Under the pieces are notes generated by a model that worked only from the letters and a program-made list of their open reading frames with translations, searched no databases and was not told the DNA's origin. A DNA stretch of 64,000 nucleotides, from contig JBBQBA010000001.1 in assembly GCA_038317055.1 (NCBI GenBank), positions 152,153 through 216,152 of the forward strand, written 5' to 3'. This document shows, one piece after another, positions 1-64,000 of the stretch (its first letter is position 1; every line of letters begins with the position of its first letter). The DNA comes from Candidatus Saccharimonadales bacterium. Its GTDB lineage: Bacteria; Patescibacteriota; Saccharimonadia; Saccharimonadales; DATKHC01. Made by a program: the position numbers and the translations under genes.

Positions 1-335
1 GGTTTGCTAACCATATCGCCAATTTTGATAATTTCGTACATACCAGATGAAATTTTATATTTTATTTTCTTATTAGTCGATGTTTTAACTTTAATATAAT
101 ATTCATGTTGTATTCCACCATTAGTAATCATATTTATTCCACCATTATTTAAGTTACCTCCATTATTCATAGGTGGCTGATTAACGTTTTCAACAATATT
201 TTTATCTATTACTTCGCCTTCAAACACAATCTCTCTACGTCTTATTGCCAAAATAATTACTATTACTAAAATTGCTGCAAATACCGCACCTATTATGATA
301 GTTGTTGTTGGACTGCTAGTAGTGGTGGTGGTCAT
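1..335 (-). CDS. hypothetical single-pass membrane protein (N-terminal part; ORF runs off window start)
   Basis: Own reading of the minus strand: ATG at 333-335, then open frame to position 1 (MTTTTTSSPTTTIIIGAVFAAILVIVIILAIRRREIVFEG...). One hydrophobic helix. Absent from the ORF track because there is no stop in the window. Confidence 0.45.
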   Translation of the reverse strand, partial: MTTTTTSSPTTTIIIGAVFAAILVIVIILAIRRREIVFEGEVIDKNIVENVNQPPMNNGGNLNNGGINMITNGGIQHEYYIKVKTSTNKKIKYKISSGMYEIIKIGDMVSK

Positions 336-399
336 TAACTTATATCCTTTATTTTTAATACCTTTTATTAAGCATAAGTTTAAAGATAATTTTTTGCAA

Positions 400-425
400 C
401 AAAAAACCTCTGATTTAACAGAGGT
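400..425 (-). terminator. rho-independent terminator downstream of tmRNA
   Basis: Minus strand: ACCTCTG-TTAAAT-CAGAGGT followed by TTTTTTG, starting 11 nt after the tmRNA CCA end. Confidence 0.6.
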
Positions 426-436
426 AATTATAATTT

Positions 437-842
437 TGGTGGAGCTGGCGGAGCACTGCCCTCCGCGTCCGATGAATTATCTTGGCTAATCTTCTACGAG
501 TGTAGATCATTTAAAAATTTCAGAAGCTAGAAAAAAAATGATCAAAAAACTATCTTCCTAAGTCCAAAGTCTTATCAGACCAGAAGGACACTAAGGTCTG
601 GGCATCCAGATAAATTGACATAAATATGCAATATCTGGCGTCAAGCAAATTCATGGCTAAAGATTAAACTCTAGCAAAAGCAGGTGCAGGAGTTGGAACT
701 AATGAATTAACAAAAGCTACAGCTTGACTGCGCAAGCTTGAAATAAATGTTTTTGCATTTATTAAGTTTTGCCGTATAACGCTCAGCACGCGACTCGCCG
801 ATATAGCCGATAAAGTTCAACGTCGAGCTTAAATTCAGCCCC
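437..842 (-). ncRNA. ssrA: tmRNA (SsrA)
   Basis: The minus-strand RNA begins GGGGCTGAATTTAAGCTCGACG and ends GGACGCGGAGGGCAGTGCTCCGCCAGCTCCACCA. 5' GGGGCTG pairs with 3' CAGCTCC, giving the G3:U alanine-identity pair. Both termini match canonical tmRNA ends. Internal candidate tag ORF present. Length 406 nt. Confidence 0.85.
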
Positions 843-902
843 GTAATAACTAATTATAACATATTTATAATGCTTATGAAAGTTGGTTAAAAATTATAAC
901 AT

Positions 903-1376
903 CTAGTGTTGCATTAAATAACTTAAATAATCTAAGTCAGTGGAATGATCCAACCGGCAAACTTTTTTATGTAATTCTTCTAGTAGTTTTATTAGGTCTC
1001 CCCGTTTCTTAGGTGTAAATCCAGCCAAAAGTGTACGATGGTATTTAGCTAATACTTGATCCGTAGCAGCGGCAATTTTTCTACCTTTTGGTGTAATAGC
1101 AATTAATCGTATCCGTTTATTATCGGGATCAACTCTCTTTGTAATTAGATCTCGTGATATCAAAATATCGATTTGTCTACTTATACTAGCTTCTGTTTGT
1201 CCAAGCATATTTGCGATAAAGCGTTGTTTAACAGCTGCATCATCATTAAGGACTCTAATAATTTTATACTGCGAATAGCCTATCCCTAACTGCTCCAGAA
1301 GTATCTGATCAGAGTCTCTTGTCAATAGGGAAGTAATGTGTTGTAATATATAATCTATTTTATTGCTGTTATCCAT
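903..1376 (-). CDS. MarR family transcriptional regulator
   Basis: 157 aa. Winged-HTH pattern LGQTEASISRQIDILISRDLITKRVDPDNKRIRLIAITPKGRK typical of MarR. Confidence 0.85.
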   Translation of the reverse strand: MDNSNKIDYILQHITSLLTRDSDQILLEQLGIGYSQYKIIRVLNDDAAVKQRFIANMLGQTEASISRQIDILISRDLITKRVDPDNKRIRLIAITPKGRKIAAATDQVLAKYHRTLLAGFTPKKRGDLIKLLEELHKKVCRLDHSTDLDYLSYLMQH

Positions 1377-1443
1377 AGATACCTAAAAAGCATATGTTAT
1401 TAATACTTAACATGTCAAGTATTAAACTGAAAGAGCAGGGGAG

Positions 1444-2253
1444 TTATATTAATTTTTTGGCTTCAGCCGATTTATAGACTTTGTACCAATCATTTAAGCT
1501 GAGAACCTGAGGTCTAGTATTTGGGTCTATATTTGCCTGTTCAAGTAGTTCCCTGGCAATATCTTTATCTATTCTAAGACCATTAGATAATGAATTTAGA
1601 AGGGTTTTTCTTCTAGCGGAAAAGCTAACTTTTACTAATCTAAAGAATGCTTTACGATCTATCCCAGGAAATAGCAATTTAGTTCTTCTTATTAATAATA
1701 ATATTTGCGAATCAACCTTAGGTGGAGGTGTAAACATCTTAGCTGGTACAACGGCGTCTAATCCAACATCCCAGAAAAATTGAGTAGTTACGGATAGTAG
1801 AGACATGCTACCTGGAGAAGCAGCTACTCTCTCAGCTACTTCTTTTTGAACAAGTAAAACAATTAATATTGGCGGATTTCCTGTTTCAGACAGTAGTCTT
1901 AATAAGTTACTTGTTAAGTAGTATGGAATATTAGCGACTAACTTGTAGTTCTCCGGTAAGGTAGTCAAATCAAAATTCAATATACTGTCGTTTATTACTC
2001 GTAGATTTTCTGCTTTAACATGATCATTCAAATTGTTGGCTAGTCGATTATCTAATTCTACTGCAATTACGTGATCAGCTTGGGCTGTTAAAAGTTTTGT
2101 TAAGTTACCGTAACCTGGACCAATCTCAAGCACTGTGTCGTTAGATTTTATATCTGCCAGTGAACAAATATTTTCTAATGTTAGTTCGTCTTCCAGCCAA
2201 TGTTGACCAAGTGATTTTCTAGGAATAGGAATGGTAGCCACTTCTACCACCAA
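1444..2253 (-). CDS. rsmA: 16S rRNA (adenine1518/1519-N6)-dimethyltransferase RsmA/KsgA
   Basis: 269 aa. SLGQHWL start motif, SAM motif VLEIGPGYGNLT, and NIPYYLTS motif. Confidence 0.9.
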   Translation of the reverse strand: MVVEVATIPIPRKSLGQHWLEDELTLENICSLADIKSNDTVLEIGPGYGNLTKLLTAQADHVIAVELDNRLANNLNDHVKAENLRVINDSILNFDLTTLPENYKLVANIPYYLTSNLLRLLSETGNPPILIVLLVQKEVAERVAASPGSMSLLSVTTQFFWDVGLDAVVPAKMFTPPPKVDSQILLLIRRTKLLFPGIDRKAFFRLVKVSFSARRKTLLNSLSNGLRIDKDIARELLEQANIDPNTRPQVLSLNDWYKVYKSAEAKKLI

Positions 2254-3461
2254 CCATAGCTGTTTTCGTGAGCTGCTGCACCCGCCCAGCTACCGTATCG
2301 ACTAACTGCATAGCTATTGAAGAAACCAAGCTGACAGACGGCATTGGATTGCCAGTCGGGACAAACAACTGCTAAGCCCGCTACGCCACTACTACCCGGA
2401 CAAGATTGGCCAAGACCAATACATCCTGTTCGACTAATATCATCAGGATTCCAGTGAGTTTCGTGAATCATTACTGTATTTACATAAGAATAATCACCAA
2501 CATTGATACCAGAACTCTTTAGCCAAATAATATTGTTGCCACCAGCTATTGCACTAATACCAGTACCACGTTTAACAATTTGATTCACTGGTGGTGTAAT
2601 AACAACGTTTTGTAGTTGGGCTCCGCTAGTAACATTAGTAACAACTAGTTGTAGACCGTTTGCACCAGTCTGACTTACCTGAGTAACACCATAAGGAACG
2701 GTAGGATCAGAAATTGTTTGTGTAGCAAAAGGGATTACTTGCTGGGTTGAAACTAGTTTTTGTCCAACAGGTACTACAAGTATTTGCAAATTAGGTGTTA
2801 CTGGAGTTGTTAATGCTGGCAGAACATTGTTGCCAGATGAAGTCTTAATCTTGTCTTCATTCAGTAGATCGGCAACAGTTTTTGCATGTGTTCGTTCTGT
2901 TACTTGTGCACCATATAAATTAAGTGAAACAGGTATTGAAGGGTCAATTATTACCTCTTGTCCAAGTACTCCCTGACCTAAATTATCAGCATTGGCAGAA
3001 GTAGTTATATAATCTTGTGGATAAATAGTATAGCCAGCCTGCTGTGCAATTACACGTGGATCGTTTTCTGCAGTAGATATAACCGTTTTAACTCCGTTTT
3101 CCATAACAGTGACAGGATGGACTCGATATATATTAATTTGAAAATTGTTTTCAAGTATTGGAGTGGCAATAGCAGGTTGTATAACATCACCTTTGTTGAT
3201 TTTAATATTTAGTCGATCAAGTAATTCGCCAACTGTAGATGCGGTAGTAGGTATAACTTGGGTATTTCCATTTACTGATAGCTCAACAATCCTAGAATCA
3301 CTAGCACCAACTGTCTGTCCACTTACATTAATAAATAAACCTATACCTAAAAAGAAAAACACAAAAAACATAATGACCGGTACCATGAAGGGATGTCTTA
3401 AGCGGTGAAACTTAGGCTTCTGATTTGATTTATCTGGTTGTGGTTTCTTTTTCCTTAGCAT
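2244..3461 (-). CDS. secreted DUF348/G5 domain protein (RpfB-like architecture) with Cys/Trp-rich C-terminal domain
   Basis: 405 aa. N-terminal TM/signal anchor, repeated beta-rich DUF348-like segments, G5-like segment (...VPYGVTQVSQTGANGLQLV...VKRGT). C-terminal domain not recognised with certainty. Confidence 0.6.
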   Translation of the reverse strand: MLRKKKPQPDKSNQKPKFHRLRHPFMVPVIMFFVFFFLGIGLFINVSGQTVGASDSRIVELSVNGNTQVIPTTASTVGELLDRLNIKINKGDVIQPAIATPILENNFQINIYRVHPVTVMENGVKTVISTAENDPRVIAQQAGYTIYPQDYITTSANADNLGQGVLGQEVIIDPSIPVSLNLYGAQVTERTHAKTVADLLNEDKIKTSSGNNVLPALTTPVTPNLQILVVPVGQKLVSTQQVIPFATQTISDPTVPYGVTQVSQTGANGLQLVVTNVTSGAQLQNVVITPPVNQIVKRGTGISAIAGGNNIIWLKSSGINVGDYSYVNTVMIHETHWNPDDISRTGCIGLGQSCPGSSGVAGLAVVCPDWQSNAVCQLGFFNSYAVSRYGSWAGAAAHENSYGWW

Positions 3462-3537
3462 AATTAGTACTTTTATCCGTAGATAAGGGCGACTGATATT
3501 ATAATTCCACTCATAAAATAAATAAAAGTACTTGGGT

Positions 3538-4023
3538 TTAGTCTACCAAATACGGTGTTACCATCCAAGCATGTAACAACTGATTAGTAGTATTAGAAAG
3601 CTCAATAGTGTCTATATTTTGTTTCCAAGGTAACCAAATTGATTCAATAATTTCTAAATGTCTAGACGATGTTTCCGTCGGCTTTGGAACATTTACAAAG
3701 TAACAATCTGCGTAATATTTTATGCCCTTTTCACTTAGTAAAACGTTTTTAGATACTAACTTAAGGTCTTTAATATCTACTTCGATATTAGTTTCTTCCT
3801 TTAATTCCCTAGTCGCGGCTTGAGTTGAACTTTCACTTTTTTTAATACCACCTCCTGGCAAACTAAGTTTACCGTCTCCAAGAAATGTACGGACAAATAA
3901 AATTTTATCATCAGACTTAACAATAACTCTAGTTCTATGACTATTTCTTAGTAATAAATATATTGCAGGATATGTAATCCAAAAAATTAAGCTGCCGATT
4001 ATTTTTTTATTATTTACTGTCAT
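3538..4023 (-). CDS. NUDIX hydrolase
   Basis: 161 aa. Nudix box LPGGGIKKSESSTQAATRELKEETNIEV (GX5EX7REUXEEXGU). Confidence 0.85.
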   Translation of the reverse strand: MTVNNKKIIGSLIFWITYPAIYLLLRNSHRTRVIVKSDDKILFVRTFLGDGKLSLPGGGIKKSESSTQAATRELKEETNIEVDIKDLKLVSKNVLLSEKGIKYYADCYFVNVPKPTETSSRHLEIIESIWLPWKQNIDTIELSNTTNQLLHAWMVTPYLVD

Positions 4024-6176
4024 AGTTTTTCTAGTGGAGCAAATGCCATATTAAGTTTTTTAGCACCTCTATTTTTAAAATATACTACTGCACTATCACC
4101 AGATATCTCCATAACTGTTCCTTCACCAAATACTTGATGCCTTACACTATCACCCTCAATCAATTCAATTTGGTATCGAGGCTCATCAGTATTAAATGCA
4201 TTTGGATTAGGAATTGCAGGTTGTTGATTTTGCCAAGATGTTTGGTTGGAATATTGATCTACTTCGAATTCAGCTTCAATATCGCTTAGGAATCTCGACG
4301 GTGGATTATGTTGAACTCCACCATATAAAAGTCGACTACTCGCATATGTTAAATAAAGTTCACGTTTTGCTCTTGTCATACCTACATAGCAAAGCCTTCT
4401 CTCTTCTTCCATATCAAATTGGTCATAAAGTGCTCGACTGTGTGGAAATAATGTTTCTTCCATCCCAACCATGAAAACTACATCAAATTCCAGACCCTTA
4501 GCTGCATGAAGAGTCATTAATGTTACTGCACCTTGGCTCGTATCATAACTATCGACATCACTAACTAGTGAAACTTCTTCTAAAAACCCATCGAGCCCTA
4601 AGTCTTGATATTCTTGTGTCACACTTAATAATTCTTTTACGTTTTCTTGTCTAGATTCTCCTTGAATTGTTCTGTCATCGAGATATGCAAGATAATCTGT
4701 GCGTCGAATTAAACCATCCAATAATTTTGGTAAGCTTATTTCGTCAATTAATTCTCTGCTAGTCTTTAATATATCGTTTAATTCACTAAGCCCTTTTTTG
4801 GCTTTTGGTGTGATACTTGGATGATTGTTTGAATTTTCGAGAGCTTCTTGAAGCGTGAAACTATTACCCCTTTGCCAATCAAAAAAATCATTCAAAGACT
4901 TAGTACCGACTCCACGCCCAGGTACATTTACAATTCGCTCAAAACTTATTCTATCCTCTGGTTGATAAATTAGTCTCAGATACGCCATGATATCTTTAAT
5001 TTCTTTACGATCATAGAATCTCTGACCTCCAACGATTTTATATGGCAAGTTAAATCGTACAAATACTTCCTCAATCGCACGACTCTGAGCATTTGTTCGA
5101 TAAAGTATTGCAAAATCTTGAAAAGAATATAGCTTCGCATCGACAGCGTTTTTAATTCGCATGACTATAGCTTCTGCTTCCGCTCTCTCACCACCAAATT
5201 GCATAACATGAACCGGTGCACCCTCTCCTAGATCTGTCCATAACTTTTTCTCAGATCTCTGAGAATTTTTTTCAATAACGGCGTGTGCTGCATCTAAAAT
5301 AGCCTTAGTACTTCGATAGTTTTGCTCAAGTTTAATAATGCAGGCTTTCGGGTAGTCTTTCTCAAAATTTAGAATATTCTTAAAGTCTGCTCCACGCCAA
5401 GAATAAATAGACTGCCAATCATCACCAACAACAGCAACATTACGACTGTCGTTTACCAGTAGTTTCATCAATTTATATTGTGCCGCATTAGTATCCTGGT
5501 ACTCATCTACCATCATGTACATAAATTGATTGCGCCATCGCTCTCGAACAGCAGAATCTTTTTCAAACAATTTTACAGTTTTGCCAATTAGATCATCGAA
5601 GTCGAGTGCTTTTGCATCTTTCAATATTCGCTCATATACCGGAAACACTTTGGCGGCTGCATCTTGAATTGGACTGTTTGATATAGAAACAAAACTACGT
5701 GAATCCATAAGTTCATTTTTTGCGGAACTTATTATTGAACCAATAGCTCTGGGTGTGAATGTTTTACCATCTATCCCCAATTCCTTTATAGCTTGCTTAA
5801 TTGCTGTCTGTTGATCACTATCATCAAAAATAATGAAATTACGCGGAACTTCTATCGATTCCCCGTCTTGGCGCAAAATTCTCACACAAATACTATGGAA
5901 GGTGCCTAAAAAAGGCATGAATAAACGATTGTTGGGATCTTGGCCGAGTAATTTTGCTACTCGTTCTCTCATCTCTCTAGCTGCTTTATTGGTAAAAGTT
6001 GTAGCCAAAATATTGGCCGGTCCAGCCTTACCTGAAGCAATTATTTGAGCCATTCTGTGAGTTAGTGTCTTGGTTTTACCAGAACCAGCTCCCGCCAAAA
6101 TTAAAAGTGGGCCATCGATTGTTTCGACTGCCCTTTTTTGTTCATCATTTAATCCCAATGTAAAATCTGCTGGCAT
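4020..6176 (-). CDS. pcrA: ATP-dependent DNA helicase PcrA/UvrD (SF1)
   Basis: 718 aa. Walker A AGAGSGKTKTLTHR, DEYQDT, and conserved UvrD motifs through YVGMTRAK. Confidence 0.9.
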   Translation of the reverse strand: MPADFTLGLNDEQKRAVETIDGPLLILAGAGSGKTKTLTHRMAQIIASGKAGPANILATTFTNKAAREMRERVAKLLGQDPNNRLFMPFLGTFHSICVRILRQDGESIEVPRNFIIFDDSDQQTAIKQAIKELGIDGKTFTPRAIGSIISSAKNELMDSRSFVSISNSPIQDAAAKVFPVYERILKDAKALDFDDLIGKTVKLFEKDSAVRERWRNQFMYMMVDEYQDTNAAQYKLMKLLVNDSRNVAVVGDDWQSIYSWRGADFKNILNFEKDYPKACIIKLEQNYRSTKAILDAAHAVIEKNSQRSEKKLWTDLGEGAPVHVMQFGGERAEAEAIVMRIKNAVDAKLYSFQDFAILYRTNAQSRAIEEVFVRFNLPYKIVGGQRFYDRKEIKDIMAYLRLIYQPEDRISFERIVNVPGRGVGTKSLNDFFDWQRGNSFTLQEALENSNNHPSITPKAKKGLSELNDILKTSRELIDEISLPKLLDGLIRRTDYLAYLDDRTIQGESRQENVKELLSVTQEYQDLGLDGFLEEVSLVSDVDSYDTSQGAVTLMTLHAAKGLEFDVVFMVGMEETLFPHSRALYDQFDMEEERRLCYVGMTRAKRELYLTYASSRLLYGGVQHNPPSRFLSDIEAEFEVDQYSNQTSWQNQQPAIPNPNAFNTDEPRYQIELIEGDSVRHQVFGEGTVMEISGDSAVVYFKNRGAKKLNMAFAPLEKL

Positions 6177-6207
6177 GAACTCTTATTTTAGCAAGATACA
6201 GGTTATA

Positions 6208-6642
6208 TTACTTCCCCATTTTTACTTTATATACAAGCAATGCAGCAACAATTAAGATAGCTAATATAATAACGCCGATTATCTTATCAATTGGTTTTTT
6301 CTTATGTACGGAAACCGTATGTTGAGACATAGTTTGCGGACTTTCAGGTGTCTGTGTAGTTGGCTCAATTACAGGGTCCGCTGAGTTGATATCAGGTATA
6401 ACCGGATTTATAGTTGGTTGTTCAGGTAAAACAACTGGTTGAACAGGATTAGCCGGCAAGGTTGCTGATGCAATCGGAATATTTTGTTCGTCAGTAGCAG
6501 GTGGGCTAACTACACTAACCATTGGATCTACCTGAATAGGGTCTGAATTAACTACTGGTCTTGAAGTAGCATCAGGATTTGGTGAACTTTTAATATCGAA
6601 GTATTGTTTTTGGTTTGGATTATTTTTTGTTTGATCTTGCAT
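6208..6642 (-). CDS. proline-rich protein with C-terminal membrane anchor (hypothetical)
   Basis: 144 aa. Low-complexity P/T/Q-rich region, then a hydrophobic helix IIGVIILAILIVAALLVY. No recognisable domain. Confidence 0.5.
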   Translation of the reverse strand: MQDQTKNNPNQKQYFDIKSSPNPDATSRPVVNSDPIQVDPMVSVVSPPATDEQNIPIASATLPANPVQPVVLPEQPTINPVIPDINSADPVIEPTTQTPESPQTMSQHTVSVHKKKPIDKIIGVIILAILIVAALLVYKVKMGK

Positions 6643-6651
6643 TTTTTATTC

Positions 6652-7425
6652 CTATTTTAGACTTAACTGATAAGCTGTCTCCACAATTGATGAGAATTGG
6701 AAATAATTTAAGCTAGCGCCACCGACAAGTGCACCGTCGCAGCCTTCTATTTCTAAATATGCGTGAACATCTTTGTCGTCAACACTTCCCCCATAAATTA
6801 CTCTTACTCGGTCAGAAGCTTTTTTACCATACAACTCTTTAATTTCTACTCGTATATAGTCCATCATACGTTGAGCTTCAAAAGGCTTGGCAAGTTCACC
6901 ATCAAATGTACTTATTGCCCAGACTGGCTCATACGCTATCACCATTTCTTCTACTTCTCTAGCCGTAAGATTACTTAGTGCACTTGTTAGTTGGTCATGA
7001 ATTACTCGTTTACCTTCACCTAGTTTCTTTTCGTGTTTCGTCTCACCAATGCACAATATTGGTACAATATTATTTCGAACGCAAGCGGCAACTTTTTCTC
7101 GAATATCTTCATGTGTCTCATGAAAATAAATTCGTCGCTCAGAATGTCCAATTATTACATAATGAACAAGGTCTTGAAGCATCGTAAAGCTAACTTCACC
7201 CGTGAATGCGCCTTGATCTTTATAATATGCATTTTGCGCTGCAAGCCTAAACTTACGTCTATCAATCTGTAAACTTAGGGGTTGAAGGACTAACATACTT
7301 GGTGATAGTACTATCTCAACCTCACGATGAATTCGAATTCTTTCTTGTAAACGGTGCAGTAATAAACTAGCCTGACTGGCATTCAGATGCATTTTCCAAT
7401 TGGCAACAACTAGTTTTCTACTCAT
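6652..7425 (-). CDS. tpiA: triosephosphate isomerase
   Basis: 257 aa. VANWKMH, IGHSERR and AYEPVWAI motifs. Confidence 0.9.
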   Translation of the reverse strand: MSRKLVVANWKMHLNASQASLLLHRLQERIRIHREVEIVLSPSMLVLQPLSLQIDRRKFRLAAQNAYYKDQGAFTGEVSFTMLQDLVHYVIIGHSERRIYFHETHEDIREKVAACVRNNIVPILCIGETKHEKKLGEGKRVIHDQLTSALSNLTAREVEEMVIAYEPVWAISTFDGELAKPFEAQRMMDYIRVEIKELYGKKASDRVRVIYGGSVDDKDVHAYLEIEGCDGALVGGASLNYFQFSSIVETAYQLSLK

Positions 7426-7449
7426 AATAATTACGCTTATTGTACCATT

Positions 7450-8751
7450 TCAAGAATCTTTATTAATTAATGCTTCAACACCCGGTAGCGGTTTGCCGCT
7501 CATTAGCTCTAGACTTGCTCCACCACCAGTGGAAACATGCCCAAATTTATCGACAAGTTTACGTTCTTCAACGTAACCTACAGTATCTCCTCCACCAACA
7601 ATACTAAATGGCTTATGACCATATTGACCAAGCATTGCGTCTATAACTAATTCAGTGCCGTGTGAAAAAGGTCCAACCGGTCCGCTAATAGGGGCAGTTT
7701 CAGTTACTCCTAATGTACCGTTCCAGATTACTGTACTTGATAGTTGCATTGCCCCTGCAATAAAAGCTCCGGAGAAAGGTCCTATATCCAATATCTGTTC
7801 ATTCTCAGCTATAGTTGAACTAGTAGCTGGTGGTATTTTTGGGTATGATTCAATGTCTGCTATTACGTGTGCTGACCAATCTACAATTCTGGTTGAAGTT
7901 GGATTCTCAATATTATCGGCAACCACACCATCTTGTGGTAGATAAAAGATAAATCTTTGGGTAATGGCTTTTTGTTTGGCTTTTTCTATAATATCTTTTG
8001 CCAAAGGAACATCATCTTTATCGGCTAAGCTACTTCCTATATTTATATCCTCCGCAAGCAAAAAAGTATTAGCCATAGCTCCGCCGACTATAACAACGTC
8101 AGAAATATCTATGAATCGATTTAATATATCTATTTTGTCAGCTATTTTAGCTCCTCCAACTATTGTAAGTAGTGGTCGTTCAGGATTATCCATCGCATTA
8201 GTTATAGTATCCACTTCTTTTTCTAGGAGTATTCCAGCGATACTTGGTAGATGTTTTGTGATTGCCACAGTTGATGCATGGGCCCTATGTACTACTCCAA
8301 AACCATCTTGTACAAAAACTTCACCGTGTTTAGCTAAGTTTGCTGCAAAAGCATCATCATTGGCTTCCTCTTCAGGATGAAAACGAAGATTTTCTAGTAG
8401 AAGCACTTGGCCGCTAATTAATTTGGCCGAAGCATCATCAGCCACCTGACCAATACAGTCTGATGCAAAATTAACCTCAACACCCAATAGTTCACTTAGT
8501 CGCTTGGCAACCGGAGCTAGAGAGCAGCTTTTATCATCTGGTCCTTTAGGTCGACCAAGATGTGAACAAATAACTACAGCGCAGCCTTTTTCAAGTAGAG
8601 CCTTAATAGTTGGTACGGATTTTTGAATACGATAATCGTCAGTTATCTGACCATCTGTTCCAATCGGTACATTATAGTCTGCCCTAACAAGCACTTTCTT
8701 GTTAGCCACATCGTAGTCATTTATAGTTTTTTTATTAAAACTCATACCCAC
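7450..8751 (-). CDS. pgk: phosphoglycerate kinase
   Basis: 433 aa. VLVRADYNVP, SHLGRPKG and STGGGASLE motifs. Confidence 0.92.
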   Translation of the reverse strand: MGMSFNKKTINDYDVANKKVLVRADYNVPIGTDGQITDDYRIQKSVPTIKALLEKGCAVVICSHLGRPKGPDDKSCSLAPVAKRLSELLGVEVNFASDCIGQVADDASAKLISGQVLLLENLRFHPEEEANDDAFAANLAKHGEVFVQDGFGVVHRAHASTVAITKHLPSIAGILLEKEVDTITNAMDNPERPLLTIVGGAKIADKIDILNRFIDISDVVIVGGAMANTFLLAEDINIGSSLADKDDVPLAKDIIEKAKQKAITQRFIFYLPQDGVVADNIENPTSTRIVDWSAHVIADIESYPKIPPATSSTIAENEQILDIGPFSGAFIAGAMQLSSTVIWNGTLGVTETAPISGPVGPFSHGTELVIDAMLGQYGHKPFSIVGGGDTVGYVEERKLVDKFGHVSTGGGASLELMSGKPLPGVEALINKDS

Positions 8752-8809
8752 CTAATTGTTTTATTCTTATGTTTAAGATTTTAACCTAAACACTACCATG
8801 AAAGCTAAT

Positions 8810-9214
8810 CTATATTCGCTCTAGTAATATTACAGGAATAGCTCTTTTAGTTTTCTGTTGATACTCCAAAAAACCAGGATACCGTGAAGCATGCTGTGCG
8901 TAGAGTTTTTTTCTTGTAGCTTCATCTGTTATTTCTGCTTTTGCCTTAAATTTCTCATCGCCCATTTCAACTTCGACCTGATCATTAGCTACTACATTAA
9001 AAAACCAATCTGGATGAGAGTCCGCTCCACCTTTTGAGGCAATAATTACATATTTATCACCCTCTTCTGTATATACAAGTGGAATTATTCGCTTCTTTCC
9101 ACTTTTCGCACCTATAGTGGTTAGAAGAAGTAGAGTGCTTCCATCAAAGGCACCGCCAACTTTTCCATGATTCTTTCTAAATTCTTCAATTACTGAAGTG
9201 TTCCAGTCGCTCAT
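8810..9214 (-). CDS. deazaflavin-dependent nitroreductase/quinone reductase family protein (PF04075-like)
   Basis: 134 aa. IEEFRKNHGKVGG..LLLLTTIGAKSGKKR..GGADSHPDWFFN..YQQKT.R.IPV pattern typical of this family. Confidence 0.7.
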   Translation of the reverse strand: MSDWNTSVIEEFRKNHGKVGGAFDGSTLLLLTTIGAKSGKKRIIPLVYTEEGDKYVIIASKGGADSHPDWFFNVVANDQVEVEMGDEKFKAKAEITDEATRKKLYAQHASRYPGFLEYQQKTKRAIPVILLERI

Positions 9215-9279
9215 AATTTATCTACCTAACTTTTTAAATTGAATACTATACTAAGTATACCAATCGAAATAAATTATGA

Positions 9280-10128
9280 CTAGGCTCGCAACCTACTAGT
9301 CAACCTAACTAGAATATATATAACAAAGACCAGGCTGGTAATAAAGAAACTTACTGGATATGGCTGATAATACGAAATAAAAATACCAAACCAAGTTACG
9401 ATTAATGCTACTATCGAAGATATAATAACTCCTTGAAAAGGCTTCTTACTTAATCTCTCTGCAATCGCAGCTGGAGTAACCAACAGTGCAAAAATAAGTA
9501 AAACGCCTACCACTTGAACTGCTATCGACGTTGCAACAGCAATAATAACCAAAAATAAAGCATTTAACCCAAGCACTGGCAAACCTTTTGCTTCTGCAAC
9601 ATCTTCGTCCAAGGTCGTAAAAAGTAGTGGACGATATATTAAAAGCATCGCTAATAATATGAGCAAGCCAGTAACTAAACTAATCACTACGTCTGTGCTA
9701 CTAATACCAAGAATTTCACCAAATAATATTGAATAAGCCTGTGTTGCATAACCCTTATATAGACTTATAAATAAAACACCAAGTCCAAGCATGAATGCCA
9801 GAACTGTACCTATTTGTACATCACGGTTCAGGGCCCGTTTACCCAGTGTTGCCATACCAAGTCCTCCGGTTATAGTAAAAGACAGTAAGCCAACTAAAGG
9901 GTTAATACTAATAAGTACAGCTCCTGCCGCTCCTGCAAAGCCAACGTGAGATAAAGCGTGAGCTGCAAATGATAATCGTCTTAAAACAACAAAATATCCA
10001 ACTACACCGGCAACTATTGCGATTATTGTACCTGCCTCAAAAGCATGCCGCATAAAATCGTACTGCCACATATCCTGAAGATCGATAAGTAGATTTAAGC
10101 TGAAGCTGGCAAATATCTGGTTAAGCAT
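9280..10128 (-). CDS. metal (Zn/Mn-type) ABC transporter permease (ABC-3 family)
   Basis: 282 aa, about 8 TM helices. Adjacent and overlapping the ATPase and SBP genes of a ZnuABC/TroA-type operon. Confidence 0.85.
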   Translation of the reverse strand: MLNQIFASFSLNLLIDLQDMWQYDFMRHAFEAGTIIAIVAGVVGYFVVLRRLSFAAHALSHVGFAGAAGAVLISINPLVGLLSFTITGGLGMATLGKRALNRDVQIGTVLAFMLGLGVLFISLYKGYATQAYSILFGEILGISSTDVVISLVTGLLILLAMLLIYRPLLFTTLDEDVAEAKGLPVLGLNALFLVIIAVATSIAVQVVGVLLIFALLVTPAAIAERLSKKPFQGVIISSIVALIVTWFGIFISYYQPYPVSFFITSLVFVIYILVRLTSRLRA

Positions 10129-10924
10129 GGGGGTGGGCTGACTCCTCTGTCCCTAAAATAGCAACTCTACCTTTTGAATCACGCAATACTTCAATTGGAG
10201 TTCCATATAAATTACTTAACGACTCAGAAGAAATAATCTCTGACGGTGTACCACTGGAAATTTGACCGTTTGCTACATAAATTATTTTATCAAGTACTGG
10301 GAGTAGCGGATTAAGGTCATGGGCAATCAATAGAACACTCACATTCTGGGTTTTTACTACTTTATCTATAAGTTGAACTAAGTTAACCTCATGACGTATA
10401 TCTAAATTTGCAAGCGGTTCATCAAGCAGCAGTAGGTCCGGTTTTCCAATTAGCGCTTGGGCTAGAAATATTCTTTGAAGCTCTCCCCCAGATAAAACAC
10501 CAAGTGGTTTGTGGGCAAGATCAGTCGCATCAACTTGTGCTAAAACTTCAAGTGCTTGTTTTTCATCATCATCAGTTTTTTTAAACGATTGTAATCCCCA
10601 TTTTGTACCACTTAAACCAAGCTTAACTAACTCGACTGCAGCGATGTTCATATCTCTATCTATAGGTCGACGTTGTGGTACATAACCGATTCTTGGATTA
10701 CCTTTTTTGGGATTGTTACCAAATATTTTTAGTTTACCTGAATCAGGATTGATTAATCCTAAAAGTAATTTAATTAGTGTAGTCTTGCCAGCACCATTTG
10801 GACCTAAAATACCAACGTATTCGGCTTTATTAACTTCAAAACTGGCATTATCCCAGATTAGATTACCTTTTAAACTGACCCTTAAGTCTCTAGCTTGGAT
10901 TATTGGTTTAGAATTGTCTGCCAT
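10121..10924 (-). CDS. metal ABC transporter ATP-binding protein
   Basis: 267 aa. Walker A GPNGAGKTT, signature LSGGELQR, Walker B LLLLDEP. Confidence 0.9.
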   Translation of the reverse strand: MADNSKPIIQARDLRVSLKGNLIWDNASFEVNKAEYVGILGPNGAGKTTLIKLLLGLINPDSGKLKIFGNNPKKGNPRIGYVPQRRPIDRDMNIAAVELVKLGLSGTKWGLQSFKKTDDDEKQALEVLAQVDATDLAHKPLGVLSGGELQRIFLAQALIGKPDLLLLDEPLANLDIRHEVNLVQLIDKVVKTQNVSVLLIAHDLNPLLPVLDKIIYVANGQISSGTPSEIISSESLSNLYGTPIEVLRDSKGRVAILGTEESAHPHA

Positions 10925-10926
10925 AA

Positions 10927-11850
10927 TTATTGACCTGATTCCATATAATTTAGACCATTTTGTAATTTAATTACCTGGTTATTCATCCAGTCCTGAAAAG
11001 AGGTATTCGAAGGTTGAATAGTCTCTGTAACTCCAATGATTGGTATATTTTGTTTAGTGGCTAGTTTCTTCATGTTATTAGTAAGTGGCGTAACTGTTTG
11101 TTCATTATATACCAGCAATTTTACTTGAGAATTTTCGAGCTGTTTTTGAAATTGAACCACGCTACTAGTTGGCGGGTCATTACCTTCGGCTACCGCTTCG
11201 ATAAAAGAGGTTGGCGAAACTAGATTTAGTCCAGCAGCTTGGGCAAGATAGCTAAATATATCTTCAGTTGCAGCTACATTAGTACCACCATAAGTCTGTT
11301 TAATATTTTTAATTCTATTTTGATAAATTGACAATGATTTTTGCAACGTTTCTAGATTCTTTTGAAAATAACTTGCATCATTCGGGTCTATATTAGCTAG
11401 ATTTAACTCCATTTGGTTAATTACGCTATTTACATAATCTGGGTTATACCAAAAATGAGGATTATCTCCGTTTTTCTTATTTAATAGTTTTGCTACGTCT
11501 AAAACTGTCCGATTAGAATTCGGTGTTGAACTTAATAATTTATTCCCCCAACTATCGTAACCAGCACCATTTAAGATTACATAGTTAGCATTAGAGAATT
11601 CTCGAGCATTAGCTACATTGCTTTCGTATTCGTGTGGATCTGCATTTGGATCAGAAACAATACTTATAACACTAACTTTGGCACCACCTATCTGTGATAC
11701 CAAGCTACCCCAAAAATTCTCACCAGCTACTACTTGAATAGTCCGATGATTCGTCTTAGATGTTTTGGAATTACTGATCGTAACGCCAATTACTAGTATA
11801 AATAACACCAATATCACTAAAGCAATTATAAATTTGCTCTTTCGCTTCAT
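10927..11850 (-). CDS. metal ABC transporter substrate-binding protein (ZnuA/TroA-like)
   Basis: 307 aa. Signal anchor, DPHEYE and NPHFWY motifs typical of cluster A-I metal SBPs. Confidence 0.85.
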   Translation of the reverse strand: MKRKSKFIIALVILVLFILVIGVTISNSKTSKTNHRTIQVVAGENFWGSLVSQIGGAKVSVISIVSDPNADPHEYESNVANAREFSNANYVILNGAGYDSWGNKLLSSTPNSNRTVLDVAKLLNKKNGDNPHFWYNPDYVNSVINQMELNLANIDPNDASYFQKNLETLQKSLSIYQNRIKNIKQTYGGTNVAATEDIFSYLAQAAGLNLVSPTSFIEAVAEGNDPPTSSVVQFQKQLENSQVKLLVYNEQTVTPLTNNMKKLATKQNIPIIGVTETIQPSNTSFQDWMNNQVIKLQNGLNYMESGQ

Positions 11851-11864
11851 ACCTAAATATTATT

Positions 11865-11897
11865 GGTAATGATTATGAATTGCAAATTTGTCGCAAT
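11865..11897 (-). promoter_or_regulatory. candidate Fur/Zur-type operator upstream of the metal ABC operon
   Basis: GGTAATGATTATGAATTGC (Fur-box-like AATGATTAT core) overlaps the near-palindrome ATTGCAAATTTGTCGCAAT, 15-45 nt upstream of the SBP start. Confidence 0.3.
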
Positions 11898-11928
11898 ATA
11901 CTAATATTTTGCAACTATACAAATGTTT

Positions 11929-12153
11929 TTAATTGAAAATGTGTGGATCAATAGAGTCTATATCTACAGTAGGTAGATCAGGTGCAACTGCAAGATTTAC
12001 TTGGAAATTAAGATCGTCCATTTCAAGAACTCTTGTGTCGGTAGAATTACCACGTTCTAAGAAGCTACTAAAAATAGCCTGGGTTGCTTTCGTAACTCTA
12101 GCTGGATCGACTTCTCCAAAATGATAATCTTCTGATTGTATAAAATTTTCCAT
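11929..12153 (-). CDS. hypothetical acidic protein (74 aa)
   Basis: The track ORF 11929..12270 overlaps the ClC 3' end. The internal ATG at 12151-12153 (MENFIQSEDYHFGE...) avoids the overlap. No recognisable domain. Confidence 0.4.
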   Translation of the reverse strand: MENFIQSEDYHFGEVDPARVTKATQAIFSSFLERGNSTDTRVLEMDDLNFQVNLAVAPDLPTVDIDSIDPHIFN

Positions 12154-12226
12154 TATATTCCCTTTTGATTTTATGTATAAAACCTTATTAATAATTATAC
12201 TCCTCAGATCAAGTACTAAATAATAT

Positions 12227-13906
12227 TTAGCTACTTTTAGGAAGAAGTCGAGTTGAAACGATAAATGCAACTACAACTGCAACAATAACAAGTGGTGTTA
12301 GCGCTAAACCTGCAGAAAATATCAAAAGAGTAGCAAGAAGTACTGAGGTAAATGGAAGCCGTAACATCGTCACTGCCATGGCTCCAATTCCCATTGCTAT
12401 AGCTGGAATCTCGGGCAGACCTCCAAAATGAGATAAAGCTATTCCTATGATTGTTCCGATAAACATACTTGGAAAAACTGGACCACCCCTGAAACTACCA
12501 AGTGATATGCCATAAGCTAAGCTTTTAAATAATACTAGTACTGCTATAGCTCCAAGAGTAAAGTTTGAAGGATGGCTAATAAAATAAGGCAAAGCACTTT
12601 GTCCAGAAAATAAAACATCATTTGGATTATGACCTGTGATAAACGAGTAACCAATTGCCAGTAATGCAATTGCTATTCCGCATACAATTACTACTAATAT
12701 TGTTCGATTTTCTACCTGAACTTGGTTTTTTATTTTGACACCAATTCTTTTAATAATTGTCCCAATAACTGCGCAGGCAATACCTATTACTAGTGCCCAT
12801 CCGAATTCTTCTAAGGTTGGACGACCGAAAAACGGTAGATTTGGAATAACTAAAGAAACCGAGCCTAACCCAGTTAATGATCCAAGTCCAATAAAAATGA
12901 GTGAACCTATTCCAGCACCAAGTAATCCAGGTAAGAGAGCTATTGTTGCCGTTTCACCACCCAATCCAGATGCTTCCATCAACAGAAATGCCGCAAGTAG
13001 AGGTGATCCAAAAAGTGTACTTATTGCCGCAAAACTCCCCGTTGCCGCAAAAATAGCTGCAGTTTTAGATGGTACATCCTTCTTGAGTAGTTTAATGGCT
13101 ATGTAGCCCAATCCTCCACCGATAGCAATTAGTGGTGCTTCAGGACCTATTACTGCACCTAATCCAATACTTGCTAAAGCTGCAAGTATAATACCGATTA
13201 GATCAATTGGAACTGGAAATCCTCCGGACTTAAATCCATCAGCAGGTACATGTCCACCCTTTCCCGGTAAGTATCTGATCGTTAAACCTACCAGTATGCT
13301 AGCTACAAACATAGGTAATATAACCCACCACCTTGGTGTACTTTGAAAACCAAAAGTTATTGGAAGACTTGTATATACCCAACTCTGAAGATGGTTAATA
13401 AATTGCAAGAAAAAGTAAGCGGCTGCTGATATTGGTACTCCAATAATTGCTGCAATAATTAATAGTTTTATATATTCTTTGCTCTTTAGCATAGCGACCA
13501 AATCTAATGTTTTTGTTGGAATTGTAGATGACACAGTTTTAGGTGTCTTTACTTCTTTTAGCTTCTTTGGTTTTTTTGGTTTCAAGTTCTCGGTTTTTAT
13601 ACTTGTATCACCATTCCATAGCATTCTGCCAATAGTCGCAGGAAGTTTTTTATACTTAACTTGTTTAAGGGTAAACGCTAGTTCTTTGCCAACCAGTAAT
13701 AAGCCAATAAAACCAACAATACCCTGGATAGTTAGTACGGTGAATGCTATGGCTGCTTGTGATTCTTTAGTATTTGCATTTAATTCGTTATATAAAATCG
13801 GCAAAGATAGATAAATAGGAATCCACCAAACTATAAACAGTAATACACCGATTCTTAATCTCGATACAGAAATTTTTTTGCTTCCCTGGCTGTTCATTAA
13901 CTTCAT
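12227..13906 (-). CDS. ClC family voltage-gated chloride channel/antiporter with ~150-aa N-terminal extension
   Basis: 559 aa. GPEAPL(I), GGLG and GSFRGGPVFPS selectivity-filter-like motifs. Lys-rich linker KPKKPKKLKEVKTPK after two extra N-terminal helices. Confidence 0.85.
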   Translation of the reverse strand: MKLMNSQGSKKISVSRLRIGVLLFIVWWIPIYLSLPILYNELNANTKESQAAIAFTVLTIQGIVGFIGLLLVGKELAFTLKQVKYKKLPATIGRMLWNGDTSIKTENLKPKKPKKLKEVKTPKTVSSTIPTKTLDLVAMLKSKEYIKLLIIAAIIGVPISAAAYFFLQFINHLQSWVYTSLPITFGFQSTPRWWVILPMFVASILVGLTIRYLPGKGGHVPADGFKSGGFPVPIDLIGIILAALASIGLGAVIGPEAPLIAIGGGLGYIAIKLLKKDVPSKTAAIFAATGSFAAISTLFGSPLLAAFLLMEASGLGGETATIALLPGLLGAGIGSLIFIGLGSLTGLGSVSLVIPNLPFFGRPTLEEFGWALVIGIACAVIGTIIKRIGVKIKNQVQVENRTILVVIVCGIAIALLAIGYSFITGHNPNDVLFSGQSALPYFISHPSNFTLGAIAVLVLFKSLAYGISLGSFRGGPVFPSMFIGTIIGIALSHFGGLPEIPAIAMGIGAMAVTMLRLPFTSVLLATLLIFSAGLALTPLVIVAVVVAFIVSTRLLPKSS

Positions 13907-13948
13907 TTTAACCTATAAATTCAAAACCAGGAGCCATATCAAATATAG

Positions 13949-15724
13949 TTAGTATTTTCTTGGTGCGATCGTATCTACGTATTGAGTAAACCAAGCTGGA
14001 TACGACATATTCATAAATCCCCCAGGGACAGCTATTCCATAAGTACAAACTGGTGCACCCCCTGACACCGTGGCACTACCGGGGCTGGCTATTGTAACTC
14101 CAATTAGTGGTGTAATTAAAGTTACCGCTGAGGTTGCATCACCTACGATGTTGCCATTACCTAAAAATACACCACCACTAACGTAGTTAACGCCTGTTAT
14201 TGTCGAGCCACTTACACCTGTATAACTAACAATAACCTGGATAGGGCTTGTAATATATAGCTTGTTTGTATTTATTGATAATACTCCCCCTGTTGAGCAT
14301 AAACCCAATGTTGAACTGATAGTTAATGTTGCACCACTTATAGTTGTGACATTTGTGATTGGAGTGGAACAGTAGTTCACAAGTGTAACCAAAGAGTTTC
14401 CCATATACCCACTACTTGTTGCTGCAATAGCTCCCGATCCGCTTACGTAGGTTACACCGTGAAGAGTATTACCTACCACACTACTAAAACTAGCAAGAAG
14501 AGTCGTTCCACTTGTTGCTATATTGATATAACCACTAGACCTATTAAGGTCAGCCGTGCTCCCCAACGTAATTGTTGCTCCACTAAGTGAAGTAACATTT
14601 GCGACCGCTGTACTGGTATAATTCACAAACGCAAAATTAGTGAAAGTTATTGTGTGCCACTGATTGTCTGAAGCAAAAATTCCACATTTTCCCGATAATA
14701 CAGCGTTATTTAAAGGTGCGTTACCACCTGTGTTTTTTATGTCTAATTTACCTGAAGAATTAATAGAAGTTAGCGTCGTAGGACCGGTATTAATATAAGT
14801 TGCACTGTAGCCCGCATCATCATTTGTAAAAGCGTGAGCATTATTAGTCTGATCACGTAAGATCGGTAATCCAGCGCTTGCTGAATTAGTCAGCATCTGG
14901 TCTATAGTTGAGCTAATCGGATTTACTCCGGGTAAAGATGCGGTAGATTGCCAGCCAACCGCACCATCATTAGTTCCGTAAAGAATTATTCCCGGTATAG
15001 TTACACCACTTGGATTAGTAACTCCAATAGTAGAAGTTTGACCTGCCAATAACGCGTTTGCTCCTATATCCATCCCGGCTGTACCACCGGAAAGTGGTGT
15101 AGACCAGGTGTAACCACTTACTACTTGGTTTGGTCCATAATTAGCTGGATTGGTATATACAGGACTAGTATTTGATAGTATTGTAGCTGGAAGTAGTGAG
15201 CAATAAGCAATAATTGTAGATTGACGATTAATAGCAACTGCTAGAGCATGGTATCCACCCCAGGATCCCCCAAAAGCTACTATAGGAATATTTGGATCAT
15301 ATGTAGTATGAATATATTCAACTACGTGATCCCACCAATGCATTTGGTTAGCAAGATATCTGGAACCATTTCCGGTGTCTGAATTAATATCATTCCAAAT
15401 TGCCAAAGCTCCATTTCCTGCACTAAAATCCTCTGGATACGGAACAGTAATAACAATCCAACCATCAGCTAGAAGATTAGCATCAAAATCAGCTCCTGCA
15501 CTTGCATATCCTGATATAGTACTATTTCCTATTATTGCCACAGGTGGAATCGGTTGAATTGCTACGCTAAGTCCGTGCATTCCTACGACAACACCACGAA
15601 CATTACCGACACCCATACCACCAGAAGGCATAAGTGTGACTACGTTATCCGAAGATACATTACAGACTGGTATTTCATTCGTTCCAAGCGTACCTACCGG
15701 TAAACAATGAGATGAAATACTCAT
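13949..15724 (-). CDS. alpha/beta-hydrolase-fold protein (GxSxG) with long Ser/Thr/Gly-rich beta-repeat C-terminal domain; paralog of 30095..31123
   Basis: 591 aa. The N-terminal ~190 aa align with the 342-aa ORF (HCLP.G.LGT.EIPV, ADGW, HWWDHVV, GGSWGGYHAL nucleophile elbow). The C-terminus has repeated ..YTG/YVSG.. motifs. Confidence 0.6.
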   Translation of the reverse strand: MSISSHCLPVGTLGTNEIPVCNVSSDNVVTLMPSGGMGVGNVRGVVVGMHGLSVAIQPIPPVAIIGNSTISGYASAGADFDANLLADGWIVITVPYPEDFSAGNGALAIWNDINSDTGNGSRYLANQMHWWDHVVEYIHTTYDPNIPIVAFGGSWGGYHALAVAINRQSTIIAYCSLLPATILSNTSPVYTNPANYGPNQVVSGYTWSTPLSGGTAGMDIGANALLAGQTSTIGVTNPSGVTIPGIILYGTNDGAVGWQSTASLPGVNPISSTIDQMLTNSASAGLPILRDQTNNAHAFTNDDAGYSATYINTGPTTLTSINSSGKLDIKNTGGNAPLNNAVLSGKCGIFASDNQWHTITFTNFAFVNYTSTAVANVTSLSGATITLGSTADLNRSSGYINIATSGTTLLASFSSVVGNTLHGVTYVSGSGAIAATSSGYMGNSLVTLVNYCSTPITNVTTISGATLTISSTLGLCSTGGVLSINTNKLYITSPIQVIVSYTGVSGSTITGVNYVSGGVFLGNGNIVGDATSAVTLITPLIGVTIASPGSATVSGGAPVCTYGIAVPGGFMNMSYPAWFTQYVDTIAPRKY

Positions 15725-15890
15725 TACTTAGATAAACCTGAATTCCCGTAATTTAAGTTAAAGTCACTGCTCTCAACTACGTTCAAAGTCTTATTCATTA
15801 TTTGTATTTCTACCCCTTAGTATTAGTTAAAATAATACGACATAATCAACATAAGCGTCAAGGACTAGAAAGAGTTATATATGGATTTGT

Positions 15891-16091
15891 TTACTTGGAT
15901 TTCTTAGAGGAAGATTTAGTACTAATATTGTTTTTTGGCTCCAAAGCTTTAGCAACACCCTGATAGTAAGTAACCTCAGCATTTAGCTCAGATAGTCTTT
16001 TTTGGAGGTTTTCCGCCTCTTTTATTATTTCTTGTATTTTTGCTACAGCCTCTTCATACGTACCTACTTCTGGTAGTTGTGATAAATCCAT
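15891..16091 (-). CDS. small coiled-coil protein (hypothetical)
   Basis: 66 aa. Heptad-like EAVAKIQEIIKEAENLQKRLSELNAEV. Lies in an operon-like run with the flanking genes. Confidence 0.4.
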   Translation of the reverse strand: MDLSQLPEVGTYEEAVAKIQEIIKEAENLQKRLSELNAEVTYYQGVAKALEPKNNISTKSSSKKSK

Positions 16092-16102
16092 ATCTGTCCT
16101 TT

Positions 16103-16600
16103 CTAATTTACCTGAACCATAATTAACCCGTGCTTGACAGGAAGAGTAATATATTTTAACTCCATAGTACCTAGAACAGAGTAATCAAAACAACCAGGGT
16201 CGTCAATTAAAATTATGGACTTTTTTGACATAAATGGAACAAAATATTCAACTTCGTCAGACCTGGAATTCGTACCGCTATCAATAAAAAGTAAGTTAAT
16301 TTCACTCTTGGGCTTAAAATCAACGCCTTTGCAATGATGTGCTTCTATAGGGAGTCCTTCAAAACCTCGATCACTTTTCCAGCAAATATCACATGGATCA
16401 CAAGTTATTAAATTGCCACTATTTAATTCTTTAGCCATGGCTCTAGCTGACTTTCCAAGGTATGTTCCAGATTCAACAATTAATTTTGGTTGAATAGTAT
16501 GCACTAAATTACAAATAACGCTAATAATTTCATCATCTACCTCAGCAGATATAGAACTATGAAAATTTATAGTTTGATTATCTTCTAAATGCTTAACCAT
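16103..16600 (-). CDS. probable class I SAM-dependent (O-)methyltransferase
   Basis: 165 aa. LIVESGTYLGKSARAMAKEL resembles motif I of family-3 O-MTases (ILEIGT..GYSA). LLFIDSG resembles the post-I acidic motif. Confidence 0.45.
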   Translation of the reverse strand: MVKHLEDNQTINFHSSISAEVDDEIISVICNLVHTIQPKLIVESGTYLGKSARAMAKELNSGNLITCDPCDICWKSDRGFEGLPIEAHHCKGVDFKPKSEINLLFIDSGTNSRSDEVEYFVPFMSKKSIILIDDPGCFDYSVLGTMELKYITLPVKHGLIMVQVN

Positions 16601-18393
16601 CCTGATCCATCAATCTCAGCCTGCCACGTAACGTTCGTAGTTGCTGGCCCATTCACATTAATTGCCGTACCATAGGCTGATGCTGAAACAGAAACAAAAT
16701 ATGGACAAAAGGATAATGTGGGAGTACCCGCAGCAGTTGCAGGATTAGAAATTGTGATAGATGAGCTAGTTGCTTTAGCTATTACCCAGCTTCCAGTTGC
16801 TATTCCAACTCCAGTTACAGCTTGACCAACACTAACTGAGCCAAACGTAGCGGCAGATGTAACTGTCTGTGAGTTCAGAGTAGTAGTACTTGCAGCGGTA
16901 AAAGTAGCTGGGTAAGTTCCCATAGTTAGTGGTGCTAGTGCTCCTGCCCCCATTGGTGAACCTACTAATGCTCTATTTGAAACCATAAACTCACCATTGA
17001 AAGCAACAGAATCATCTGAACTACCAGAAGCTCCACCAGTCCGTCTTGCCCATATTCTAGCTTTTACATGCTTTACAACATTAGCCATCGTAGGGTCTGC
17101 CCATATAGCTATCGCACCTGTAGTGGTTGTTTGTGCCCAATTCATTTGTTTACCGGTTCTAATTGGAGAGTTTATGTAGAAAGTTAGAGTAGAGCTAGCT
17201 GATACCGTTGCAGCAAAATTAATTGTTATAGATGATGTGGAACCCACTGCTGTTACTATCGTTCCAGTCTGTAGTCCTACTCCTGTTACTAACATTCCAA
17301 CAGCTACAGAACCAAAAAGTGCTGCAGAAGTAACGGTAGTTGAACTTGCTAGTGTAGATGCAACCGTAAAACTTGCTAAAGTTGAAAAAATCATAGATGC
17401 AACCGTAGTGGTTAACTGGGTAGGCAAACTTAATAATAGTGACGAAGATGAATTCTTTGCTACTACCGTTGTACCAGGTAAAATACCCGTTCCCATTACA
17501 TACTGACCAACCACTACAGAACCAAAAGCGGCTGATGATGTTACTGTTTGAGATCCAGCAGTAGTTGTAATAGGGTTTATTGAAGCCACTGTAGTTCCTG
17601 GCATCGATGTATATGCTATTACGTCTGGTGTATAGGTTACTCCTATTGCAGCTATCGAAGTGTTTATCACATCAAGTACGGGGCTAGCTGACTGTCCGGT
17701 TTGTGGTCCAACGCCCGGAAGATTAGTGATCGCCAAGCCTCCAATACCAAACGGTCCACGGTGTTGACTTGGCGCATAACTCATTTGCATATTCCAAGGG
17801 TTTATGATATTTAGTCCCATTGCACTATCTTGGTTTCGTAAAAATATACCGTTAGTGATAATGCCAAAACCACCAGCAATTTGAATGTTATCTATACCGA
17901 CAGCTTCGGTAACGTTTGCTAAAACAGAACCTAATGATAGCGTAAGGCCATACACACCAAAGGCACCAGCATAAGTAAACATTTGAGCTGAAAAAGCACT
18001 ATACTTACCGGTGCTTGACATACCACCTTGTGATTCTGAGCCTAACCCTACATTTCCAGAAGCAGTTATAGCATTTTGGCTATAGTCAGTAACGCCATTA
18101 GAGGAAAACAAGGGGTTCATATTAACAAGTAGCGAAGCCGAATTATTAGATAAATTTGATTGAGACGTGACACTTCCTTGAATTATTCTATTGTCATCAA
18201 TTACCATAGCTAGTCCACGTTTAGATTGGTTTGTGGCTGGTCCTTTAATATTAAAATAATATGGGAAAGGCTGTATACCAGTAAAAGTTCCGGACAAACT
18301 GCTATTTATAGGTGTAATACCACCCCATATATTTGTGGTGGCAGGTAACCCATTCTGTAAGCCAATACCTCTTTTAACTCCTTTATTTGCCAC
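16585..18393 (-). CDS. large Gly/Ser/Thr-rich beta-repeat protein of the fibre locus (hypothetical)
   Basis: 602 aa. Three ~50-aa internal repeats (..QTVTS.A.FGSV.VG..V.G.G...G..V.A..SSS...). Start overlaps the upstream gene stop (18393). Confidence 0.55.
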   Translation of the reverse strand: MANKGVKRGIGLQNGLPATTNIWGGITPINSSLSGTFTGIQPFPYYFNIKGPATNQSKRGLAMVIDDNRIIQGSVTSQSNLSNNSASLLVNMNPLFSSNGVTDYSQNAITASGNVGLGSESQGGMSSTGKYSAFSAQMFTYAGAFGVYGLTLSLGSVLANVTEAVGIDNIQIAGGFGIITNGIFLRNQDSAMGLNIINPWNMQMSYAPSQHRGPFGIGGLAITNLPGVGPQTGQSASPVLDVINTSIAAIGVTYTPDVIAYTSMPGTTVASINPITTTAGSQTVTSSAAFGSVVVGQYVMGTGILPGTTVVAKNSSSSLLLSLPTQLTTTVASMIFSTLASFTVASTLASSTTVTSAALFGSVAVGMLVTGVGLQTGTIVTAVGSTSSITINFAATVSASSTLTFYINSPIRTGKQMNWAQTTTTGAIAIWADPTMANVVKHVKARIWARRTGGASGSSDDSVAFNGEFMVSNRALVGSPMGAGALAPLTMGTYPATFTAASTTTLNSQTVTSAATFGSVSVGQAVTGVGIATGSWVIAKATSSSITISNPATAAGTPTLSFCPYFVSVSASAYGTAINVNGPATTNVTWQAEIDGSGWLSI

Positions 18394-18779
18394 TAAAGAT
18401 CACCCCCAGTTGCAACAATATTAACTAGTTGAGATCCCACAAAAGTTGCAGCAACTAACGTCCAGCCTGATTTAAGTTCCAAATTTCCATAACTGTTTAC
18501 TTGCCTAAATGGAGGTACAGCAGTTGTAGGTGTTATGGCGTTGATAACAACTGAGTCATAGAAATGGTATGTAGAACCATCGTACAAGAAGAGACCTATA
18601 ACACCTGCAACAGTCGTTCCAGTTCCAATGAAAACTACTTCCTCTATTTTAGTTCCATTAGACCCTGCTACCACAATAGTTACCGTGTTTGTGGGAGCTG
18701 TGTATGACGCATTCGCACTTGATGATACTACGTTTGAACCTATATTAGGTGTTGCTGCAAATTGTGGTGATGTTGCCAT
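18393..18779 (-). CDS. hypothetical beta-rich protein (128 aa) of the fibre locus
   Basis: ORF tightly packed between the fibre gene and the 602-aa gene. No recognisable domain. Confidence 0.45.
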   Translation of the reverse strand: MATSPQFAATPNIGSNVVSSSANASYTAPTNTVTIVVAGSNGTKIEEVVFIGTGTTVAGVIGLFLYDGSTYHFYDSVVINAITPTTAVPPFRQVNSYGNLELKSGWTLVAATFVGSQLVNIVATGGDL

Positions 18780-18794
18780 TTAATGACTCCTTCG

Positions 18795-20312
18795 TTATTT
18801 AAAATTAGCTTCTAGATATAAAACGTTCGATGATGAATTGGTTAATTGTTCGACAGTAGCAGCATCAGTCGGGCTAATACCATCCGCCATGTTACTTATC
18901 CGATTGTTAATTGTTCCGTTACCCATCATAACATTGGCCACAGCGGGGGCGAATTTATCTAAACTGTTAGCTCTAATGGCACTTTCACCTGCTACTCCTG
19001 TCATTATATTTATCCATACTTGAGAATCTGTATCTATAAGTAATCCAGTTGCAGGTGCAGTCATAATCCATTCTGAACTAGCATAACCACCGCCATTAAT
19101 AATTCCTACGGTTCTACTTCTAACAGTTGTTGCTGCTGCAAATTCAGCAGGCCTAGTTCCGACACTGCCACCAGAAGGTACTAGCCATAATCCATTACGA
19201 GATCCTGTTACTTGGTTAGTTAATAAAACTAGATCGTTTGCGAGTAGTGTGTATGAATCAATAACCGTTGAGCCTGCTGTGAGTGTTGGACCTCCTCCTG
19301 CATATGCAAAATCTGTTGCGGTAGTTGGAGCATATACTACTGCTGCTGGTGTAAGACTTGATATCTGTAGATTTGATCTCGAGTAACCGGCATTTCCTAC
19401 ATCGCTTAAATTATTTGCAGCAAGTAATACTCCGCTTGCTGAAGCCCCGGTTGAACCTGCTGGGCCGGTAGGACCAGTAGTTCCTTGAGAACCAGATGGT
19501 CCTGTTGCTCCAGTAGTGCCTGCTCCGGTAGCTCCTTGTGTACCAGTGTTTCCAGTGATTCCAGTTGGTCCGGTAGGGCCAGTTGTGCCTTGCGAACCAG
19601 ATGGTCCTGTTGCTCCGTCGTTGCCTGCTGGACCTGTAGCACCAGTTGTTCCAGCACCGGCAGGGCCAGTTGCTCCTGAGGCTCCAATTGTTCCTGTAGG
19701 TCCAGTAGCTCCGGTTGTTCCTGCACCAGTAGCACCTTGTGATCCGGTTGCGCCAGTAAATCCTGTTGGACCAGTTGCTCCTCCACCCGGACCTGTTGGG
19801 CCTTGCGAACCAGTCGCACCAGTAGTGCCTGAGCCAGTGGCACCTTGAGTACCTGTGGCACCTGTACCACCATCATTACCAGTTGGGCCAGTTGCACCAG
19901 TTGTTCCCACCCCTGTAGCACCTTGTGTGCCGGAAGTACCTGTTGCACCAGTAGAACCTTGACCACCCGCTCCACCGGTAGGACCTGTTGCTCCAGTTGT
20001 ACCTTGTGATCCCGAAGTACCTGTAGCCCCAGTAGATCCTTGACTTCCCGCTCCACCGGTAGGACCAGTTGCTCCAGTTGTACCAGTACCAGTTGCACCT
20101 GTTGCACCAGTGATTCCCACTGGTCCAGTGGCACCTGTTGCACCGCTACCTGGACCGGTTGCTCCAGTTGTACCTTGAGGCCCCTGGGGACCTGTTGAAC
20201 CTATAGCTGAACCCTTTAAGCTCCCGTCAGTATTTAGAGAGACACTTAAGAAATCATTTAGTATATTACCCCAATTACCATCATCACCACCGGGCGTAGG
20301 CAATCGTGCCAT
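18795..20312 (-). CDS. collagen-like triple-helix repeat protein, phage-tail-fibre-like (paralog 2)
   Basis: Start moved to [27 protein letters not shown] (ATG 20310-20312, GAGGGG 12 nt upstream). About 260 aa of G-X-Y repeats (GATGPTG...), then a C-terminal globular part with ..[28 protein letters not shown]. Confidence 0.8.
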
Positions 20313-20733
20313 AAAATTAATACCCCTCAATACCTAAATATTCGCTTGCGCTTAGTATAACAAACAAACGAACTTTTAAGAAGACTTGTGGTGCTTAAAT
20401 CGTTGTAAATTATTTTAAGAAATAGGAATATTAAATTATGGCGCTATATTCCCAAGTGAAATAGATTTTCGGACGACATCACTCTCCCAACTTGAATCAG
20501 TAAATGCTTCGTTTCCTGAGAAATAAGATTCGCTATTATAGTCCAGATGAAAACCACTTAGTTAGAAAAGTGGAATAATTGGAGTAACAGTATTTTGGGC
20601 TAATTGTATTTCAGAAAGTACAATAATTATTACTCTGTAATATACAGAATATTGGTACGCAAAAAGGGGTATGTATCGGATAATCTTGGCTTGTCAAGTA
20701 GGCCAATTGCCAACGGTTTAGTGGCTAGTGACG

Positions 20734-21366
20734 TTAAAATGCCTCTAATACACCTGTTGTATTTTGTTCAATAAATACACCCAACATACCAAAAGCATGG
20801 CTATTACCCCAACTAGCTGTGTACGCAATAGATGCTTGGGTATCGCTAATAATAAGATAACCACCTTGAGCACGAGTTGCAACTACTGTTGATGTGCTAA
20901 TTGGATTTGTTCCACTTCCTGCAGTCCAACTAGTAGGAGTACCTGAAGAAAGTGCTTGTCCTACCGCCATTAACAGGATGTCACCAGTATTCGTAGATGT
21001 TGGCATAGTCAGAATTCCGCTAGTCCCTGTTTGGGCATTTAGAGCAGTTGGTGTTCCTTCAACAGTATTTGCTGCACCGTTTAACTCCCACATAGTAATA
21101 CCCTGGCTGGTTCCACCACTACCAGCCGTAACAGTTATGGTAGTTTCCGTACCATCTGCCACACGTGTACCAAAAAAAAGTGAATTAGCTCCTGCGGACC
21201 ATGTTGCATTTGTACCATTAAAAACCCATCCAGTAACTGAAGGAGCTGAAGTAGTGGCTGATTGTGATACAAAACAACAAAGTAAATTACGAGCAGTTGG
21301 AGCAATTGCTAAGGTTGAAGCGGCTGCACCAGCTGTTTGCGATAAGTTAACTACTAAAATGGGCAT
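20734..21366 (-). CDS. hypothetical beta-rich protein (210 aa) downstream of fibre paralog 1
   Basis: Its start lies 4 nt after the stop of the 823-aa gene. Thr/Ser/Gly-rich. No recognisable domain. Confidence 0.45.
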   Translation of the reverse strand: MPILVVNLSQTAGAAASTLAIAPTARNLLCCFVSQSATTSAPSVTGWVFNGTNATWSAGANSLFFGTRVADGTETTITVTAGSGGTSQGITMWELNGAANTVEGTPTALNAQTGTSGILTMPTSTNTGDILLMAVGQALSSGTPTSWTAGSGTNPISTSTVVATRAQGGYLIISDTQASIAYTASWGNSHAFGMLGVFIEQNTTGVLEAF

Positions 21367-21369
21367 GAT

Positions 21370-23841
21370 CTATGATACCCCTACACAGCGCCACTTACTT
21401 GTTAATCCGTTCCAAATAAATCCAACCGTTAGAGGTAAAGTAGTTGAGCCATTAGAAATAAAGGGCACTTGAATATTGCTTGTCTCAGTATTAATCCATG
21501 TTAATGTCTGTGTTGCGGCTGAAAAATCTACCACTTTGACGAGAAGTTTCTGACCATCTGTAGGTGAAGGACTTGATGTAGCAATAGTAATTTGCAGTGC
21601 AGCAGCTGAACCATTCTGTACAGTAACTACGTCTGAACTACTGGGTACCGTTGCTGTATTGGGTGGTCCAGTTACTGTGGCAATCACCTTCTTTGCTGCT
21701 GCACCCACCGGACTCCAAACACCCGCAGTACCACCAGAACTATATGACCCCGTCGGAGCACTGGCAACAATTACTTCAAATTGTGTCGCCGATAGGCCTG
21801 CTGAAATCACGACCCAAGTCCCATTCGGGTTATTTGTGGCAAAGCCCGTTATGCCAGAGATGCTTACAGATTGGCCAACTATTAAGCTGTTAGCTGCTGT
21901 GTACGTAACCGTTGTACCTGAATTCGTTGCGCCAGTAATAGGCCCTGTGGTACTAGAAATTGGTGAGCATATCCACATTTGACCAGAACTTGTCACAATG
22001 AAATCATTTGGAGAGAATAATTTCGTAGCTCCAGTAGCTACACCTGACGCAGTGCCACCAGCCAACCTTATTACTGTTGTTGCGCCAGTTATACCAGTTA
22101 GTGCAAGTCCACCATTGGTTTGTAATGTAGCTGTGTATGTAATTGATCTATATAAAATGGCATCCGGGGAGGTACTTCCACCAACCCCAAAGCCAAGAGC
22201 AGGAACCGTAAAGAAAACTCCCATACTTAGATAGGGCTGAGAGTCACCAGAATTAAAATAAAGTGATAAACCCGCTGGATTTAATGTTTGAAATACTTTG
22301 CCGTGAGCTGCAGTACTATCTTGGAATGTTCCGGTTACAGCAATAACAGGTGGATTTGTACCCGTAACAGAAATTGTATTGTTTGTATCCGCACTTGGCA
22401 ATTGAGAATAAATAAGTGGCTGACCACTAGAGGCAGCAGCTGCAACATTAGTCAGAGTTGAGCCACCCATACTATAGTTACCTGTTGCTGAAGTTAATTG
22501 ATTAAGAGAGTTGTTTCTAATAATAGTTTCTTGAGATAAATTACCAACCCATGAGTTCAAGATGAACCAATTTGTACCATCCGAATCAAGCCAAATTGAA
22601 TCATATTGAACAATCAAGCCAATTGATGAGACACCATCAATAGTACCTGAAGCCGGTGTTACGGTTATTGTTCCAGCACCGTTATCAATCTTTTTAATAA
22701 ATACTTGATTACCCAGACTAGCTGCCGGTAATGTTAAAGTCCAACCTCCTACGCCTGCAGTTGCTAGTACAATATCGCCTGATATTGCTGCATAAGTAGT
22801 ATTTTGGGCAACTACTCGGTTAACGCTAATTCTACTACGAGGAAGATTACCTTGAATTGCTATCCAAATACCACCAGATGCATTATAAATATAAGTTATA
22901 GCTTGATTTACTAAACTAAGCGATTGCGTCGTAGTACCACCAGTAATATCAAATACATCTGAACCACCCGAAGCAATTGTAAGTTGATATCCAAAAGTTG
23001 CGGAATTTCCAACAACAATTTTAACCCCTATAATTGTTTTATCCGTCGGTGCAGTTGGCAAAGTAACAGTAAATGATCCGCTAGATATATCGCATGCTAC
23101 AAGATCATTGGGATTTGCTGAGTAATTTGAAGTTTTAACGGAAGTCAGTGACAATTGTGTTATTGGACCAGTAGCGCCGGTCGTGCCTTGAGTACCAGCG
23201 TTCCCGGTTGGGCCAGTTGCACCTGTTGTACCTTGTGAACCAGACGGTCCTGTGGCACCAGTCGTTCCCGCACCAGTGGCACCGGTTGTGCCTTGAGTAC
23301 CAGCGTTCCCGGTTGGGCCAGTTGCACCTGTTGTACCCGCACCAGTGGCACCATCTGGGCCAGTTGCACCAGTAAAACCAGTTGGTCCTGTGGCTCCACC
23401 CCCAGGGCCAGTTGGACCTTGTGAACCAGTGGCACCTGTTGTGCCAACTCCAGTAGCACCCGTATTACCCAACGAACCAGTTGGGCCAGTTGCACCTGTT
23501 GTTCCCGCACCGGTGGCACCAGTAGTGCCGCTGCTGCCGACTGAACCGCTTGCACCCGTTGATCCTTGCGTACCGATTCCACCTGATGGACCTGTCGCTC
23601 CAGTATTGCCATTATTGCCTTGTGATCCAGTAGCCCCTGTTCCACCATCGTTACCTTGGGGTCCTGTTGATCCGGTAGACCCAGCACCAGGTCCTGTAGC
23701 ACCCTGAGGACCCTGAGGTCCAGTTGGGCCTATTGTAGAACCCTTAAGTGTACCATCAGAATTTAGAGACACACTTAAAAAATCATTAAGTATGCTACCC
23801 CAGTTACCATCGTCACCACCGGGTGAAGGTAATCTTGCCAT
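21370..23841 (-). CDS. collagen-like triple-helix repeat protein, phage-tail-fibre-like (paralog 1)
   Basis: 823 aa. N-terminus [27 protein letters not shown] is shared with two paralogs. About 190 aa of G-X-Y repeats, then a ~600-aa beta-rich C-terminal region. Confidence 0.8.
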
Positions 23842-23951
23842 CTATTTCTTCTTACCCTTCGGTTATTATCAATAGCAATATTAGCTTAAGTATATCGAAT
23901 TAGTGCAGATACTAATACACCTATATAATTCCGTAGAATTATAATTATATT

Positions 23952-24191
23952 CTAGACTCCGTATGGGCCGGCACCGAAACCAACTTTTGAGCCAGAATTA
24001 GCTGTTTGGTGTTTGTGAATAACAGTAGTTTTGCCTTTACCCGTCAAGAAATGAACTATTGGACCTAGTCCAACTACTGTAAGTGCACCTAATCCAACAA
24101 TAGATAAGAATTCAGTACGATTAACTTCTCTGGTAAGAAGTTCTTGGATTGGCTTTACGTTTTTCTGCTGATTTATATTTTGTTGATCCAT
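23952..24191 (-). CDS. small membrane protein with Tat-signal-like N-region (hypothetical)
   Basis: 79 aa. ..REVNRTEFLSIVGLGALTVVGLG.. resembles an (S/T)RRxFLK plus h-region but has a single Arg. Immediately downstream of tatC. Confidence 0.4.
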   Translation of the reverse strand: MDQQNINQQKNVKPIQELLTREVNRTEFLSIVGLGALTVVGLGPIVHFLTGKGKTTVIHKHQTANSGSKVGFGAGPYGV

Positions 24192-24244
24192 TTTTGATCT
24201 TTTTATATTAACTTTTTTTGTTTTTATGGTTACTATTTGTTACT

Positions 24245-25177
24245 TTACTGTACTAATGCATAACCGTCAATATCTTTTCTGTCTATTATCCCCCGATTTT
24301 GATTAGCTTCAGTTTCCACAACCATTTGAGGTTGTAGCAATCGAGAATTTTGAGCTATCAATTGACGTTGTTTCCTATTTTCTTCATCTTTTTGTCTGAG
24401 TACAGCTATTGAAGCTTTTTTACCCGGTCGGTGTTCATACCAAACGATAATTATCGCTAATTGATACATGATTATTATCGGCATTGCTATTAATCCCTGA
24501 TAAATAAGACTAGGTACAGGGGCCATTAGCATGGCTACAATAAAACTACCTGCAATTACATGTCTTTCGTATTTCAAAAACCTACCAGGTCCTTTTGGTT
24601 TAACCTTATCTATAAACCAAACAATTAACGGGAGCTGAAAAAGTAGTGCAGAACCACCTAGGTATATCGTTAGAAATGACATGTATTCTTGTATAGTGAA
24701 AAGTGCATGTATTTGGCTAGTATTAAATTGGTTACCCAAAAAATGCAGAGCTGTTGGTAAACCAACATAATATCCAAATATGAAACCAGCGGTCGCAAGA
24801 AGAAACGAAACAATGCTTGCCTTAAGTACCAATTTTGTATGTTTTGTCGAGATTACCGGTTCGATAAATTTCATGATGTGATAAAGAATTACAGGAAGCG
24901 CGATTACTATACCTACATAGGTACATATTTGAAATAGAAAGGCAATACCACCTCCCGGTGAGGTGTATATAAACTGCTGACCATGAGCTGGTCTTAATAG
25001 AAAATGCACAATTCGCTGTTGGACAAAATATGCCAATGTAGAAAAGAGTAGAATCGCCCCAACTACATAGAAGAGACGAGATCTTATCTCAATTAAGTGC
25101 TCTACAAACGGTGCTTTTATATTAGCTATTTGCGTCTGTTGTGGTTGCTTCTTGTTTTTCTTTTGGTGCGCCCTCAT
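24245..25177 (-). CDS. tatC: twin-arginine translocase subunit TatC
   Basis: 310 aa, 6 TM. HLIEIRSRL start motif. The annotated start overlaps the tatA 3' end by 56 nt, so the true start is uncertain. Confidence 0.85.
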   Translation of the reverse strand: MRAHQKKNKKQPQQTQIANIKAPFVEHLIEIRSRLFYVVGAILLFSTLAYFVQQRIVHFLLRPAHGQQFIYTSPGGGIAFLFQICTYVGIVIALPVILYHIMKFIEPVISTKHTKLVLKASIVSFLLATAGFIFGYYVGLPTALHFLGNQFNTSQIHALFTIQEYMSFLTIYLGGSALLFQLPLIVWFIDKVKPKGPGRFLKYERHVIAGSFIVAMLMAPVPSLIYQGLIAMPIIIMYQLAIIIVWYEHRPGKKASIAVLRQKDEENRKQRQLIAQNSRLLQPQMVVETEANQNRGIIDRKDIDGYALVQ

Positions 25178-25340
25178 GATAGCCGTCGTTTATCCCTTTA
25201 CGTAACTCTCGCATGGACTCACCTAAGCTTTTAGATAGCTGAGGTAATTTTTTTCCACCAAAGAGTAACAATACTATTGCTAAAATGATGATTAGTTCTG
25301 GCGCTCCTAGATCTAAAAACGCGAAATTTGTTGGTAACAT
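25122..25340 (-). CDS. tatA: twin-arginine translocase subunit TatA/E (copy 1)
   Basis: 72 aa. LGAPELIIILAIVLLLFGGKKLPQLSKSLGESMRELRKG is the canonical TatA TM plus amphipathic helix. Confidence 0.88.
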   Translation of the reverse strand: MLPTNFAFLDLGAPELIIILAIVLLLFGGKKLPQLSKSLGESMRELRKGINDGYHEGAPKEKQEATTTDANS

Positions 25341-25421
25341 TTTTATTTCTTCCTCTTGTTATATATCACCATGTATCGTAGCATTAAGCTATAGCTTTTG
25401 TAAACAAAATAGTAAAAAAAT

Positions 25422-26126
25422 ATGTATAACGAATTTTTTAAATTACCCGTAGGAATATTAAGTAGTGTTTATGGATGCGGTGCTTATGGTAATGGTACAT
25501 ACAATAACTCCTGTTCACCATCTCCCTCACCTACTCCGACTCCAACTCCTACGTCAACACCTGCCACTCCTCCAGTTGTTTCAATAGTTTCAATAGATAA
25601 TACTCCATATACATTGGGATCCATTGAGGACGTAAATAGTTTACCGACTATATCTGGTTTAGCTCCTGCAAACTCGACAATAGTTATCACTATTACTCCG
25701 GGGGATACAACCTGTACTACAAAGGCAGACGCACAAGGTAATTGGAGTTGTAAAATCACCCAACCACTTACGAATGGATTACATACCGTAGGAGTAGTCG
25801 CGACAACACCGTCGGGTCAAGTAATTACACTTGCTTCATTCCAGATTAATGTTAGCGCTAACGTAACAACAAATACGAGCACTACTCAGTCGACGCCAAA
25901 ACCTGTACATCATACAAACTATTTGGAAATCTCATTTATTATACTAATACTAGGTCTACTTATTGGTTTTCTTATATTCTTCTTATCAAAAAGACGTAAG
26001 AAAAAAGATGATGATAGCCAGCATCCTTCTGGACCCACAATTATCCCTGACGCTCCGACTGGAATTCCCCCAGCTCCGCCTTCTTCATATCCACCAACCC
26101 CACCAACGATTACTCCTTCCAGCTAA
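25422..26126 (+). CDS. surface protein: (S/T)P-rich linker, Ig-like domain, TM anchor, Pro-rich tail
   Basis: 234 aa. SPSPSPTPTPTPTSTP linker, TISGLAPANSTIVITITPGDTTCTTKADAQGNWSC (bacterial Ig-like pattern), TM ISFIILILGLLIGFLIFFL, KRRKKK stop-transfer. Confidence 0.55.
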   Translation: MYNEFFKLPVGILSSVYGCGAYGNGTYNNSCSPSPSPTPTPTPTSTPATPPVVSIVSIDNTPYTLGSIEDVNSLPTISGLAPANSTIVITITPGDTTCTTKADAQGNWSCKITQPLTNGLHTVGVVATTPSGQVITLASFQINVSANVTTNTSTTQSTPKPVHHTNYLEISFIILILGLLIGFLIFFLSKRRKKKDDDSQHPSGPTIIPDAPTGIPPAPPSSYPPTPPTITPSS

Positions 26127-26168
26127 TAATATTTAACGCACTAGTTTATATCTGCTACAGTAGACTTG

Positions 26169-27335
26169 ATGAAGTTTAGGTTCCATGTAGTAAATCTTCC
26201 ACATACTCAAACAACCAAAGACTACACGGCTTGTGCATACACAATGAAGGTGCTGAAGTTTTGTAAAATGATGAAGTCTTTAGGTCATGAGGTCTTTTTA
26301 TATGCATCTGAAGAAAACGAAGCTCCCTGTGATGAGCTCATAACGATAGTCTCAAAAAAAGAACAATCAAAATGGTTCGGCGATTATGACCACAAAACTA
26401 ATATGTTCAATATTGAGTGGAATGAAACCCTTCCCCACTGGACTATTCCAAATATGCGGGCAATAAAGGAAATAAAGAAACGCGCTCAACAAAGAGATTT
26501 TATTTGTATTATTGGTGGTGTTTGCCAGAAACAAATATCCGATGGACTACCAGAGCTAATGTCGGTTGAATATGGTATTGGCTACGAAGGTGTTTACTCT
26601 AACTTTAGGGTTTATGAAAGCTATGCTCATATGCATTATGTTCAGGGAATTATGCACGACGATAATGGACGATTCTTTGATACAGTTATACCAAATTACT
26701 TCGATCCTGATGAATTTACTTTCAGAGAAAAAAAGGATGATTTCTATCTATTTATTGGTAGACTGATTCCTCGGAAAGGACCAGAAATGGCAGTTGAGGT
26801 AACTCGCAAAATTGGGGCTAAACTAATACTTGCCGGTCAAGGTGTAAAGAAAATTGAGGGTAACAAAATTTACGGCGAAGAAGGCATGATAATTGAGGGT
26901 AATCACATTAAACATATGGGTCATGCTGATGTTGCCCAAAGGTCTGAACTTATGGGCCGGGCAAAAGCTGTATTTGTATGTACGTATTATCTTGAACCCT
27001 TTGGTGGCGTATCTATCGAGCCAATGTTTTGTGGTACTCCAGTAATAACTACTGATTGGGGCGCTTTCCCCGAAAATGTAGTCCATGGTTCAGTTGGCTA
27101 CCGTGCTAGAACTATGGGTGAAGCAGTTTGGGCAGCTCAAAATCTAGATAAACTAAAAAGCCCAACAAAGATCCGTGAATATGCAATGAAAAATTTTAGT
27201 ATGGAGCGCGTTAAATATCTTTATCAAGCTTATTTTGAACAACTAAATGAAATTTGGGATAATGATGGCTGGTACTCAGACTGGAATAAAGGTGTATCTA
27301 AATACAACCGTTACACTAGATACCCTGCAAAATAA
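26169..27335 (+). CDS. GT-B fold glycosyltransferase (family 1/4-like)
   Basis: 388 aa from the ATG at 26169 (the track starts at the TTG at 26166). EX7E-type motif EPFGGVSIEPMFCGTPVI. FIGRLIPRKG. Confidence 0.8.
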   Translation: MKFRFHVVNLPHTQTTKDYTACAYTMKVLKFCKMMKSLGHEVFLYASEENEAPCDELITIVSKKEQSKWFGDYDHKTNMFNIEWNETLPHWTIPNMRAIKEIKKRAQQRDFICIIGGVCQKQISDGLPELMSVEYGIGYEGVYSNFRVYESYAHMHYVQGIMHDDNGRFFDTVIPNYFDPDEFTFREKKDDFYLFIGRLIPRKGPEMAVEVTRKIGAKLILAGQGVKKIEGNKIYGEEGMIIEGNHIKHMGHADVAQRSELMGRAKAVFVCTYYLEPFGGVSIEPMFCGTPVITTDWGAFPENVVHGSVGYRARTMGEAVWAAQNLDKLKSPTKIREYAMKNFSMERVKYLYQAYFEQLNEIWDNDGWYSDWNKGVSKYNRYTRYPAK

Positions 27336-27379
27336 AAAAAGAGCTGCTGCTCTATTTAGATAAAACTGAAACTAAATAA

Positions 27380-28042
27380 TTAAGCTTTGTGTTTAATTAT
27401 GTACTGATAAAGTATTGCTGAAGCAGCACCATATAGTACAAGCCAGTAGATCGTAAGAAGAATTCCTATTATTGTAATTGAAGGAATAATCATCAGCAAT
27501 GATACGCCGAAGATTCCATAAACTTTTCCAACATGACCTCTAGTTGCATTCCAACTAGCTTTGTAGGCATCAACTGCACTCAGCTTCTTATCTATTAGGA
27601 AATAAGGAGAAAGGACTATTCTTGGAACAATAATTAGTCCTGGAATTATAAGTAGTAGAAACGAAAGACAAGATAGTGCTAATAGTATATAAAGCAGAAT
27701 TGCTTGAAGATAAAGTGTTTTAGCTTTATCTATAACTTCACTAAGAGTTAGAGCATTGCCTTTAACTCCTGAAAGATAAAGTTGGTATATACAAAGACCA
27801 ATAAACACACTTATAAGTGCTGAAATAAGTTGACCAATCGTTGGGATGTATCTTAATACGACGCTGGCAACTATATTAATTAGCCATAGCTCGACAATCG
27901 GAACTATATTTAACATTACTGCTTCACGAGAAGGTTTGTATGCAGCAAAAGCACCTTGCCAGGATTTTGGATGTGAAGATCCTTTTGGCAAAACAACAGT
28001 AGCGCTGTGGTCTGTCTTTTTCAGATCTTTATCCATAATCAT
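27380..28042 (-). CDS. multi-pass membrane protein (DUF975-like, hypothetical)
   Basis: 220 aa, 4-5 hydrophobic helices. Convergent with the glycosyltransferase. Confidence 0.5.
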   Translation of the reverse strand: MIMDKDLKKTDHSATVVLPKGSSHPKSWQGAFAAYKPSREAVMLNIVPIVELWLINIVASVVLRYIPTIGQLISALISVFIGLCIYQLYLSGVKGNALTLSEVIDKAKTLYLQAILLYILLALSCLSFLLLIIPGLIIVPRIVLSPYFLIDKKLSAVDAYKASWNATRGHVGKVYGIFGVSLLMIIPSITIIGILLTIYWLVLYGAASAILYQYIIKHKA

Positions 28043-28224
28043 TCAACTATATTCTTAAAGGATTTGTTTTGCAACTAAACTGCAGCAATTATGCAATTAA
28101 CGGTGAAGAATCGACTAATATTTGCCGTTCTTGCAAATTACTTATGTAAATAGTGTTTATTGTATTTACAATGCTAAGGCTTAGTGCTACGCTAAAATTA
28201 ACAATTAATGAGGGAAAAGCGAAC

Positions 28225-28440
28225 ATGTTACCAACAAATTTTGCGTTCTTAGATCTTGGAACACCAGAACTTATAATTATATTGGCGATTGTTCTACTAC
28301 TTTTCGGCGGAAAAAAACTACCTCAGCTATCAAAAAGTCTTGGCGAATCAATGCGTGAAATACGTAAAGGTGTTAATGGCGATTCTCACGACAATGCAAA
28401 ATCTACAAAAGAAAAAGAACCACAAGAACCAACCAGTTAG
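28225..28440 (+). CDS. tatA: twin-arginine translocase subunit TatA/E (copy 2)
   Basis: Start moved to the ATG at 28225 (GAGGGA 10 nt upstream). The first ~50 aa are almost identical to copy 1 at protein level, but with many synonymous nucleotide differences. Confidence 0.88.
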   Translation: MLPTNFAFLDLGTPELIIILAIVLLLFGGKKLPQLSKSLGESMREIRKGVNGDSHDNAKSTKEKEPQEPTS

Positions 28441-28743
28441 TATATAGTACTACGCTACTTACGCATTGAACGTTAATCACAACCATCGTTGAGACGTATT
28501 GTAACTAAACCAATTATTTTCTAATTAGTTTAATACATTCGTCAGTTTGAGAGATATTCTGACTATTGATTAGTTGAGAATCTAATTTAATCTAAGTGTT
28601 AATTTAAATATTAATTGATAATTAGATGAATATTGTTAATTGAAAGCACTGATTTTATTCTTTAAAGCGATTGCAAGGGTTTAAAACGGTAAAGTTAATG
28701 TTTGTTTGATGCTATTTTTTATATAATCCTATATTTTGGTTGC

Positions 28744-28772
28744 TTGATAGTACGTCTCGAACTGGTTATGAT
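28744..28772 (+). promoter_or_regulatory. candidate sigma70-type promoter for fibre paralog 3
   Basis: TTGATA-17 nt-TATGAT, about 50 nt upstream of the ATG at 28824. Confidence 0.3.
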
Positions 28773-28823
28773 ATGAACATTAGTAATAGAAGTAAACATA
28801 TAAAATGTTTGGATAACTAGCTT

Positions 28824-30095
28824 ATGGCTCGTCTACCAATACCTGGAAGTGATACGGGCAATTGGGGAAGTATCCTCAATGACTTCTTAAGTGTCTCTTT
28901 AAATACAGATGGTTCTCTAAAAGGTTCCGCTATAGGTTCCACTGGTCCTCAAGGACCACAAGGTACCCAAGGAGCAACTGGTCCTGGAGCTGGAGCAACT
29001 GGTGCTACCGGTCCTACTGGACTACAAGGTACAACTGGCCCCACCGGAGCGATAGGCTCATCCGGTGCTACTGGCTCAGGAACAACTGGAGCTACTGGTT
29101 CTACCGGACTTCAAGGAACAACTGGTTCTACCGGACCCTCAGGTAGCGTAGGAACTCAAGGAACAACTGGTGCTACAGGACCTTCAGGTAGCGTAGGTGG
29201 TCAAGGAACAACTGGACCAACCGGTCCAACAGGAAATCAAGGAGCGACTGGTCCCGCTACTGGAGTAGCTAGTGGAGATTTAACTGGAAATTATCCGAAT
29301 CCTACTTTAGTAGGTACAGCGAATGTAGAGAGTATTATTAGAGCTAATACCTTGGATCAGTTTGGTTCAGCTACGGGTCTCATTAGTCTAGGAAATGGTA
29401 CGTCTAATAATAGGATAGTAAACTTGGCGGCTGGAACTAATTCTACTGACGCACCTAATATGAGCCAACTCGGAGGTTGGGTACCGGATGCGAATGTATG
29501 GACACGAATATCGAATACTCAGTTCACAACTCCAACAAACCAGACCAACATATATGTCAATGGTACGCAATTAAAGTGGATCGATAGTGGCGGAACTAAG
29601 TACGGTACCGTTGCGTCATCATCGTTTGCAACTTCGACTACAACCGTAATCCTAGCTTCTACTGTAGACTATTTGCTTGCATCTTCTCCGGGAGCTGGAG
29701 CTAATTGGTATTCATATACGATCCCTCCAGACTTTCCGTCAACATTTACTTGGGCTCCGACATTCTCGGGTATTACAGGTGGTGATCCTGCTGGTAGTTA
29801 CTTTTTTGGTATGATTAGCTTAAAGTTTATGTTTGTGAGTGCTACAGGTATTTCAGGAACTGCAACGGGTACCACGCTAGGAGCAACACTGCCTATGGCA
29901 GCTGGTAGAACAGTATATCAACTTGCAGAAGGCGTTGATAATGGCGCAAATGCACTTGTGGCAACAAATACCTCTGCGTCTATCTTGACAGTAGCTAGCT
30001 CTACGGCTTTAACTTTCGCTAAGGAACCTGGTGGTGCCGCATGGACAAACTCTGGCTGGCGAAAAGTCTCATTTGAAATTGTGGTGCCATTATAA
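28824..30095 (+). CDS. collagen-like triple-helix repeat protein, phage-tail-fibre-like (paralog 3)
   Basis: 423 aa. [28 protein letters not shown]-terminus, ~108 aa of G-X-Y, then ..[29 protein letters not shown].. and a beta-rich C-terminus. Confidence 0.8.
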
Positions 30096-31123
30096 TGGCG
30101 CTCACTCATTGTCTACCAACTGGGTCTCTTGGTACATTTGAAATCCCAGTAATTCAAGTACCCGGAGGTGGAACTGTATTGGAACCGGTTGGATCGAAGC
30201 GTGGAGTGGTAGTACTACTCCATGGACTACAGCTTATAAATAACTCATCCTTCCCTGTTACCTTAATCGATAATTCGGTAGACCAGTTATTAACTTTTGC
30301 TAATGATCTAGTCGCTGATGGTTGGGTAGTACTTTTTCCGGGTATGATGGGAGATAATAATGTACTAAGCCAAGATAACGCAATATTTAACGACATAAGT
30401 AATGACACAGGTCACGGATCAAGACTACTATCTAATACTATGCACTGGTGGGACCACGTTGTGGATTGGGTGAGTATGAACTATGGTAGTTTGCCAATAG
30501 TTCCTTTTGGAATCTCATGGGGGGGTTGGCATGCTCTGCAAATAGGTATAAATAGAACTTCTTCGATCTTAGCATATGGAGCTAATACTCCAGTCACTCA
30601 ATTGTGGACGCTTCCTTTTTTCAACCTATATGATAAGCCACCAAAGGTCTCCTATACTCTTGATTCCAGTATGAATAATCAAAACCTCCCGCAATCGACA
30701 ATCACAGTAAATGAGTCTATATCAGGAGCAGCTAGCTCTGGTTCTTTAGTAGTTGTTACTTCTTCTGGCAACCAATTTGTATATTACACCGGTAAAAGTG
30801 GAAAGTCTTTTACGGGCTGCACTGGCGGTTTTGGTACAGACACAATGTCAAGTAATGGCTCTGTTACTCAATCTACCTTTACTAGTGGGCTTGATATTTC
30901 GCCAACTGCATTAAACGGCGTAACTACTATTCCAGGATATGTAACTTGGGAAACGGGTGATCTTGTGGTTGGTTACGCCAACACACAAGTTCTTTATAAT
31001 ACAGCTACGGCTGCTGGTATTCAACTTACTAACAACGTAATTACTGGCGGAGGTCATAATCTTTTAGCAACAGAGGTATCAGCGGCTATGAATTGGTTCA
31101 CCAGTATCGTGGATAATCTATGA
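30095..31123 (+). CDS. alpha/beta-hydrolase-fold protein (GxSxG), paralog of 13949..15724
   Basis: 342 aa. Its ATG overlaps the fibre gene stop (TAATGG). HWWDHVV and GISWGGWHAL nucleophile elbow. C-terminal FVYYTGKSGKSFTGCTGG motif. Confidence 0.65.
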   Translation: MALTHCLPTGSLGTFEIPVIQVPGGGTVLEPVGSKRGVVVLLHGLQLINNSSFPVTLIDNSVDQLLTFANDLVADGWVVLFPGMMGDNNVLSQDNAIFNDISNDTGHGSRLLSNTMHWWDHVVDWVSMNYGSLPIVPFGISWGGWHALQIGINRTSSILAYGANTPVTQLWTLPFFNLYDKPPKVSYTLDSSMNNQNLPQSTITVNESISGAASSGSLVVVTSSGNQFVYYTGKSGKSFTGCTGGFGTDTMSSNGSVTQSTFTSGLDISPTALNGVTTIPGYVTWETGDLVVGYANTQVLYNTATAAGIQLTNNVITGGGHNLLATEVSAAMNWFTSIVDNL

Positions 31124-31162
31124 CTTCAGGTATTCATGTCTAGCAACAATATTTCTAGGTTC

Positions 31163-31199
31163 CGAACTACCTGTACCCCAGTTTCCAAGAGGTAGTTCG
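31163..31199 (-). repeat. 10-bp-stem hairpin with 17-nt loop resembling the tRNA-Glu 3' end (candidate cassette-boundary element)
   Basis: Minus strand: CGAACTACCT-CTTGGAAACTGGGGTAC-AGGTAGTTCG. The loop CTGGGGTAC compares with the tRNA-Glu acceptor 3' strand TTGGGGTCAC. It lies downstream of tRNA-Glu plus one ORF. No T-run follows. Confidence 0.3.
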
Positions 31200-31425
31200 A
31201 TCAAGACGCCTATTGGCTCTAAGAGCTGAGTAATGGTTTTACACATAGATTATTGGCAATTACTACCTAATCTTTTCCATTTCAGAATGTAGTCTTTAAT
31301 AAAAATGTTTATTATTTTAAAAATATAAAACTTGGTGAGTTTGATAAGTTCGAAATGTAACCAAATATAGCAAGAACTAATAATGATGTATGAAATAGTA
31401 AACAAAGTCAGTGCGATAGATGAGG

Positions 31426-31842
31426 CTACTGTTTAGATTTTAAATCGCTTATAGTCTTTGACCATTGGTTATTCTTTTTAAAGTTTTGCTGTGTCGACAA
31501 TAGAGTTGCGTCAATGCCCCCTAATATTACTGCTTCCTTGTCACGATTTACCCACGACAATTTATATTTTTTATTGTTTGTTTCAATAAAAAATGTTGGC
31601 GTTTTAACTAAAGAAGACAGGGTATATGACAGTCTACTCGAAAAATACTTTGTAGTCTTTTTTATCTGCTCAATAGGTACATCTTCAATAATTTGATTAC
31701 TTTTAATGTCTTTAATTACTAAGTGAGTAGTATACAAAGTAAGGTTAAGCCTTTGAGCTGTAACACCTTTTTGTAAATAATTTTGTAGCTGTCCGTTATC
31801 GCTGAGCATTATCGAATTGGTAGATTTTTCTTTTGTATCCAT
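31426..31842 (-). CDS. hypothetical protein (138 aa) directly downstream of tRNA-Glu
   Basis: ORF starts 38 nt after the tRNA 3' end, on the same strand. No recognisable domain. Confidence 0.5.
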   Translation of the reverse strand: MDTKEKSTNSIMLSDNGQLQNYLQKGVTAQRLNLTLYTTHLVIKDIKSNQIIEDVPIEQIKKTTKYFSSRLSYTLSSLVKTPTFFIETNNKKYKLSWVNRDKEAVILGGIDATLLSTQQNFKKNNQWSKTISDLKSKQ

Positions 31843-31879
31843 AAATTAATATTAGCATTATTATATTTATAGTAATAAC

Positions 31880-31954
31880 TGGTGACCCCAAGGAGAATCG
31901 AACTCCTATTGCCAGGATGAAAACCTGGTGTCCTAACCGTTAGACGATGGGGCC
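31880..31954 (-). tRNA. tRNA-Glu (anticodon UUC)
   Basis: Reverse complement GGCCCCATCGTCTAACGGTTAGGACACCAGGTTTTCATCCTGGCAATAGGAGTTCGATTCTCCTTGGGGTCACCA folds as a cloverleaf. Anticodon loop TTTTCAT. CCA encoded. Confidence 0.95.
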
Positions 31955-32120
31955 TTACATGCTCCGCAAATGTTATCATAACAGATAGCTAAATGAAAAT
32001 CCCCCTGGTTTCCCAAGAGGATCTTCAAAGTTTACTCAGAGCGGTCAGTCATTGCTCATTTATCTAGGACTGATAGTAACACATTTTCGGTGTTATTTCT
32101 ACCGCTTATCCACAAGTATA

Positions 32121-33065
32121 TTATTTTGTGTTTCGAGCAAACAGACTACGTGTCTTGTATAAGTGACGACCAATACCAGCTACAAGTACTGTACCTGCGA
32201 ATAACGCAACAACGCTTCCAGGACCAGTGTTAACTAGTGTGGTAGGAGTTGGTGTAGGAGTAGGTGTAGGAGTTGGTGTAGGAGTTGGTGTTGGAGTAGG
32301 TGTAGGAGTTGGTATTGGAGGTATAACTTGAGTTTGTACCTGATATATAACTACTATTCGGTAGTTGTAACAACCCCATTGGTCACCACTTTGACCAGCA
32401 CCTGGGAAAGTAGGATTACCTATGTTAGTTGTGTTGTTAACTGTATTGTCAGCTAAGTTTCCCCATGAAGGAGTAGCAACTGTTAAGTTGTAGTGAACAG
32501 AACCAGGAACTAATGTTAGTTTAACCTGTTGACCATTACATACTAGTGTCGCACCGTCAGATACAGTTGGCGCATTTGCAGCACTTACTGTACTTGCAAA
32601 TGAGAAGTTACTACCAGTTGTGTTCAAACCTGGAGCAGCTAGAGCTAACTTTACATCGTGAGCAACTGCTGAACCGGCACCGTTATCATTTAAGTTAGGC
32701 ATTGCATCGTTGTGGATGTAAGTCCAAACATCGAATTTGCTATCAGCACTACAAGCAGAAGTAACTGAATCAGCAAGTGCTGGGTTAGCTATATTAAGGC
32801 TTGTGTCTGTTCCACTTATATTAGATCGAATTCGTACAAAGTTAGATTCGTTACCTAAAGGAACTGGACCTGTTGTTGAATTTAAGGGTGTAGGGTCGCC
32901 ACAAATGTTATTGAATACAGGTGTGCTACTGGTAAAAAAGTTACCGCTTGTGTCGTATTGGAAACATGCAGGATTTGCATGAGCAACATTCATTGACATT
33001 GCCATAGTTGCTACAAATGTTAGTCCAACTAAGCTTCCTATTACTTTATTAATTATCTTCATCAT
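32121..33065 (-). CDS. secreted surface protein with (TP)n stalk and LPXTG-like (LVNTG) sorting signal
   Basis: 314 aa. Signal peptide ..ATMAMSMNVAHA, (PT)x~13, then LVNTGPG plus hydrophobic helix plus basic tail (HLYKTRSLFARNTK), the tripartite sortase-signal layout. Confidence 0.65.
   Translation of the reverse strand: MMKIINKVIGSLVGLTFVATMAMSMNVAHANPACFQYDTSGNFFTSSTPVFNNICGDPTPLNSTTGPVPLGNESNFVRIRSNISGTDTSLNIANPALADSVTSACSADSKFDVWTYIHNDAMPNLNDNGAGSAVAHDVKLALAAPGLNTTGSNFSFASTVSAANAPTVSDGATLVCNGQQVKLTLVPGSVHYNLTVATPSWGNLADNTVNNTTNIGNPTFPGAGQSGDQWGCYNYRIVVIYQVQTQVIPPIPTPTPTPTPTPTPTPTPTPTPTPTTLVNTGPGSVVALFAGTVLVAGIGRHLYKTRSLFARNTK
32241..32318 (-). repeat. hexanucleotide tandem repeat encoding (Thr-Pro)n
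   Basis: GGTGTAGGAGTT-type 6-nt units repeated ~13 times inside the CDS. Confidence 0.85.
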
Positions 33066-33100
33066 AATCTCCTTATATATACTTTCTTAATTCTTTACGT

Positions 33101-34417
33101 TTATCCGTTACCGGGGTTAGTTCCCTTACCGGGAGTAGTAGTTGGAGGAACAGTGTTAGGTGTAGTAGTAGGTGGCACTGTGTTAGGTGTAGTAGTAGGT
33201 GGCACTGTGTTAGGGGTAGTAGTAGGTGGGAAAGTGTTAGGTGTATTCGTAGTTGTTGGAGGGTGGAATATTGTTGTTGGTGTTCCGCCACCTGAGCCGC
33301 CGCCGTTTCCGCCACTGCCAGATCCACCTGAACCAGAACCGCTTCCAGAACCTGAGCCTGAGCCACTGCCTGAACCAGAACCGCTTCCAGAACCTGAGCC
33401 TGTACTTACGCCAGTTACAGGAGTTCCGGCTGATACTGTTACTGTAGTTGGTCTTCCACTGTTACTAAAGGTAGTTACAGTCTTAGTTCCATTAGGATTT
33501 TCAACGACTGTTACTGGGTTACCATTTGCGTTAATTGATACATTAACCGAATTTGGTGATACAGCATTATTTGGACTTACTTTGACCTTAGGAGCATTCT
33601 CTGCGAATTCAATCGTGTTGTTTGCGATAAGCTTGTTTATTAAGAAAGTACCGTCAGACTGAAACAACATAAGTTGTTCAAGCTTCTGATATAGTGCTGA
33701 TTCTTCTGGTGTAAGATTCTGATTAACTTGGTTAAAGCCTAATAGGAAACCTTTAAGGTTGCCTGATACGTTAGGAGCCTTATCTTGAATACCAACTATA
33801 ACTTTGTTAATTCTAACTGCTGCAATTTCGGTTACCTGATTTGTTGTAGCAGAAAAAGTATTTGTTGGAACTAGGAATGAAAGTGCTGCATTAGCTGCAT
33901 TTTCAGCATCTTTAGCTGCAGTCTTGCTCTTTATGTAAGTATTACTTAAATCTCTTATCCGTGTAAGAACATCCTGACCAGGAAGTTGTTTCTGGTCTCT
34001 TAGTTCTAATACATAGTTAACTACTGCTAGAGCTTCTGGGCTTTTACAAATAGTTTCTTGAATTCGCTTTTTAGCTTCATCAGGACTTACTAGTTTTTCA
34101 TTACCGTGTTTGTCTCGATTATATAGGGGCGGGAAAATTGCTTCTGGAACCACAAAATTTGATTCTGGAAGGTTTTTAGTTAAATCGTCTGCACAAACTT
34201 CTGCATTAAAAGTAAATGCCACTTCACCACTTGGTGTTGTAGTGGTTGATTTACTTGCAGGTGGTGTTTCACCAGATGAACAGCTAGCTAGACTAACTGC
34301 ACCGACTACTGAAGCAGCCGCAATTACTAAGTTTCTGCGCCAATTAGATACTGATTCTACGTCTTCTTGAGACTGAACAGCCATTACTTGAGTACTTTCA
34401 ATTTGTACTTCTTCCAT
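33101..34417 (-). CDS. putative lipoprotein with (GS)n and PNTVPPTTT tandem repeats
   Basis: 438 aa. Lipobox-like VSLASC after a hydrophobic segment. C-terminal Gly/Ser tract (~40 aa) and 4 x 9-aa repeats. Confidence 0.6.
   Translation of the reverse strand: MEEVQIESTQVMAVQSQEDVESVSNWRRNLVIAAASVVGAVSLASCSSGETPPASKSTTTTPSGEVAFTFNAEVCADDLTKNLPESNFVVPEAIFPPLYNRDKHGNEKLVSPDEAKKRIQETICKSPEALAVVNYVLELRDQKQLPGQDVLTRIRDLSNTYIKSKTAAKDAENAANAALSFLVPTNTFSATTNQVTEIAAVRINKVIVGIQDKAPNVSGNLKGFLLGFNQVNQNLTPEESALYQKLEQLMLFQSDGTFLINKLIANNTIEFAENAPKVKVSPNNAVSPNSVNVSINANGNPVTVVENPNGTKTVTTFSNSGRPTTVTVSAGTPVTGVSTGSGSGSGSGSGSGSGSGSGSGSGSGGSGSGGNGGGSGGGTPTTIFHPPTTTNTPNTFPPTTTPNTVPPTTTPNTVPPTTTPNTVPPTTTPGKGTNPGNG
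33135..33242 (-). repeat. 27-bp x 4 tandem repeat (encodes PNTVPPTTT units)
   Basis: Units at 33135-33161, 33162-33188, 33189-33215 and 33216-33242. The middle two are identical except for 1 nt. Confidence 0.9.
33284..33402 (-). repeat. low-complexity Gly/Ser-coding tract
   Basis: GAACC/GAGCC/GCTTCC-type units encoding GSGSGS...GGSGSGGNGGGSGGG. Confidence 0.8.
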
Positions 34418-34569
34418 ATTCTCTCCTCTTAAAACTTATTTCTCCGCTGTTATTTCAGAAGAATATCCTGAAAAACATTTCAAGCACTAGTTTATCACAT
34501 TTTAACGCTTATGTCAATGCTTTTATTTAATATTCCTAAGAATAAGCAAATAGCTCTTATTAATGGCTT

Positions 34570-35619
34570 CTACCTTCTTCGAGAAGCATTTCTAGTCATA
34601 ATTCTAGACGCAACTTTTAATTGATCCCTTAAGCTAGATAACCACGTGATTGTTTCTGTAGATAGTTGCATATGAGCGACGCAAGTATTGCCAATTGCTA
34701 GGTCAATAGAATCTTGTTTAATTCTTGCTAATCTTTCATATTCTGCACGTTGTTCTTGACCGCGCTTATCTTTCTTGGCACTACCGATTTTTACGGTTCT
34801 TCTACCTGTTGAAAACGTTTCAGTGTGCTCAAGTAGTTTAAAGTCACCAGGTTGAACAAGTTCTACGGCTATTAGCACATTATTATTAGAGCTAAGTTGT
34901 TCCATTGCTGATTCATATTTGGGGTTCAGGTAACCATCTTTGAATTCATCTCCCCTAAAGTCTGAAACAATGAAAACAATATTTCCGACTGCTATCTTAC
35001 CGGCTCGTCTAAGTACATCTGTAAGGGTTAGTTCTTCATTGTCACTTAATTCAGGACGTTCTATACGGCCAGCGCTCATTTCCACTGCTTCTATAGCGTG
35101 TTCGCCATCAAATTCGGGGGTAAATAGTTGTGCTATATCATCACGCGTTTTTTGAAAACGCCTTACGTTTGGCTTAGGTTGTACGTATAGAGTGTGATCG
35201 CTGGTTGCTACTAGGGCGCTAGGAACATGTTGTTCGTTGGCCACTCGAAGTAGGCTATCTACTACAGATGCACCAAGGAGTCTCTCAGAACACATTCCCT
35301 GACTAACAGTTGATCTTTCCTTAAATACATCAGTTACGACAACTAGTGAAGGAGCTATTTCATCGATCCTATCCCTTACTACTGGTTTAAGATTAGGGTT
35401 TCCTGATGTTAATTTCCAATCAATATCTCTATAACTATCGCCAGATTCAAATTCATGTGTACCGTAACTTTCTGTGCCTCGGCCACGGCTATTTGAAGTC
35501 ACATCACCACGAACCAAGCCTCTTAGATTAGGTGCTTCAATTCTAGGAATTGGATCTAGTCGTTCACCTTTTTCTACTGGGTCAAACAATTGTTCAATCT
35601 GATCTGATTCGTATGACAT
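34570..35619 (-). CDS. DUF58 domain protein (MoxR-associated)
   Basis: 349 aa. FESGDSYRDIDWKLTSG matches the DUF58 signature (..GD..R.IDW...AR). Immediately downstream of MoxR. Confidence 0.75.
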   Translation of the reverse strand: MSYESDQIEQLFDPVEKGERLDPIPRIEAPNLRGLVRGDVTSNSRGRGTESYGTHEFESGDSYRDIDWKLTSGNPNLKPVVRDRIDEIAPSLVVVTDVFKERSTVSQGMCSERLLGASVVDSLLRVANEQHVPSALVATSDHTLYVQPKPNVRRFQKTRDDIAQLFTPEFDGEHAIEAVEMSAGRIERPELSDNEELTLTDVLRRAGKIAVGNIVFIVSDFRGDEFKDGYLNPKYESAMEQLSSNNNVLIAVELVQPGDFKLLEHTETFSTGRRTVKIGSAKKDKRGQEQRAEYERLARIKQDSIDLAIGNTCVAHMQLSTETITWLSSLRDQLKVASRIMTRNASRRR

Positions 35620-35659
35620 TTTTTGAAACCTTATAATTTAAGACTAAATATGTTTAAAC

Positions 35660-36700
35660 TTATTTGTTTAAATCTGCTTCAGTGCTTTGAGGATGTTGAT
35701 CAGTAACTCGGCTTAGTATTTCACTGAAAGGTTGTCGAACGTTGTGCTTTAGAGCAACACGATGACCTAATACAAATGGGGCTATGTAATCAACATGAGT
35801 ATCGTTAACTACTGACTTTCCTTTACTTAGTGCTAAAGCAGAAGCAAATCTAATTGTCTGAATAAGTGGCCGAGCACCAGCAAGTATTGTAAATTCTTTA
35901 TCAATTTCTGACTGTTCGCGAAGATCTACTATGATCTCAGCTGCTCTTTGTTTAACTTGATCTGGGATCTTAACTAGCATTAAAGCTCGAGCAACGATTT
36001 CGAAATCTTCAACTTCAACTTTTCTTTCAGCCTTAACAGGGTTTAGTCCAAACTCTGCAGCTGCAATCATGTCTGATGCATCATAGGGTTGCATGTAATA
36101 ACTAACACCAAGACGGTCTCTAAGAGTAGTGATTATTCGTCTAGTTCCTTCTTGATAATCTTCAGGGTTCTGAGTACCAATGAACATTCTTTTCTCGGGT
36201 AACTTATGTGTAACTCCATCAACAGTTACTTGGCCTTCTTCCATAGCCTCAATAAATCCAGCTTGTTCTCTCTCGCCATTTCTGTTCAACTCATCTGCAA
36301 GAACAACTGAGTTAAAAACTGGTCCCTGGATGAATTTTCTATCACCAGTTTTAGGATTAAATGTGTAGTATCCAGTTATGTCTGAAGGTCTATTATCTGG
36401 CTGCCCTTGAATTCGGCCTAATGTACCACCAAGAGTATCGGCTATAGCTTTAGCCATTGTAGTTTTACCTAGACCCGGATCAGCTTCAAGTAGCATATGA
36501 GCATTTTGCATTCCAGATGCTAAAGTTGAAATAGTTCTAAGATTAGAATCCATGTGAACAGTGCCAACTAATCCATTTTCAATATCATCAAAAACGCCTG
36601 CAGCATCTTCAATTTTTTCTCTGTTACTAAGTTCATCCCAGCCTTCTAGTTCTGGTACTTGTGGTGATTGTATTTCGTGTGATCTTTCCATTGTACTCAT
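35660..36700 (-). CDS. MoxR family AAA+ ATPase
   Basis: 346 aa. Walker A DPGLGKTTMAKA, Walker B LADELNR, sensor and arginine regions typical of MoxR. Confidence 0.9.
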   Translation of the reverse strand: MSTMERSHEIQSPQVPELEGWDELSNREKIEDAAGVFDDIENGLVGTVHMDSNLRTISTLASGMQNAHMLLEADPGLGKTTMAKAIADTLGGTLGRIQGQPDNRPSDITGYYTFNPKTGDRKFIQGPVFNSVVLADELNRNGEREQAGFIEAMEEGQVTVDGVTHKLPEKRMFIGTQNPEDYQEGTRRIITTLRDRLGVSYYMQPYDASDMIAAAEFGLNPVKAERKVEVEDFEIVARALMLVKIPDQVKQRAAEIIVDLREQSEIDKEFTILAGARPLIQTIRFASALALSKGKSVVNDTHVDYIAPFVLGHRVALKHNVRQPFSEILSRVTDQHPQSTEADLNK

Positions 36701-36727
36701 AATATTCTCCTTAAATTAAATCCGTTA

Positions 36728-37795
36728 TTAAACGGTTACCTTTCTTACTTTTCTTCCATACTTCCTATAACCAGCAAAAATCAGTGCAGCACCAACAATA
36801 TATGGCGGATACCATGTTTCGTTGTGCTTAGTGCTACCGGCTTTAGTCACTTCTAACTGAATTGCTTTAGCTATACCTTCACTGGATTGAGTTGTAATTA
36901 AACTATTACCAAAACTGGTAAATATGTTCTGTTGGATGTTTGAGGGGTAGCTAGCACCTCCATAATTATATTTAGCTGGTGAAGTACCAGGAATAATTAC
37001 TTTTACATCAACACCTTCTGCAGTTAGTGTACCTACTTCATTTGCAATATCTGTGCTTGAGTTATTAGGACCTAATACACCATCGGATATAAGAATGACT
37101 TCTCCGTCTAGTTGATTGGGTTTGTTTGTCTGATTTGGTAATTGAGATGTAGCAGCACCCATTCCAGCTACTGCATCAGCTCCATTTGGGTCAATTTTTC
37201 CACCATCTTCTGGCGTAAGATTCTCAATTAATGATTGGTTTTTTGGTCCTAATGGTATTGGTGTTGCAGTGTTATGAGCAAACTGTATTACTGACATTTC
37301 TCCGGCATAGCCTGCCTGATCTATACCATTTACGGCTGATTGGAATCTAGTTGAGTGATCTTTCATATCGTGAGTGTGAGACATTGAGAATGAACTATCC
37401 AATGCTATTGCAATATGACTATCACTATTTGGAGTAGTAACTTCAGCTGTTGGGTGTAATGCAAGTGTTGCTGCAGTTAAGACAAGTCCGCCAGTCATTA
37501 GTCGTCTACTGCCTAATCGTTGTTTCTTTTCATAAGCTTTCGCCATTGCTGGATCTTTAGTCTCAGACTGGGCGACAACTTTGTCTAATAGTTCATCATC
37601 ATGGACACCAAAATGGCTTGCTAACTCTTCCCTATTAGACATAGCCCCTTTACGGTCTTTATGATATGACCAAGCTCCTATAAAAGCAATTGCTCCAATA
37701 ATAGGAACAGCGACCAAATCTTTTAATTCGTTTGGACGTGCGGTTATTTGCTCAATTGCTTGATCGACAATATTAGACATATGAAGTATTTCCAC
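36728..37795 (-). CDS. von Willebrand factor A domain membrane protein (BatA-like)
   Basis: 355 aa. TM helices at both ends. MIDAS-type IALDSSFSMS. First gene of the vWA-MoxR-DUF58 run. Confidence 0.75.
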   Translation of the reverse strand: MEILHMSNIVDQAIEQITARPNELKDLVAVPIIGAIAFIGAWSYHKDRKGAMSNREELASHFGVHDDELLDKVVAQSETKDPAMAKAYEKKQRLGSRRLMTGGLVLTAATLALHPTAEVTTPNSDSHIAIALDSSFSMSHTHDMKDHSTRFQSAVNGIDQAGYAGEMSVIQFAHNTATPIPLGPKNQSLIENLTPEDGGKIDPNGADAVAGMGAATSQLPNQTNKPNQLDGEVILISDGVLGPNNSSTDIANEVGTLTAEGVDVKVIIPGTSPAKYNYGGASYPSNIQQNIFTSFGNSLITTQSSEGIAKAIQLEVTKAGSTKHNETWYPPYIVGAALIFAGYRKYGRKVRKVTV

Positions 37796-37899
37796 CTCTT
37801 AATTAACATTATACACTATCATACATCATTTATGTCTTTTTGTCAATATTATTATGCTAATGGTAATGTGATTATATACAGGGGTGGAAGCTTTTATAC

Positions 37900-38709
37900 T
37901 TAGTGTTTAACTGTGCTGCTAGCCGCTTTTATTACGTTCTCAAATAAGGAACAGACCGTAAGTGGCCCAACTCCGCCTTTTTTTGGGGTAATTGTAAGAT
38001 CGTCTCTGTTATATACCGAATCATCGAGGTCACCAACTGTTTTACCAGCTTCTGAGGCTACACCGGCATCAACTACTATTGCTCCCTCTTTTATCATATT
38101 TGAGCTTAAAATCGATGGACTACCTGTAGCGGTAATGATTACGTCTGCTTTTAAGGTAGTTTCTTTAAGGTCTTTTGTTTGCCTATCTGCAACCACAACA
38201 TCGATATTTGATGCCTTTAACATCTTCTCAAGTGGTTTTCCTACTAGTCTTCCCCTACCAATAATCACTACATGCTTATTTTTCAGGTCAATATTATAGC
38301 CGGCAAGTAACCAAAAAATTGCCATAGGGGTTGCTGGGTCGTAATCCGAATCATCTGCGAGTGCATCGACATCTTTTGATCTTTTTACAAGATTCACAAT
38401 TCTATTTGTTTCACTAATGTCATTAAGTGGCAATTGAATAATTATTCCATGTACACTGTCATCTTTATTAAGCGACTTTATTACTTCTTCTATTTCATTT
38501 TGTTTAGGGTGATAAGAATCTACTTCTACGCCAATGTCTTCGCCATATCTCTTCTTAAGACGGACATATGTATTTATTACTGGGTCGTCATTTACTTGTA
38601 TGATTGCTAATTTTGGAACTATACCACCAGATTGACGTAATGAATTAGCCGACTTCTCTTGTCGTTGCTTAATATAGCTAGCTAGTTCACTTCCGTTTAA
38701 TATCTTCAT
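37900..38709 (-). CDS. folD: bifunctional methylenetetrahydrofolate dehydrogenase/methenyl-THF cyclohydrolase
   Basis: Start moved to MKILNGSELASYIKQ (ATG 38707-38709). YVRLKKR, HGIIIQLPL, GRGRLVGKPL and PKKGGVGPLTV motifs. Confidence 0.9.
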   Translation of the reverse strand: MKILNGSELASYIKQRQEKSANSLRQSGGIVPKLAIIQVNDDPVINTYVRLKKRYGEDIGVEVDSYHPKQNEIEEVIKSLNKDDSVHGIIIQLPLNDISETNRIVNLVKRSKDVDALADDSDYDPATPMAIFWLLAGYNIDLKNKHVVIIGRGRLVGKPLEKMLKASNIDVVVADRQTKDLKETTLKADVIITATGSPSILSSNMIKEGAIVVDAGVASEAGKTVGDLDDSVYNRDDLTITPKKGGVGPLTVCSLFENVIKAASSTVKH

Positions 38710-38842
38710 AGTTATAATTCTTAATTTATCGGCCAACTTTAGCACGAAATACTCTTTAGTCAACCCCTGTCAATATCCTTCTCTCTATTCTACCGCAAAA
38801 AACTACTATAAATGTCTATAAAATATTAAATGCATAAACCCT

Positions 38843-38872
38843 TTGATATAGTGAGTAAGCATTTGTTATAGT
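38843..38872 (+). promoter_or_regulatory. candidate promoter of tRNA-Lys
   Basis: TTGATA-18 nt-TATAGT, ending 17 nt before the tRNA 5' end. Confidence 0.35.
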
Positions 38873-38888
38873 AACGCATGCACTTATC

Positions 38889-38965
38889 GGGCCATTAGCT
38901 CAGCTGGTTAGAGCACCTGCCTCTTAAGCAGGGTGTCCTGGGTTCAAGTCCCAGATGGCCCTCCA
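38889..38965 (+). tRNA. tRNA-Lys (anticodon CUU)
   Basis: GGGCCATTAGCTCAGCTGGTTAGAGCACCTGCCTCTTAAGCAGGGTGTCCTGGGTTCAAGTCCCAGATGGCCCTCCA: clean cloverleaf, loop CTCTTAA, CCA encoded. Confidence 0.95.
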
Positions 38966-39011
38966 AAATGCTTATGCTTAATCTGTTACTAAGTGTTAAA
39001 CTAGAAATAGA

Positions 39012-39224
39012 ATGAAAATATCTATGAATTACGTACCATTAGTTCAAAGGCATAAACCCGAACAGCCAATAGATTTTTTTGATGATATAACAATTTCAGA
39101 ATTAGACTTGATGATAAGTGTAACGGCTAGGTTAAAAAGAATGTCACCTGAAGCTCAAGACATGATCTCAGAAATAGCTGGTGGATTAGTTGAAATAAAT
39201 GATCGTAAACAACTAACTACTTAG
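39012..39224 (+). CDS. cassette 1 ORF: hypothetical protein (70 aa)
   Basis: Only ORF between the tRNA and R1. No recognisable domain. Confidence 0.4.
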   Translation: MKISMNYVPLVQRHKPEQPIDFFDDITISELDLMISVTARLKRMSPEAQDMISEIAGGLVEINDRKQLTT

Positions 39225-39240
39225 ATAGACTTCCATAATA

Positions 39241-39284
39241 AGTAGATATAACCATCACTGTCGCCCTCCAAAATGGTTATGTTT
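39241..39284 (+). repeat. cassette-boundary repeat R1 (family A)
   Basis: AGTAGATATAACCATCACTGTCGCCCTCCAAAATGGTTATGTTT. Arms ATAACCAT/ATGGTTAT. Core has 1 mismatch to the tRNA end. Confidence 0.85.
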
Positions 39285-39327
39285 AAACAGAGATAACTTT
39301 ATCTATGTTTTTTGTTATTATTAGGCA

Positions 39328-39873
39328 ATGAACGTTTTAATATTGCATGGTATTCAAGGAAAAGCTGGAGAAAATTGGACTCATTGGCTAAGTGATTCTT
39401 TAACAGCCAAGTCCTATAACGTAATAATGCCCACTTTACCAAATGCTGATCACCCAGATCGTACTGAATGGCTGGAAGCGATTAAACAAATCACCCGAAA
39501 CATTTCTGATGATCTTATTATCGTTGCCCATTCATTAGGAGTAACAAGTGCTTTAGATTTCATAGAACAATCCCCTACTCCCATAAATGGTCTCGTTAGT
39601 GTCTCAGGCTTTGCCAATGATTATGGATTTAAGTTAAACAGCTACTTTTTGAAGGAGAGGAAGTTAGATTTTGATAAGATCAATAATAATTTAGGCAGTT
39701 CATTTGTATATTACGGAGACAACGACCCATATGTTACTCAAGAGGCTCTAGCTATATTAGCAAAGGACTTAAAAGTAAAACCAACCATTATTAAATACGG
39801 TGGGCATTTAAACAAAGCCACAGGGTTTACTGAATTCCCTCAACTCTTAGAGGCAATTGAGTCTATAAAATAA
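39328..39873 (+). CDS. cassette 2 ORF: serine hydrolase, YdeN/RBBP9-like alpha/beta fold
   Basis: 181 aa. VLILHGIQGKAGENWTHWL and nucleophile elbow VAHSLGV, the typical layout of the small Ser_hydrolase family. Confidence 0.7.
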   Translation: MNVLILHGIQGKAGENWTHWLSDSLTAKSYNVIMPTLPNADHPDRTEWLEAIKQITRNISDDLIIVAHSLGVTSALDFIEQSPTPINGLVSVSGFANDYGFKLNSYFLKERKLDFDKINNNLGSSFVYYGDNDPYVTQEALAILAKDLKVKPTIIKYGGHLNKATGFTEFPQLLEAIESIK

Positions 39874-39884
39874 TTCTGTGAAAT

Positions 39885-39928
39885 AGTAGATATAACCATC
39901 ACTGTGGCCCTCCAATACGGTTATGTTT
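39885..39928 (+). repeat. cassette-boundary repeat R2 (family A)
   Basis: AGTAGATATAACCATCACTGTGGCCCTCCAATACGGTTATGTTT. Perfect core. Confidence 0.9.
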
Positions 39929-39959
39929 AAAACTATGGTTGTTGTATATTTAATTCATA

Positions 39960-40220
39960 ATGAAAAAAGTTAAAACTCCAAAAAGGTTAAAAAATCTATT
40001 AATTTTGCTATATATATTTTTACCAATTTTCGGTTTCCTTTTGATATGGCTACCCGCACATAAAGTATCTACTCCAACTAGTTTCCAAGGATTGAGTACT
40101 ACATTCAAAACCCTATTAGTTTTATTTTGGATTTCTCTAATAGGTTTATTGACAACTGTAACCTTAATATTAGTAGATGTAATGAAAATATATATCATTC
40201 CTCAATTACGTAAAAAATAA
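39960..40220 (+). CDS. cassette 3 ORF: small two-TM membrane protein (86 aa)
   Basis: Preferred over the antisense 39950..40198 ORF because it has two clean hydrophobic helices and basic termini. Confidence 0.45.
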   Translation: MKKVKTPKRLKNLLILLYIFLPIFGFLLIWLPAHKVSTPTSFQGLSTTFKTLLVLFWISLIGLLTTVTLILVDVMKIYIIPQLRKK

Positions 40221-40241
40221 AAAGATACACTTATTTAAATT

Positions 40242-40288
40242 CAGTTGCGATAACAAGCTCGGTGGCCCTCCAAAGCATAAGTGTTATT
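40242..40288 (+). repeat. cassette-boundary repeat R3 (family B)
   Basis: CAGTTGCGATAACAAGCTCGGTGGCCCTCCAAAGCATAAGTGTTATT. Arms ATAACA..GCT/AGC..TGTTAT with bulges. Perfect core. Confidence 0.85.
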
Positions 40289-40292
40289 TATT

Positions 40293-40886
40293 TCAAATTT
40301 TAATCTTAGAAGCTTTCCGCGATTTACTACGATGAGAGATAATAATAGTTGCCCAAAGTAATCCATTAGAGAACATTAAATAGGCAGGATATATCCATGC
40401 TGATGGTGGGTATGCCTTGAGGGATAATAGAGTAAGCAACGTCGCTAATACTCCTAAAGCAAAAGTGATGTAAGTTTCCTCTTCGGGATTTTGCCATGAA
40501 TGTCTTACTGTAGGAATAGTACCTATAAAGTCAATCGATAAAGTAGCTACAATTGCAATCATCGGTGAATTAAACACTAGCCATAACACTAACCCAACTA
40601 CTGCCCCAATTAGACAGAACAAATCAAATGAATCAAATTTAGCTATTCCATATCTTAACCCTACGATTACCACAGCAAATGTGGCTACTGTATCTGCTGT
40701 AACGAGCATCGCTGCTCGATACTGATGAGAAGCAAATAATGCTGCCGCTCCAATACCTATTAATAATGTCCATGTAGACCAAGTAACTATATTAGGTTTA
40801 GTTTTTCCTTTAACTGTGTCAATGATGTAAGGAACAGTACAAAATAAAATAATCAGTGCACCAGTTATAGCAAGTAGTTCTTTCAT
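40293..40886 (-). CDS. cassette 4 ORF: multi-pass membrane protein (197 aa)
   Basis: About 6 hydrophobic helices. No confident family call. Confidence 0.5.
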   Translation of the reverse strand: MKELLAITGALIILFCTVPYIIDTVKGKTKPNIVTWSTWTLLIGIGAAALFASHQYRAAMLVTADTVATFAVVIVGLRYGIAKFDSFDLFCLIGAVVGLVLWLVFNSPMIAIVATLSIDFIGTIPTVRHSWQNPEEETYITFALGVLATLLTLLSLKAYPPSAWIYPAYLMFSNGLLWATIIISHRSKSRKASKIKI

Positions 40887-40928
40887 TTATTAAATAATAA
40901 CATTAGATATTCGCGGGTTAGTTATTCT

Positions 40929-40970
40929 GGTTGATATAGACAGTACGGTGGCCCTCCAATAATGTTTTAT
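40929..40970 (+). repeat. cassette-boundary repeat R4 (family C)
   Basis: GGTTGATATAGACAGTACGGTGGCCCTCCAATAATGTTTTAT. The left 30 nt are identical to R8. Confidence 0.85.
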
Positions 40971-41533
40971 TTAGGAAGTTTTTCACCTGCCGCATCGACG
41001 AGACCTGAATAAAAGAAGAATCTCTCTTTTTTATCTGGCTTTAATGGATTAATCTTAGCGTCAAGATCTACTATTTCTTGAAGTTTATTAATGTCGACCA
41101 TATCATTAGTATTTAAGTCATCGAGGCGCACTATCTTTAGTTCATTTGATGCAGGATAGTAATACTGAAGCTCAGTTGGTCGTACTTTTTGTCGGTGAAT
41201 ATTATGAGTTTGCGGTTGAATTAATATAAAACGAACTAGCAGGGGTGGAATGTTTGGCTCCAGGGTAGCATCACGATACTCACCAACCTGATAAGTAAGT
41301 CCACCGCGTCTATATATTTTTTCTCTAAAATTTACTACAGTAGCCATTGAGTCTACCCATCCAACTACTTGAACAGGGCTGGAATCTAAAGCCGCATCTG
41401 TGAGACGACAGATTTCATCTGTATAAAATTCTTCTCTTGGCATTTTACTAGTAATAAGTACTGGCTCTCCAGTCAAATCTGCCAACACACTTATTTCTTC
41501 AAATATATTACTAGGTAATTTCTCTGGACTCAT
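40967..41533 (-). CDS. cassette 5 ORF: hypothetical protein (188 aa)
   Basis: Its stop codon (TAA) is the complement of TTA inside the right arm of R4. No recognisable domain. Confidence 0.5.
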   Translation of the reverse strand: MSPEKLPSNIFEEISVLADLTGEPVLITSKMPREEFYTDEICRLTDAALDSSPVQVVGWVDSMATVVNFREKIYRRGGLTYQVGEYRDATLEPNIPPLLVRFILIQPQTHNIHRQKVRPTELQYYYPASNELKIVRLDDLNTNDMVDINKLQEIVDLDAKINPLKPDKKERFFFYSGLVDAAGEKLPK

Positions 41534-41590
41534 AGTAATCCTATTCTATTTGTATTAGTAATATAATCAAGCAGTAGCTTTTTGAATACT

Positions 41591-41634
41591 AATAGATATA
41601 ACCATCACTGTGTCCCTCCAATATGGTTATGGTT
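41591..41634 (+). repeat. cassette-boundary repeat R5 (family A)
   Basis: AATAGATATAACCATCACTGTGTCCCTCCAATATGGTTATGGTT. Core has 1 mismatch. Confidence 0.85.
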
Positions 41635-43834
41635 TTTTGTTTAAAATTCTGTTTAATCTATGTCTGATCCTAGGTGTTATTCCTCCTGTTATCATTGAAC
41701 CAAAACGATAGACAGGTAATTCTATACCTTCTTTATCTATAATCTTAGCTATATTCCCCTTATCTATACCTACGCTATTAGCAAAAGCTTTTATACTTAA
41801 CACGCCAGTAGGCGCTAAGGGGGTATCCAAAAGTAGCCTAACTTGTGGCAAATTTCTAACAGTATCCTGCATATCAGCATCTAGACCTCCAGAAATCTTC
41901 GGGCCAAACTTATAATCAGGTAACTCAATTTCGTTAGCTTCTAGAATAACCTTTAGGGTAGTGAATGCCATACCAATTTCTTTAGCGAAAGCATTAACAC
42001 TTTTTATCTCATCCTTAGGGGTTGGGCTCAATTCTACAAGTCCTTCTAGAAAGTCTTGCTGGCTTTTGGTTAGTCCTCTGGTTATAACTCCACCAAATTT
42101 ATATTTCAATGCATCTATGTTTTGTTCATCTACTAGTCTTTCCACTGTCGATCGAGCCGCATTATGGGTTTTAGCAAAAGATAATAGACTTACAACTCCT
42201 TCTTGCGCTACAGGGGTATAAGCTATTGCAAGTCCGATAATATGCGTTAACTGTTCTTGATTAATAGCATCGGATATATAGCCGTTATCAAACCTGTATC
42301 TTGGTAACTCCCATTCATTATCGGCAGCAATCTTTAAAATCGTTGGTTTTGATAGACCAGTAATCTTGGAAGCATCAGAAATACTAACATAATCATCAGG
42401 TGAGTATTCTATAGACAGCAATGACTCATATTTTTCTAGTAAGTTTACTACTAGCTTGTCGAATTCAAAATCACCATGATTTGTATGAATAATTAAATCA
42501 CCAATATCAATATCGCTATTACTTACATTTATTATCACATTATCTCCGTCTAGAATAGTTCCATCTTTCTCCCCTATTTCTGTTCTACGAGTTCTAATAG
42601 CTTCAGCCAAATCTCTAATCATCACGATCCTTTCAGCGTTTGCCATAAAATCCAGTACAGATACTCTGTCCTTACCAGCGTGTTTTCGTAAACCCCTTCC
42701 CAATTGCTGTTCAAAGATAGTTGGACTCTCAGTACTTCTAAGGAAAACTAACAGACGAGCATCTGGAATGTCTACTCCTTCATTAAACATATCTCTGGTC
42801 GTAATTATTTGAAGATCTCTATATCTAAAATCATTAAGTGTATCTTCTTTTTGTTTTTTATCCTTTATACCTGAATGATATGGTTTACCGCCTAGCAATT
42901 CTGCAATTTCTGCTGCATGCTCAATATTCTGACAAAAGACTATAGTTTTTACAGATCCAAATTCCAATCCAATTTTTTTCATTTCTTCTCTAATATTATT
43001 GGCAATGACCTCATTTCGTGGTTTAACCTTAAATAATTCCGTCAATGCACGAAGACTGCTCGCTTCAAAACCTGATTCCATTGCCTCTTTAACAGCATCA
43101 TCAAATACAATGTGATAATCTGGATCAGCCAATAGTCCCTCTGCAAGAGCTTCTGCAAGGCTTTTGCTATATAATTCTTGGCCAAATAGTTCTCTAATAT
43201 TTAACCTATCTAGTCGATTTGGAGTTGCTGTTAAAGCAAGCTGAAATTTCGGTTTAAAATGCTTAATCACAGCTTCAAATGTTTCAGCTTTTCCATGATG
43301 AGCTTCGTCATAAATAATATAATCAAAATATCCTTGTTTAAATGTATCTAATGAGCTATTTAATGATTGTAGAGTTGCAAAAGTTATATCTTGGTCAATA
43401 TCCTTCTCTTCACCATTGAAGAAACCTTGTGTGGCATCAGGGATAAAAGATGAAAATCGCTCCGCCGCCTGTTCGTTAATTTCGTTTTTGTGGCTTGCAA
43501 AGAGAATACGGGGACCATATTTACGTTTTCCTGAGTACTCTTGTCGATATTTTATTACGTCAAATACTGCTACAGATGTCTTACCAAGACCAGTTGCGAG
43601 ATGGATTAAGCCTGTATTTGCGCCACTGTTTCTGGCTTCCCACAGAGCACCCCAAGCATCTAATTGATATTCACGTACTTCAAAATCTTGGGCTTCAACA
43701 TATATCTCAGGGTCGAAATCTTCAGCAGATACTTCCTCTATGAAACCTTCTCTTAAATTAATACATGCTTGAATAAACGACGCAACATTTTTACGTCGCT
43801 CTTCTAAATCAGCGTTTTCTTTAGACTGCTCCAT
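41627..43834 (-). CDS. cassette 6 ORF: SF2 helicase (DEAH, type III restriction Res-subunit-like) with four C-terminal HTH-like repeats
   Basis: 735 aa. Walker A ATGLGKTSVA, DEAHH, TATPNR, QQLGRGLR. The C-terminal ~260 aa carry 4 repeats ending ..ELP.YRFG/YKFG... The stop lies in the right arm of R5. Confidence 0.8.
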   Translation of the reverse strand: MEQSKENADLEERRKNVASFIQACINLREGFIEEVSAEDFDPEIYVEAQDFEVREYQLDAWGALWEARNSGANTGLIHLATGLGKTSVAVFDVIKYRQEYSGKRKYGPRILFASHKNEINEQAAERFSSFIPDATQGFFNGEEKDIDQDITFATLQSLNSSLDTFKQGYFDYIIYDEAHHGKAETFEAVIKHFKPKFQLALTATPNRLDRLNIRELFGQELYSKSLAEALAEGLLADPDYHIVFDDAVKEAMESGFEASSLRALTELFKVKPRNEVIANNIREEMKKIGLEFGSVKTIVFCQNIEHAAEIAELLGGKPYHSGIKDKKQKEDTLNDFRYRDLQIITTRDMFNEGVDIPDARLLVFLRSTESPTIFEQQLGRGLRKHAGKDRVSVLDFMANAERIVMIRDLAEAIRTRRTEIGEKDGTILDGDNVIINVSNSDIDIGDLIIHTNHGDFEFDKLVVNLLEKYESLLSIEYSPDDYVSISDASKITGLSKPTILKIAADNEWELPRYRFDNGYISDAINQEQLTHIIGLAIAYTPVAQEGVVSLLSFAKTHNAARSTVERLVDEQNIDALKYKFGGVITRGLTKSQQDFLEGLVELSPTPKDEIKSVNAFAKEIGMAFTTLKVILEANEIELPDYKFGPKISGGLDADMQDTVRNLPQVRLLLDTPLAPTGVLSIKAFANSVGIDKGNIAKIIDKEGIELPVYRFGSMITGGITPRIRHRLNRILNKKP

Positions 43835-43917
43835 TTGAGATGATATTTTAACATTTTATTAGGTTTTTTTCAAGATTCCCTAGTTCTAGTAATTGTTTAT
43901 TATGCCTAGGGTTCTAA

Positions 43918-43963
43918 TAGTAGATATAACCATCACTGTGGCCCTCCAGAATGGTTATGCTTT
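43918..43963 (+). repeat. cassette-boundary repeat R6 (family A)
   Basis: TAGTAGATATAACCATCACTGTGGCCCTCCAGAATGGTTATGCTTT. Perfect core. Confidence 0.9.
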
Positions 43964-44018
43964 TATTTACTATCAGAAAAGAATATAATTCTAAAAATAA
44001 GTTATCGGAGAAATATGT

Positions 44019-44294
44019 ATGTTTGAAAGATTTTCTAGAACTCCAAAAATGCGTGGTCCAAGGTTTGATAAACACGGAAAAATGATAGGTTTAATTATTA
44101 GGTCTGCGGAACCAGTACGATTTGCTCATACCAATACTTACCTTCCTTTCTCCCCTCAACAACAAGATATTCCACCATCTACAGAATCAACTGAGACACC
44201 AGTTTCAATTTATGATCAATATCCAGAATTACTTGATTCAAGTAAGCTAAAAAATCCACCACCTAGCCTGCCAGAGGATCAAACGCAAGAGTAG
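44019..44294 (+). CDS. cassette 7 ORF: hypothetical protein (91 aa)
   Basis: Its TAG stop is the first TAG of R7. No recognisable domain. Confidence 0.4.
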   Translation: MFERFSRTPKMRGPRFDKHGKMIGLIIRSAEPVRFAHTNTYLPFSPQQQDIPPSTESTETPVSIYDQYPELLDSSKLKNPPPSLPEDQTQE

Positions 44295-44333
44295 AGATAA
44301 CCATCACGATGGCCCTCCAATATGGTTATGGTT
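44291..44333 (+). repeat. cassette-boundary repeat R7 (family A)
   Basis: GTAGAGATAACCATCACGATGGCCCTCCAATATGGTTATGGTT. Shares 12 nt (GATGGCCCTCCA) with the tRNA end. Confidence 0.9.
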
Positions 44334-44383
44334 AAAATTACTTTATTGTTAAATTTCCTTTGTTTGATTATGCTTAAATAAAC

Positions 44384-45085
44384 ATGGACGATCAAGACAC
44401 TCCTTCACAATCATCAATGCCCGATAATCAACCACCAGTAATTTCGGTACAGCAACCAGCACCAGAAACTAATCCAAATAACACAGTTCTGAATCCCCAT
44501 ACAACTCACTCGAAGAAAAAGTTATTACCTATATGTATCTCAGCGTTAGTTTTATTAATCACCTTAGGAATTGTCGGTACCATATATTATTTAAGTCATC
44601 ATAAAACAGTTAGTTCAAAGAATGCGACAATAATTTCTAAAACGCTAATCATTATTAACCCCGACGACACTAAAATAGAACAAGACTTAGCATCAATAGG
44701 AAATACGCTTGCCAATTATCCAAGTGAAGGAAATTCATTTTCAGCTCCGTTTATACCAGATAATATTAACCAATTACCGCAGACTAAACTTAACTATAAA
44801 GCCAGTTCATATAGTTATAAGGTTATTGCAAATGATGGTGGAGAAAAAAGTAATAAAATTATCTACCAAATATGTGCAAACTTTAATAAAAACACATTCA
44901 ACGTTTCGGCTTATAATAATATTTTTAGTACTTCTGGTGTTGATGGTACTTCAGCAGATTCATACGTCGTACATTCAAGCAGAATGCAATGTTTTACTAA
45001 CGATATAAGTTTTATGGGTCAGGGCCTTTCCTTAAACCTAAATAACAGCGAGATTAAATATAAAAGTCAACTTCAGACCAATTAA
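44384..45085 (+). CDS. cassette 8 ORF: membrane-anchored extracytoplasmic protein (233 aa, hypothetical)
   Basis: Pro/Gln-rich N-terminus, one TM (LLPICISALVLLITLGIVGTIYYL), then a globular part. Confidence 0.5.
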   Translation: MDDQDTPSQSSMPDNQPPVISVQQPAPETNPNNTVLNPHTTHSKKKLLPICISALVLLITLGIVGTIYYLSHHKTVSSKNATIISKTLIIINPDDTKIEQDLASIGNTLANYPSEGNSFSAPFIPDNINQLPQTKLNYKASSYSYKVIANDGGEKSNKIIYQICANFNKNTFNVSAYNNIFSTSGVDGTSADSYVVHSSRMQCFTNDISFMGQGLSLNLNNSEIKYKSQLQTN

Positions 45086-45095
45086 ATTAAATTTA

Positions 45096-45150
45096 TAGTA
45101 GTTGATATAGACAGTACGGTGGCCCTCCAAAGCATAAGCACTTTGTTATA
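45096..45150 (+). repeat. cassette-boundary repeat R8 (family C)
   Basis: TAGTAGTTGATATAGACAGTACGGTGGCCCTCCAAAGCATAAGCACTTTGTTATA. Perfect core. Confidence 0.85.
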
Positions 45151-45159
45151 CTGTGCGTA

Positions 45160-45516
45160 ATGGCTAAAACAGTTATTGTATTTCTGTCCCTGTTTTTAAT
45201 ATCTTTATTAATTACTTTTTCGTCGGTAAAAATTGCTACTACCACGCTTACCGATGGCAGCACACCATACACTTTTTTATCACACTTTGCATACACGTCT
45301 CCTGTCAAACAATCTGATGGATTATGCACAGGTTCGAATTTACACGACTACCATAAATCTGGATGGCCTCTACAATACGAATATCGTATTCCCGATGAAC
45401 CGGGGTGTGGTGATTTTAATTATCCATTAATTTTCGTAATCGACCTTTTGTTCTACTTGATTGTATTTTCAATTACGTGGGTCGGGTTGACGATTCTCAA
45501 GAAACACAAATCATAG
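45160..45516 (+). CDS. cassette 9 ORF: small membrane protein (118 aa, hypothetical)
   Basis: N- and C-terminal hydrophobic helices. Its TAG stop is the first 3 nt of R9. Confidence 0.45.
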   Translation: MAKTVIVFLSLFLISLLITFSSVKIATTTLTDGSTPYTFLSHFAYTSPVKQSDGLCTGSNLHDYHKSGWPLQYEYRIPDEPGCGDFNYPLIFVIDLLFYLIVFSITWVGLTILKKHKS

Positions 45517-45558
45517 TTGCGATAACGACTACTATGGCCCTCCAATATGCTTATGCTT
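45514..45558 (+). repeat. cassette-boundary repeat R9 (family B)
   Basis: TAGTTGCGATAACGACTACTATGGCCCTCCAATATGCTTATGCTT. The right arm is identical to the sequence 3' of the tRNA gene. Confidence 0.88.
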
Positions 45559-45592
45559 GCAATATATTAAAGATAGAAGATAATTTATATAA

Positions 45593-45919
45593 ATGTCACT
45601 ACATGAAATATATACCGACGAAGATACAAAAAATCTACGAGATGCTATAGGTAAATCAATAGTTAGGTCAACTGTTGTGACAGTTTTAAATGTAGAACCA
45701 GGACCATGGAATCTTAAAGACTTAGCTGAAGTTATTTCAACAGAGGCAGGACGATTACTCCCCAAATCTTCTCCCATTACTGGTTATCTAGGCACAGTCA
45801 TGATTAATATGCTTCATAGTGGTGAGCTTCAACAACATGACGGCTTTGGTGGTCTTGAACCTGGTATTAGCTTCCCTAGATCAGAATTCATACAAAGTCA
45901 TATGCAAACACCAAAGTAG
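45593..45919 (+). CDS. cassette 10 ORF: hypothetical protein (108 aa)
   Basis: Its TAG stop lies at the start of R10. No recognisable domain. Confidence 0.45.
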   Translation: MSLHEIYTDEDTKNLRDAIGKSIVRSTVVTVLNVEPGPWNLKDLAEVISTEAGRLLPKSSPITGYLGTVMINMLHSGELQQHDGFGGLEPGISFPRSEFIQSHMQTPK

Positions 45920-45958
45920 AAATAAGTTCCACGTTGGCCCTCCAATATGGTTGTGTTT
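45917..45958 (+). repeat. cassette-boundary repeat R10
   Basis: TAGAAATAAGTTCCACGTTGGCCCTCCAATATGGTTGTGTTT. Perfect core, divergent left arm. Confidence 0.8.
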
Positions 45959-45990
45959 ATTTTTGTTAGTAATACTGTTAAAGTACAGAA

Positions 45991-46215
45991 ATGATGAAGA
46001 AGATAGCTCTTGCAGTAATAATACTGTTAATTGTTGGCGTTGGTGTACTTGTTTGGAAGCACGAACAACAACCACGAATTAGTAAATCTCTCAAATATAA
46101 CAATAATTCTCAACAAGTCTGTCTTAACGAATACTATAATAAACACCCTGAAGTAAGAAATCTCAAACAAGAAGATGTAGTCTCTGCATCTCATTGCTAT
46201 GTTCTTACTCAATAA
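45991..46215 (+). CDS. cassette 11 ORF: small signal-anchored protein (74 aa)
   Basis: MMKKIALAVIILLIVGVGVLVW N-terminal helix. No recognisable domain. Confidence 0.4.
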   Translation: MMKKIALAVIILLIVGVGVLVWKHEQQPRISKSLKYNNNSQQVCLNEYYNKHPEVRNLKQEDVVSASHCYVLTQ

Positions 46216-46255
46216 TTTACAGAAGCAAAAGTTTTACTGCCACTATTTCTAATTT

Positions 46256-46299
46256 CAGTTGCTATATCTTCTACTGAGGTCCTCCAATACAGTTGTGCT
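46256..46299 (+). repeat. cassette-boundary repeat R11 (family B-like, degenerate)
   Basis: CAGTTGCTATATCTTCTACTGAGGTCCTCCAATACAGTTGTGCT. Core has 1 mismatch. Confidence 0.7.
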
Positions 46300-46311
46300 A
46301 AACTTATAGAA

Positions 46312-46557
46312 ATGAATAGGAAGAAGTACTGGTACTCTTCGCAAGGTAATGGTTTATTGCCAATACCTATTGCTCCTCAAGGCTGGTATAACATAATCAT
46401 TGCAGCGGTTGTAGCACTAGTTGCTGCAATTATCTTTTTGCCGCTTCATGATGATCCTACCCAAACGCAGATTAATAAGTTTTTGATTATTGCCATTCCT
46501 GATGCCGTAATTTTCACATTTCTTGTATTTAACAAAAAAGAGCCCCGACAGCATTAA
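46312..46557 (+). CDS. cassette 12 ORF: small two-TM membrane protein (81 aa)
   Basis: Two hydrophobic helices. No recognisable domain. Confidence 0.4.
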   Translation: MNRKKYWYSSQGNGLLPIPIAPQGWYNIIIAAVVALVAAIIFLPLHDDPTQTQINKFLIIAIPDAVIFTFLVFNKKEPRQH

Positions 46558-46567
46558 CGTTTGCTTG

Positions 46568-46617
46568 CAGTACGGTTGCCATAGCCACCACTATGGCCCT
46601 CCAATACGCTTATGCTT
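46568..46617 (+). repeat. cassette-boundary repeat R12
   Basis: CAGTACGGTTGCCATAGCCACCACTATGGCCCTCCAATACGCTTATGCTT. Perfect core. Confidence 0.8.
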
Positions 46618-46699
46618 CTTTGCACATTATCTACGATGTTAAGACCAAACCTATAGCAAATAGATTCATACATGTGAATAATTAGCTCCTCACTGCTCT

Positions 46700-46972
46700 T
46701 TAACGATATTTGTGCACAGCTGACGCCGTCATGAAGGCCACAAAAACTGTGATAACCAAACCGCCCATATCGATTACTTCTCCAGCAAATGGAATAAGGA
46801 TTGCCGCGACTGCTTCAGGTGTTGCTATGAGTAATAACAATGGCGCAATTTTCAAAAAAAGATTTTCATCTTTGCTTAACAAAAAATATTTGTAAGCATG
46901 AAGCCAACTTTGCTTTGGTTTAGTTCGATATGAAACTGTATATACGTCTTTCATTGCTAAAAGTATATGCAT
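46700..46972 (-). CDS. cassette 13 ORF: small membrane protein (90 aa, hypothetical)
   Basis: Only sizeable ORF between R12 and R13. Hydrophobic C-terminal half. Confidence 0.4.
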   Translation of the reverse strand: MHILLAMKDVYTVSYRTKPKQSWLHAYKYFLLSKDENLFLKIAPLLLLIATPEAVAAILIPFAGEVIDMGGLVITVFVAFMTASAVHKYR

Positions 46973-47056
46973 AAAAATGCAATTTGTATGTTAATAAAAT
47001 CACAATTCAATATTAATATAAATAGTACAGATTTTGTCACTTATATTTCGTTTACA

Positions 47057-47090
47057 ATAGCGAAAAGATGGAACTCCAATATGCTTATGC
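47057..47090 (+). repeat. cassette-boundary repeat R13 (degenerate)
   Basis: ATAGCGAAAAGATGGAACTCCAATATGCTTATGC. Core has 2 mismatches. Right arm intact. Confidence 0.6.
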
Positions 47091-47093
47091 ATC

Positions 47094-47525
47094 TTAATCT
47101 ATATTTTTCTGCATATCACCAAGTTGTAGTATTTCAGGAATAGGAATACCCGCTTCAGTTAAAGTATTTATAAGAAGACTTCTTTCAATTTGAATTGTAG
47201 GCCCTATTTCCTCCAAATCATTTATGTGTCTTCTATTAATTACTTCCGATCTTAAAACCATCACTCCATTTATTACTGCTGGAGCAGCATAATATGCAAA
47301 AGCATCTCTAGCAGAGGAGAAGCCGTCAATAGCTCCAAGAGTTGTACCAATAGCAATCACCGAAAGTGCATTTATCAATCTTTGTGTTTTCATTTCTGAT
47401 CTTGTTCGTTCTATAGAAGTTGCTACTAAAACACCATTAAGCTCAATGGATTCTTTATTAGGCACTTTAGAAAATAGTTTCTTCACTGTGTATACTTTTA
47501 TACACATTCGCCTGTAATACGGCAA
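47094..47525 (-). CDS. cassette 14 ORF: hypothetical protein (143 aa; true start may be the internal MKTQRL)
   Basis: Its stop lies 4 nt after R13. One hydrophobic segment. Confidence 0.4.
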   Translation of the reverse strand: MPYYRRMCIKVYTVKKLFSKVPNKESIELNGVLVATSIERTRSEMKTQRLINALSVIAIGTTLGAIDGFSSARDAFAYYAAPAVINGVMVLRSEVINRRHINDLEEIGPTIQIERSLLINTLTEAGIPIPEILQLGDMQKNID

Positions 47526-47544
47526 GCAGTAGCAATTTGAAGAT

Positions 47545-47590
47545 TAGTAGATATAACCATCACGGTGGCCCTCCAAAATGGTTATGCTTT
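47545..47590 (+). repeat. cassette-boundary repeat R14 (family A)
   Basis: TAGTAGATATAACCATCACGGTGGCCCTCCAAAATGGTTATGCTTT. Perfect core. Confidence 0.9.
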
Positions 47591-47624
47591 CAGAAGTAAG
47601 TATTCGAGGTTATCCTTTATACAT

Positions 47625-48227
47625 ATGCAGCTTCATCAAGAACATCATGTAGACCAATTAGAGATGGTAAAAGAGATTAGAGAAAAAGAGGTTAAAGGTC
47701 AATTAGGTTTTATAGCTATTTCGGGATTTGGTGGCTCAGGTAAATCTACATTTTCAGGAGAAATAAGAGAAAGATTGGATCAATGTGAAGTTGTACCTAT
47801 CGATGACTTCATTATTGGACGTAGGGATGAGCGGTCTAGTGATTGGAGTACATTTGATAGAAATAGATTGCATGAAGACATTCTAAAAGTAGCTCGTCCT
47901 AATGTACCTTTAAGTTATAAGATTTATAACAGTGGCGAATGGGTCGCTGGCAAAGGTGGAATATCGAGAACTATTACACCCCAAAAGTTTCTTATAGTTG
48001 AAGGTTGTGGCATATTACATCCCGACCTAATGCCATATTATGACTATTCAGTATGGATTGGTCAGTCCGGGGATACTGCTTGGGAAAAGGCTAAGACTAG
48101 AGATAGATCCGAAGGTAACAATAATGATCAACTATGGGATGAAATATGGGGACCTAATGACATTGATTATTTTAATAAGTATCGACCAGATCAATTAGCT
48201 ACAGCAATAATTGATCCATCAAAGTAA
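47625..48227 (+). CDS. cassette 15 ORF: P-loop kinase (uridine kinase/PRK-like)
   Basis: Start moved to the ATG at 47625, because the track start at 47565 lies inside R14. Walker A SGFGGSGKST. IVEGCGILH. Confidence 0.6.
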   Translation: MQLHQEHHVDQLEMVKEIREKEVKGQLGFIAISGFGGSGKSTFSGEIRERLDQCEVVPIDDFIIGRRDERSSDWSTFDRNRLHEDILKVARPNVPLSYKIYNSGEWVAGKGGISRTITPQKFLIVEGCGILHPDLMPYYDYSVWIGQSGDTAWEKAKTRDRSEGNNNDQLWDEIWGPNDIDYFNKYRPDQLATAIIDPSK

Positions 48228-48240
48228 AATTTTATGCCCT

Positions 48241-48283
48241 TAAATATAACACCCACTGTGGACATCCAATGTGGTTATGCTTT
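48241..48283 (+). repeat. cassette-boundary repeat R15 (family A, degenerate)
   Basis: TAAATATAACACCCACTGTGGACATCCAATGTGGTTATGCTTT. Core has 2 mismatches. Confidence 0.65.
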
Positions 48284-48346
48284 ATTAGCAATTTTTTGAT
48301 ACTATTCTTCATTTCTAAAATCCAATAAAGACTGCATAATAGAATT

Positions 48347-48637
48347 ATGAAGAAACTAAATATTAATGAATTAGATAAACAACTGAAACAGTTATCAAAT
48401 TGGTCCTTAGTTAACGGAAAACTATACAAGGAGTTTATTTTTACTGATTTTAAAAATGCTTTTAGTTTTATGACTGAAGTTGCTAAAAAGGCAGACACAA
48501 TGGATCACCATCCCGATTGGAGTAATTCATACAATAAGGTAGGCATTAATCTTTCAACACATTCAGCAGGTGGAATAACAGAAATCGATATTAAATTTGC
48601 AAAAGCAATCGAAAAATCTGCAAGTAAATATCATTAG
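48347..48637 (+). CDS. 4a-hydroxytetrahydrobiopterin (pterin-4a-carbinolamine) dehydratase
   Basis: 96 aa. ..FKNAFSFMTEVAKKADTMDHHPDWSNSYNKV..L.TH.. is the PCD/DCoH signature. Confidence 0.85.
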   Translation: MKKLNINELDKQLKQLSNWSLVNGKLYKEFIFTDFKNAFSFMTEVAKKADTMDHHPDWSNSYNKVGINLSTHSAGGITEIDIKFAKAIEKSASKYH

Positions 48638-48698
48638 AGTTATATTTTGTGAAGTTAGTATTTAGAAATGTTAAATACATTTTTGATATAATTAACTT

Positions 48699-49067
48699 AT
48701 GAGCGGTTCAAATATAAAAGTTGATGAATACCTAAAAACTTTGCCAAAATGGAAAAAAACTAATTTGGAAATATTTAGAAAACTAGTTCATGGTGCAGAC
48801 TTTTCAATTACTGAAGACTTAAAATGGAGTGTCCCGGTTTTCATAATTAACAATAAGATGGTTTTTGCCATGGCTGCTTTTAAGGCTCACACTAAATTTA
48901 ACTTTATAGCAAATGGAGCCTTAATTGATGATAAGGATCATCTATTTAATAATGGGTTTGATTCCAAAAAATCCCGAGGAATTGATCTTAAAGAGAACGA
49001 GGAAATTAATAATCCAAAGTTACTAGTCCTTATTAAAGCTGCTATAGAAAATATCAGTAGTAAATGA
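48699..49067 (+). CDS. DUF1801 (YdhG-like) domain protein
   Basis: 122 aa. VDEYLKTLP..W....L..IRKLV....P...E.LKW..PVF pattern. Confidence 0.65.
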   Translation: MSGSNIKVDEYLKTLPKWKKTNLEIFRKLVHGADFSITEDLKWSVPVFIINNKMVFAMAAFKAHTKFNFIANGALIDDKDHLFNNGFDSKKSRGIDLKENEEINNPKLLVLIKAAIENISSK

Positions 49068-49109
49068 ATAACTACTTACTATACGTTCACCTCAAAAATA
49101 GTTGGTTAT

Positions 49110-49517
49110 CTAAATTGCTTTCATACGATTATTACGAGGATTGTGCTCTAGTTCAGCAAGATCAAGTGCCTCAAGTAACGGTGGCATATATACTCCGAAC
49201 CGGCCCCTTAGTCCTTTCTTAATTCCATACCAACCACCAGCCGGATTGGATGAAGATCTTGCCCATGCTTCAACTGTTCCACCGGCTGCTGGTTTCTGTT
49301 CATCAGCACCACCAAGTAGCATCCAGTCACCATGTTTTTTAAGCATTTTATGAAGATCATCAATTGCACTTCGCTTGTAGCCAAGAGTAGTTTTGCCAAC
49401 TACACAGACAATTGTATCTGTAGATTCATCAATATACATTTGATAATCTGAAGAACCTGGGGGTGTTTTTAAATTCCAGGGATCTTTTTTAGTTCCTTTT
49501 CCCGAAGCTTTACTCAT
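49110..49517 (-). CDS. conserved hypothetical protein (135 aa)
   Basis: The strongly patterned sequence (DPWNLKTPPG..., GDWMLLGGADEQKP, GGWYGIKKGLRGRFG) looks like a conserved family, but I cannot name it with certainty. Confidence 0.5.
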   Translation of the reverse strand: MSKASGKGTKKDPWNLKTPPGSSDYQMYIDESTDTIVCVVGKTTLGYKRSAIDDLHKMLKKHGDWMLLGGADEQKPAAGGTVEAWARSSSNPAGGWYGIKKGLRGRFGVYMPPLLEALDLAELEHNPRNNRMKAI

Positions 49518-49545
49518 AAGTTAATCCTTATTTAATTTCTATGTA

Positions 49546-50142
49546 TTAGTATAGCTGTTTAAAACGAAAACATTCTTCTATATGATCGTTGACCATGCCA
49601 GTTGCTTGCATAAACGAGTAACAAATTGTAGGTCCTACGAAATTCATACCTCTATTCTTTAAATCTTTACTTAATCTTAATGCTACAAAACTTGAACTTG
49701 GTAAATCTTTAAGATTAGAGATCTTATTTTGAATTGTTTTTCCATTAACATATTCCCATAAATAACTATCAAAACTACCAAACTCTTTTTGTATAGTAAT
49801 TATTGCTTTAGCATTACTAATGACTGACATTATTTTTAGTCTATTACGAATTATTTCCGGATTATTCATTAGCTTTTTTATTTTTATCTCATTAAAGTCA
49901 GCTACTGTTTTAATATCAAAGTTAGCAAAAGCTTGTCTATATCCTTTTCTTTTACGTAGTACTGTCAGCCAACTTAAACCAGCTTGAGCTCCTTCTAATG
50001 TTAAAAGCTCAAAAAGTAGTTGGTCATCGTGCAGCGGTACACCCCATTCTTTGTCATGATATGCAGCATATAACTCGTCATCACCGCACCAATCACATCT
50101 GGTTAGTGGTTTAGCATTGATTATTTTCGTAATATTTTTCAC
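49546..50142 (-). CDS. tag: DNA-3-methyladenine glycosylase I
   Basis: 198 aa. RC.WCGDD.LY..YHD.EWGVP, FELLTLEGAQAGLSW and the C-terminal zinc-ligand H..C. Confidence 0.9.
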   Translation of the reverse strand: MKNITKIINAKPLTRCDWCGDDELYAAYHDKEWGVPLHDDQLLFELLTLEGAQAGLSWLTVLRKRKGYRQAFANFDIKTVADFNEIKIKKLMNNPEIIRNRLKIMSVISNAKAIITIQKEFGSFDSYLWEYVNGKTIQNKISNLKDLPSSSFVALRLSKDLKNRGMNFVGPTICYSFMQATGMVNDHIEECFRFKQLY

Positions 50143-50455
50143 CCCAATTAGCCATCTGTTTTAAGATCGGCAGGAGATCATTCCCTTTTTGGGTAAGAGT
50201 GTATTCAATATGAGGTGGTACTTCGGCAAATTTTTGTTTTGTGATAATGCCATGAGTTTCTAAATCATCTAAACGTTTACTGAGAGTTCTAGGATTAATA
50301 CCGTTGACAGATTTTTCGAGTTCATTAAATCGACTTGGCCCCTTATTTAAATCACGCAAAATAAGCGCCGTCCATTTATTTCCCATTATCTCCATGGCAC
50401 TCGCTATGCAGCCGGATTTTGGTTCTATTTGTTGAATTACTGATGTAGTTTTCAT
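50111..50455 (-). CDS. HxlR family transcriptional regulator
   Basis: 114 aa. MEIMGNKWTALILRDL..GPSRFNELEKSV.GINPRTLSKRLDDLE..GII. Confidence 0.85.
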   Translation of the reverse strand: MKTTSVIQQIEPKSGCIASAMEIMGNKWTALILRDLNKGPSRFNELEKSVNGINPRTLSKRLDDLETHGIITKQKFAEVPPHIEYTLTQKGNDLLPILKQMANWGEKYYENNQC

Positions 50456-50537
50456 ACTTTACTAAGTATAGTATTGGGTCTATACTGCTCTTTACTATAT
50501 AAAGTATATCATAAAAATCTAAATGAGGGAAAATTAT

Positions 50538-51125
50538 ATGAAATTACAAATTATTATTGGAAGTACACGGCCAGAACGAGTCAGCGATAGAATCGCAGAT
50601 TGGGTAGCAGCAGAAGCGGGTGAACTAAATCATACTGAAGTAGAAATTGTTGATTTAGCCGACTATAAAATGCCTTTTTTCGATGAACCCGGTCCTCCAC
50701 AATATCTTCCGGAGCGTAACCCGGTACCTGAAGTAACAAAATTCATCACTAAGTTAGATAAAGCTGATGCATTTGTAATAGTAACCCCTGAATATAATCG
50801 TTCATACCCTGCAGTTTTAAAAAACGCGTTAGATTTTATTGATTTTCAATTTAAACAGAAGCCAATTGCCTTAGTTGCACATGGTTCAAGTGGTGGTGCG
50901 CAAGCAGTTAGTCATTTAAGAGGAACAATACCCGGTTTACTGGGAGTAACTATCCCCTCGGCAACCTATCTTGTTGGTAGAGCCGGTGAAATGATAAATG
51001 GAGAAGGCGTATTACAGGAAGAATTAAAAGCAAATCCATATGGACCACAATCTGCATTAAAGAAAATGCTAACTGAACTTAAGTGGTATAGTGATGCACT
51101 AGCCTCGGCGCGCGCGAAAGACTAA
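50538..51125 (+). CDS. NAD(P)H-dependent FMN reductase family protein
   Basis: Start at the ATG at 50538 (GAGGGA upstream). IIIGSTRPERVS, IVTPEYNRSYPAVLKNALD. Confidence 0.8.
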   Translation: MKLQIIIGSTRPERVSDRIADWVAAEAGELNHTEVEIVDLADYKMPFFDEPGPPQYLPERNPVPEVTKFITKLDKADAFVIVTPEYNRSYPAVLKNALDFIDFQFKQKPIALVAHGSSGGAQAVSHLRGTIPGLLGVTIPSATYLVGRAGEMINGEGVLQEELKANPYGPQSALKKMLTELKWYSDALASARAKD

Positions 51126-51144
51126 ATATTGATATAGTGTTTAG

Positions 51145-51540
51145 ATGGATAATCCTTCTAAACTATCGGATGTGCTAGGCATCAAAGCTAATCAAGAATC
51201 ATTTGTACTTCACGCACCTGAAGGATATAAACACATAATCAAAATACCTATTTTTGTTGATGATACTACTGATTTACCGACTAAGCTTGATTGGTTACAA
51301 GCATTCTATATCGATAGTCAGCCTCTTGAAGCTGAGATATCATCACTTAAGAACTGCTTATCTAAATCTGGTCAATTATGGATATCATGGCCAAAGAAAA
51401 CCTCTGGTGTTGATTCAGACCTAAGCGATAATGTAATTCGATTGATCGGAATAGATTCTGGTCTAGTTGATGTTAAAGTAGTGGCAATTGATGAAATATG
51501 GTCAGGATTAAAATTCGTATACCGAACTGGTGATCGCTAA
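51145..51540 (+). CDS. hypothetical protein (DUF3052-like)
   Basis: 131 aa. ..LGIK......L.AP..Y.........D....F.......L......L...G.LWISWPKK.SG...DL pattern. Call tentative. Confidence 0.45.
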   Translation: MDNPSKLSDVLGIKANQESFVLHAPEGYKHIIKIPIFVDDTTDLPTKLDWLQAFYIDSQPLEAEISSLKNCLSKSGQLWISWPKKTSGVDSDLSDNVIRLIGIDSGLVDVKVVAIDEIWSGLKFVYRTGDR

Positions 51541-51568
51541 GCATTAGTTGTGTTGCTATTATATATCT

Positions 51569-51862
51569 ATGAATAAACACTTAAGCAGTTTTTTTAGAGA
51601 CAAAAAAGGTCATGTGGTCATCACCCAACAACCTAATTTGCCACTTATTGGATTCGTTATATTCTCGATACTAGGTGTCCTTATAAATAAGGGTTCGCAA
51701 GGGTACTTTGTAAAAACACTAGCATTTGGAAGTCTTTTTACATGGTGCTGGCTGGAAATATTTTCTGGTTCTTCACCTTTTCGTAGAGTTCTGGGTCTTA
51801 CTGTGTTAATCGGAAGTACAGTGTCAATAGTTGGCTATCTTAATTTAATTATTCCGAAATAA
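51569..51862 (+). CDS. small multi-pass membrane protein (hypothetical)
   Basis: ATG at 51569 preferred to the upstream TTG. Three hydrophobic helices. Confidence 0.45.
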   Translation: MNKHLSSFFRDKKGHVVITQQPNLPLIGFVIFSILGVLINKGSQGYFVKTLAFGSLFTWCWLEIFSGSSPFRRVLGLTVLIGSTVSIVGYLNLIIPK

Positions 51863-51934
51863 TTAAATTATAATCTTGCCAAAGTTTAAAAATAACCATA
51901 AGATTTAATTAAATAATTAAAAGTTAGGAAAATA

Positions 51935-52441
51935 ATGAAAAATCGAAACCCAATACTCGTATTCGTTTATGGGCTAATTACTTTTGGTATTTACTCTCTT
52001 GTTTGGGCAGTAAAAACAAAAGGAGAAATGAATCAGTTAGGAGAAAAAATACCTACCGCTTGGATAATACTTATTCCTTTAGTTGGTCCTATTTGGTTTT
52101 ACTGGGCATACTCTCAAGGAGTTGGCCATATAACTCAAGAAAAAATGAGCGCAATACTTGCCTTCATTTTGCTATTTCTTCTTGGTGCAATTGGCGAAGC
52201 AATAATTCAAGATAGCTTTAACAATATAGCTGGTGCACCAGCTAGCCCAGTTTCTGCAGGAGTTTCAACAGCTCCAGGAGCTGCACCTACCGTTATGGCA
52301 AATCCTAATGTAAACCAAACTTCGGGAGCAACACCTATTACGCCTTCAGCTCAAGCTCAACCAGCAAGTAGAGTGATTCAACCCTCTACACCAAGTAGTA
52401 ATGGACCTACCCAACCTCCAACTACACCAACTATTGGTTAG
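51935..52441 (+). CDS. DUF4234-like membrane protein with Pro/Ala/Thr-rich tail
   Basis: 168 aa. NPILVFVYGLITFGIYSLVWAVKT..EMN pattern of DUF4234. Low-complexity C-terminus. Confidence 0.5.
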   Translation: MKNRNPILVFVYGLITFGIYSLVWAVKTKGEMNQLGEKIPTAWIILIPLVGPIWFYWAYSQGVGHITQEKMSAILAFILLFLLGAIGEAIIQDSFNNIAGAPASPVSAGVSTAPGAAPTVMANPNVNQTSGATPITPSAQAQPASRVIQPSTPSSNGPTQPPTTPTIG

Positions 52442-52442
52442 A

Positions 52443-54713
52443 TTATACTTTCTTATTCATTCCTTTTCGCCATAATTTAGAAGGCCACCAGTTCCATGGT
52501 CCAAGAAGAACGACTATTGACGGAACTAGAAGTGTTCTTACAAATAATGTATCTAGTAATATACCGAATGCTATGCCGAATCCTATCTGCTGAATTTGGT
52601 CCCCTGCACTATCTCCACCACCAGCTATTGCGAGAACCGCAAATGTGCCAGCAAGAATTAGTCCGGCTGAGGTTACTGTAGTACCGGTAACGCCAATTGC
52701 TTTAGTTACAGCTTGTTTCAAGGTTACTTTTCCATGAGCCTCTTCCCTTATCCTACTCATGACCAAAATATTATAGTCTTCACCAAGTGCCATACAGAAA
52801 ATAAACATTAAGAACGGCAGAATAAAGTTTAGACCCTCATCGCCACCTATATGAACAAACACTATCATTGCAAATCCAAGACTAGCAAAATACGAAAGTG
52901 CAACAGTTGCAATAAGGTAAAGTGGAGCAATGAAACTACGTAGTAGAATTGCTAGTAAAACAGCAATTATAATCAGTACTATAGGAATAATGTGTTCCAG
53001 ATCTGTTGTTGCTACATGATTAATATCATAAGCTGCTCCGTCTATGCCGCCTAACCCACTGTCGACTGCACCAACATTACTAGCTACAGTAGTTAAGGTT
53101 GTACGAACCCTAGGAACTACTTGAAGTGCACCAGTACTACCACTATCTCCTGCTTTTAGTACGGCATAATATTGCACAGTTTCGCCATCGGCACTTATAA
53201 ACTGTGCAGTTGATCGATATGCTTGATATAAAGCTGGAGATACATTTATATTGGCGGGTTGGACTGGTGGTAGTTTAGACGCTGGTGGTAGCGTAGAATG
53301 CAATTGTGCAAGTTCCTGGGTAGTTAGGACTGTATTCGCACCCACTACTGACTTAAAGATCGCTGTATTACTAGTTAGCTGACTCTGAGCCTTCTGCACC
53401 ACACTTAAATCTTCCCAGACTGGTTTATCAAACTTTAGTATTAAATTCTCTGGGTTAATATTCGCTACTGCAAAATGTTTAGTTATTGCGGCAGCTCCCT
53501 TTCCAGAATCTGTTGTAGTAGGAGCTGCTCCTGTACTTGCAAAACCGGTTGTTCTATAACCAATTAACCCAAGTGTTAGACCTCCAAAAATTAATAGCCC
53601 TATAAGTAAAGTAAGTTTAGGTTTTTTTATAACTCTATCAGCAACTTTTCCCCAAATTCCTATAGTCTTACCTCCTGCTTTTGGTTTTGATGGCCAAAAT
53701 GCCACACGGCCAAAAACAGCCAATAACGCAGGTAATAACGTAAGCGCAGCTAGCAGCATAATACCCAACCCAATAGCTAGAGCTGGTCCTAAGCCTTTAT
53801 ATATACCAAATGAAGCAAGTAACAAGCTAACTAAAGCAGCTGCAACTGTTAAAGCAGAAAAAGTAATTGATACTCCGACTTTTGAAAGAGCTTTAACAAC
53901 AGCTTCTTTAGGTTCTAGACCATGTTTAAGCTCCTCCTTAACTCGAAATACCAGAAATATTCCATAATCTGTTCCTGCACCTAATATAAGTACAATCAGT
54001 AGGATCTGAGTAATTGGTGATACTTGCAATCCAGCTTTAGTTGTTTCTGCAATAATCGGTTGAGCGATAACTAATGTTAGTGCAGCTGGTAGCAAAGTTA
54101 TGAACGGAGCAAAGACAGATTTATAAACTATCAATAATAAGATAATGATAAATATAATAGAAAATAGTTGAACGTTATTTCTACTGCTATTTGATTTAGA
54201 ATTCTGATCTATTTGTTGTGCAAATTGACCAGTTAGATGGAAGGAAAGTCCAGGGTTAGATGCCCTATTAAATTTAGATCGTACTTGATTTATAAGTGTA
54301 GTTGCTGCATTACTAAAACTAGCACTGGGTGAAATACCGATGATTGCTTCTCGGGCTTGCCCATCTTTTGATGTACCCTGATCTCTAACAAGTGTTACCT
54401 GAGATATTTTACTGATATTTTGTTCAACAGTTGTAATAGCAGCATTATCCTGTGCAGTAAGTTGTCCAGAATTTGTTGAAGCAACCAAGATTGCATTTTC
54501 AGCTGATTGTTTTCCTTCAAAGGGTACAGCTAGGTTAGTAGCCCTAGTTGTAGGACTATTTGCTGGTAAAAATTGGATATTATTATTTTCTGAAACACTA
54601 GCAAGTGATGGAAGATTATGTACAACAAGTGGTACTGCAGCTATCCAGGCTATAATTATGAACCATCTAAACTTTACAGCGAATCTTGCAAGATTATTGA
54701 TATTTATTCTCCA
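52443..54713 (-). CDS. MMPL/RND-superfamily membrane transporter (N-terminus extends beyond the track ORF; start codon unresolved)
   Basis: The track ORF (681 aa) starts at an internal TTG. The same frame stays open upstream to 54713 and encodes ..INNLARFAVKFRWFIIIAWIAAV.., a typical MMPL N-terminus. There is no canonical in-frame start, and the ATG at 54712-54714 is +1 out of frame. Confidence 0.7.
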   Translation of the reverse strand, partial: WRININNLARFAVKFRWFIIIAWIAAVPLVVHNLPSLASVSENNNIQFLPANSPTTRATNLAVPFEGKQSAENAILVASTNSGQLTAQDNAAITTVEQNISKISQVTLVRDQGTSKDGQAREAIIGISPSASFSNAATTLINQVRSKFNRASNPGLSFHLTGQFAQQIDQNSKSNSSRNNVQLFSIIFIIILLLIVYKSVFAPFITLLPAALTLVIAQPIIAETTKAGLQVSPITQILLIVLILGAGTDYGIFLVFRVKEELKHGLEPKEAVVKALSKVGVSITFSALTVAAALVSLLLASFGIYKGLGPALAIGLGIMLLAALTLLPALLAVFGRVAFWPSKPKAGGKTIGIWGKVADRVIKKPKLTLLIGLLIFGGLTLGLIGYRTTGFASTGAAPTTTDSGKGAAAITKHFAVANINPENLILKFDKPVWEDLSVVQKAQSQLTSNTAIFKSVVGANTVLTTQELAQLHSTLPPASKLPPVQPANINVSPALYQAYRSTAQFISADGETVQYYAVLKAGDSGSTGALQVVPRVRTTLTTVASNVGAVDSGLGGIDGAAYDINHVATTDLEHIIPIVLIIIAVLLAILLRSFIAPLYLIATVALSYFASLGFAMIVFVHIGGDEGLNFILPFLMFIFCMALGEDYNILVMSRIREEAHGKVTLKQAVTKAIGVTGTTVTSAGLILAGTFAVLAIAGGGDSAGDQIQQIGFGIAFGILLDTLFVRTLLVPSIVVLLGPWNWWPSKLWRKGMNKKV

Positions 54714-54714
54714 T

Positions 54715-54954
54715 TTATTTCTCGTTTACTTTTTTAATTTGTGCCTGCCATTCCGCAATATGATCAGTAATTTCTTTCGTCATTCTTTCAATATCTTCTG
54801 CTTTAGCTAAAATTAAGCCTTTTCGCCGATCTGTAAATACTAGTAATTTATCTCCACTACTAAGTTTGAGTTTAGCTCTCGCTTCGGCTGGGATAACTAT
54901 TTGACCCTTCTCGTTTAACGTAGCTACACCTAGTAATTCTGGTTTGGGTGGCAA
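54715..54954 (-). CDS. AbrB/MazE/SpoVT family DNA-binding protein
   Basis: 79 aa. NEKGQIVIPAEARAKLKLSSGDKLLVF is the swapped-hairpin SpoVT-AbrB motif. Confidence 0.8.
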   Translation of the reverse strand: MPPKPELLGVATLNEKGQIVIPAEARAKLKLSSGDKLLVFTDRRKGLILAKAEDIERMTKEITDHIAEWQAQIKKVNEK

Positions 54955-55022
54955 AAGACACCTTTCATATATTTATTACTTTTATTACATTTATGATAGA
55001 CGCTTAACTTTATTTATTCAAT

Positions 55023-55652
55023 CTATTTCTTTGGACGGATAGTTCCAGCACGATATAATCGGCTAATGATAGCGATAAGAAGTATAATTCCCATTAAAAT
55101 CCAAAACTTTCTAAATACTCCATATGCAAAATCTGCACCAGTATAAAGTGCATGGAAAAATACGGCGAAAACAATGAAATAATTCAAATAATGAAGCTTT
55201 TTCCATAGTCTTTTCTTAGTATCAATCCACCCGAGCGAACTTAAAATAACTATTGTGAGAGAATACATGGCTAATATCCCTAATGCTACAGAAAGAGAGC
55301 CCACTGGAATACCTAATAAATGTGATCGTTTGTATGTTGAAGTAAATGGTATTAAAACTTGAAATATATTAAAAGGAACATAATGATCAAGTAATATGAA
55401 CACAACATGTATTGCTACGCTAGCAGCCAATGCCAAAGCAAGTGCTCTATGAACTATCCATGCTTTTGCTGGCTGAAAAACACGATACGTATAACCTGTT
55501 ACCATACCTATTCCGGAAATAATCAGAAGAAATAGTAATATAGCAGCCACTATTCCTGCAGCTCTAATTACATACCAAGTCCATGTTGCTTCAAATCTTT
55601 GTGTGGCAATTTGTGAAGTTGATGCTGCCAATAAATATAGATGCTGATACAA
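55023..55652 (-). CDS. ferric-reductase-like transmembrane (di-haem b) domain protein
   Basis: 209 aa, 6 TM. His pairs spaced H-x13-H (HRALALALAASVAIH) and H-x12-H (HYLNYFIVFAVFFH), as in NOX/FRE haem ligands. Confidence 0.65.
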   Translation of the reverse strand: MYQHLYLLAASTSQIATQRFEATWTWYVIRAAGIVAAILLFLLIISGIGMVTGYTYRVFQPAKAWIVHRALALALAASVAIHVVFILLDHYVPFNIFQVLIPFTSTYKRSHLLGIPVGSLSVALGILAMYSLTIVILSSLGWIDTKKRLWKKLHYLNYFIVFAVFFHALYTGADFAYGVFRKFWILMGIILLIAIISRLYRAGTIRPKK

Positions 55653-55702
55653 AAACTTTTACTCCTACGAAATAGTATTTTTTAAATATATTTTGGTTGT
55701 CA

Positions 55703-56716
55703 TTATGACACCGATGTAACTGGATTTTTAGTTGTAGTTTGAGTAGGAGTTGGCGTGGTTGTGTTAGTAGTTCCGTTATTTGTTGTATTTGATTGCAAAG
55801 TACCACTTGTCGATGACCCAGATGTCGTATTATTTGTAGGAGCTGTAGTTGTGTTCTCTATTTTAGTAATTTTTGGTACTGCTCTTACTAAATCTATGGC
55901 GCTAATAAATACTATCCCCATTACCAAAAGTACAGCCGTAAAGGTGAAAACTAATCTAGTTTCTTTGATAGGTTTTTTATGTGATTTCTCTGTAACAAGT
56001 CCCTGACCAAAAGCCTCGGTGATAAGATGGTCTGGACTAACATTATTCTTAATAAGAATTTTTTGGATCGCACTTATAAAACCAATAGGTCCACATATAA
56101 AATGAGTGAAAGAGTCATATGAGTTATCGGTAATTTGGCTTAGTGTTTCTTCGGTTATTCGTCCCTTAAAGACTCTATTACCCGTAAGTTTATTGATCTC
56201 ACCTCCGGTAATAAAGAAAGTTACTTTAAAATTAGGGTTTTCTTTCTCAAGATTAATTAATTCTTTATGGAAAGGTACATCATCTTGATTTTGGCAACTG
56301 TATAAAAGGGTGATAGGTATCTTTAATTTACTTGTAGTTGCATGCTTAATAATGCTCATAAATGGTGTAATACCGATACCACCAGCAATTAATAAAACTT
56401 TTTTATCGAATACTTCGTCAATTACAAAATCTCCATATGGGCCATTAATCCTTACTATGTCTCCAAGTTTTAATTCAGTAAGTGCAGTAGTAAAATCACC
56501 TTGAACTTTGATTGCAAACTGAACATCATTGGAATCTTTTGGTGAACTAGCAATCGAGAAACAACGCATCGGTGTAGGTCTACCAAACCTTTTAAAGCTA
56601 ATTGCTGCATATTGCCCAGGGGTAAAAGTAATATTACTTCCACTAACTGACTTAACGCTTAACAGCAAAGTCGAGGCAGTTAGATGTTTTATATCGGATA
56701 CTTGAAATTTACTCAT
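55703..56716 (-). CDS. FNR-type FAD/NAD(P)H oxidoreductase domain protein with C-terminal TM helix and Thr/Asn-rich tail
   Basis: 337 aa. R.FSIAS (RxYS-type FAD motif), LLIAGGIGITPF (NAD(P)H), FICGP. Then the TM FTFTAVLLVMGIVFISAI and a T/N-rich tail. Confidence 0.8.
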   Translation of the reverse strand: MSKFQVSDIKHLTASTLLLSVKSVSGSNITFTPGQYAAISFKRFGRPTPMRCFSIASSPKDSNDVQFAIKVQGDFTTALTELKLGDIVRINGPYGDFVIDEVFDKKVLLIAGGIGITPFMSIIKHATTSKLKIPITLLYSCQNQDDVPFHKELINLEKENPNFKVTFFITGGEINKLTGNRVFKGRITEETLSQITDNSYDSFTHFICGPIGFISAIQKILIKNNVSPDHLITEAFGQGLVTEKSHKKPIKETRLVFTFTAVLLVMGIVFISAIDLVRAVPKITKIENTTTAPTNNTTSGSSTSGTLQSNTTNNGTTNTTTPTPTQTTTKNPVTSVS

Positions 56717-56831
56717 TACCTTAATGATATAACAGTTTTAGCTGCATGTACGATGTAGATACCCTAGTAATGATATTTTCACTTATAAATTAGACATATT
56801 TCATATATATCATCTAAAATCTACAACAATT

Positions 56832-56863
56832 AAAAAACCGTGTTTATAAGGACACGGTTTTTT
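56832..56863. terminator. bidirectional rho-independent terminator
   Basis: AAAAAACCGTGT-TTATAAGG-ACACGGTTTTTT: perfect 12-nt complementary arms including A/T runs. Confidence 0.6.
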
Positions 56864-56878
56864 AGTTTAGTTTAATTT

Positions 56879-57025
56879 TTAAATAGCATGATGGTGGTGA
56901 TTGTTAAATTGTTCAGATCTTTTAACTCTCATTTTAGATTTCATTCTTTTTATAAATTGTTGTCTTCTTTTAAATTTCTCTTGATTGATGTTATTAAATT
57001 GTTGGTAAAAATAGTTCTTTGCCAT
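56879..57025 (-). CDS. possible small basic His-tailed protein (48 aa), below the ORF-track cutoff
   Basis: Own translation: MAKNYFYQQFNNINQEKFKRRQQFIKRMKSKMRVKRSEQFNNHHHHAI. Followed by the terminator at 56832-56863. Confidence 0.3.
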   Translation of the reverse strand: MAKNYFYQQFNNINQEKFKRRQQFIKRMKSKMRVKRSEQFNNHHHHAI

Positions 57026-57154
57026 TTATAACCCCCTTTTAGCAGCGTATATCTGCTTAAGATTCATTATTATACTTAAACCTGCATAATGCAGTAATTT
57101 TTAACTACATTTAAATATCTAAGGTACAATTTATTTATAAAGAAAGGGGAAAAT

Positions 57155-57457
57155 ATGAAAGCAGTCTGGAATAACGAAATCGTAGCTGAAGCAGCTAAAG
57201 AAGATCTAGTATTTATTGAAGGTAACTGGTACTTCCCACCAGGGTCAGTTAAAAAAGAGTATTTAAAAGAAAGTCCTACGCCATATACTTGTCCATGGAA
57301 AGGTGTATGCCAATATTTTAATGTTGGTAAAGACGATGATTGGAGCGAGGACAATGCTTGGTCATATCCAGAACCAAAGCCTTCTGCTATTGAGATAGTC
57401 AAAAAAGACTTTACTAACTATGTTGCCTTCTGGCGAGATGTTACAGTTAGCGAATAA
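57155..57457 (+). CDS. DUF427 domain protein
   Basis: 100 aa. ..W.....AE......IEGNWYFP...V......ES....CPWKG.C.YF.V.......AWSYP.P pattern of DUF427. The antisense ORF 57076..57402 was rejected. Confidence 0.75.
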   Translation: MKAVWNNEIVAEAAKEDLVFIEGNWYFPPGSVKKEYLKESPTPYTCPWKGVCQYFNVGKDDDWSEDNAWSYPEPKPSAIEIVKKDFTNYVAFWRDVTVSE

Positions 57458-57874
57458 TTATCTACACCGAGAACAAAGACCTTGGATCTCTAATTGATGA
57501 GAACTAATTTGAAAATCCTGTCGAGCTGATAGGTCACTAATAATATCCTCTAATTTCTGATCGTGTATTGGAATTACAATCCCGCAATTAGTACATGTAA
57601 AATGATGATGATGTTCTTGAAAAGTGTCACTTAATTCAAGCTTATATTTCCATCCACTATATATTCTCTGAGTTATTCCTGCTTCTTCAAATATATCTAT
57701 AGTCCTATAAACACTCGCCCTGTCGACTTGATTATTTGTTCGTCTAATTAAATCTTGCATTGTAAGTGGTTGTTTACTACTGCTTAATGCATCAAAAGTA
57801 ACGAGTCGAGGTTTAGTTACACTATAACCCTGTTCTTTTAGTTTTTTAGATAATACATTTGTCAGATCAGTCAT
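57458..57874 (-). CDS. Fur family metalloregulator (Fur/Zur/PerR type)
   Basis: 138 aa. VTKPRL..F..L, SVYRTIDIFEEAGI, HHHHF.C..CG and C-terminal CSRC. Confidence 0.85.
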   Translation of the reverse strand: MTDLTNVLSKKLKEQGYSVTKPRLVTFDALSSSKQPLTMQDLIRRTNNQVDRASVYRTIDIFEEAGITQRIYSGWKYKLELSDTFQEHHHHFTCTNCGIVIPIHDQKLEDIISDLSARQDFQISSHQLEIQGLCSRCR

Positions 57875-57919
57875 AGATGTATTTAATACTATTTGCGACT
57901 TTATTGCAATTATATTTAT

Positions 57920-58417
57920 CTATTCGTGTTTGGTTTTTCCTACTGTAATTATTGATGTTCCTATTATTGTGGTGACAAATAAAAGAAATGTAAGTATATG
58001 AACACCTGTGCAATATAAACAGATTGCATTTAATTTATGAAATTCTACATATACAAACCAAAATACCGATAATAGCCCAGCGATAGAATATCCTAATCTA
58101 GCGTTACGTAGCATTACGTTTTCAGACCGCCATAGCATTGGCAGTTGGAAAACAAACATCAATAGAAAAAAACCTAGACCAAGAACTGCCGCGGGAATAC
58201 CAAAAACTGCCGAGTAAGTACTACTTGTAACCTTAGCACAATCTATAAAACCGGTTGATGGACATGCCAGTACGACTTTAGTTGCATAGTGAGCAATCGT
58301 TAAATAGGTAGCATCTGCAATTCCTAGTAAACATAGGAGTAAACCAATAGTTGATATTATTATTACTTTTTTATTTCTAGATTTTTTTGTTGAGCTATGT
58401 TTTTCTTCGATATCCAT
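57920..58417 (-). CDS. vitamin K epoxide reductase (VKOR) family protein
   Basis: 165 aa, 4-5 TM. Loop cysteines C..TGFIDC and active-site CLYC in the last helix. Confidence 0.8.
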   Translation of the reverse strand: MDIEEKHSSTKKSRNKKVIIISTIGLLLCLLGIADATYLTIAHYATKVVLACPSTGFIDCAKVTSSTYSAVFGIPAAVLGLGFFLLMFVFQLPMLWRSENVMLRNARLGYSIAGLLSVFWFVYVEFHKLNAICLYCTGVHILTFLLFVTTIIGTSIITVGKTKHE

Positions 58418-59250
58418 TACTTAGAAAATGTGCTCTCAATTGATTGAATAGTAGAAGTACAAACGTTTGATGGCTGATTGTTTGTTATTGAACATATAGC
58501 TGCAGTAATCACGTTGGCAGATCCTAATACTCCTTGTGAAATCGGATCTTTGGGATTTTTAAGTGCATCGGCGATTTGTTGAGCAGATTTACCCTGTAGC
58601 ACTGTTGGTGCATATGAAGCACCTGTTAGAATATATTTGCCTCCAAAATACATGAATGGAATAGATCCATTACTAGATGACGGTACATATGGCGGAGCAT
58701 CATATGTATTCATCAATGATTGCTCTTGAGATGTTGGTATATCTAGTTTTGTGTACGCACTTCCAGATGGTACATTTGAGTATAATTCTACAGCATTAAA
58801 TACTAAATATTGACTGGTGAAAGTAGCCTTATGGAACGAGAGGGTTTGAGTATCAGGATAAACATCTGTTGTAGATGAGTGGGTTGTTTTAAGACCAGTG
58901 AAGCTCCCAAACCTTGTTAGAGCAACAGCCAAAGGCCAACGTTCAGCTGCACAATATGGGCAGTATTCAGCTCCCATATAAAGGAATATAGGTTTACTAT
59001 TCTGACTTAGCGCTGGACCACTAATTGGAGTAGGCTTTGCCGTTGACGTGCCGATGCCTACGGATTGTATTACAGAATTCTCAAGAGAAACTATGTCATT
59101 TATAAGCGAACTAGGAGCCAGTGCATCACCAGCATTAGGATTTTGTGTAGTAGGAGACTTAACGACTATAAGAATTAAAAACACTACTACAACTGCACCT
59201 ATTACGATAAGCGCATACTTTAAGTTCTTGTTACTTCCCTTTTTAGCCAT
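58417..59250 (-). CDS. DUF929 thioredoxin-like protein (VKOR partner)
   Basis: 277 aa. Signal anchor. FLYMGAEYCPYCAAERWPL (CxxC). Confidence 0.7.
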   Translation of the reverse strand: MAKKGSNKNLKYALIVIGAVVVVFLILIVVKSPTTQNPNAGDALAPSSLINDIVSLENSVIQSVGIGTSTAKPTPISGPALSQNSKPIFLYMGAEYCPYCAAERWPLAVALTRFGSFTGLKTTHSSTTDVYPDTQTLSFHKATFTSQYLVFNAVELYSNVPSGSAYTKLDIPTSQEQSLMNTYDAPPYVPSSSNGSIPFMYFGGKYILTGASYAPTVLQGKSAQQIADALKNPKDPISQGVLGSANVITAAICSITNNQPSNVCTSTIQSIESTFSK

Positions 59251-59375
59251 ATGCCCCTAATTACACAAATTATGATACGGCTAATTTTAACACAGCCTTA
59301 CGTGTATTACACCCGATAATTATTATACGTAAGAAGGAAAATAAGTTATTCTACATATTATAGTTGTAATTATTT

Positions 59376-59452
59376 GCACCCTTAGCTCAGCTGGATAGAG
59401 CGTCTGTCTTCGGAACAGAAGGTCGTAGGTTCGAATCCTACAGGGTGCACCA
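59376..59452 (+). tRNA. tRNA-Arg (anticodon UCG)
   Basis: GCACCCTTAGCTCAGCTGGATAGAGCGTCTGTCTTCGGAACAGAAGGTCGTAGGTTCGAATCCTACAGGGTGCACCA: cloverleaf, loop CTTCGGA, CCA encoded. Confidence 0.95.
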
Positions 59453-59488
59453 TATTTGTTATGCTACAATTTAGTTAAATTTTATATT

Positions 59489-60892
59489 ATGAAAACGGAT
59501 CTACGGGAAAGCCCAAATATTGAGGATAATTTACCTGTTAATATAGTTCCACCTGATCAATCCCAAAAACCAATGCAAAATAGTTCCCACGAAGTAATAA
59601 TGGGGACTCAATCTGCTGACTCATCAGTTCAAAATTTAAGCGAAGGCAAGTCTGACTTCTCAAAGAGTATAAATACTAAGTTACATGTTCCTGAAAATTT
59701 AATTCAACAAACCACAAATAATTCTAAACTAAAACTATATTTAATAGTAGGTGGCTCTTCTATTGTTTTAATCATTCTTGTTCTTATATTTTTGTTAACC
59801 ATAAATAAATCGCATAAGTTGTTTTTCTATTCGCCCAATTCTTCAGGAAATACATATACTGATTCATTGAGTGGGTTTAAAATAAATCCACCAAAAGGAT
59901 GGAAAATAAATAGCAGTACTACTAATACTAGCTGGGACGCACCAAATAATGGTAAGGAAGGAACAGGTTATTTTGAAGCAGGCATTGATGTAACCGTAAC
60001 TTCTTCTTCCAGTAATAATATTGATGATGCCCTAACAACATATACAAAACAAGAGCATTCAAACAGTTATTACAATAGTTATGAAGTAATATCAAAGACT
60101 AAAACAAAAGTAAACGGTGTGGAAGCATATATATTAAAGTCTACTAACCTTGAATCTACTGGTAGTGATGTTTCCTATACAATTACTTCAACAGAAATAT
60201 TCGAACTTAAGAATGGCGTTATATATGATGCTAGCAGTAATATAGCAGATGGATTTAAAAAAAATTACACTGCAACAATTAATAAATCATTACTCACCTT
60301 TAAACCAGGATCTATTTCTAACGACAGCTTGTCAGCACATTTAACTAATCAGGCTAACGCTGATAATGTTGCTAGCGCTGAGCAGTTACCGGTTGATAAT
60401 TCTACAGATTTTTCTAATCTGATATCCACAGCTAAATCTATTTATTTTTCGCAAGGACCTGTGATTGGAATTACCCCCAGTCTAAATGATGAAAACAACG
60501 CTTGCGAAAACTTTAGTGCAGCAACTAGTGCAAATAGGTACAACTGTAGTGTTGAGTTTTATAAAACTATATATGTTAGTAATAATTTTAGTTCCGAGTT
60601 GCAAGCTATGACGAAAATAGAAAACCAGGCGAAAAATAGTGGCTTTTCAAACCCAAAGATAGACGTTTCTTCTAACGGAACGCCAGCATCAAACTACTCC
60701 CAGTATTATTCTGCTAGTAGTTTGTCATCCAATACCTATTGTTACCTTAAGATTGATTATAACCCTGATTATTCTCCTCCTCAGATTAGTTATGATTTAT
60801 CATGTCAGCAACAAAAATCAGACGGAACAAAAATCTACACTTCAATTATTCCAAATGGGTTTCACGAAGTTAAAACACAGTCTGGGCAATGA
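59489..60892 (+). CDS. membrane-anchored extracytoplasmic protein (hypothetical), directly downstream of tRNA-Arg
   Basis: Start moved to the ATG at 59489, since the track start abuts the tRNA. One TM (LKLYLIVGGSSIVLIILVLIFLL). No recognisable domain. Confidence 0.55.
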   Translation: MKTDLRESPNIEDNLPVNIVPPDQSQKPMQNSSHEVIMGTQSADSSVQNLSEGKSDFSKSINTKLHVPENLIQQTTNNSKLKLYLIVGGSSIVLIILVLIFLLTINKSHKLFFYSPNSSGNTYTDSLSGFKINPPKGWKINSSTTNTSWDAPNNGKEGTGYFEAGIDVTVTSSSSNNIDDALTTYTKQEHSNSYYNSYEVISKTKTKVNGVEAYILKSTNLESTGSDVSYTITSTEIFELKNGVIYDASSNIADGFKKNYTATINKSLLTFKPGSISNDSLSAHLTNQANADNVASAEQLPVDNSTDFSNLISTAKSIYFSQGPVIGITPSLNDENNACENFSAATSANRYNCSVEFYKTIYVSNNFSSELQAMTKIENQAKNSGFSNPKIDVSSNGTPASNYSQYYSASSLSSNTYCYLKIDYNPDYSPPQISYDLSCQQQKSDGTKIYTSIIPNGFHEVKTQSGQ

Positions 60893-61000
60893 TGATAATA
60901 AATTATTACTTCCAGATTAAGGTAGTTGTTATATGGGCAGTTTTTTGTGTCATTGGCGATATTCTTAATCCTCTCTTTTATAGAAAAAAATTAACAATTC

Positions 61001-61046
61001 TGGTTCGAACCTCAGCCAGTGTGATGCACCAAATAGGAGGTTCATT
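61001..61046 (+). repeat. candidate tRNA-Arg-type boundary element / displaced tRNA 3' fragment
   Basis: TGGTTCGAACCTCAGCCAGTGTGATGCACCAAATAGGAGGTTCATT has a T-loop-like GGTTCGAA, then TGCACCA, the last 7 nt of tRNA-Arg. Arms GAACCTC/GAGGTTC (7 bp). CAGTGTG..CCAA parallels CACTGTG..CCAA of the Lys repeats. The right arm also contains the AGGAGG RBS of the next ORF. Confidence 0.4.
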
Positions 61047-61303
61047 TGATTAAATCACACGATAAATTCTTTAAGATTTATATCTACGTTTCATTGTTTA
61101 TAATAGTTGTCCTGCTGGCTTCGCATGTAGGGGCATTAGCTTATGGAAGCTCTAGAATAAAAGCTGAATCAACAACCATAACCGATAAAGTAAACTCATT
61201 TAATCAGAGTATGAATACGGTAAACAAGAATCTGGAAAATATAAATTCTCAGTTGGAAAAACAGAACACAACCACCAAAAGTATTAGTCTTACTGGTTTA
61301 TAA
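61046..61303 (+). CDS. small signal-anchored coiled-coil protein (85 aa, TTG start)
   Basis: AGGAGG lies 5 nt upstream of the TTG. One TM, then an N/Q/T-rich helical region. Confidence 0.5.
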   Translation: MIKSHDKFFKIYIYVSLFIIVVLLASHVGALAYGSSRIKAESTTITDKVNSFNQSMNTVNKNLENINSQLEKQNTTTKSISLTGL

Positions 61304-61309
61304 ATAAAA

Positions 61310-62140
61310 TTATTTAGCTTTAGCAAGTTTTGGTTTCGGTTTACTAGGGGTAGCTTTTACTTTTATAAGCACCCTAGTAGTTATTCCAATTACTAAAAGA
61401 ATAACTGCATATACTGCTATTATTTCACCTAACTCTTTAGTTAGGGCTTTGGCAAAACCATTTGCAGTATTTGTTAGATCGGTAGAGTCAGAGTTTAATT
61501 TTACATACTTATCTGCCACCGTAACACCGAAAATAAATACAAGAGATATTATTCCAAGCAAAAGTCCCTCGATAATTGCAAGGTCAGGTAATATCTTCCA
61601 TCTGTGTTCTTCCCAACTCAGGAATACTAGTAAAGCAATTAAGACTAGTGCAATCAAACTACTATACAACTTAACTTGCTCAAAATGCTGAACTTGTTGT
61701 TTGCCTTTTACGAATCCATTTAGGGTTATAGTGGTCTTAACGTCGTTTTTATCAGTATTAATAGGTAGTCCGTTTGCTTGAAGCTGAGTAATAACGTCAG
61801 CAATACTTATAGTAGGTACTGGGGCATTTCCTTTTTCATATGCCTGAATACTAGCAAGAGCACTACTAATTTTAGTTTGTAATAGGGTTGGAGTTAATAC
61901 TTTTTGTACTGCAGCTTGGGCTTGAGCGGGAGTAACGGAAGTATTATTACCTTGAGAAGCTATATTTTTTAATAATTGCTTTTGTAAGGATACCGCTAAC
62001 TGAGTATAAGTACCAGCTTTTGATGCTGTTTTATCTAGATACTTACTATTAAGTAAGGTCGCATCAAATACCTGTGCGAGAACTGCTATAGCGATTAAAC
62101 TTACTAATATTGCTGCTATAAATCTTGAGAGCCAGACCAT
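61310..62140 (-). CDS. membrane protein (276 aa, hypothetical)
   Basis: N-terminal TM, an extracytoplasmic region, and 3 C-terminal helices. Overlaps the upstream HTH gene by 25 nt. Confidence 0.5.
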   Translation of the reverse strand: MVWLSRFIAAILVSLIAIAVLAQVFDATLLNSKYLDKTASKAGTYTQLAVSLQKQLLKNIASQGNNTSVTPAQAQAAVQKVLTPTLLQTKISSALASIQAYEKGNAPVPTISIADVITQLQANGLPINTDKNDVKTTITLNGFVKGKQQVQHFEQVKLYSSLIALVLIALLVFLSWEEHRWKILPDLAIIEGLLLGIISLVFIFGVTVADKYVKLNSDSTDLTNTANGFAKALTKELGEIIAVYAVILLVIGITTRVLIKVKATPSKPKPKLAKAK

Positions 62141-62709
62141 TTATTATCCTTTTGTTTTTTATTTTTGTCATCAGTTTTACGATTAGTTTTTCGCTTGGGT
62201 ATATTCTTTTCTGATAAGATTTTCTGGAGTATAGAAATTACATTTTCTGCATGTTCTCGGCTCATACCAACTCTTGCAACAGTTAATGGTTGTGTGTTTG
62301 GTTGAGGACTATTTTGTTGGAAATTAACTACAATTCCAAAATCATTGACTGTTGCTTGCACCATGTCCGTATAAACTATTCTGGAATCAATAGGCAAAAT
62401 AAACATTGCGGATTGATTGTTTAGGGGTTCACTAGCGGGTGCAGGTGTTTCATTAGTTAGATTGTCATAACCCGACATACGCCAAAGCTTCATAGCTTCC
62501 TCGTTTTGGAGAGCAAAGTGACTAATCAAAAGCAGAAGTATGTCCTCGCTCGGAAGTTTAAGACCAGATTCAATGTCAACGAGTAATTCAGGTTCAATTT
62601 CTACGGCACCAGACACATCAGGTATACTTTCGTGTTCCTTCTCGCGTAGAGATCTTAACTGAAAGCCTAATGTTCTAAATGGAAATTGTTTGGATTTACC
62701 TTCGGCCAT
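62116..62709 (-). CDS. XRE-type helix-turn-helix domain protein
   Basis: 197 aa. GFQLRSLREK...SIPDVSGAVEIEPELLVDIESGLKLPSEDIL resembles the Cro/C1 HTH layout. Basic C-terminal tail. Confidence 0.55.
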   Translation of the reverse strand: MAEGKSKQFPFRTLGFQLRSLREKEHESIPDVSGAVEIEPELLVDIESGLKLPSEDILLLLISHFALQNEEAMKLWRMSGYDNLTNETPAPASEPLNNQSAMFILPIDSRIVYTDMVQATVNDFGIVVNFQQNSPQPNTQPLTVARVGMSREHAENVISILQKILSEKNIPKRKTNRKTDDKNKKQKDNKWSGSQDL

Positions 62710-62777
62710 TACTGGTTAATGTTACGCTGCTTCTCTTATACGCGCAAGTAATTTCGATAGTGTATATAATACTGATT

Positions 62778-63806
62778 ATGAATATATTTCAGAAAGTTTC
62801 GTTAAAAGATCATTCAACTATGCGTCTCGGTGGAATAGCAGACTACTTGACTGAGGTTAATACTAAAGATGAACTGGTAGAAGCGGTTAAGTGGGCTAAG
62901 TCTGAGAAACTTAACATGTTAATGATTGGTACAGGAAGTAATATAGTCTGGCGAGATGAAGGTTATAAAGGTCTAATATTGGTAAATAAGATACTAGGTT
63001 TCGAAGCCTCAAATGATAACTCAGACGACTTATATCTGACAGTTGGTGCTGGGGAAGAGTGGGATTTCGTGGTTAAAAGAACTGTTGATTTAGGTTTTAG
63101 TGGAATCGAGTCGCTATCTCTAATTCCAGGCAACACTGGTTCGACTCCAATTCAAAATGTAGGTGCTTACGGCTCTGAGATAGCTAGTTCTCTAGTAAGT
63201 GTAGAAGCTTATGACACTCAGACCGGTAAGTTTGCAATAATTCCTGCAGACGAGTGTAGCTTTAGCTACAGATCAAGTAGATTTAAAGAAAAAGATAAAA
63301 ATAGATTTTTTATTACTTCAATAACGCTTCACTTAACTCGAGATTGGCCTAAGCCACCATTTTACGGATCAGTACAAAAGTATTTTGACGATAATAATAT
63401 AGACAAATATACACCTAGAACAATCAGAGATGCGGTAGTTTCTATTCGTGAAGCTAAACTACCTGATCCTAAAATTGTTCCTAACAATGGATCTTTTTTT
63501 ACAAATCCAATTATAGATTCTCAAGAATTTAAAAGACTCATTAAAGAATATCCCGATATTAGTTACTGGGAAGTTAAAGATGGTAGCTTTAAATTGTCTG
63601 CTGCTTGGTTAATTGAAGAAGCTGGATTTAAGGCTGTAAATGATCCAGATACGGGAATATCTACATGGCCAACGCAGTGTTTAGTATTTGTAAATACTAG
63701 CGCGAAATCAACTCATGACTTATTAAAGTTTAGAGACAAAGTTATCTTAAGTGTGAAAAAAAAGTTTGGCATAAAGCTTGTACAAGAACCAGAATTACTT
63801 CCTTAA
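62778..63806 (+). CDS. murB: UDP-N-acetylenolpyruvoylglucosamine reductase
   Basis: Start moved to the ATG at 62778 (MNIFQKVSLKDHSTMRLGG). GTGSNIV, IPGNTGSTPIQNVGAYG and SYRSSRFK motifs. Confidence 0.9.
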   Translation: MNIFQKVSLKDHSTMRLGGIADYLTEVNTKDELVEAVKWAKSEKLNMLMIGTGSNIVWRDEGYKGLILVNKILGFEASNDNSDDLYLTVGAGEEWDFVVKRTVDLGFSGIESLSLIPGNTGSTPIQNVGAYGSEIASSLVSVEAYDTQTGKFAIIPADECSFSYRSSRFKEKDKNRFFITSITLHLTRDWPKPPFYGSVQKYFDDNNIDKYTPRTIRDAVVSIREAKLPDPKIVPNNGSFFTNPIIDSQEFKRLIKEYPDISYWEVKDGSFKLSAAWLIEEAGFKAVNDPDTGISTWPTQCLVFVNTSAKSTHDLLKFRDKVILSVKKKFGIKLVQEPELLP

Positions 63807-64000
63807 ACGTTATTGTCACTAGGTAATGGAAATTTAATCGAGAAGTTCTTTACTTCATCTTTTAGACTAGCAAGTTTTGTATTATTTTCTCTTTCTGTTA
63901 TTGCTTGGCTCATCCATCCTGCAATCTTGATCATATCTTCCTCTAATAAACCGCGAGTTGTGATTGCTGGGGTACCAAGTCTAATCCCACTTGGTTTAAA
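63803..64000 (-). CDS. glyA: serine hydroxymethyltransferase (C-terminal 65 aa; gene runs off window end)
   Basis: Own translation of the minus strand: FKPSGIRLGTPAITTRGLLEEDMIKIAGWMSQAI...*, the conserved SHMT C-terminus. Its stop overlaps the murB stop. Confidence 0.8.
   Translation of the reverse strand, partial: FKPSGIRLGTPAITTRGLLEEDMIKIAGWMSQAITERENNTKLASLKDEVKNFSIKFPLPSDNNV

Follow-up and report, generated by a model that had tools for sequence, protein, structure and literature searches.

The window analysed here is a 64-kb stretch of DNA from an uncultured Saccharibacteria bacterium, in which 15 cassettes, mostly single-gene, adjoin a tRNA-Lys(CTT) gene (Table 1). The 3'-terminal 11 nt of this tRNA gene, TGGCCCTCCA(A), serve as the core for integration and are the counterpart of an attI or attB. 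Fifteen further copies of GGCCCTCCA, with 0-2 mismatches, lie on the + strand at this single locus, all co-oriented with the tRNA gene and each consisting of a left arm of ~21 nt and a right arm of ~15 nt around the core. The left-arm skeleton AGTNGNNATAN6ACNNT was matched nine times in the window (0.29 expected), eight of these matches being inside the array. The spacers between repeats measure 305-2328 bp and mostly hold one ORF. These ORFs are unrelated, and the earlier concern that they might be paralogs was not borne out; stretches of DNA self-similarity, none longer than 68 nt, were confined to the repeats. The cassette 3 ORF is overlapped by an 82-aa ORF on the opposite strand. No published description of this tRNA-Lys cassette array was found in the literature.

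Table 1. Features of the tRNA-Lys array and of the tRNA-Arg insertion (bits, score against the repeat profile)
Feature	Coordinates	Core start	Strand	Description
Promoter-like site	38843..38872		+	TTGATA-18-TATAGT with TG extension, 5' of tRNA-Lys; consensus match only
tRNA-Lys(CTT)	38889-38965		+	its 3' end supplies the core
R0	38946..38983		+	tRNA 3' end plus right arm AAATGCTTATGCTTAA; arm belongs to cassette 1
Cassette 1 ORF	39012..39224		+	70 aa, no family
R1	39240..39288	39262	+	class A junction; left AGTAGATATAACCATCACTGT, core CGCCCTCCA, right AAATGGTTATG; profile, 30 bits
Cassette 2 ORF	39328..39873		+	181 aa, Ser_hydrolase (Pfam)
R2	39883..39932	39906	+	class A junction; profile, 40 bits
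Cassette 3 ORF	39960..40220		+	86 aa, predicted membrane protein
R3	40237..40284	40264	+	class 1-like left arm, inverted right arm AAGCATAAG; profile
Cassette 4 ORF	40293..40886		-	197 aa, membrane protein
R4	40924..40972	40950	+	class 3 left arm GTTGATATAGACAGTACGG
Cassette 5 ORF	40967..41533		-	188 aa, no family
R5	41585..41635	41612	+	class A junction, core GTCCCTCCA; profile
Cassette 6 ORF	41627..43834		-	735 aa, ResIII/Helicase_C helicase with NUMOD1
R6	43917..43965	43940	+	class A junction; profile
Cassette 7 ORF	44019..44294		+	91 aa
R7	44289..44337	44311	+	class A junction; profile
Cassette 8 ORF	44384..45085		+	233 aa
R8	45095..45134	45121	+	class 3 left arm, inverted right arm; profile
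Cassette 9 ORF	45160..45516		+	118 aa
R9	45510..45561	45536	+	class 1 junction; profile, 43 bits
Cassette 10 ORF	45593..45919		+	108 aa
R10	45913..45960	45936	+	profile
Cassette 11 ORF	45991..46215		+	74 aa
R11	46251..46302	46278	+	core GGTCCTCCA; profile
Cassette 12 ORF	46312..46557		+	81 aa
R12	46569..46617	46595	+	class 1 junction; profile
Cassette 13 ORF	46700..46972		-	90 aa
R13	47065..47092	47070	+	weakest copy, core GGAACTCCA, left arm lost; profile, 10 bits
Cassette 14 ORF	47094..47525		-	143 aa
R14	47540..47591	47567	+	class A junction; profile, 40 bits
Cassette 15 ORF	47565..48227		+	220 aa, P-loop protein
R15	48244..48285	48260	+	final recognisable copy, core GGACATCCA; profile, 18 bits
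DUF1801 gene	48699..49067		+	directly past array end
Second, separate tRNA-linked insertion	59376..61031		+
tRNA-Arg(TCG)	59376-59452		+	part of second insertion
Membrane-anchored Ser/Thr-rich protein	59456-60892		+	478 aa, within tRNA-Arg insertion
Degenerate tRNA 3' fragment	about 61003-61031		+	end of tRNA-Arg insertion

A very degenerate 16th copy had been proposed at 49069-49110. It was not detected by a profile built from 171 copies, even at E<=100, and the recognisable array therefore ends at ~48285 and not at 49110. The DUF1801 gene beyond this point has homologues that are cassettes of other arrays (L035, L047 and others), and may therefore be an ancient cassette that has lost its repeat to decay. 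At the separate tRNA-Arg insertion, a right-arm-like TTATGCT follows the CCA at the same offset as at tRNA-Lys.

Repeat families and related arrays

The same architecture was found at 38 loci with at least three co-oriented copies (about 45 contigs) in Saccharibacteria MAGs. The 171 non-tRNA copies were nearly all in such MAGs, 3' of tRNA-Lys CTT or TTT. The spacers numbered 152, and their median length was 676 bp. One ORF was dominant in 122 of these spacers, co-oriented in 96 and opposite in 26 (p=1e-10), and the cargo across arrays was accessory (HAD, NUDIX, GNAT, Zeta toxin, HEPN and P-loop kinases). Longer tRNA fragments occur in some arrays, some have a ComEC competence gene in their vicinity, and terminator-like hairpins are found 3' of many repeats in other genomes. 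In many Saccharibacteria the same tRNA end is present but bears no array.

The original prediction described families of near-identical, non-adjacent repeats drawn from a shared pool. R4 and R8 are indeed identical over 30 nt, and R3 and R9 have AGTTGCGATAAC in common; the ~35-nt identity claimed for R2, R6 and R14 holds between R2 and R6 over 32 nt, but R14 differs there at two positions. Adjacent copies had a mean identity of 0.62, and copies that are not adjacent one of 0.61 (permutation p=0.47-0.75). About 9 of the 15 repeats in the window have their most similar left arm in the array of another species, and homologous cassettes were found in different arrays with different neighbours, which supports a pool common to several species and not local duplication. 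The R4 left arm also occurs in arrays L005 and L035. Homologues of cassette 2 are cassettes in L016, where it is the first, and L008; those of cassette 4 are in L005, L014, L023, L048 (two copies) and L049, and those of cassette 15 in L011, L024, L033 and L041.

Cassette boundaries, site shape and polarity

One cassette distinguishes L071 from L072, two strains with 97.7% identity. L071 has the empty site, in which tRNA-Lys is followed directly by its terminator and MurB. In L072, a 1,485-bp cassette encoding a HEPN protein and a 264-aa protein, and no recombinase, sits precisely at the tRNA-Lys end between duplicated copies of the 11-bp TGGCCCTCCAA. Homology between cassettes of different arrays also breaks inside the core or just past it: it ends after ...TGGCCCTCCAAT in the cassette that L024 and L037 share (90% identical), and starts at the core in the L002/L035/L014 family. 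Taken together, the L072 duplication and these boundaries point to acquisition of cassettes by site-specific capture. It should be noted that the neighbours of the L024/L037 cassette are unshared on both sides; arrays are thus not simple nested stacks, and to account for this embedded cassette one must invoke insertion within the array, a deletion or independent capture.

Left and right arm form inverted half-sites whose sequences vary together, giving a dyad site of ~34-36 bp. Class A left arms pair with GGTTATG right arms both within junctions (odds ratio 33, p=1e-5) and within cassettes (odds ratio 16, p=9e-5), and the left-arm positions AGT.G..ATA......AC are kept across species and across arm classes. 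Neither array-free tRNA-Lys genes nor other tRNAs have the right arm, which hence is cassette-borne. The dyad could in principle act as a hairpin instead of a protein-dimer site; ssDNA folding predicts only weak hairpins for it, with z between +0.7 and -2.2.

Distal decay with polar capture, also proposed for this array, received a mixed answer. The only cores with two mismatches are, as described, those of R13 and R15, and R1, the copy nearest the tRNA, also has a core mismatch. Within the window neither core mismatches (Spearman 0.27, p=0.34) nor profile score (rho -0.21, p=0.46) followed rank. Across 18 tRNA-anchored arrays, however, the repeat score dropped with rank (mean rho -0.32, 14 negative and 4 positive, Wilcoxon p=0.008), and the right-arm motif, with a frequency of 0.71 at the tRNA, was down to about 0.3 by rank 2-5 (Spearman p=0.002). 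The left arm showed no decay with rank, so that the polarity signal, weak as it is, stems solely from the right arm. The sole strain-level polymorphism found lies at the tRNA itself, in an array that has only one site. These results weakly support capture at the tRNA end.

Candidate mechanism and alternatives

No recombinase, transposase or relaxase family was detected in the window ORFs by Pfam scans, and searches seeded with known recombinases and all-frame tblastn found none in the window either, in agreement with the original prediction. Among 130 related loci (1.3 Mb) there was likewise no tyrosine or serine recombinase and, by tblastn, no integrase fragment. With no linked recombinase in the window or in about 50 arrays of other genomes, any enzyme would act in trans, as had been proposed; the related genomes were covered as 8-20-kb pieces, and this statement describes absence nearby.

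We favour, with a probability of roughly 0.6, an integron-like chromosomal gene-capture array that has the tRNA-Lys 3' end as its acceptor, lacks a recombinase of its own and is served by an enzyme in trans. The mobile unit would be a short cassette that as a rule holds a single ORF in the orientation of the tRNA. Read linearly, it would run core, right arm, ORF, left arm, core; in its presumed circular form both arms would flank the 11-bp core to give a dyad-symmetric simple site of ~34-36 bp, ATAGCGTCTACGA-TGGCCC-TCCAATACGCTTAT in most genomes and ATAACCATCACTG-TGGCCC-TCCAATATGGTTAT in the main class of the window. A recombinase whose gene lies in another part of the genome, or on a rare helper element, would join this site to the identical 11 bases of the tRNA end, restoring the tRNA and duplicating the core; the lox/dif-like geometry of the site makes a simple tyrosine recombinase the most likely candidate. 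Repeated insertions, probably made mostly at the intact tRNA, would shift older cassettes outward. The recurrence of an inverted right arm, AAGCATAAGCG, counts against this explanation.

A variant of it, which we regard as possible though unlikely, is that the enzyme is the host housekeeping Xer-type recombinase. IMEX elements and the pdif modules of Acinetobacter are small, recombinase-free, Xer-dependent units with short dyad sites that can pile up in tandem while the enzyme is encoded elsewhere, and the present cassettes resemble them in these respects. A dedicated recombinase is absent near about 50 arrays, the site is short, dyad-symmetric and devoid of arm-type sites, and the right arm TTATGCTTAAA resembles the XerD arm of E. 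coli dif, TTATGTTAAAT. The geometry nevertheless misfits the 11-6-11 dif layout: the inverted elements are 17-18 bp apart, compared to a central region of 6-8 bp in dif, and the conserved ATA is at the outer and not the inner end of the half-site. All sites, moreover, are in direct orientation. The site is part of a tRNA gene, where the GC skew keeps its sign (negative from 34 to 50 kb) instead of switching, so that it is not the chromosomal dif. The many array-free Saccharibacteria with the same tRNA end would also be odd for a universal enzyme.

Saccharibacteria are naturally transformable, and RecA-dependent homologous recombination after transformation, in which repeats of ~50-80 bp (arm, core, arm, terminator) serve as portable homology, would dispense with a dedicated recombinase. 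The failure to find one, the non-adjacent recurrence of near-identical entire junction units and the nearby ComEC genes agree with this proposal. We consider it improbable, as the insertion into the virgin site of L072 shares 11 bp with its target, too short for RecA, as specific left-arm positions are conserved across species and arm classes, and as homology alone would not select the dyad symmetry kept by the co-varying arms.

Less probable still is that the array represents decayed remains of successive integrase-carrying islands, prophages or tycheposon-like elements, of which cargo and att scars were left. It is well known that elements accrete in tandem at tRNA genes and leave partial copies of the tRNA behind, and in Prochlorococcus tycheposon islands older elements are driven further into the island by newly arriving ones (10.1101/2020.12.28.424599). 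Those islands share with the present arrays integration at a tRNA 3' end, regeneration of the tRNA, the partial copies left behind and the displacement of older elements, and the longer tRNA fragments of some arrays would fit. Tycheposons, however, are several kb long with their own tyrosine recombinase and replication genes (10.1101/2020.12.28.424599), whereas the units here are ~0.3-2.3 kb, integrase-free, copy 10-11 nt of the tRNA and carry a conserved non-tRNA arm at nearly every junction. The short single-ORF spacers, the lack of integrase fragments in 1.3 Mb and a recent strain-level gain of a 1.5-kb unit without integrase likewise argue against decay. Finally, the repeats might stem from local duplication, whether tandem or segmental, or be a dispersed element of REP/MITE-like or terminator type without a role in gene capture. 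The inverted arms, and the hairpins following repeats in other genomes, would fit this reading, but it is refuted by unrelated spacer ORFs, by adjacent repeats no more similar than distant ones, by the restriction of every copy to one strand at one locus, and by cassette homology and strain polymorphism that both stop at the core.

Relation to other capture systems

CIMEs that accrete with ICEs at streptococcal tRNA-Lys(CTT) are integrase-less, att-bounded and moved by the integrase of another element. Like the cassettes described here they sit at a tRNA-Lys 3' end, but they derive from ICEs by decay, have long att sites and a known cognate ICE, occur in one or two copies, and do not form arrays of up to 15 single-gene cassettes.

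The gene-capture array that we favour has several features in common with sedentary chromosomal integrons and CALINs (attC clusters without integrase): long one-directional arrays, short, mostly single-ORF and co-oriented cassettes each ending in a recombination site, accessory, toxin and unknown cargo, and cassettes common to several species. It differs in that there is no adjoining intI, that the acceptor is a tRNA 3' end instead of attI, that the site is a sequence-conserved dyad with 11-bp target identity and not a structure-defined attC hairpin with GTTRRRY, and that the crossover splits the site mid-way, leaving one arm at each cassette end. In the explanation favoured here, cassettes circulate among Saccharibacteria species as a common pool.

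Organisation of the array in the window and in related genomes

The tRNA-Lys(CTT) gene of the window is followed by 15 extra copies (R1-R15) of its final nine bases GGCCCTCCA, all on the plus strand and each carrying 0-2 mismatches. A promoter-like site lies directly upstream of the tRNA gene, and FolD and other housekeeping genes are found farther upstream. Each repeat combines a left arm of ~21 nt that is not tRNA-derived, a core matching the tRNA 3' end and a right arm of ~15 nt. The left-arm skeleton AGTNGNNATAN6ACNNT is matched 9 times in the window, compared to 0.29 expected by chance, and eight of these nine matches fall inside the array. The spacers measure 305-2328 bp and hold about one ORF each, ten on the plus and five on the minus strand. 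A serine hydrolase, a ResIII helicase with NUMOD1 and a P-loop protein were recognised among the cassette products, Pfam searches of the remaining cassette ORFs yielded no match, and Rfam matches were limited to tRNAs and tmRNA.

Coordinates of the features of the window
Feature	Position	Strand	Basis or remark
tmRNA	437-842		
Collagen triple-helix repeat proteins	18795-23841 and 28824-30095		
tRNA-Lys(CTT)	38889-38965	+	ARAGORN and Rfam
Repeat core starts, R1-R8	39262, 39906, 40264, 40950, 41612, 43940, 44311, 45121	+	copies of GGCCCTCCA
Repeat core starts, R9-R15	45536, 45936, 46278, 46595, 47070, 47567, 48260	+	copies of GGCCCTCCA
Variant right arm, R3	40273-40284		AAGCATAAGCG
Variant right arm, R8	45130-45141		AAGCATAAGCG
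R5/R14 similar regions	41568-41635 and 47523-47590		
Insertion at tRNA-Arg(TCG)	59376-61031		
ORF of 478 aa by tRNA-Arg	59456-60892		
Degenerate tRNA 3' fragment	~61003-61031		GGTTCGAACCTCAGCCAGTGTGATGCACCA
MurB	62679-63806		

To look for the same arrays elsewhere, a scan with TGGCCCTCCAAWAYGSTTATG was carried out on one genome per species, yielding 50 loci, nearly all from Candidatus Saccharibacteria MAGs; at least three co-oriented copies are present in 38 loci, and the non-tRNA copies number 171 in total. Arrays whose start lies inside the fetched piece begin after tRNA-Lys with anticodon CTT or TTT, with two exceptions (loci L014 and L048). The consensus of the copies is tAGTTGCgATAGCgTCtACgr followed by TGGCCCTCCA and ATAcGcTTATGCTTAAA, often with a terminator hairpin next. 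The spacers (n=152) have a median length of 676 bp (interquartile range 489-872), and a single dominant ORF occupies 122 of them, directed as the tRNA in 96 cases and opposite to it in 26 (p=1e-10). The cargo is accessory and comprises HAD and NUDIX hydrolases, GNAT acetyltransferases, Zeta and HEPN toxins, kinases and membrane proteins. Many Saccharibacteria with an identical tRNA end are array-free.

Several features of individual repeats and loci should also be mentioned. The R5 and R14 regions are 87% identical over 68 nt, and the shared stretch extends 25 nt past the left arm (CAAGCAGTAGC..TTTGAA). In both places it lies upstream of a cassette ORF on the minus strand, the two ORFs being unrelated, and may represent a common promoter or leader. 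Directly after the core, R3 and R8 carry a variant right arm, AAGCATAAGCG, corresponding to the usual CGCTTATGCTT in reverse complement; it recurs in the related loci L003, L012, L015, L029, L030, L031, L044 and L057, standing immediately after the tRNA in L012 and L057. In L014 (1902-2030) and L048 (1983-2100), the array starts at a truncated tRNA-Lys 3' fragment ~30 nt past an intact tRNA-Trp(CCA). L048 and the tRNA-Lys array L016/L027/L031 come from a single MAG, so that two arrays are possible per genome. Extra tRNA-Lys-like genes or long tRNA fragments occur within the arrays of L009 (1044-1116) and L020, the latter with two tRNA-type ends ~1.8 kb apart, and suggest a second class of inserts using longer tRNA identity. 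Finally, ORF-less mini-cassettes of 110-205 nt are found immediately after the core in L033 (4581-4786, minus strand, with more copies in this locus), L036, L043, L044, L025 and L022, and near-identical ones fill several junctions of a single array. They consist of a terminator hairpin and then a highly structured segment (RNA minimum free energy -94 kcal/mol, z=-5.6), whose last 20 nt copy the tRNA 3' end and whose 5' GGAG pairs with the terminal CUCC. These mini-cassettes, for which the Rfam search gave no match, may correspond either to a small RNA gene or to a non-autonomous element targeting the same core.

Regarding the surroundings of the array, tRNA-Arg(TCG) also has a cassette-like insertion, in which TTATGCT follows the CCA at the same offset as in the tRNA-Lys right arm and a 478-aa membrane-anchored protein rich in Ser, Thr and Asn precedes the degenerate tRNA 3' fragment. 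When positions 38966-62678 were compared with L071, L072, L080 and L050, MurB was found directly after tRNA-Lys or a short array in several relatives; the MurB gene of the window is 23.7 kb from tRNA-Lys. The genes at 48.3-59.3 kb include PCD, DUF1801, DUF6855, Tag, HxlR, FMN reductase, MMPL, ferric reductases, FUR and VKOR, and part of this set also lies downstream of the arrays in L015, L018 and L022; they may be old cassettes or rearranged backbone. Three large collagen triple-helix repeat proteins, two of which also have YadA-stalk motifs, are probably surface fibres of the episymbiont.

Origin of the cassettes, crossover position and polarity

As described in the original prediction, the repeats form families whose members are not clustered: R2 and R6 show no difference over 32 nt, with R14 differing at 2 positions there, R4 and R8 are identical over 30 nt, and AGTTGCGATAAC is common to R3 and R9. 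Mean identity is 0.62 for adjacent and 0.61 for non-adjacent repeats (permutation p=0.47-0.75). Duplication of neighbouring cassettes would leave paralogs, but the cassette ORFs are unrelated and self-similarity of the array DNA is restricted to the repeats, over at most 68 nt. Since repeat likeness is independent of distance and the ORFs are not paralogous, local duplication is excluded. The import from a shared pool that had been proposed agrees with the comparison of species: homologues of window cassettes 2, 4 and 15, and of the DUF1801 gene that sits just beyond the array end, are cassettes in the arrays of other species, where they occupy other positions, and the nearest left arm belongs to another species for about 9 of the 15 repeats. 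Both observations support a pool shared between species. A degenerate 16th copy, tentatively proposed at 49069-49110, was rejected, as it went undetected by a profile built from 171 copies, even at E<=100.

The position of the crossover was approached by comparing related loci. The metagenome contigs L071 and L072 are 97.7% identical, and L072 contains 1,485 bp extra exactly at the tRNA-Lys end, bordered by a duplicated TGGCCCTCCAA (11-bp duplication), L071 being the empty site with tRNA, terminator and MurB in order. The products of this insert are a HEPN protein and a 264-aa protein of unknown function; it has no recombinase gene. L024 and L037 have a cassette in common (90% identity), in which homology stops directly after ...TGGCCCTCCAAT. 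Likewise, in a cassette family common to L002, L035 and L014, the left arms upstream differ and homology starts at the core. Judged from these three independent sequence comparisons, the cassette boundary is in the core, and the order of a linear cassette is thus core, right arm, ORF, left arm, core. Right arms are absent from array-free tRNA-Lys genes and from the other tRNAs examined; the right arm is therefore borne by the cassette and not by the host, and the possibility that it is a general tRNA trailer or processing signal was rejected on the same grounds. It should be noted that a second strain-level indel of 731 bp (L072 6797-7528, L071 7528/7529) has no link to a tRNA; its GC content is above that of its surroundings, and the 217-aa ORF that it holds is without a Pfam match.

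The two arms represent a single half-site in opposite orientations, the centre of the dyad falling between TGG and CCC. The half-sites are ATAGCGTCTACGA / TCCAATACGCTTAT in most genomes and ATAACCATCACTG / TCCAATATGGTTAT in class A, the main left-arm and junction type of the window. A class A left arm is associated with a GGTTATG right arm both at one junction (odds ratio 33, p=1e-5) and in one cassette (odds ratio 16, p=9e-5), and this association persists when the window is excluded. Co-variation confined to junctions, puzzling given boundaries in the core, was discarded: the arms of one cassette are likewise associated, so that the half-sites co-vary at the level of lineages. An attC-like single-strand hairpin was rejected as well, the predicted ssDNA folds of the site (-2.2 to -6.4 kcal/mol, z +0.7 to -2.2) being weak and inconsistent. 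Because these hairpins are weak, the dyad would rather be a duplex site of ~34-36 bp, about as long as loxP or dif, recognised by a dimeric recombinase.

Insertion at the tRNA-proximal end, with decay of the distal repeats, had also been proposed. Cores with two mismatches are indeed confined to R13 and R15, but the trend with rank is not significant in the window alone, either for core mismatches (Spearman 0.27, p=0.34) or for profile score (rho -0.21, p=0.46). In the 18 tRNA-anchored arrays taken together, repeat score tends to decrease with rank (14 correlations negative and 4 positive, mean Spearman -0.32; Wilcoxon p=0.008). The TTATG motif of the right arm occurs at 71% of the positions next to the tRNA, at 59% of those of rank 1 and at 25-38% for ranks 2-5 (Spearman p=0.002), and the left-arm skeleton has no trend with rank. 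This pattern of right-arm decay fits insertion mainly at the tRNA: the incoming right arm and terminator would become the new 3' flank of the tRNA, and a right arm displaced outward by later insertions would be free to decay. However, the arrays are not simple stacks, as the cassette common to L024 and L037 has unshared neighbours on either side and ORF-less mini-cassettes are repeated within one array. A search for strain-level relatives of the window gave only fragments, all from run SRR19962015. Integrons take up new cassettes beside the acceptor site; for the present arrays, such polarity is plausible but weakly supported.

Recombinase search and comparison with known systems

No ORF of the window matched a recombinase, transposase or relaxase family in Pfam scans, as the original prediction had stated. 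With XerC, XerD, lambda Int, IntE, FimB, FimE and PinE as queries, phmmer, hmmsearch and tblastn, for which positive controls scored well, retrieved no recombinase from the window and 130 loci, either among 2,356 ORFs or in 1.3 Mb read in all frames. None was found among the recurrent neighbours of the arrays (FolD, Mur ligase, ComEC, RimK and histidine kinases) or 30 of the largest cassette ORFs, and no integrase in any of ~150 cassettes examined; Pfam analysis of 140 further ORFs gave no recombinase family with at least two members. The large cassettes of other arrays, considered as possible carriers, encode GNAT, cytochrome b-like, MOSC, TrwB-like ATPase, HEPN and other proteins, none of them a recombinase. 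The 478-aa ORF beside tRNA-Arg was likewise dismissed as a hidden recombinase, with its single TM helix, a region rich in Ser, Thr and Asn, and no Pfam or NCBIfam match. Viral contigs scanned with four att patterns gave nothing relevant, the single match (L053) being high-GC and unrelated, and att searches of phage and plasmid collections gave no match. Since no recombinase was found near the arrays, related genomes being read as 8-20-kb pieces, the enzyme would act in trans, as had been predicted.

Among known systems, the integron also has an array that runs in one direction and consists of short, co-oriented cassettes, mostly with a single ORF. However, the intI tyrosine recombinase adjoins an integron array and none was found here by Pfam, seeded searches or tblastn in the window and 130 loci. 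Moreover, attC is a structure-defined imperfect palindrome with GTTRRRY / RYYYAAC boxes and a stable single-strand fold, whereas the array site (consensus tAGTTGCgATAGCgTCtACgrTGGCCCTCCAAta.g.ttatg) folds weakly. The array functions like an integron or CALIN, but without intI and without attC. As in tRNA-integrating islands, insertion occurs at the tRNA 3' end, the gene is regenerated and the crossover segment displaced (L071/L072; the 15 window copies), but such islands carry their own integrase and the cassettes do not. Tycheposon islands are a known case of tandem accretion at tRNAs, with large, integrase-bearing units that contain a tyrosine recombinase and a replication module (10.1101/2020.12.28.424599); no recombinase and replication module of this type were found among the window and array ORFs. 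A cis-mobilizable element (CIME) would have, in its genome or population, a cognate partner that bears an integrase and uses its att site; for this comparison, 8-20-kb pieces of related genomes, viral contigs, and phage and plasmid collections were covered.

IMEX and dif modules are, like the cassettes, recombinase-free. Xer-dif sites have 28-31 bp, with two ~11-bp arms, a 6-8-bp centre and ATAA/TTAT facing the centre, a geometry that does not fit the array site, in which 17-18 bp separate the inverted blocks and ATA occupies the outer end. Such modules target the chromosomal dif at the terminus, where GC skew switches, and the array location does not fit this either: GC skew is negative throughout 34-50 kb, over the tRNA and the array, with no switch at the site. 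The steady skew and the array-free genomes with the same tRNA end count against the site being chromosomal dif. REP and MITE repeats are dispersed in both orientations, whereas the array copies are all on the plus strand at one locus of the 64-kb window.

Full-text literature searches gave no description of these arrays. We regard the array as real and as one of a widespread type in Saccharibacteria, in which cassettes without an integrase are anchored on tRNA-Lys; there is DNA-level support for the capture mechanism.

Implications of the proposed gene capture in Saccharibacteria

We propose, with a probability of roughly 40%, that Saccharibacteria independently evolved an integron-like capture platform. 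It would combine a tRNA acceptor, a lox-like dyad split over the cassette ends, an unlinked recombinase (a repurposed housekeeping enzyme or a member of an unrecognised family) and a lineage-diversified half-site specificity giving the class 1, A and 3 arms. If so, it would be a second independent answer to the integron problem, with a sequence-defined dyad and a tRNA as opposed to a structure-defined attC and attI, and the trans-acting enzyme, once found, could be a compact recombinase with a defined ~35-bp site.

Saccharibacteria are episymbionts with tiny genomes, Candidate Phyla Radiation genomes being below 1 Mb, and to our knowledge the acquisition of accessory genes by Candidate Phyla Radiation bacteria is poorly understood. 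An array of ~10 kb represents ~1% of such a genome, and its 15 exchangeable single-gene cassettes would, if the proposal is true, be a major route of adaptation, the cargo of related arrays comprising HEPN and Zeta toxins, acetyltransferases, NUDIX and HAD hydrolases, helicases and surface proteins. In uncultured Saccharibacteria, the arrays also provide a convenient marker for following gene flow between strains.
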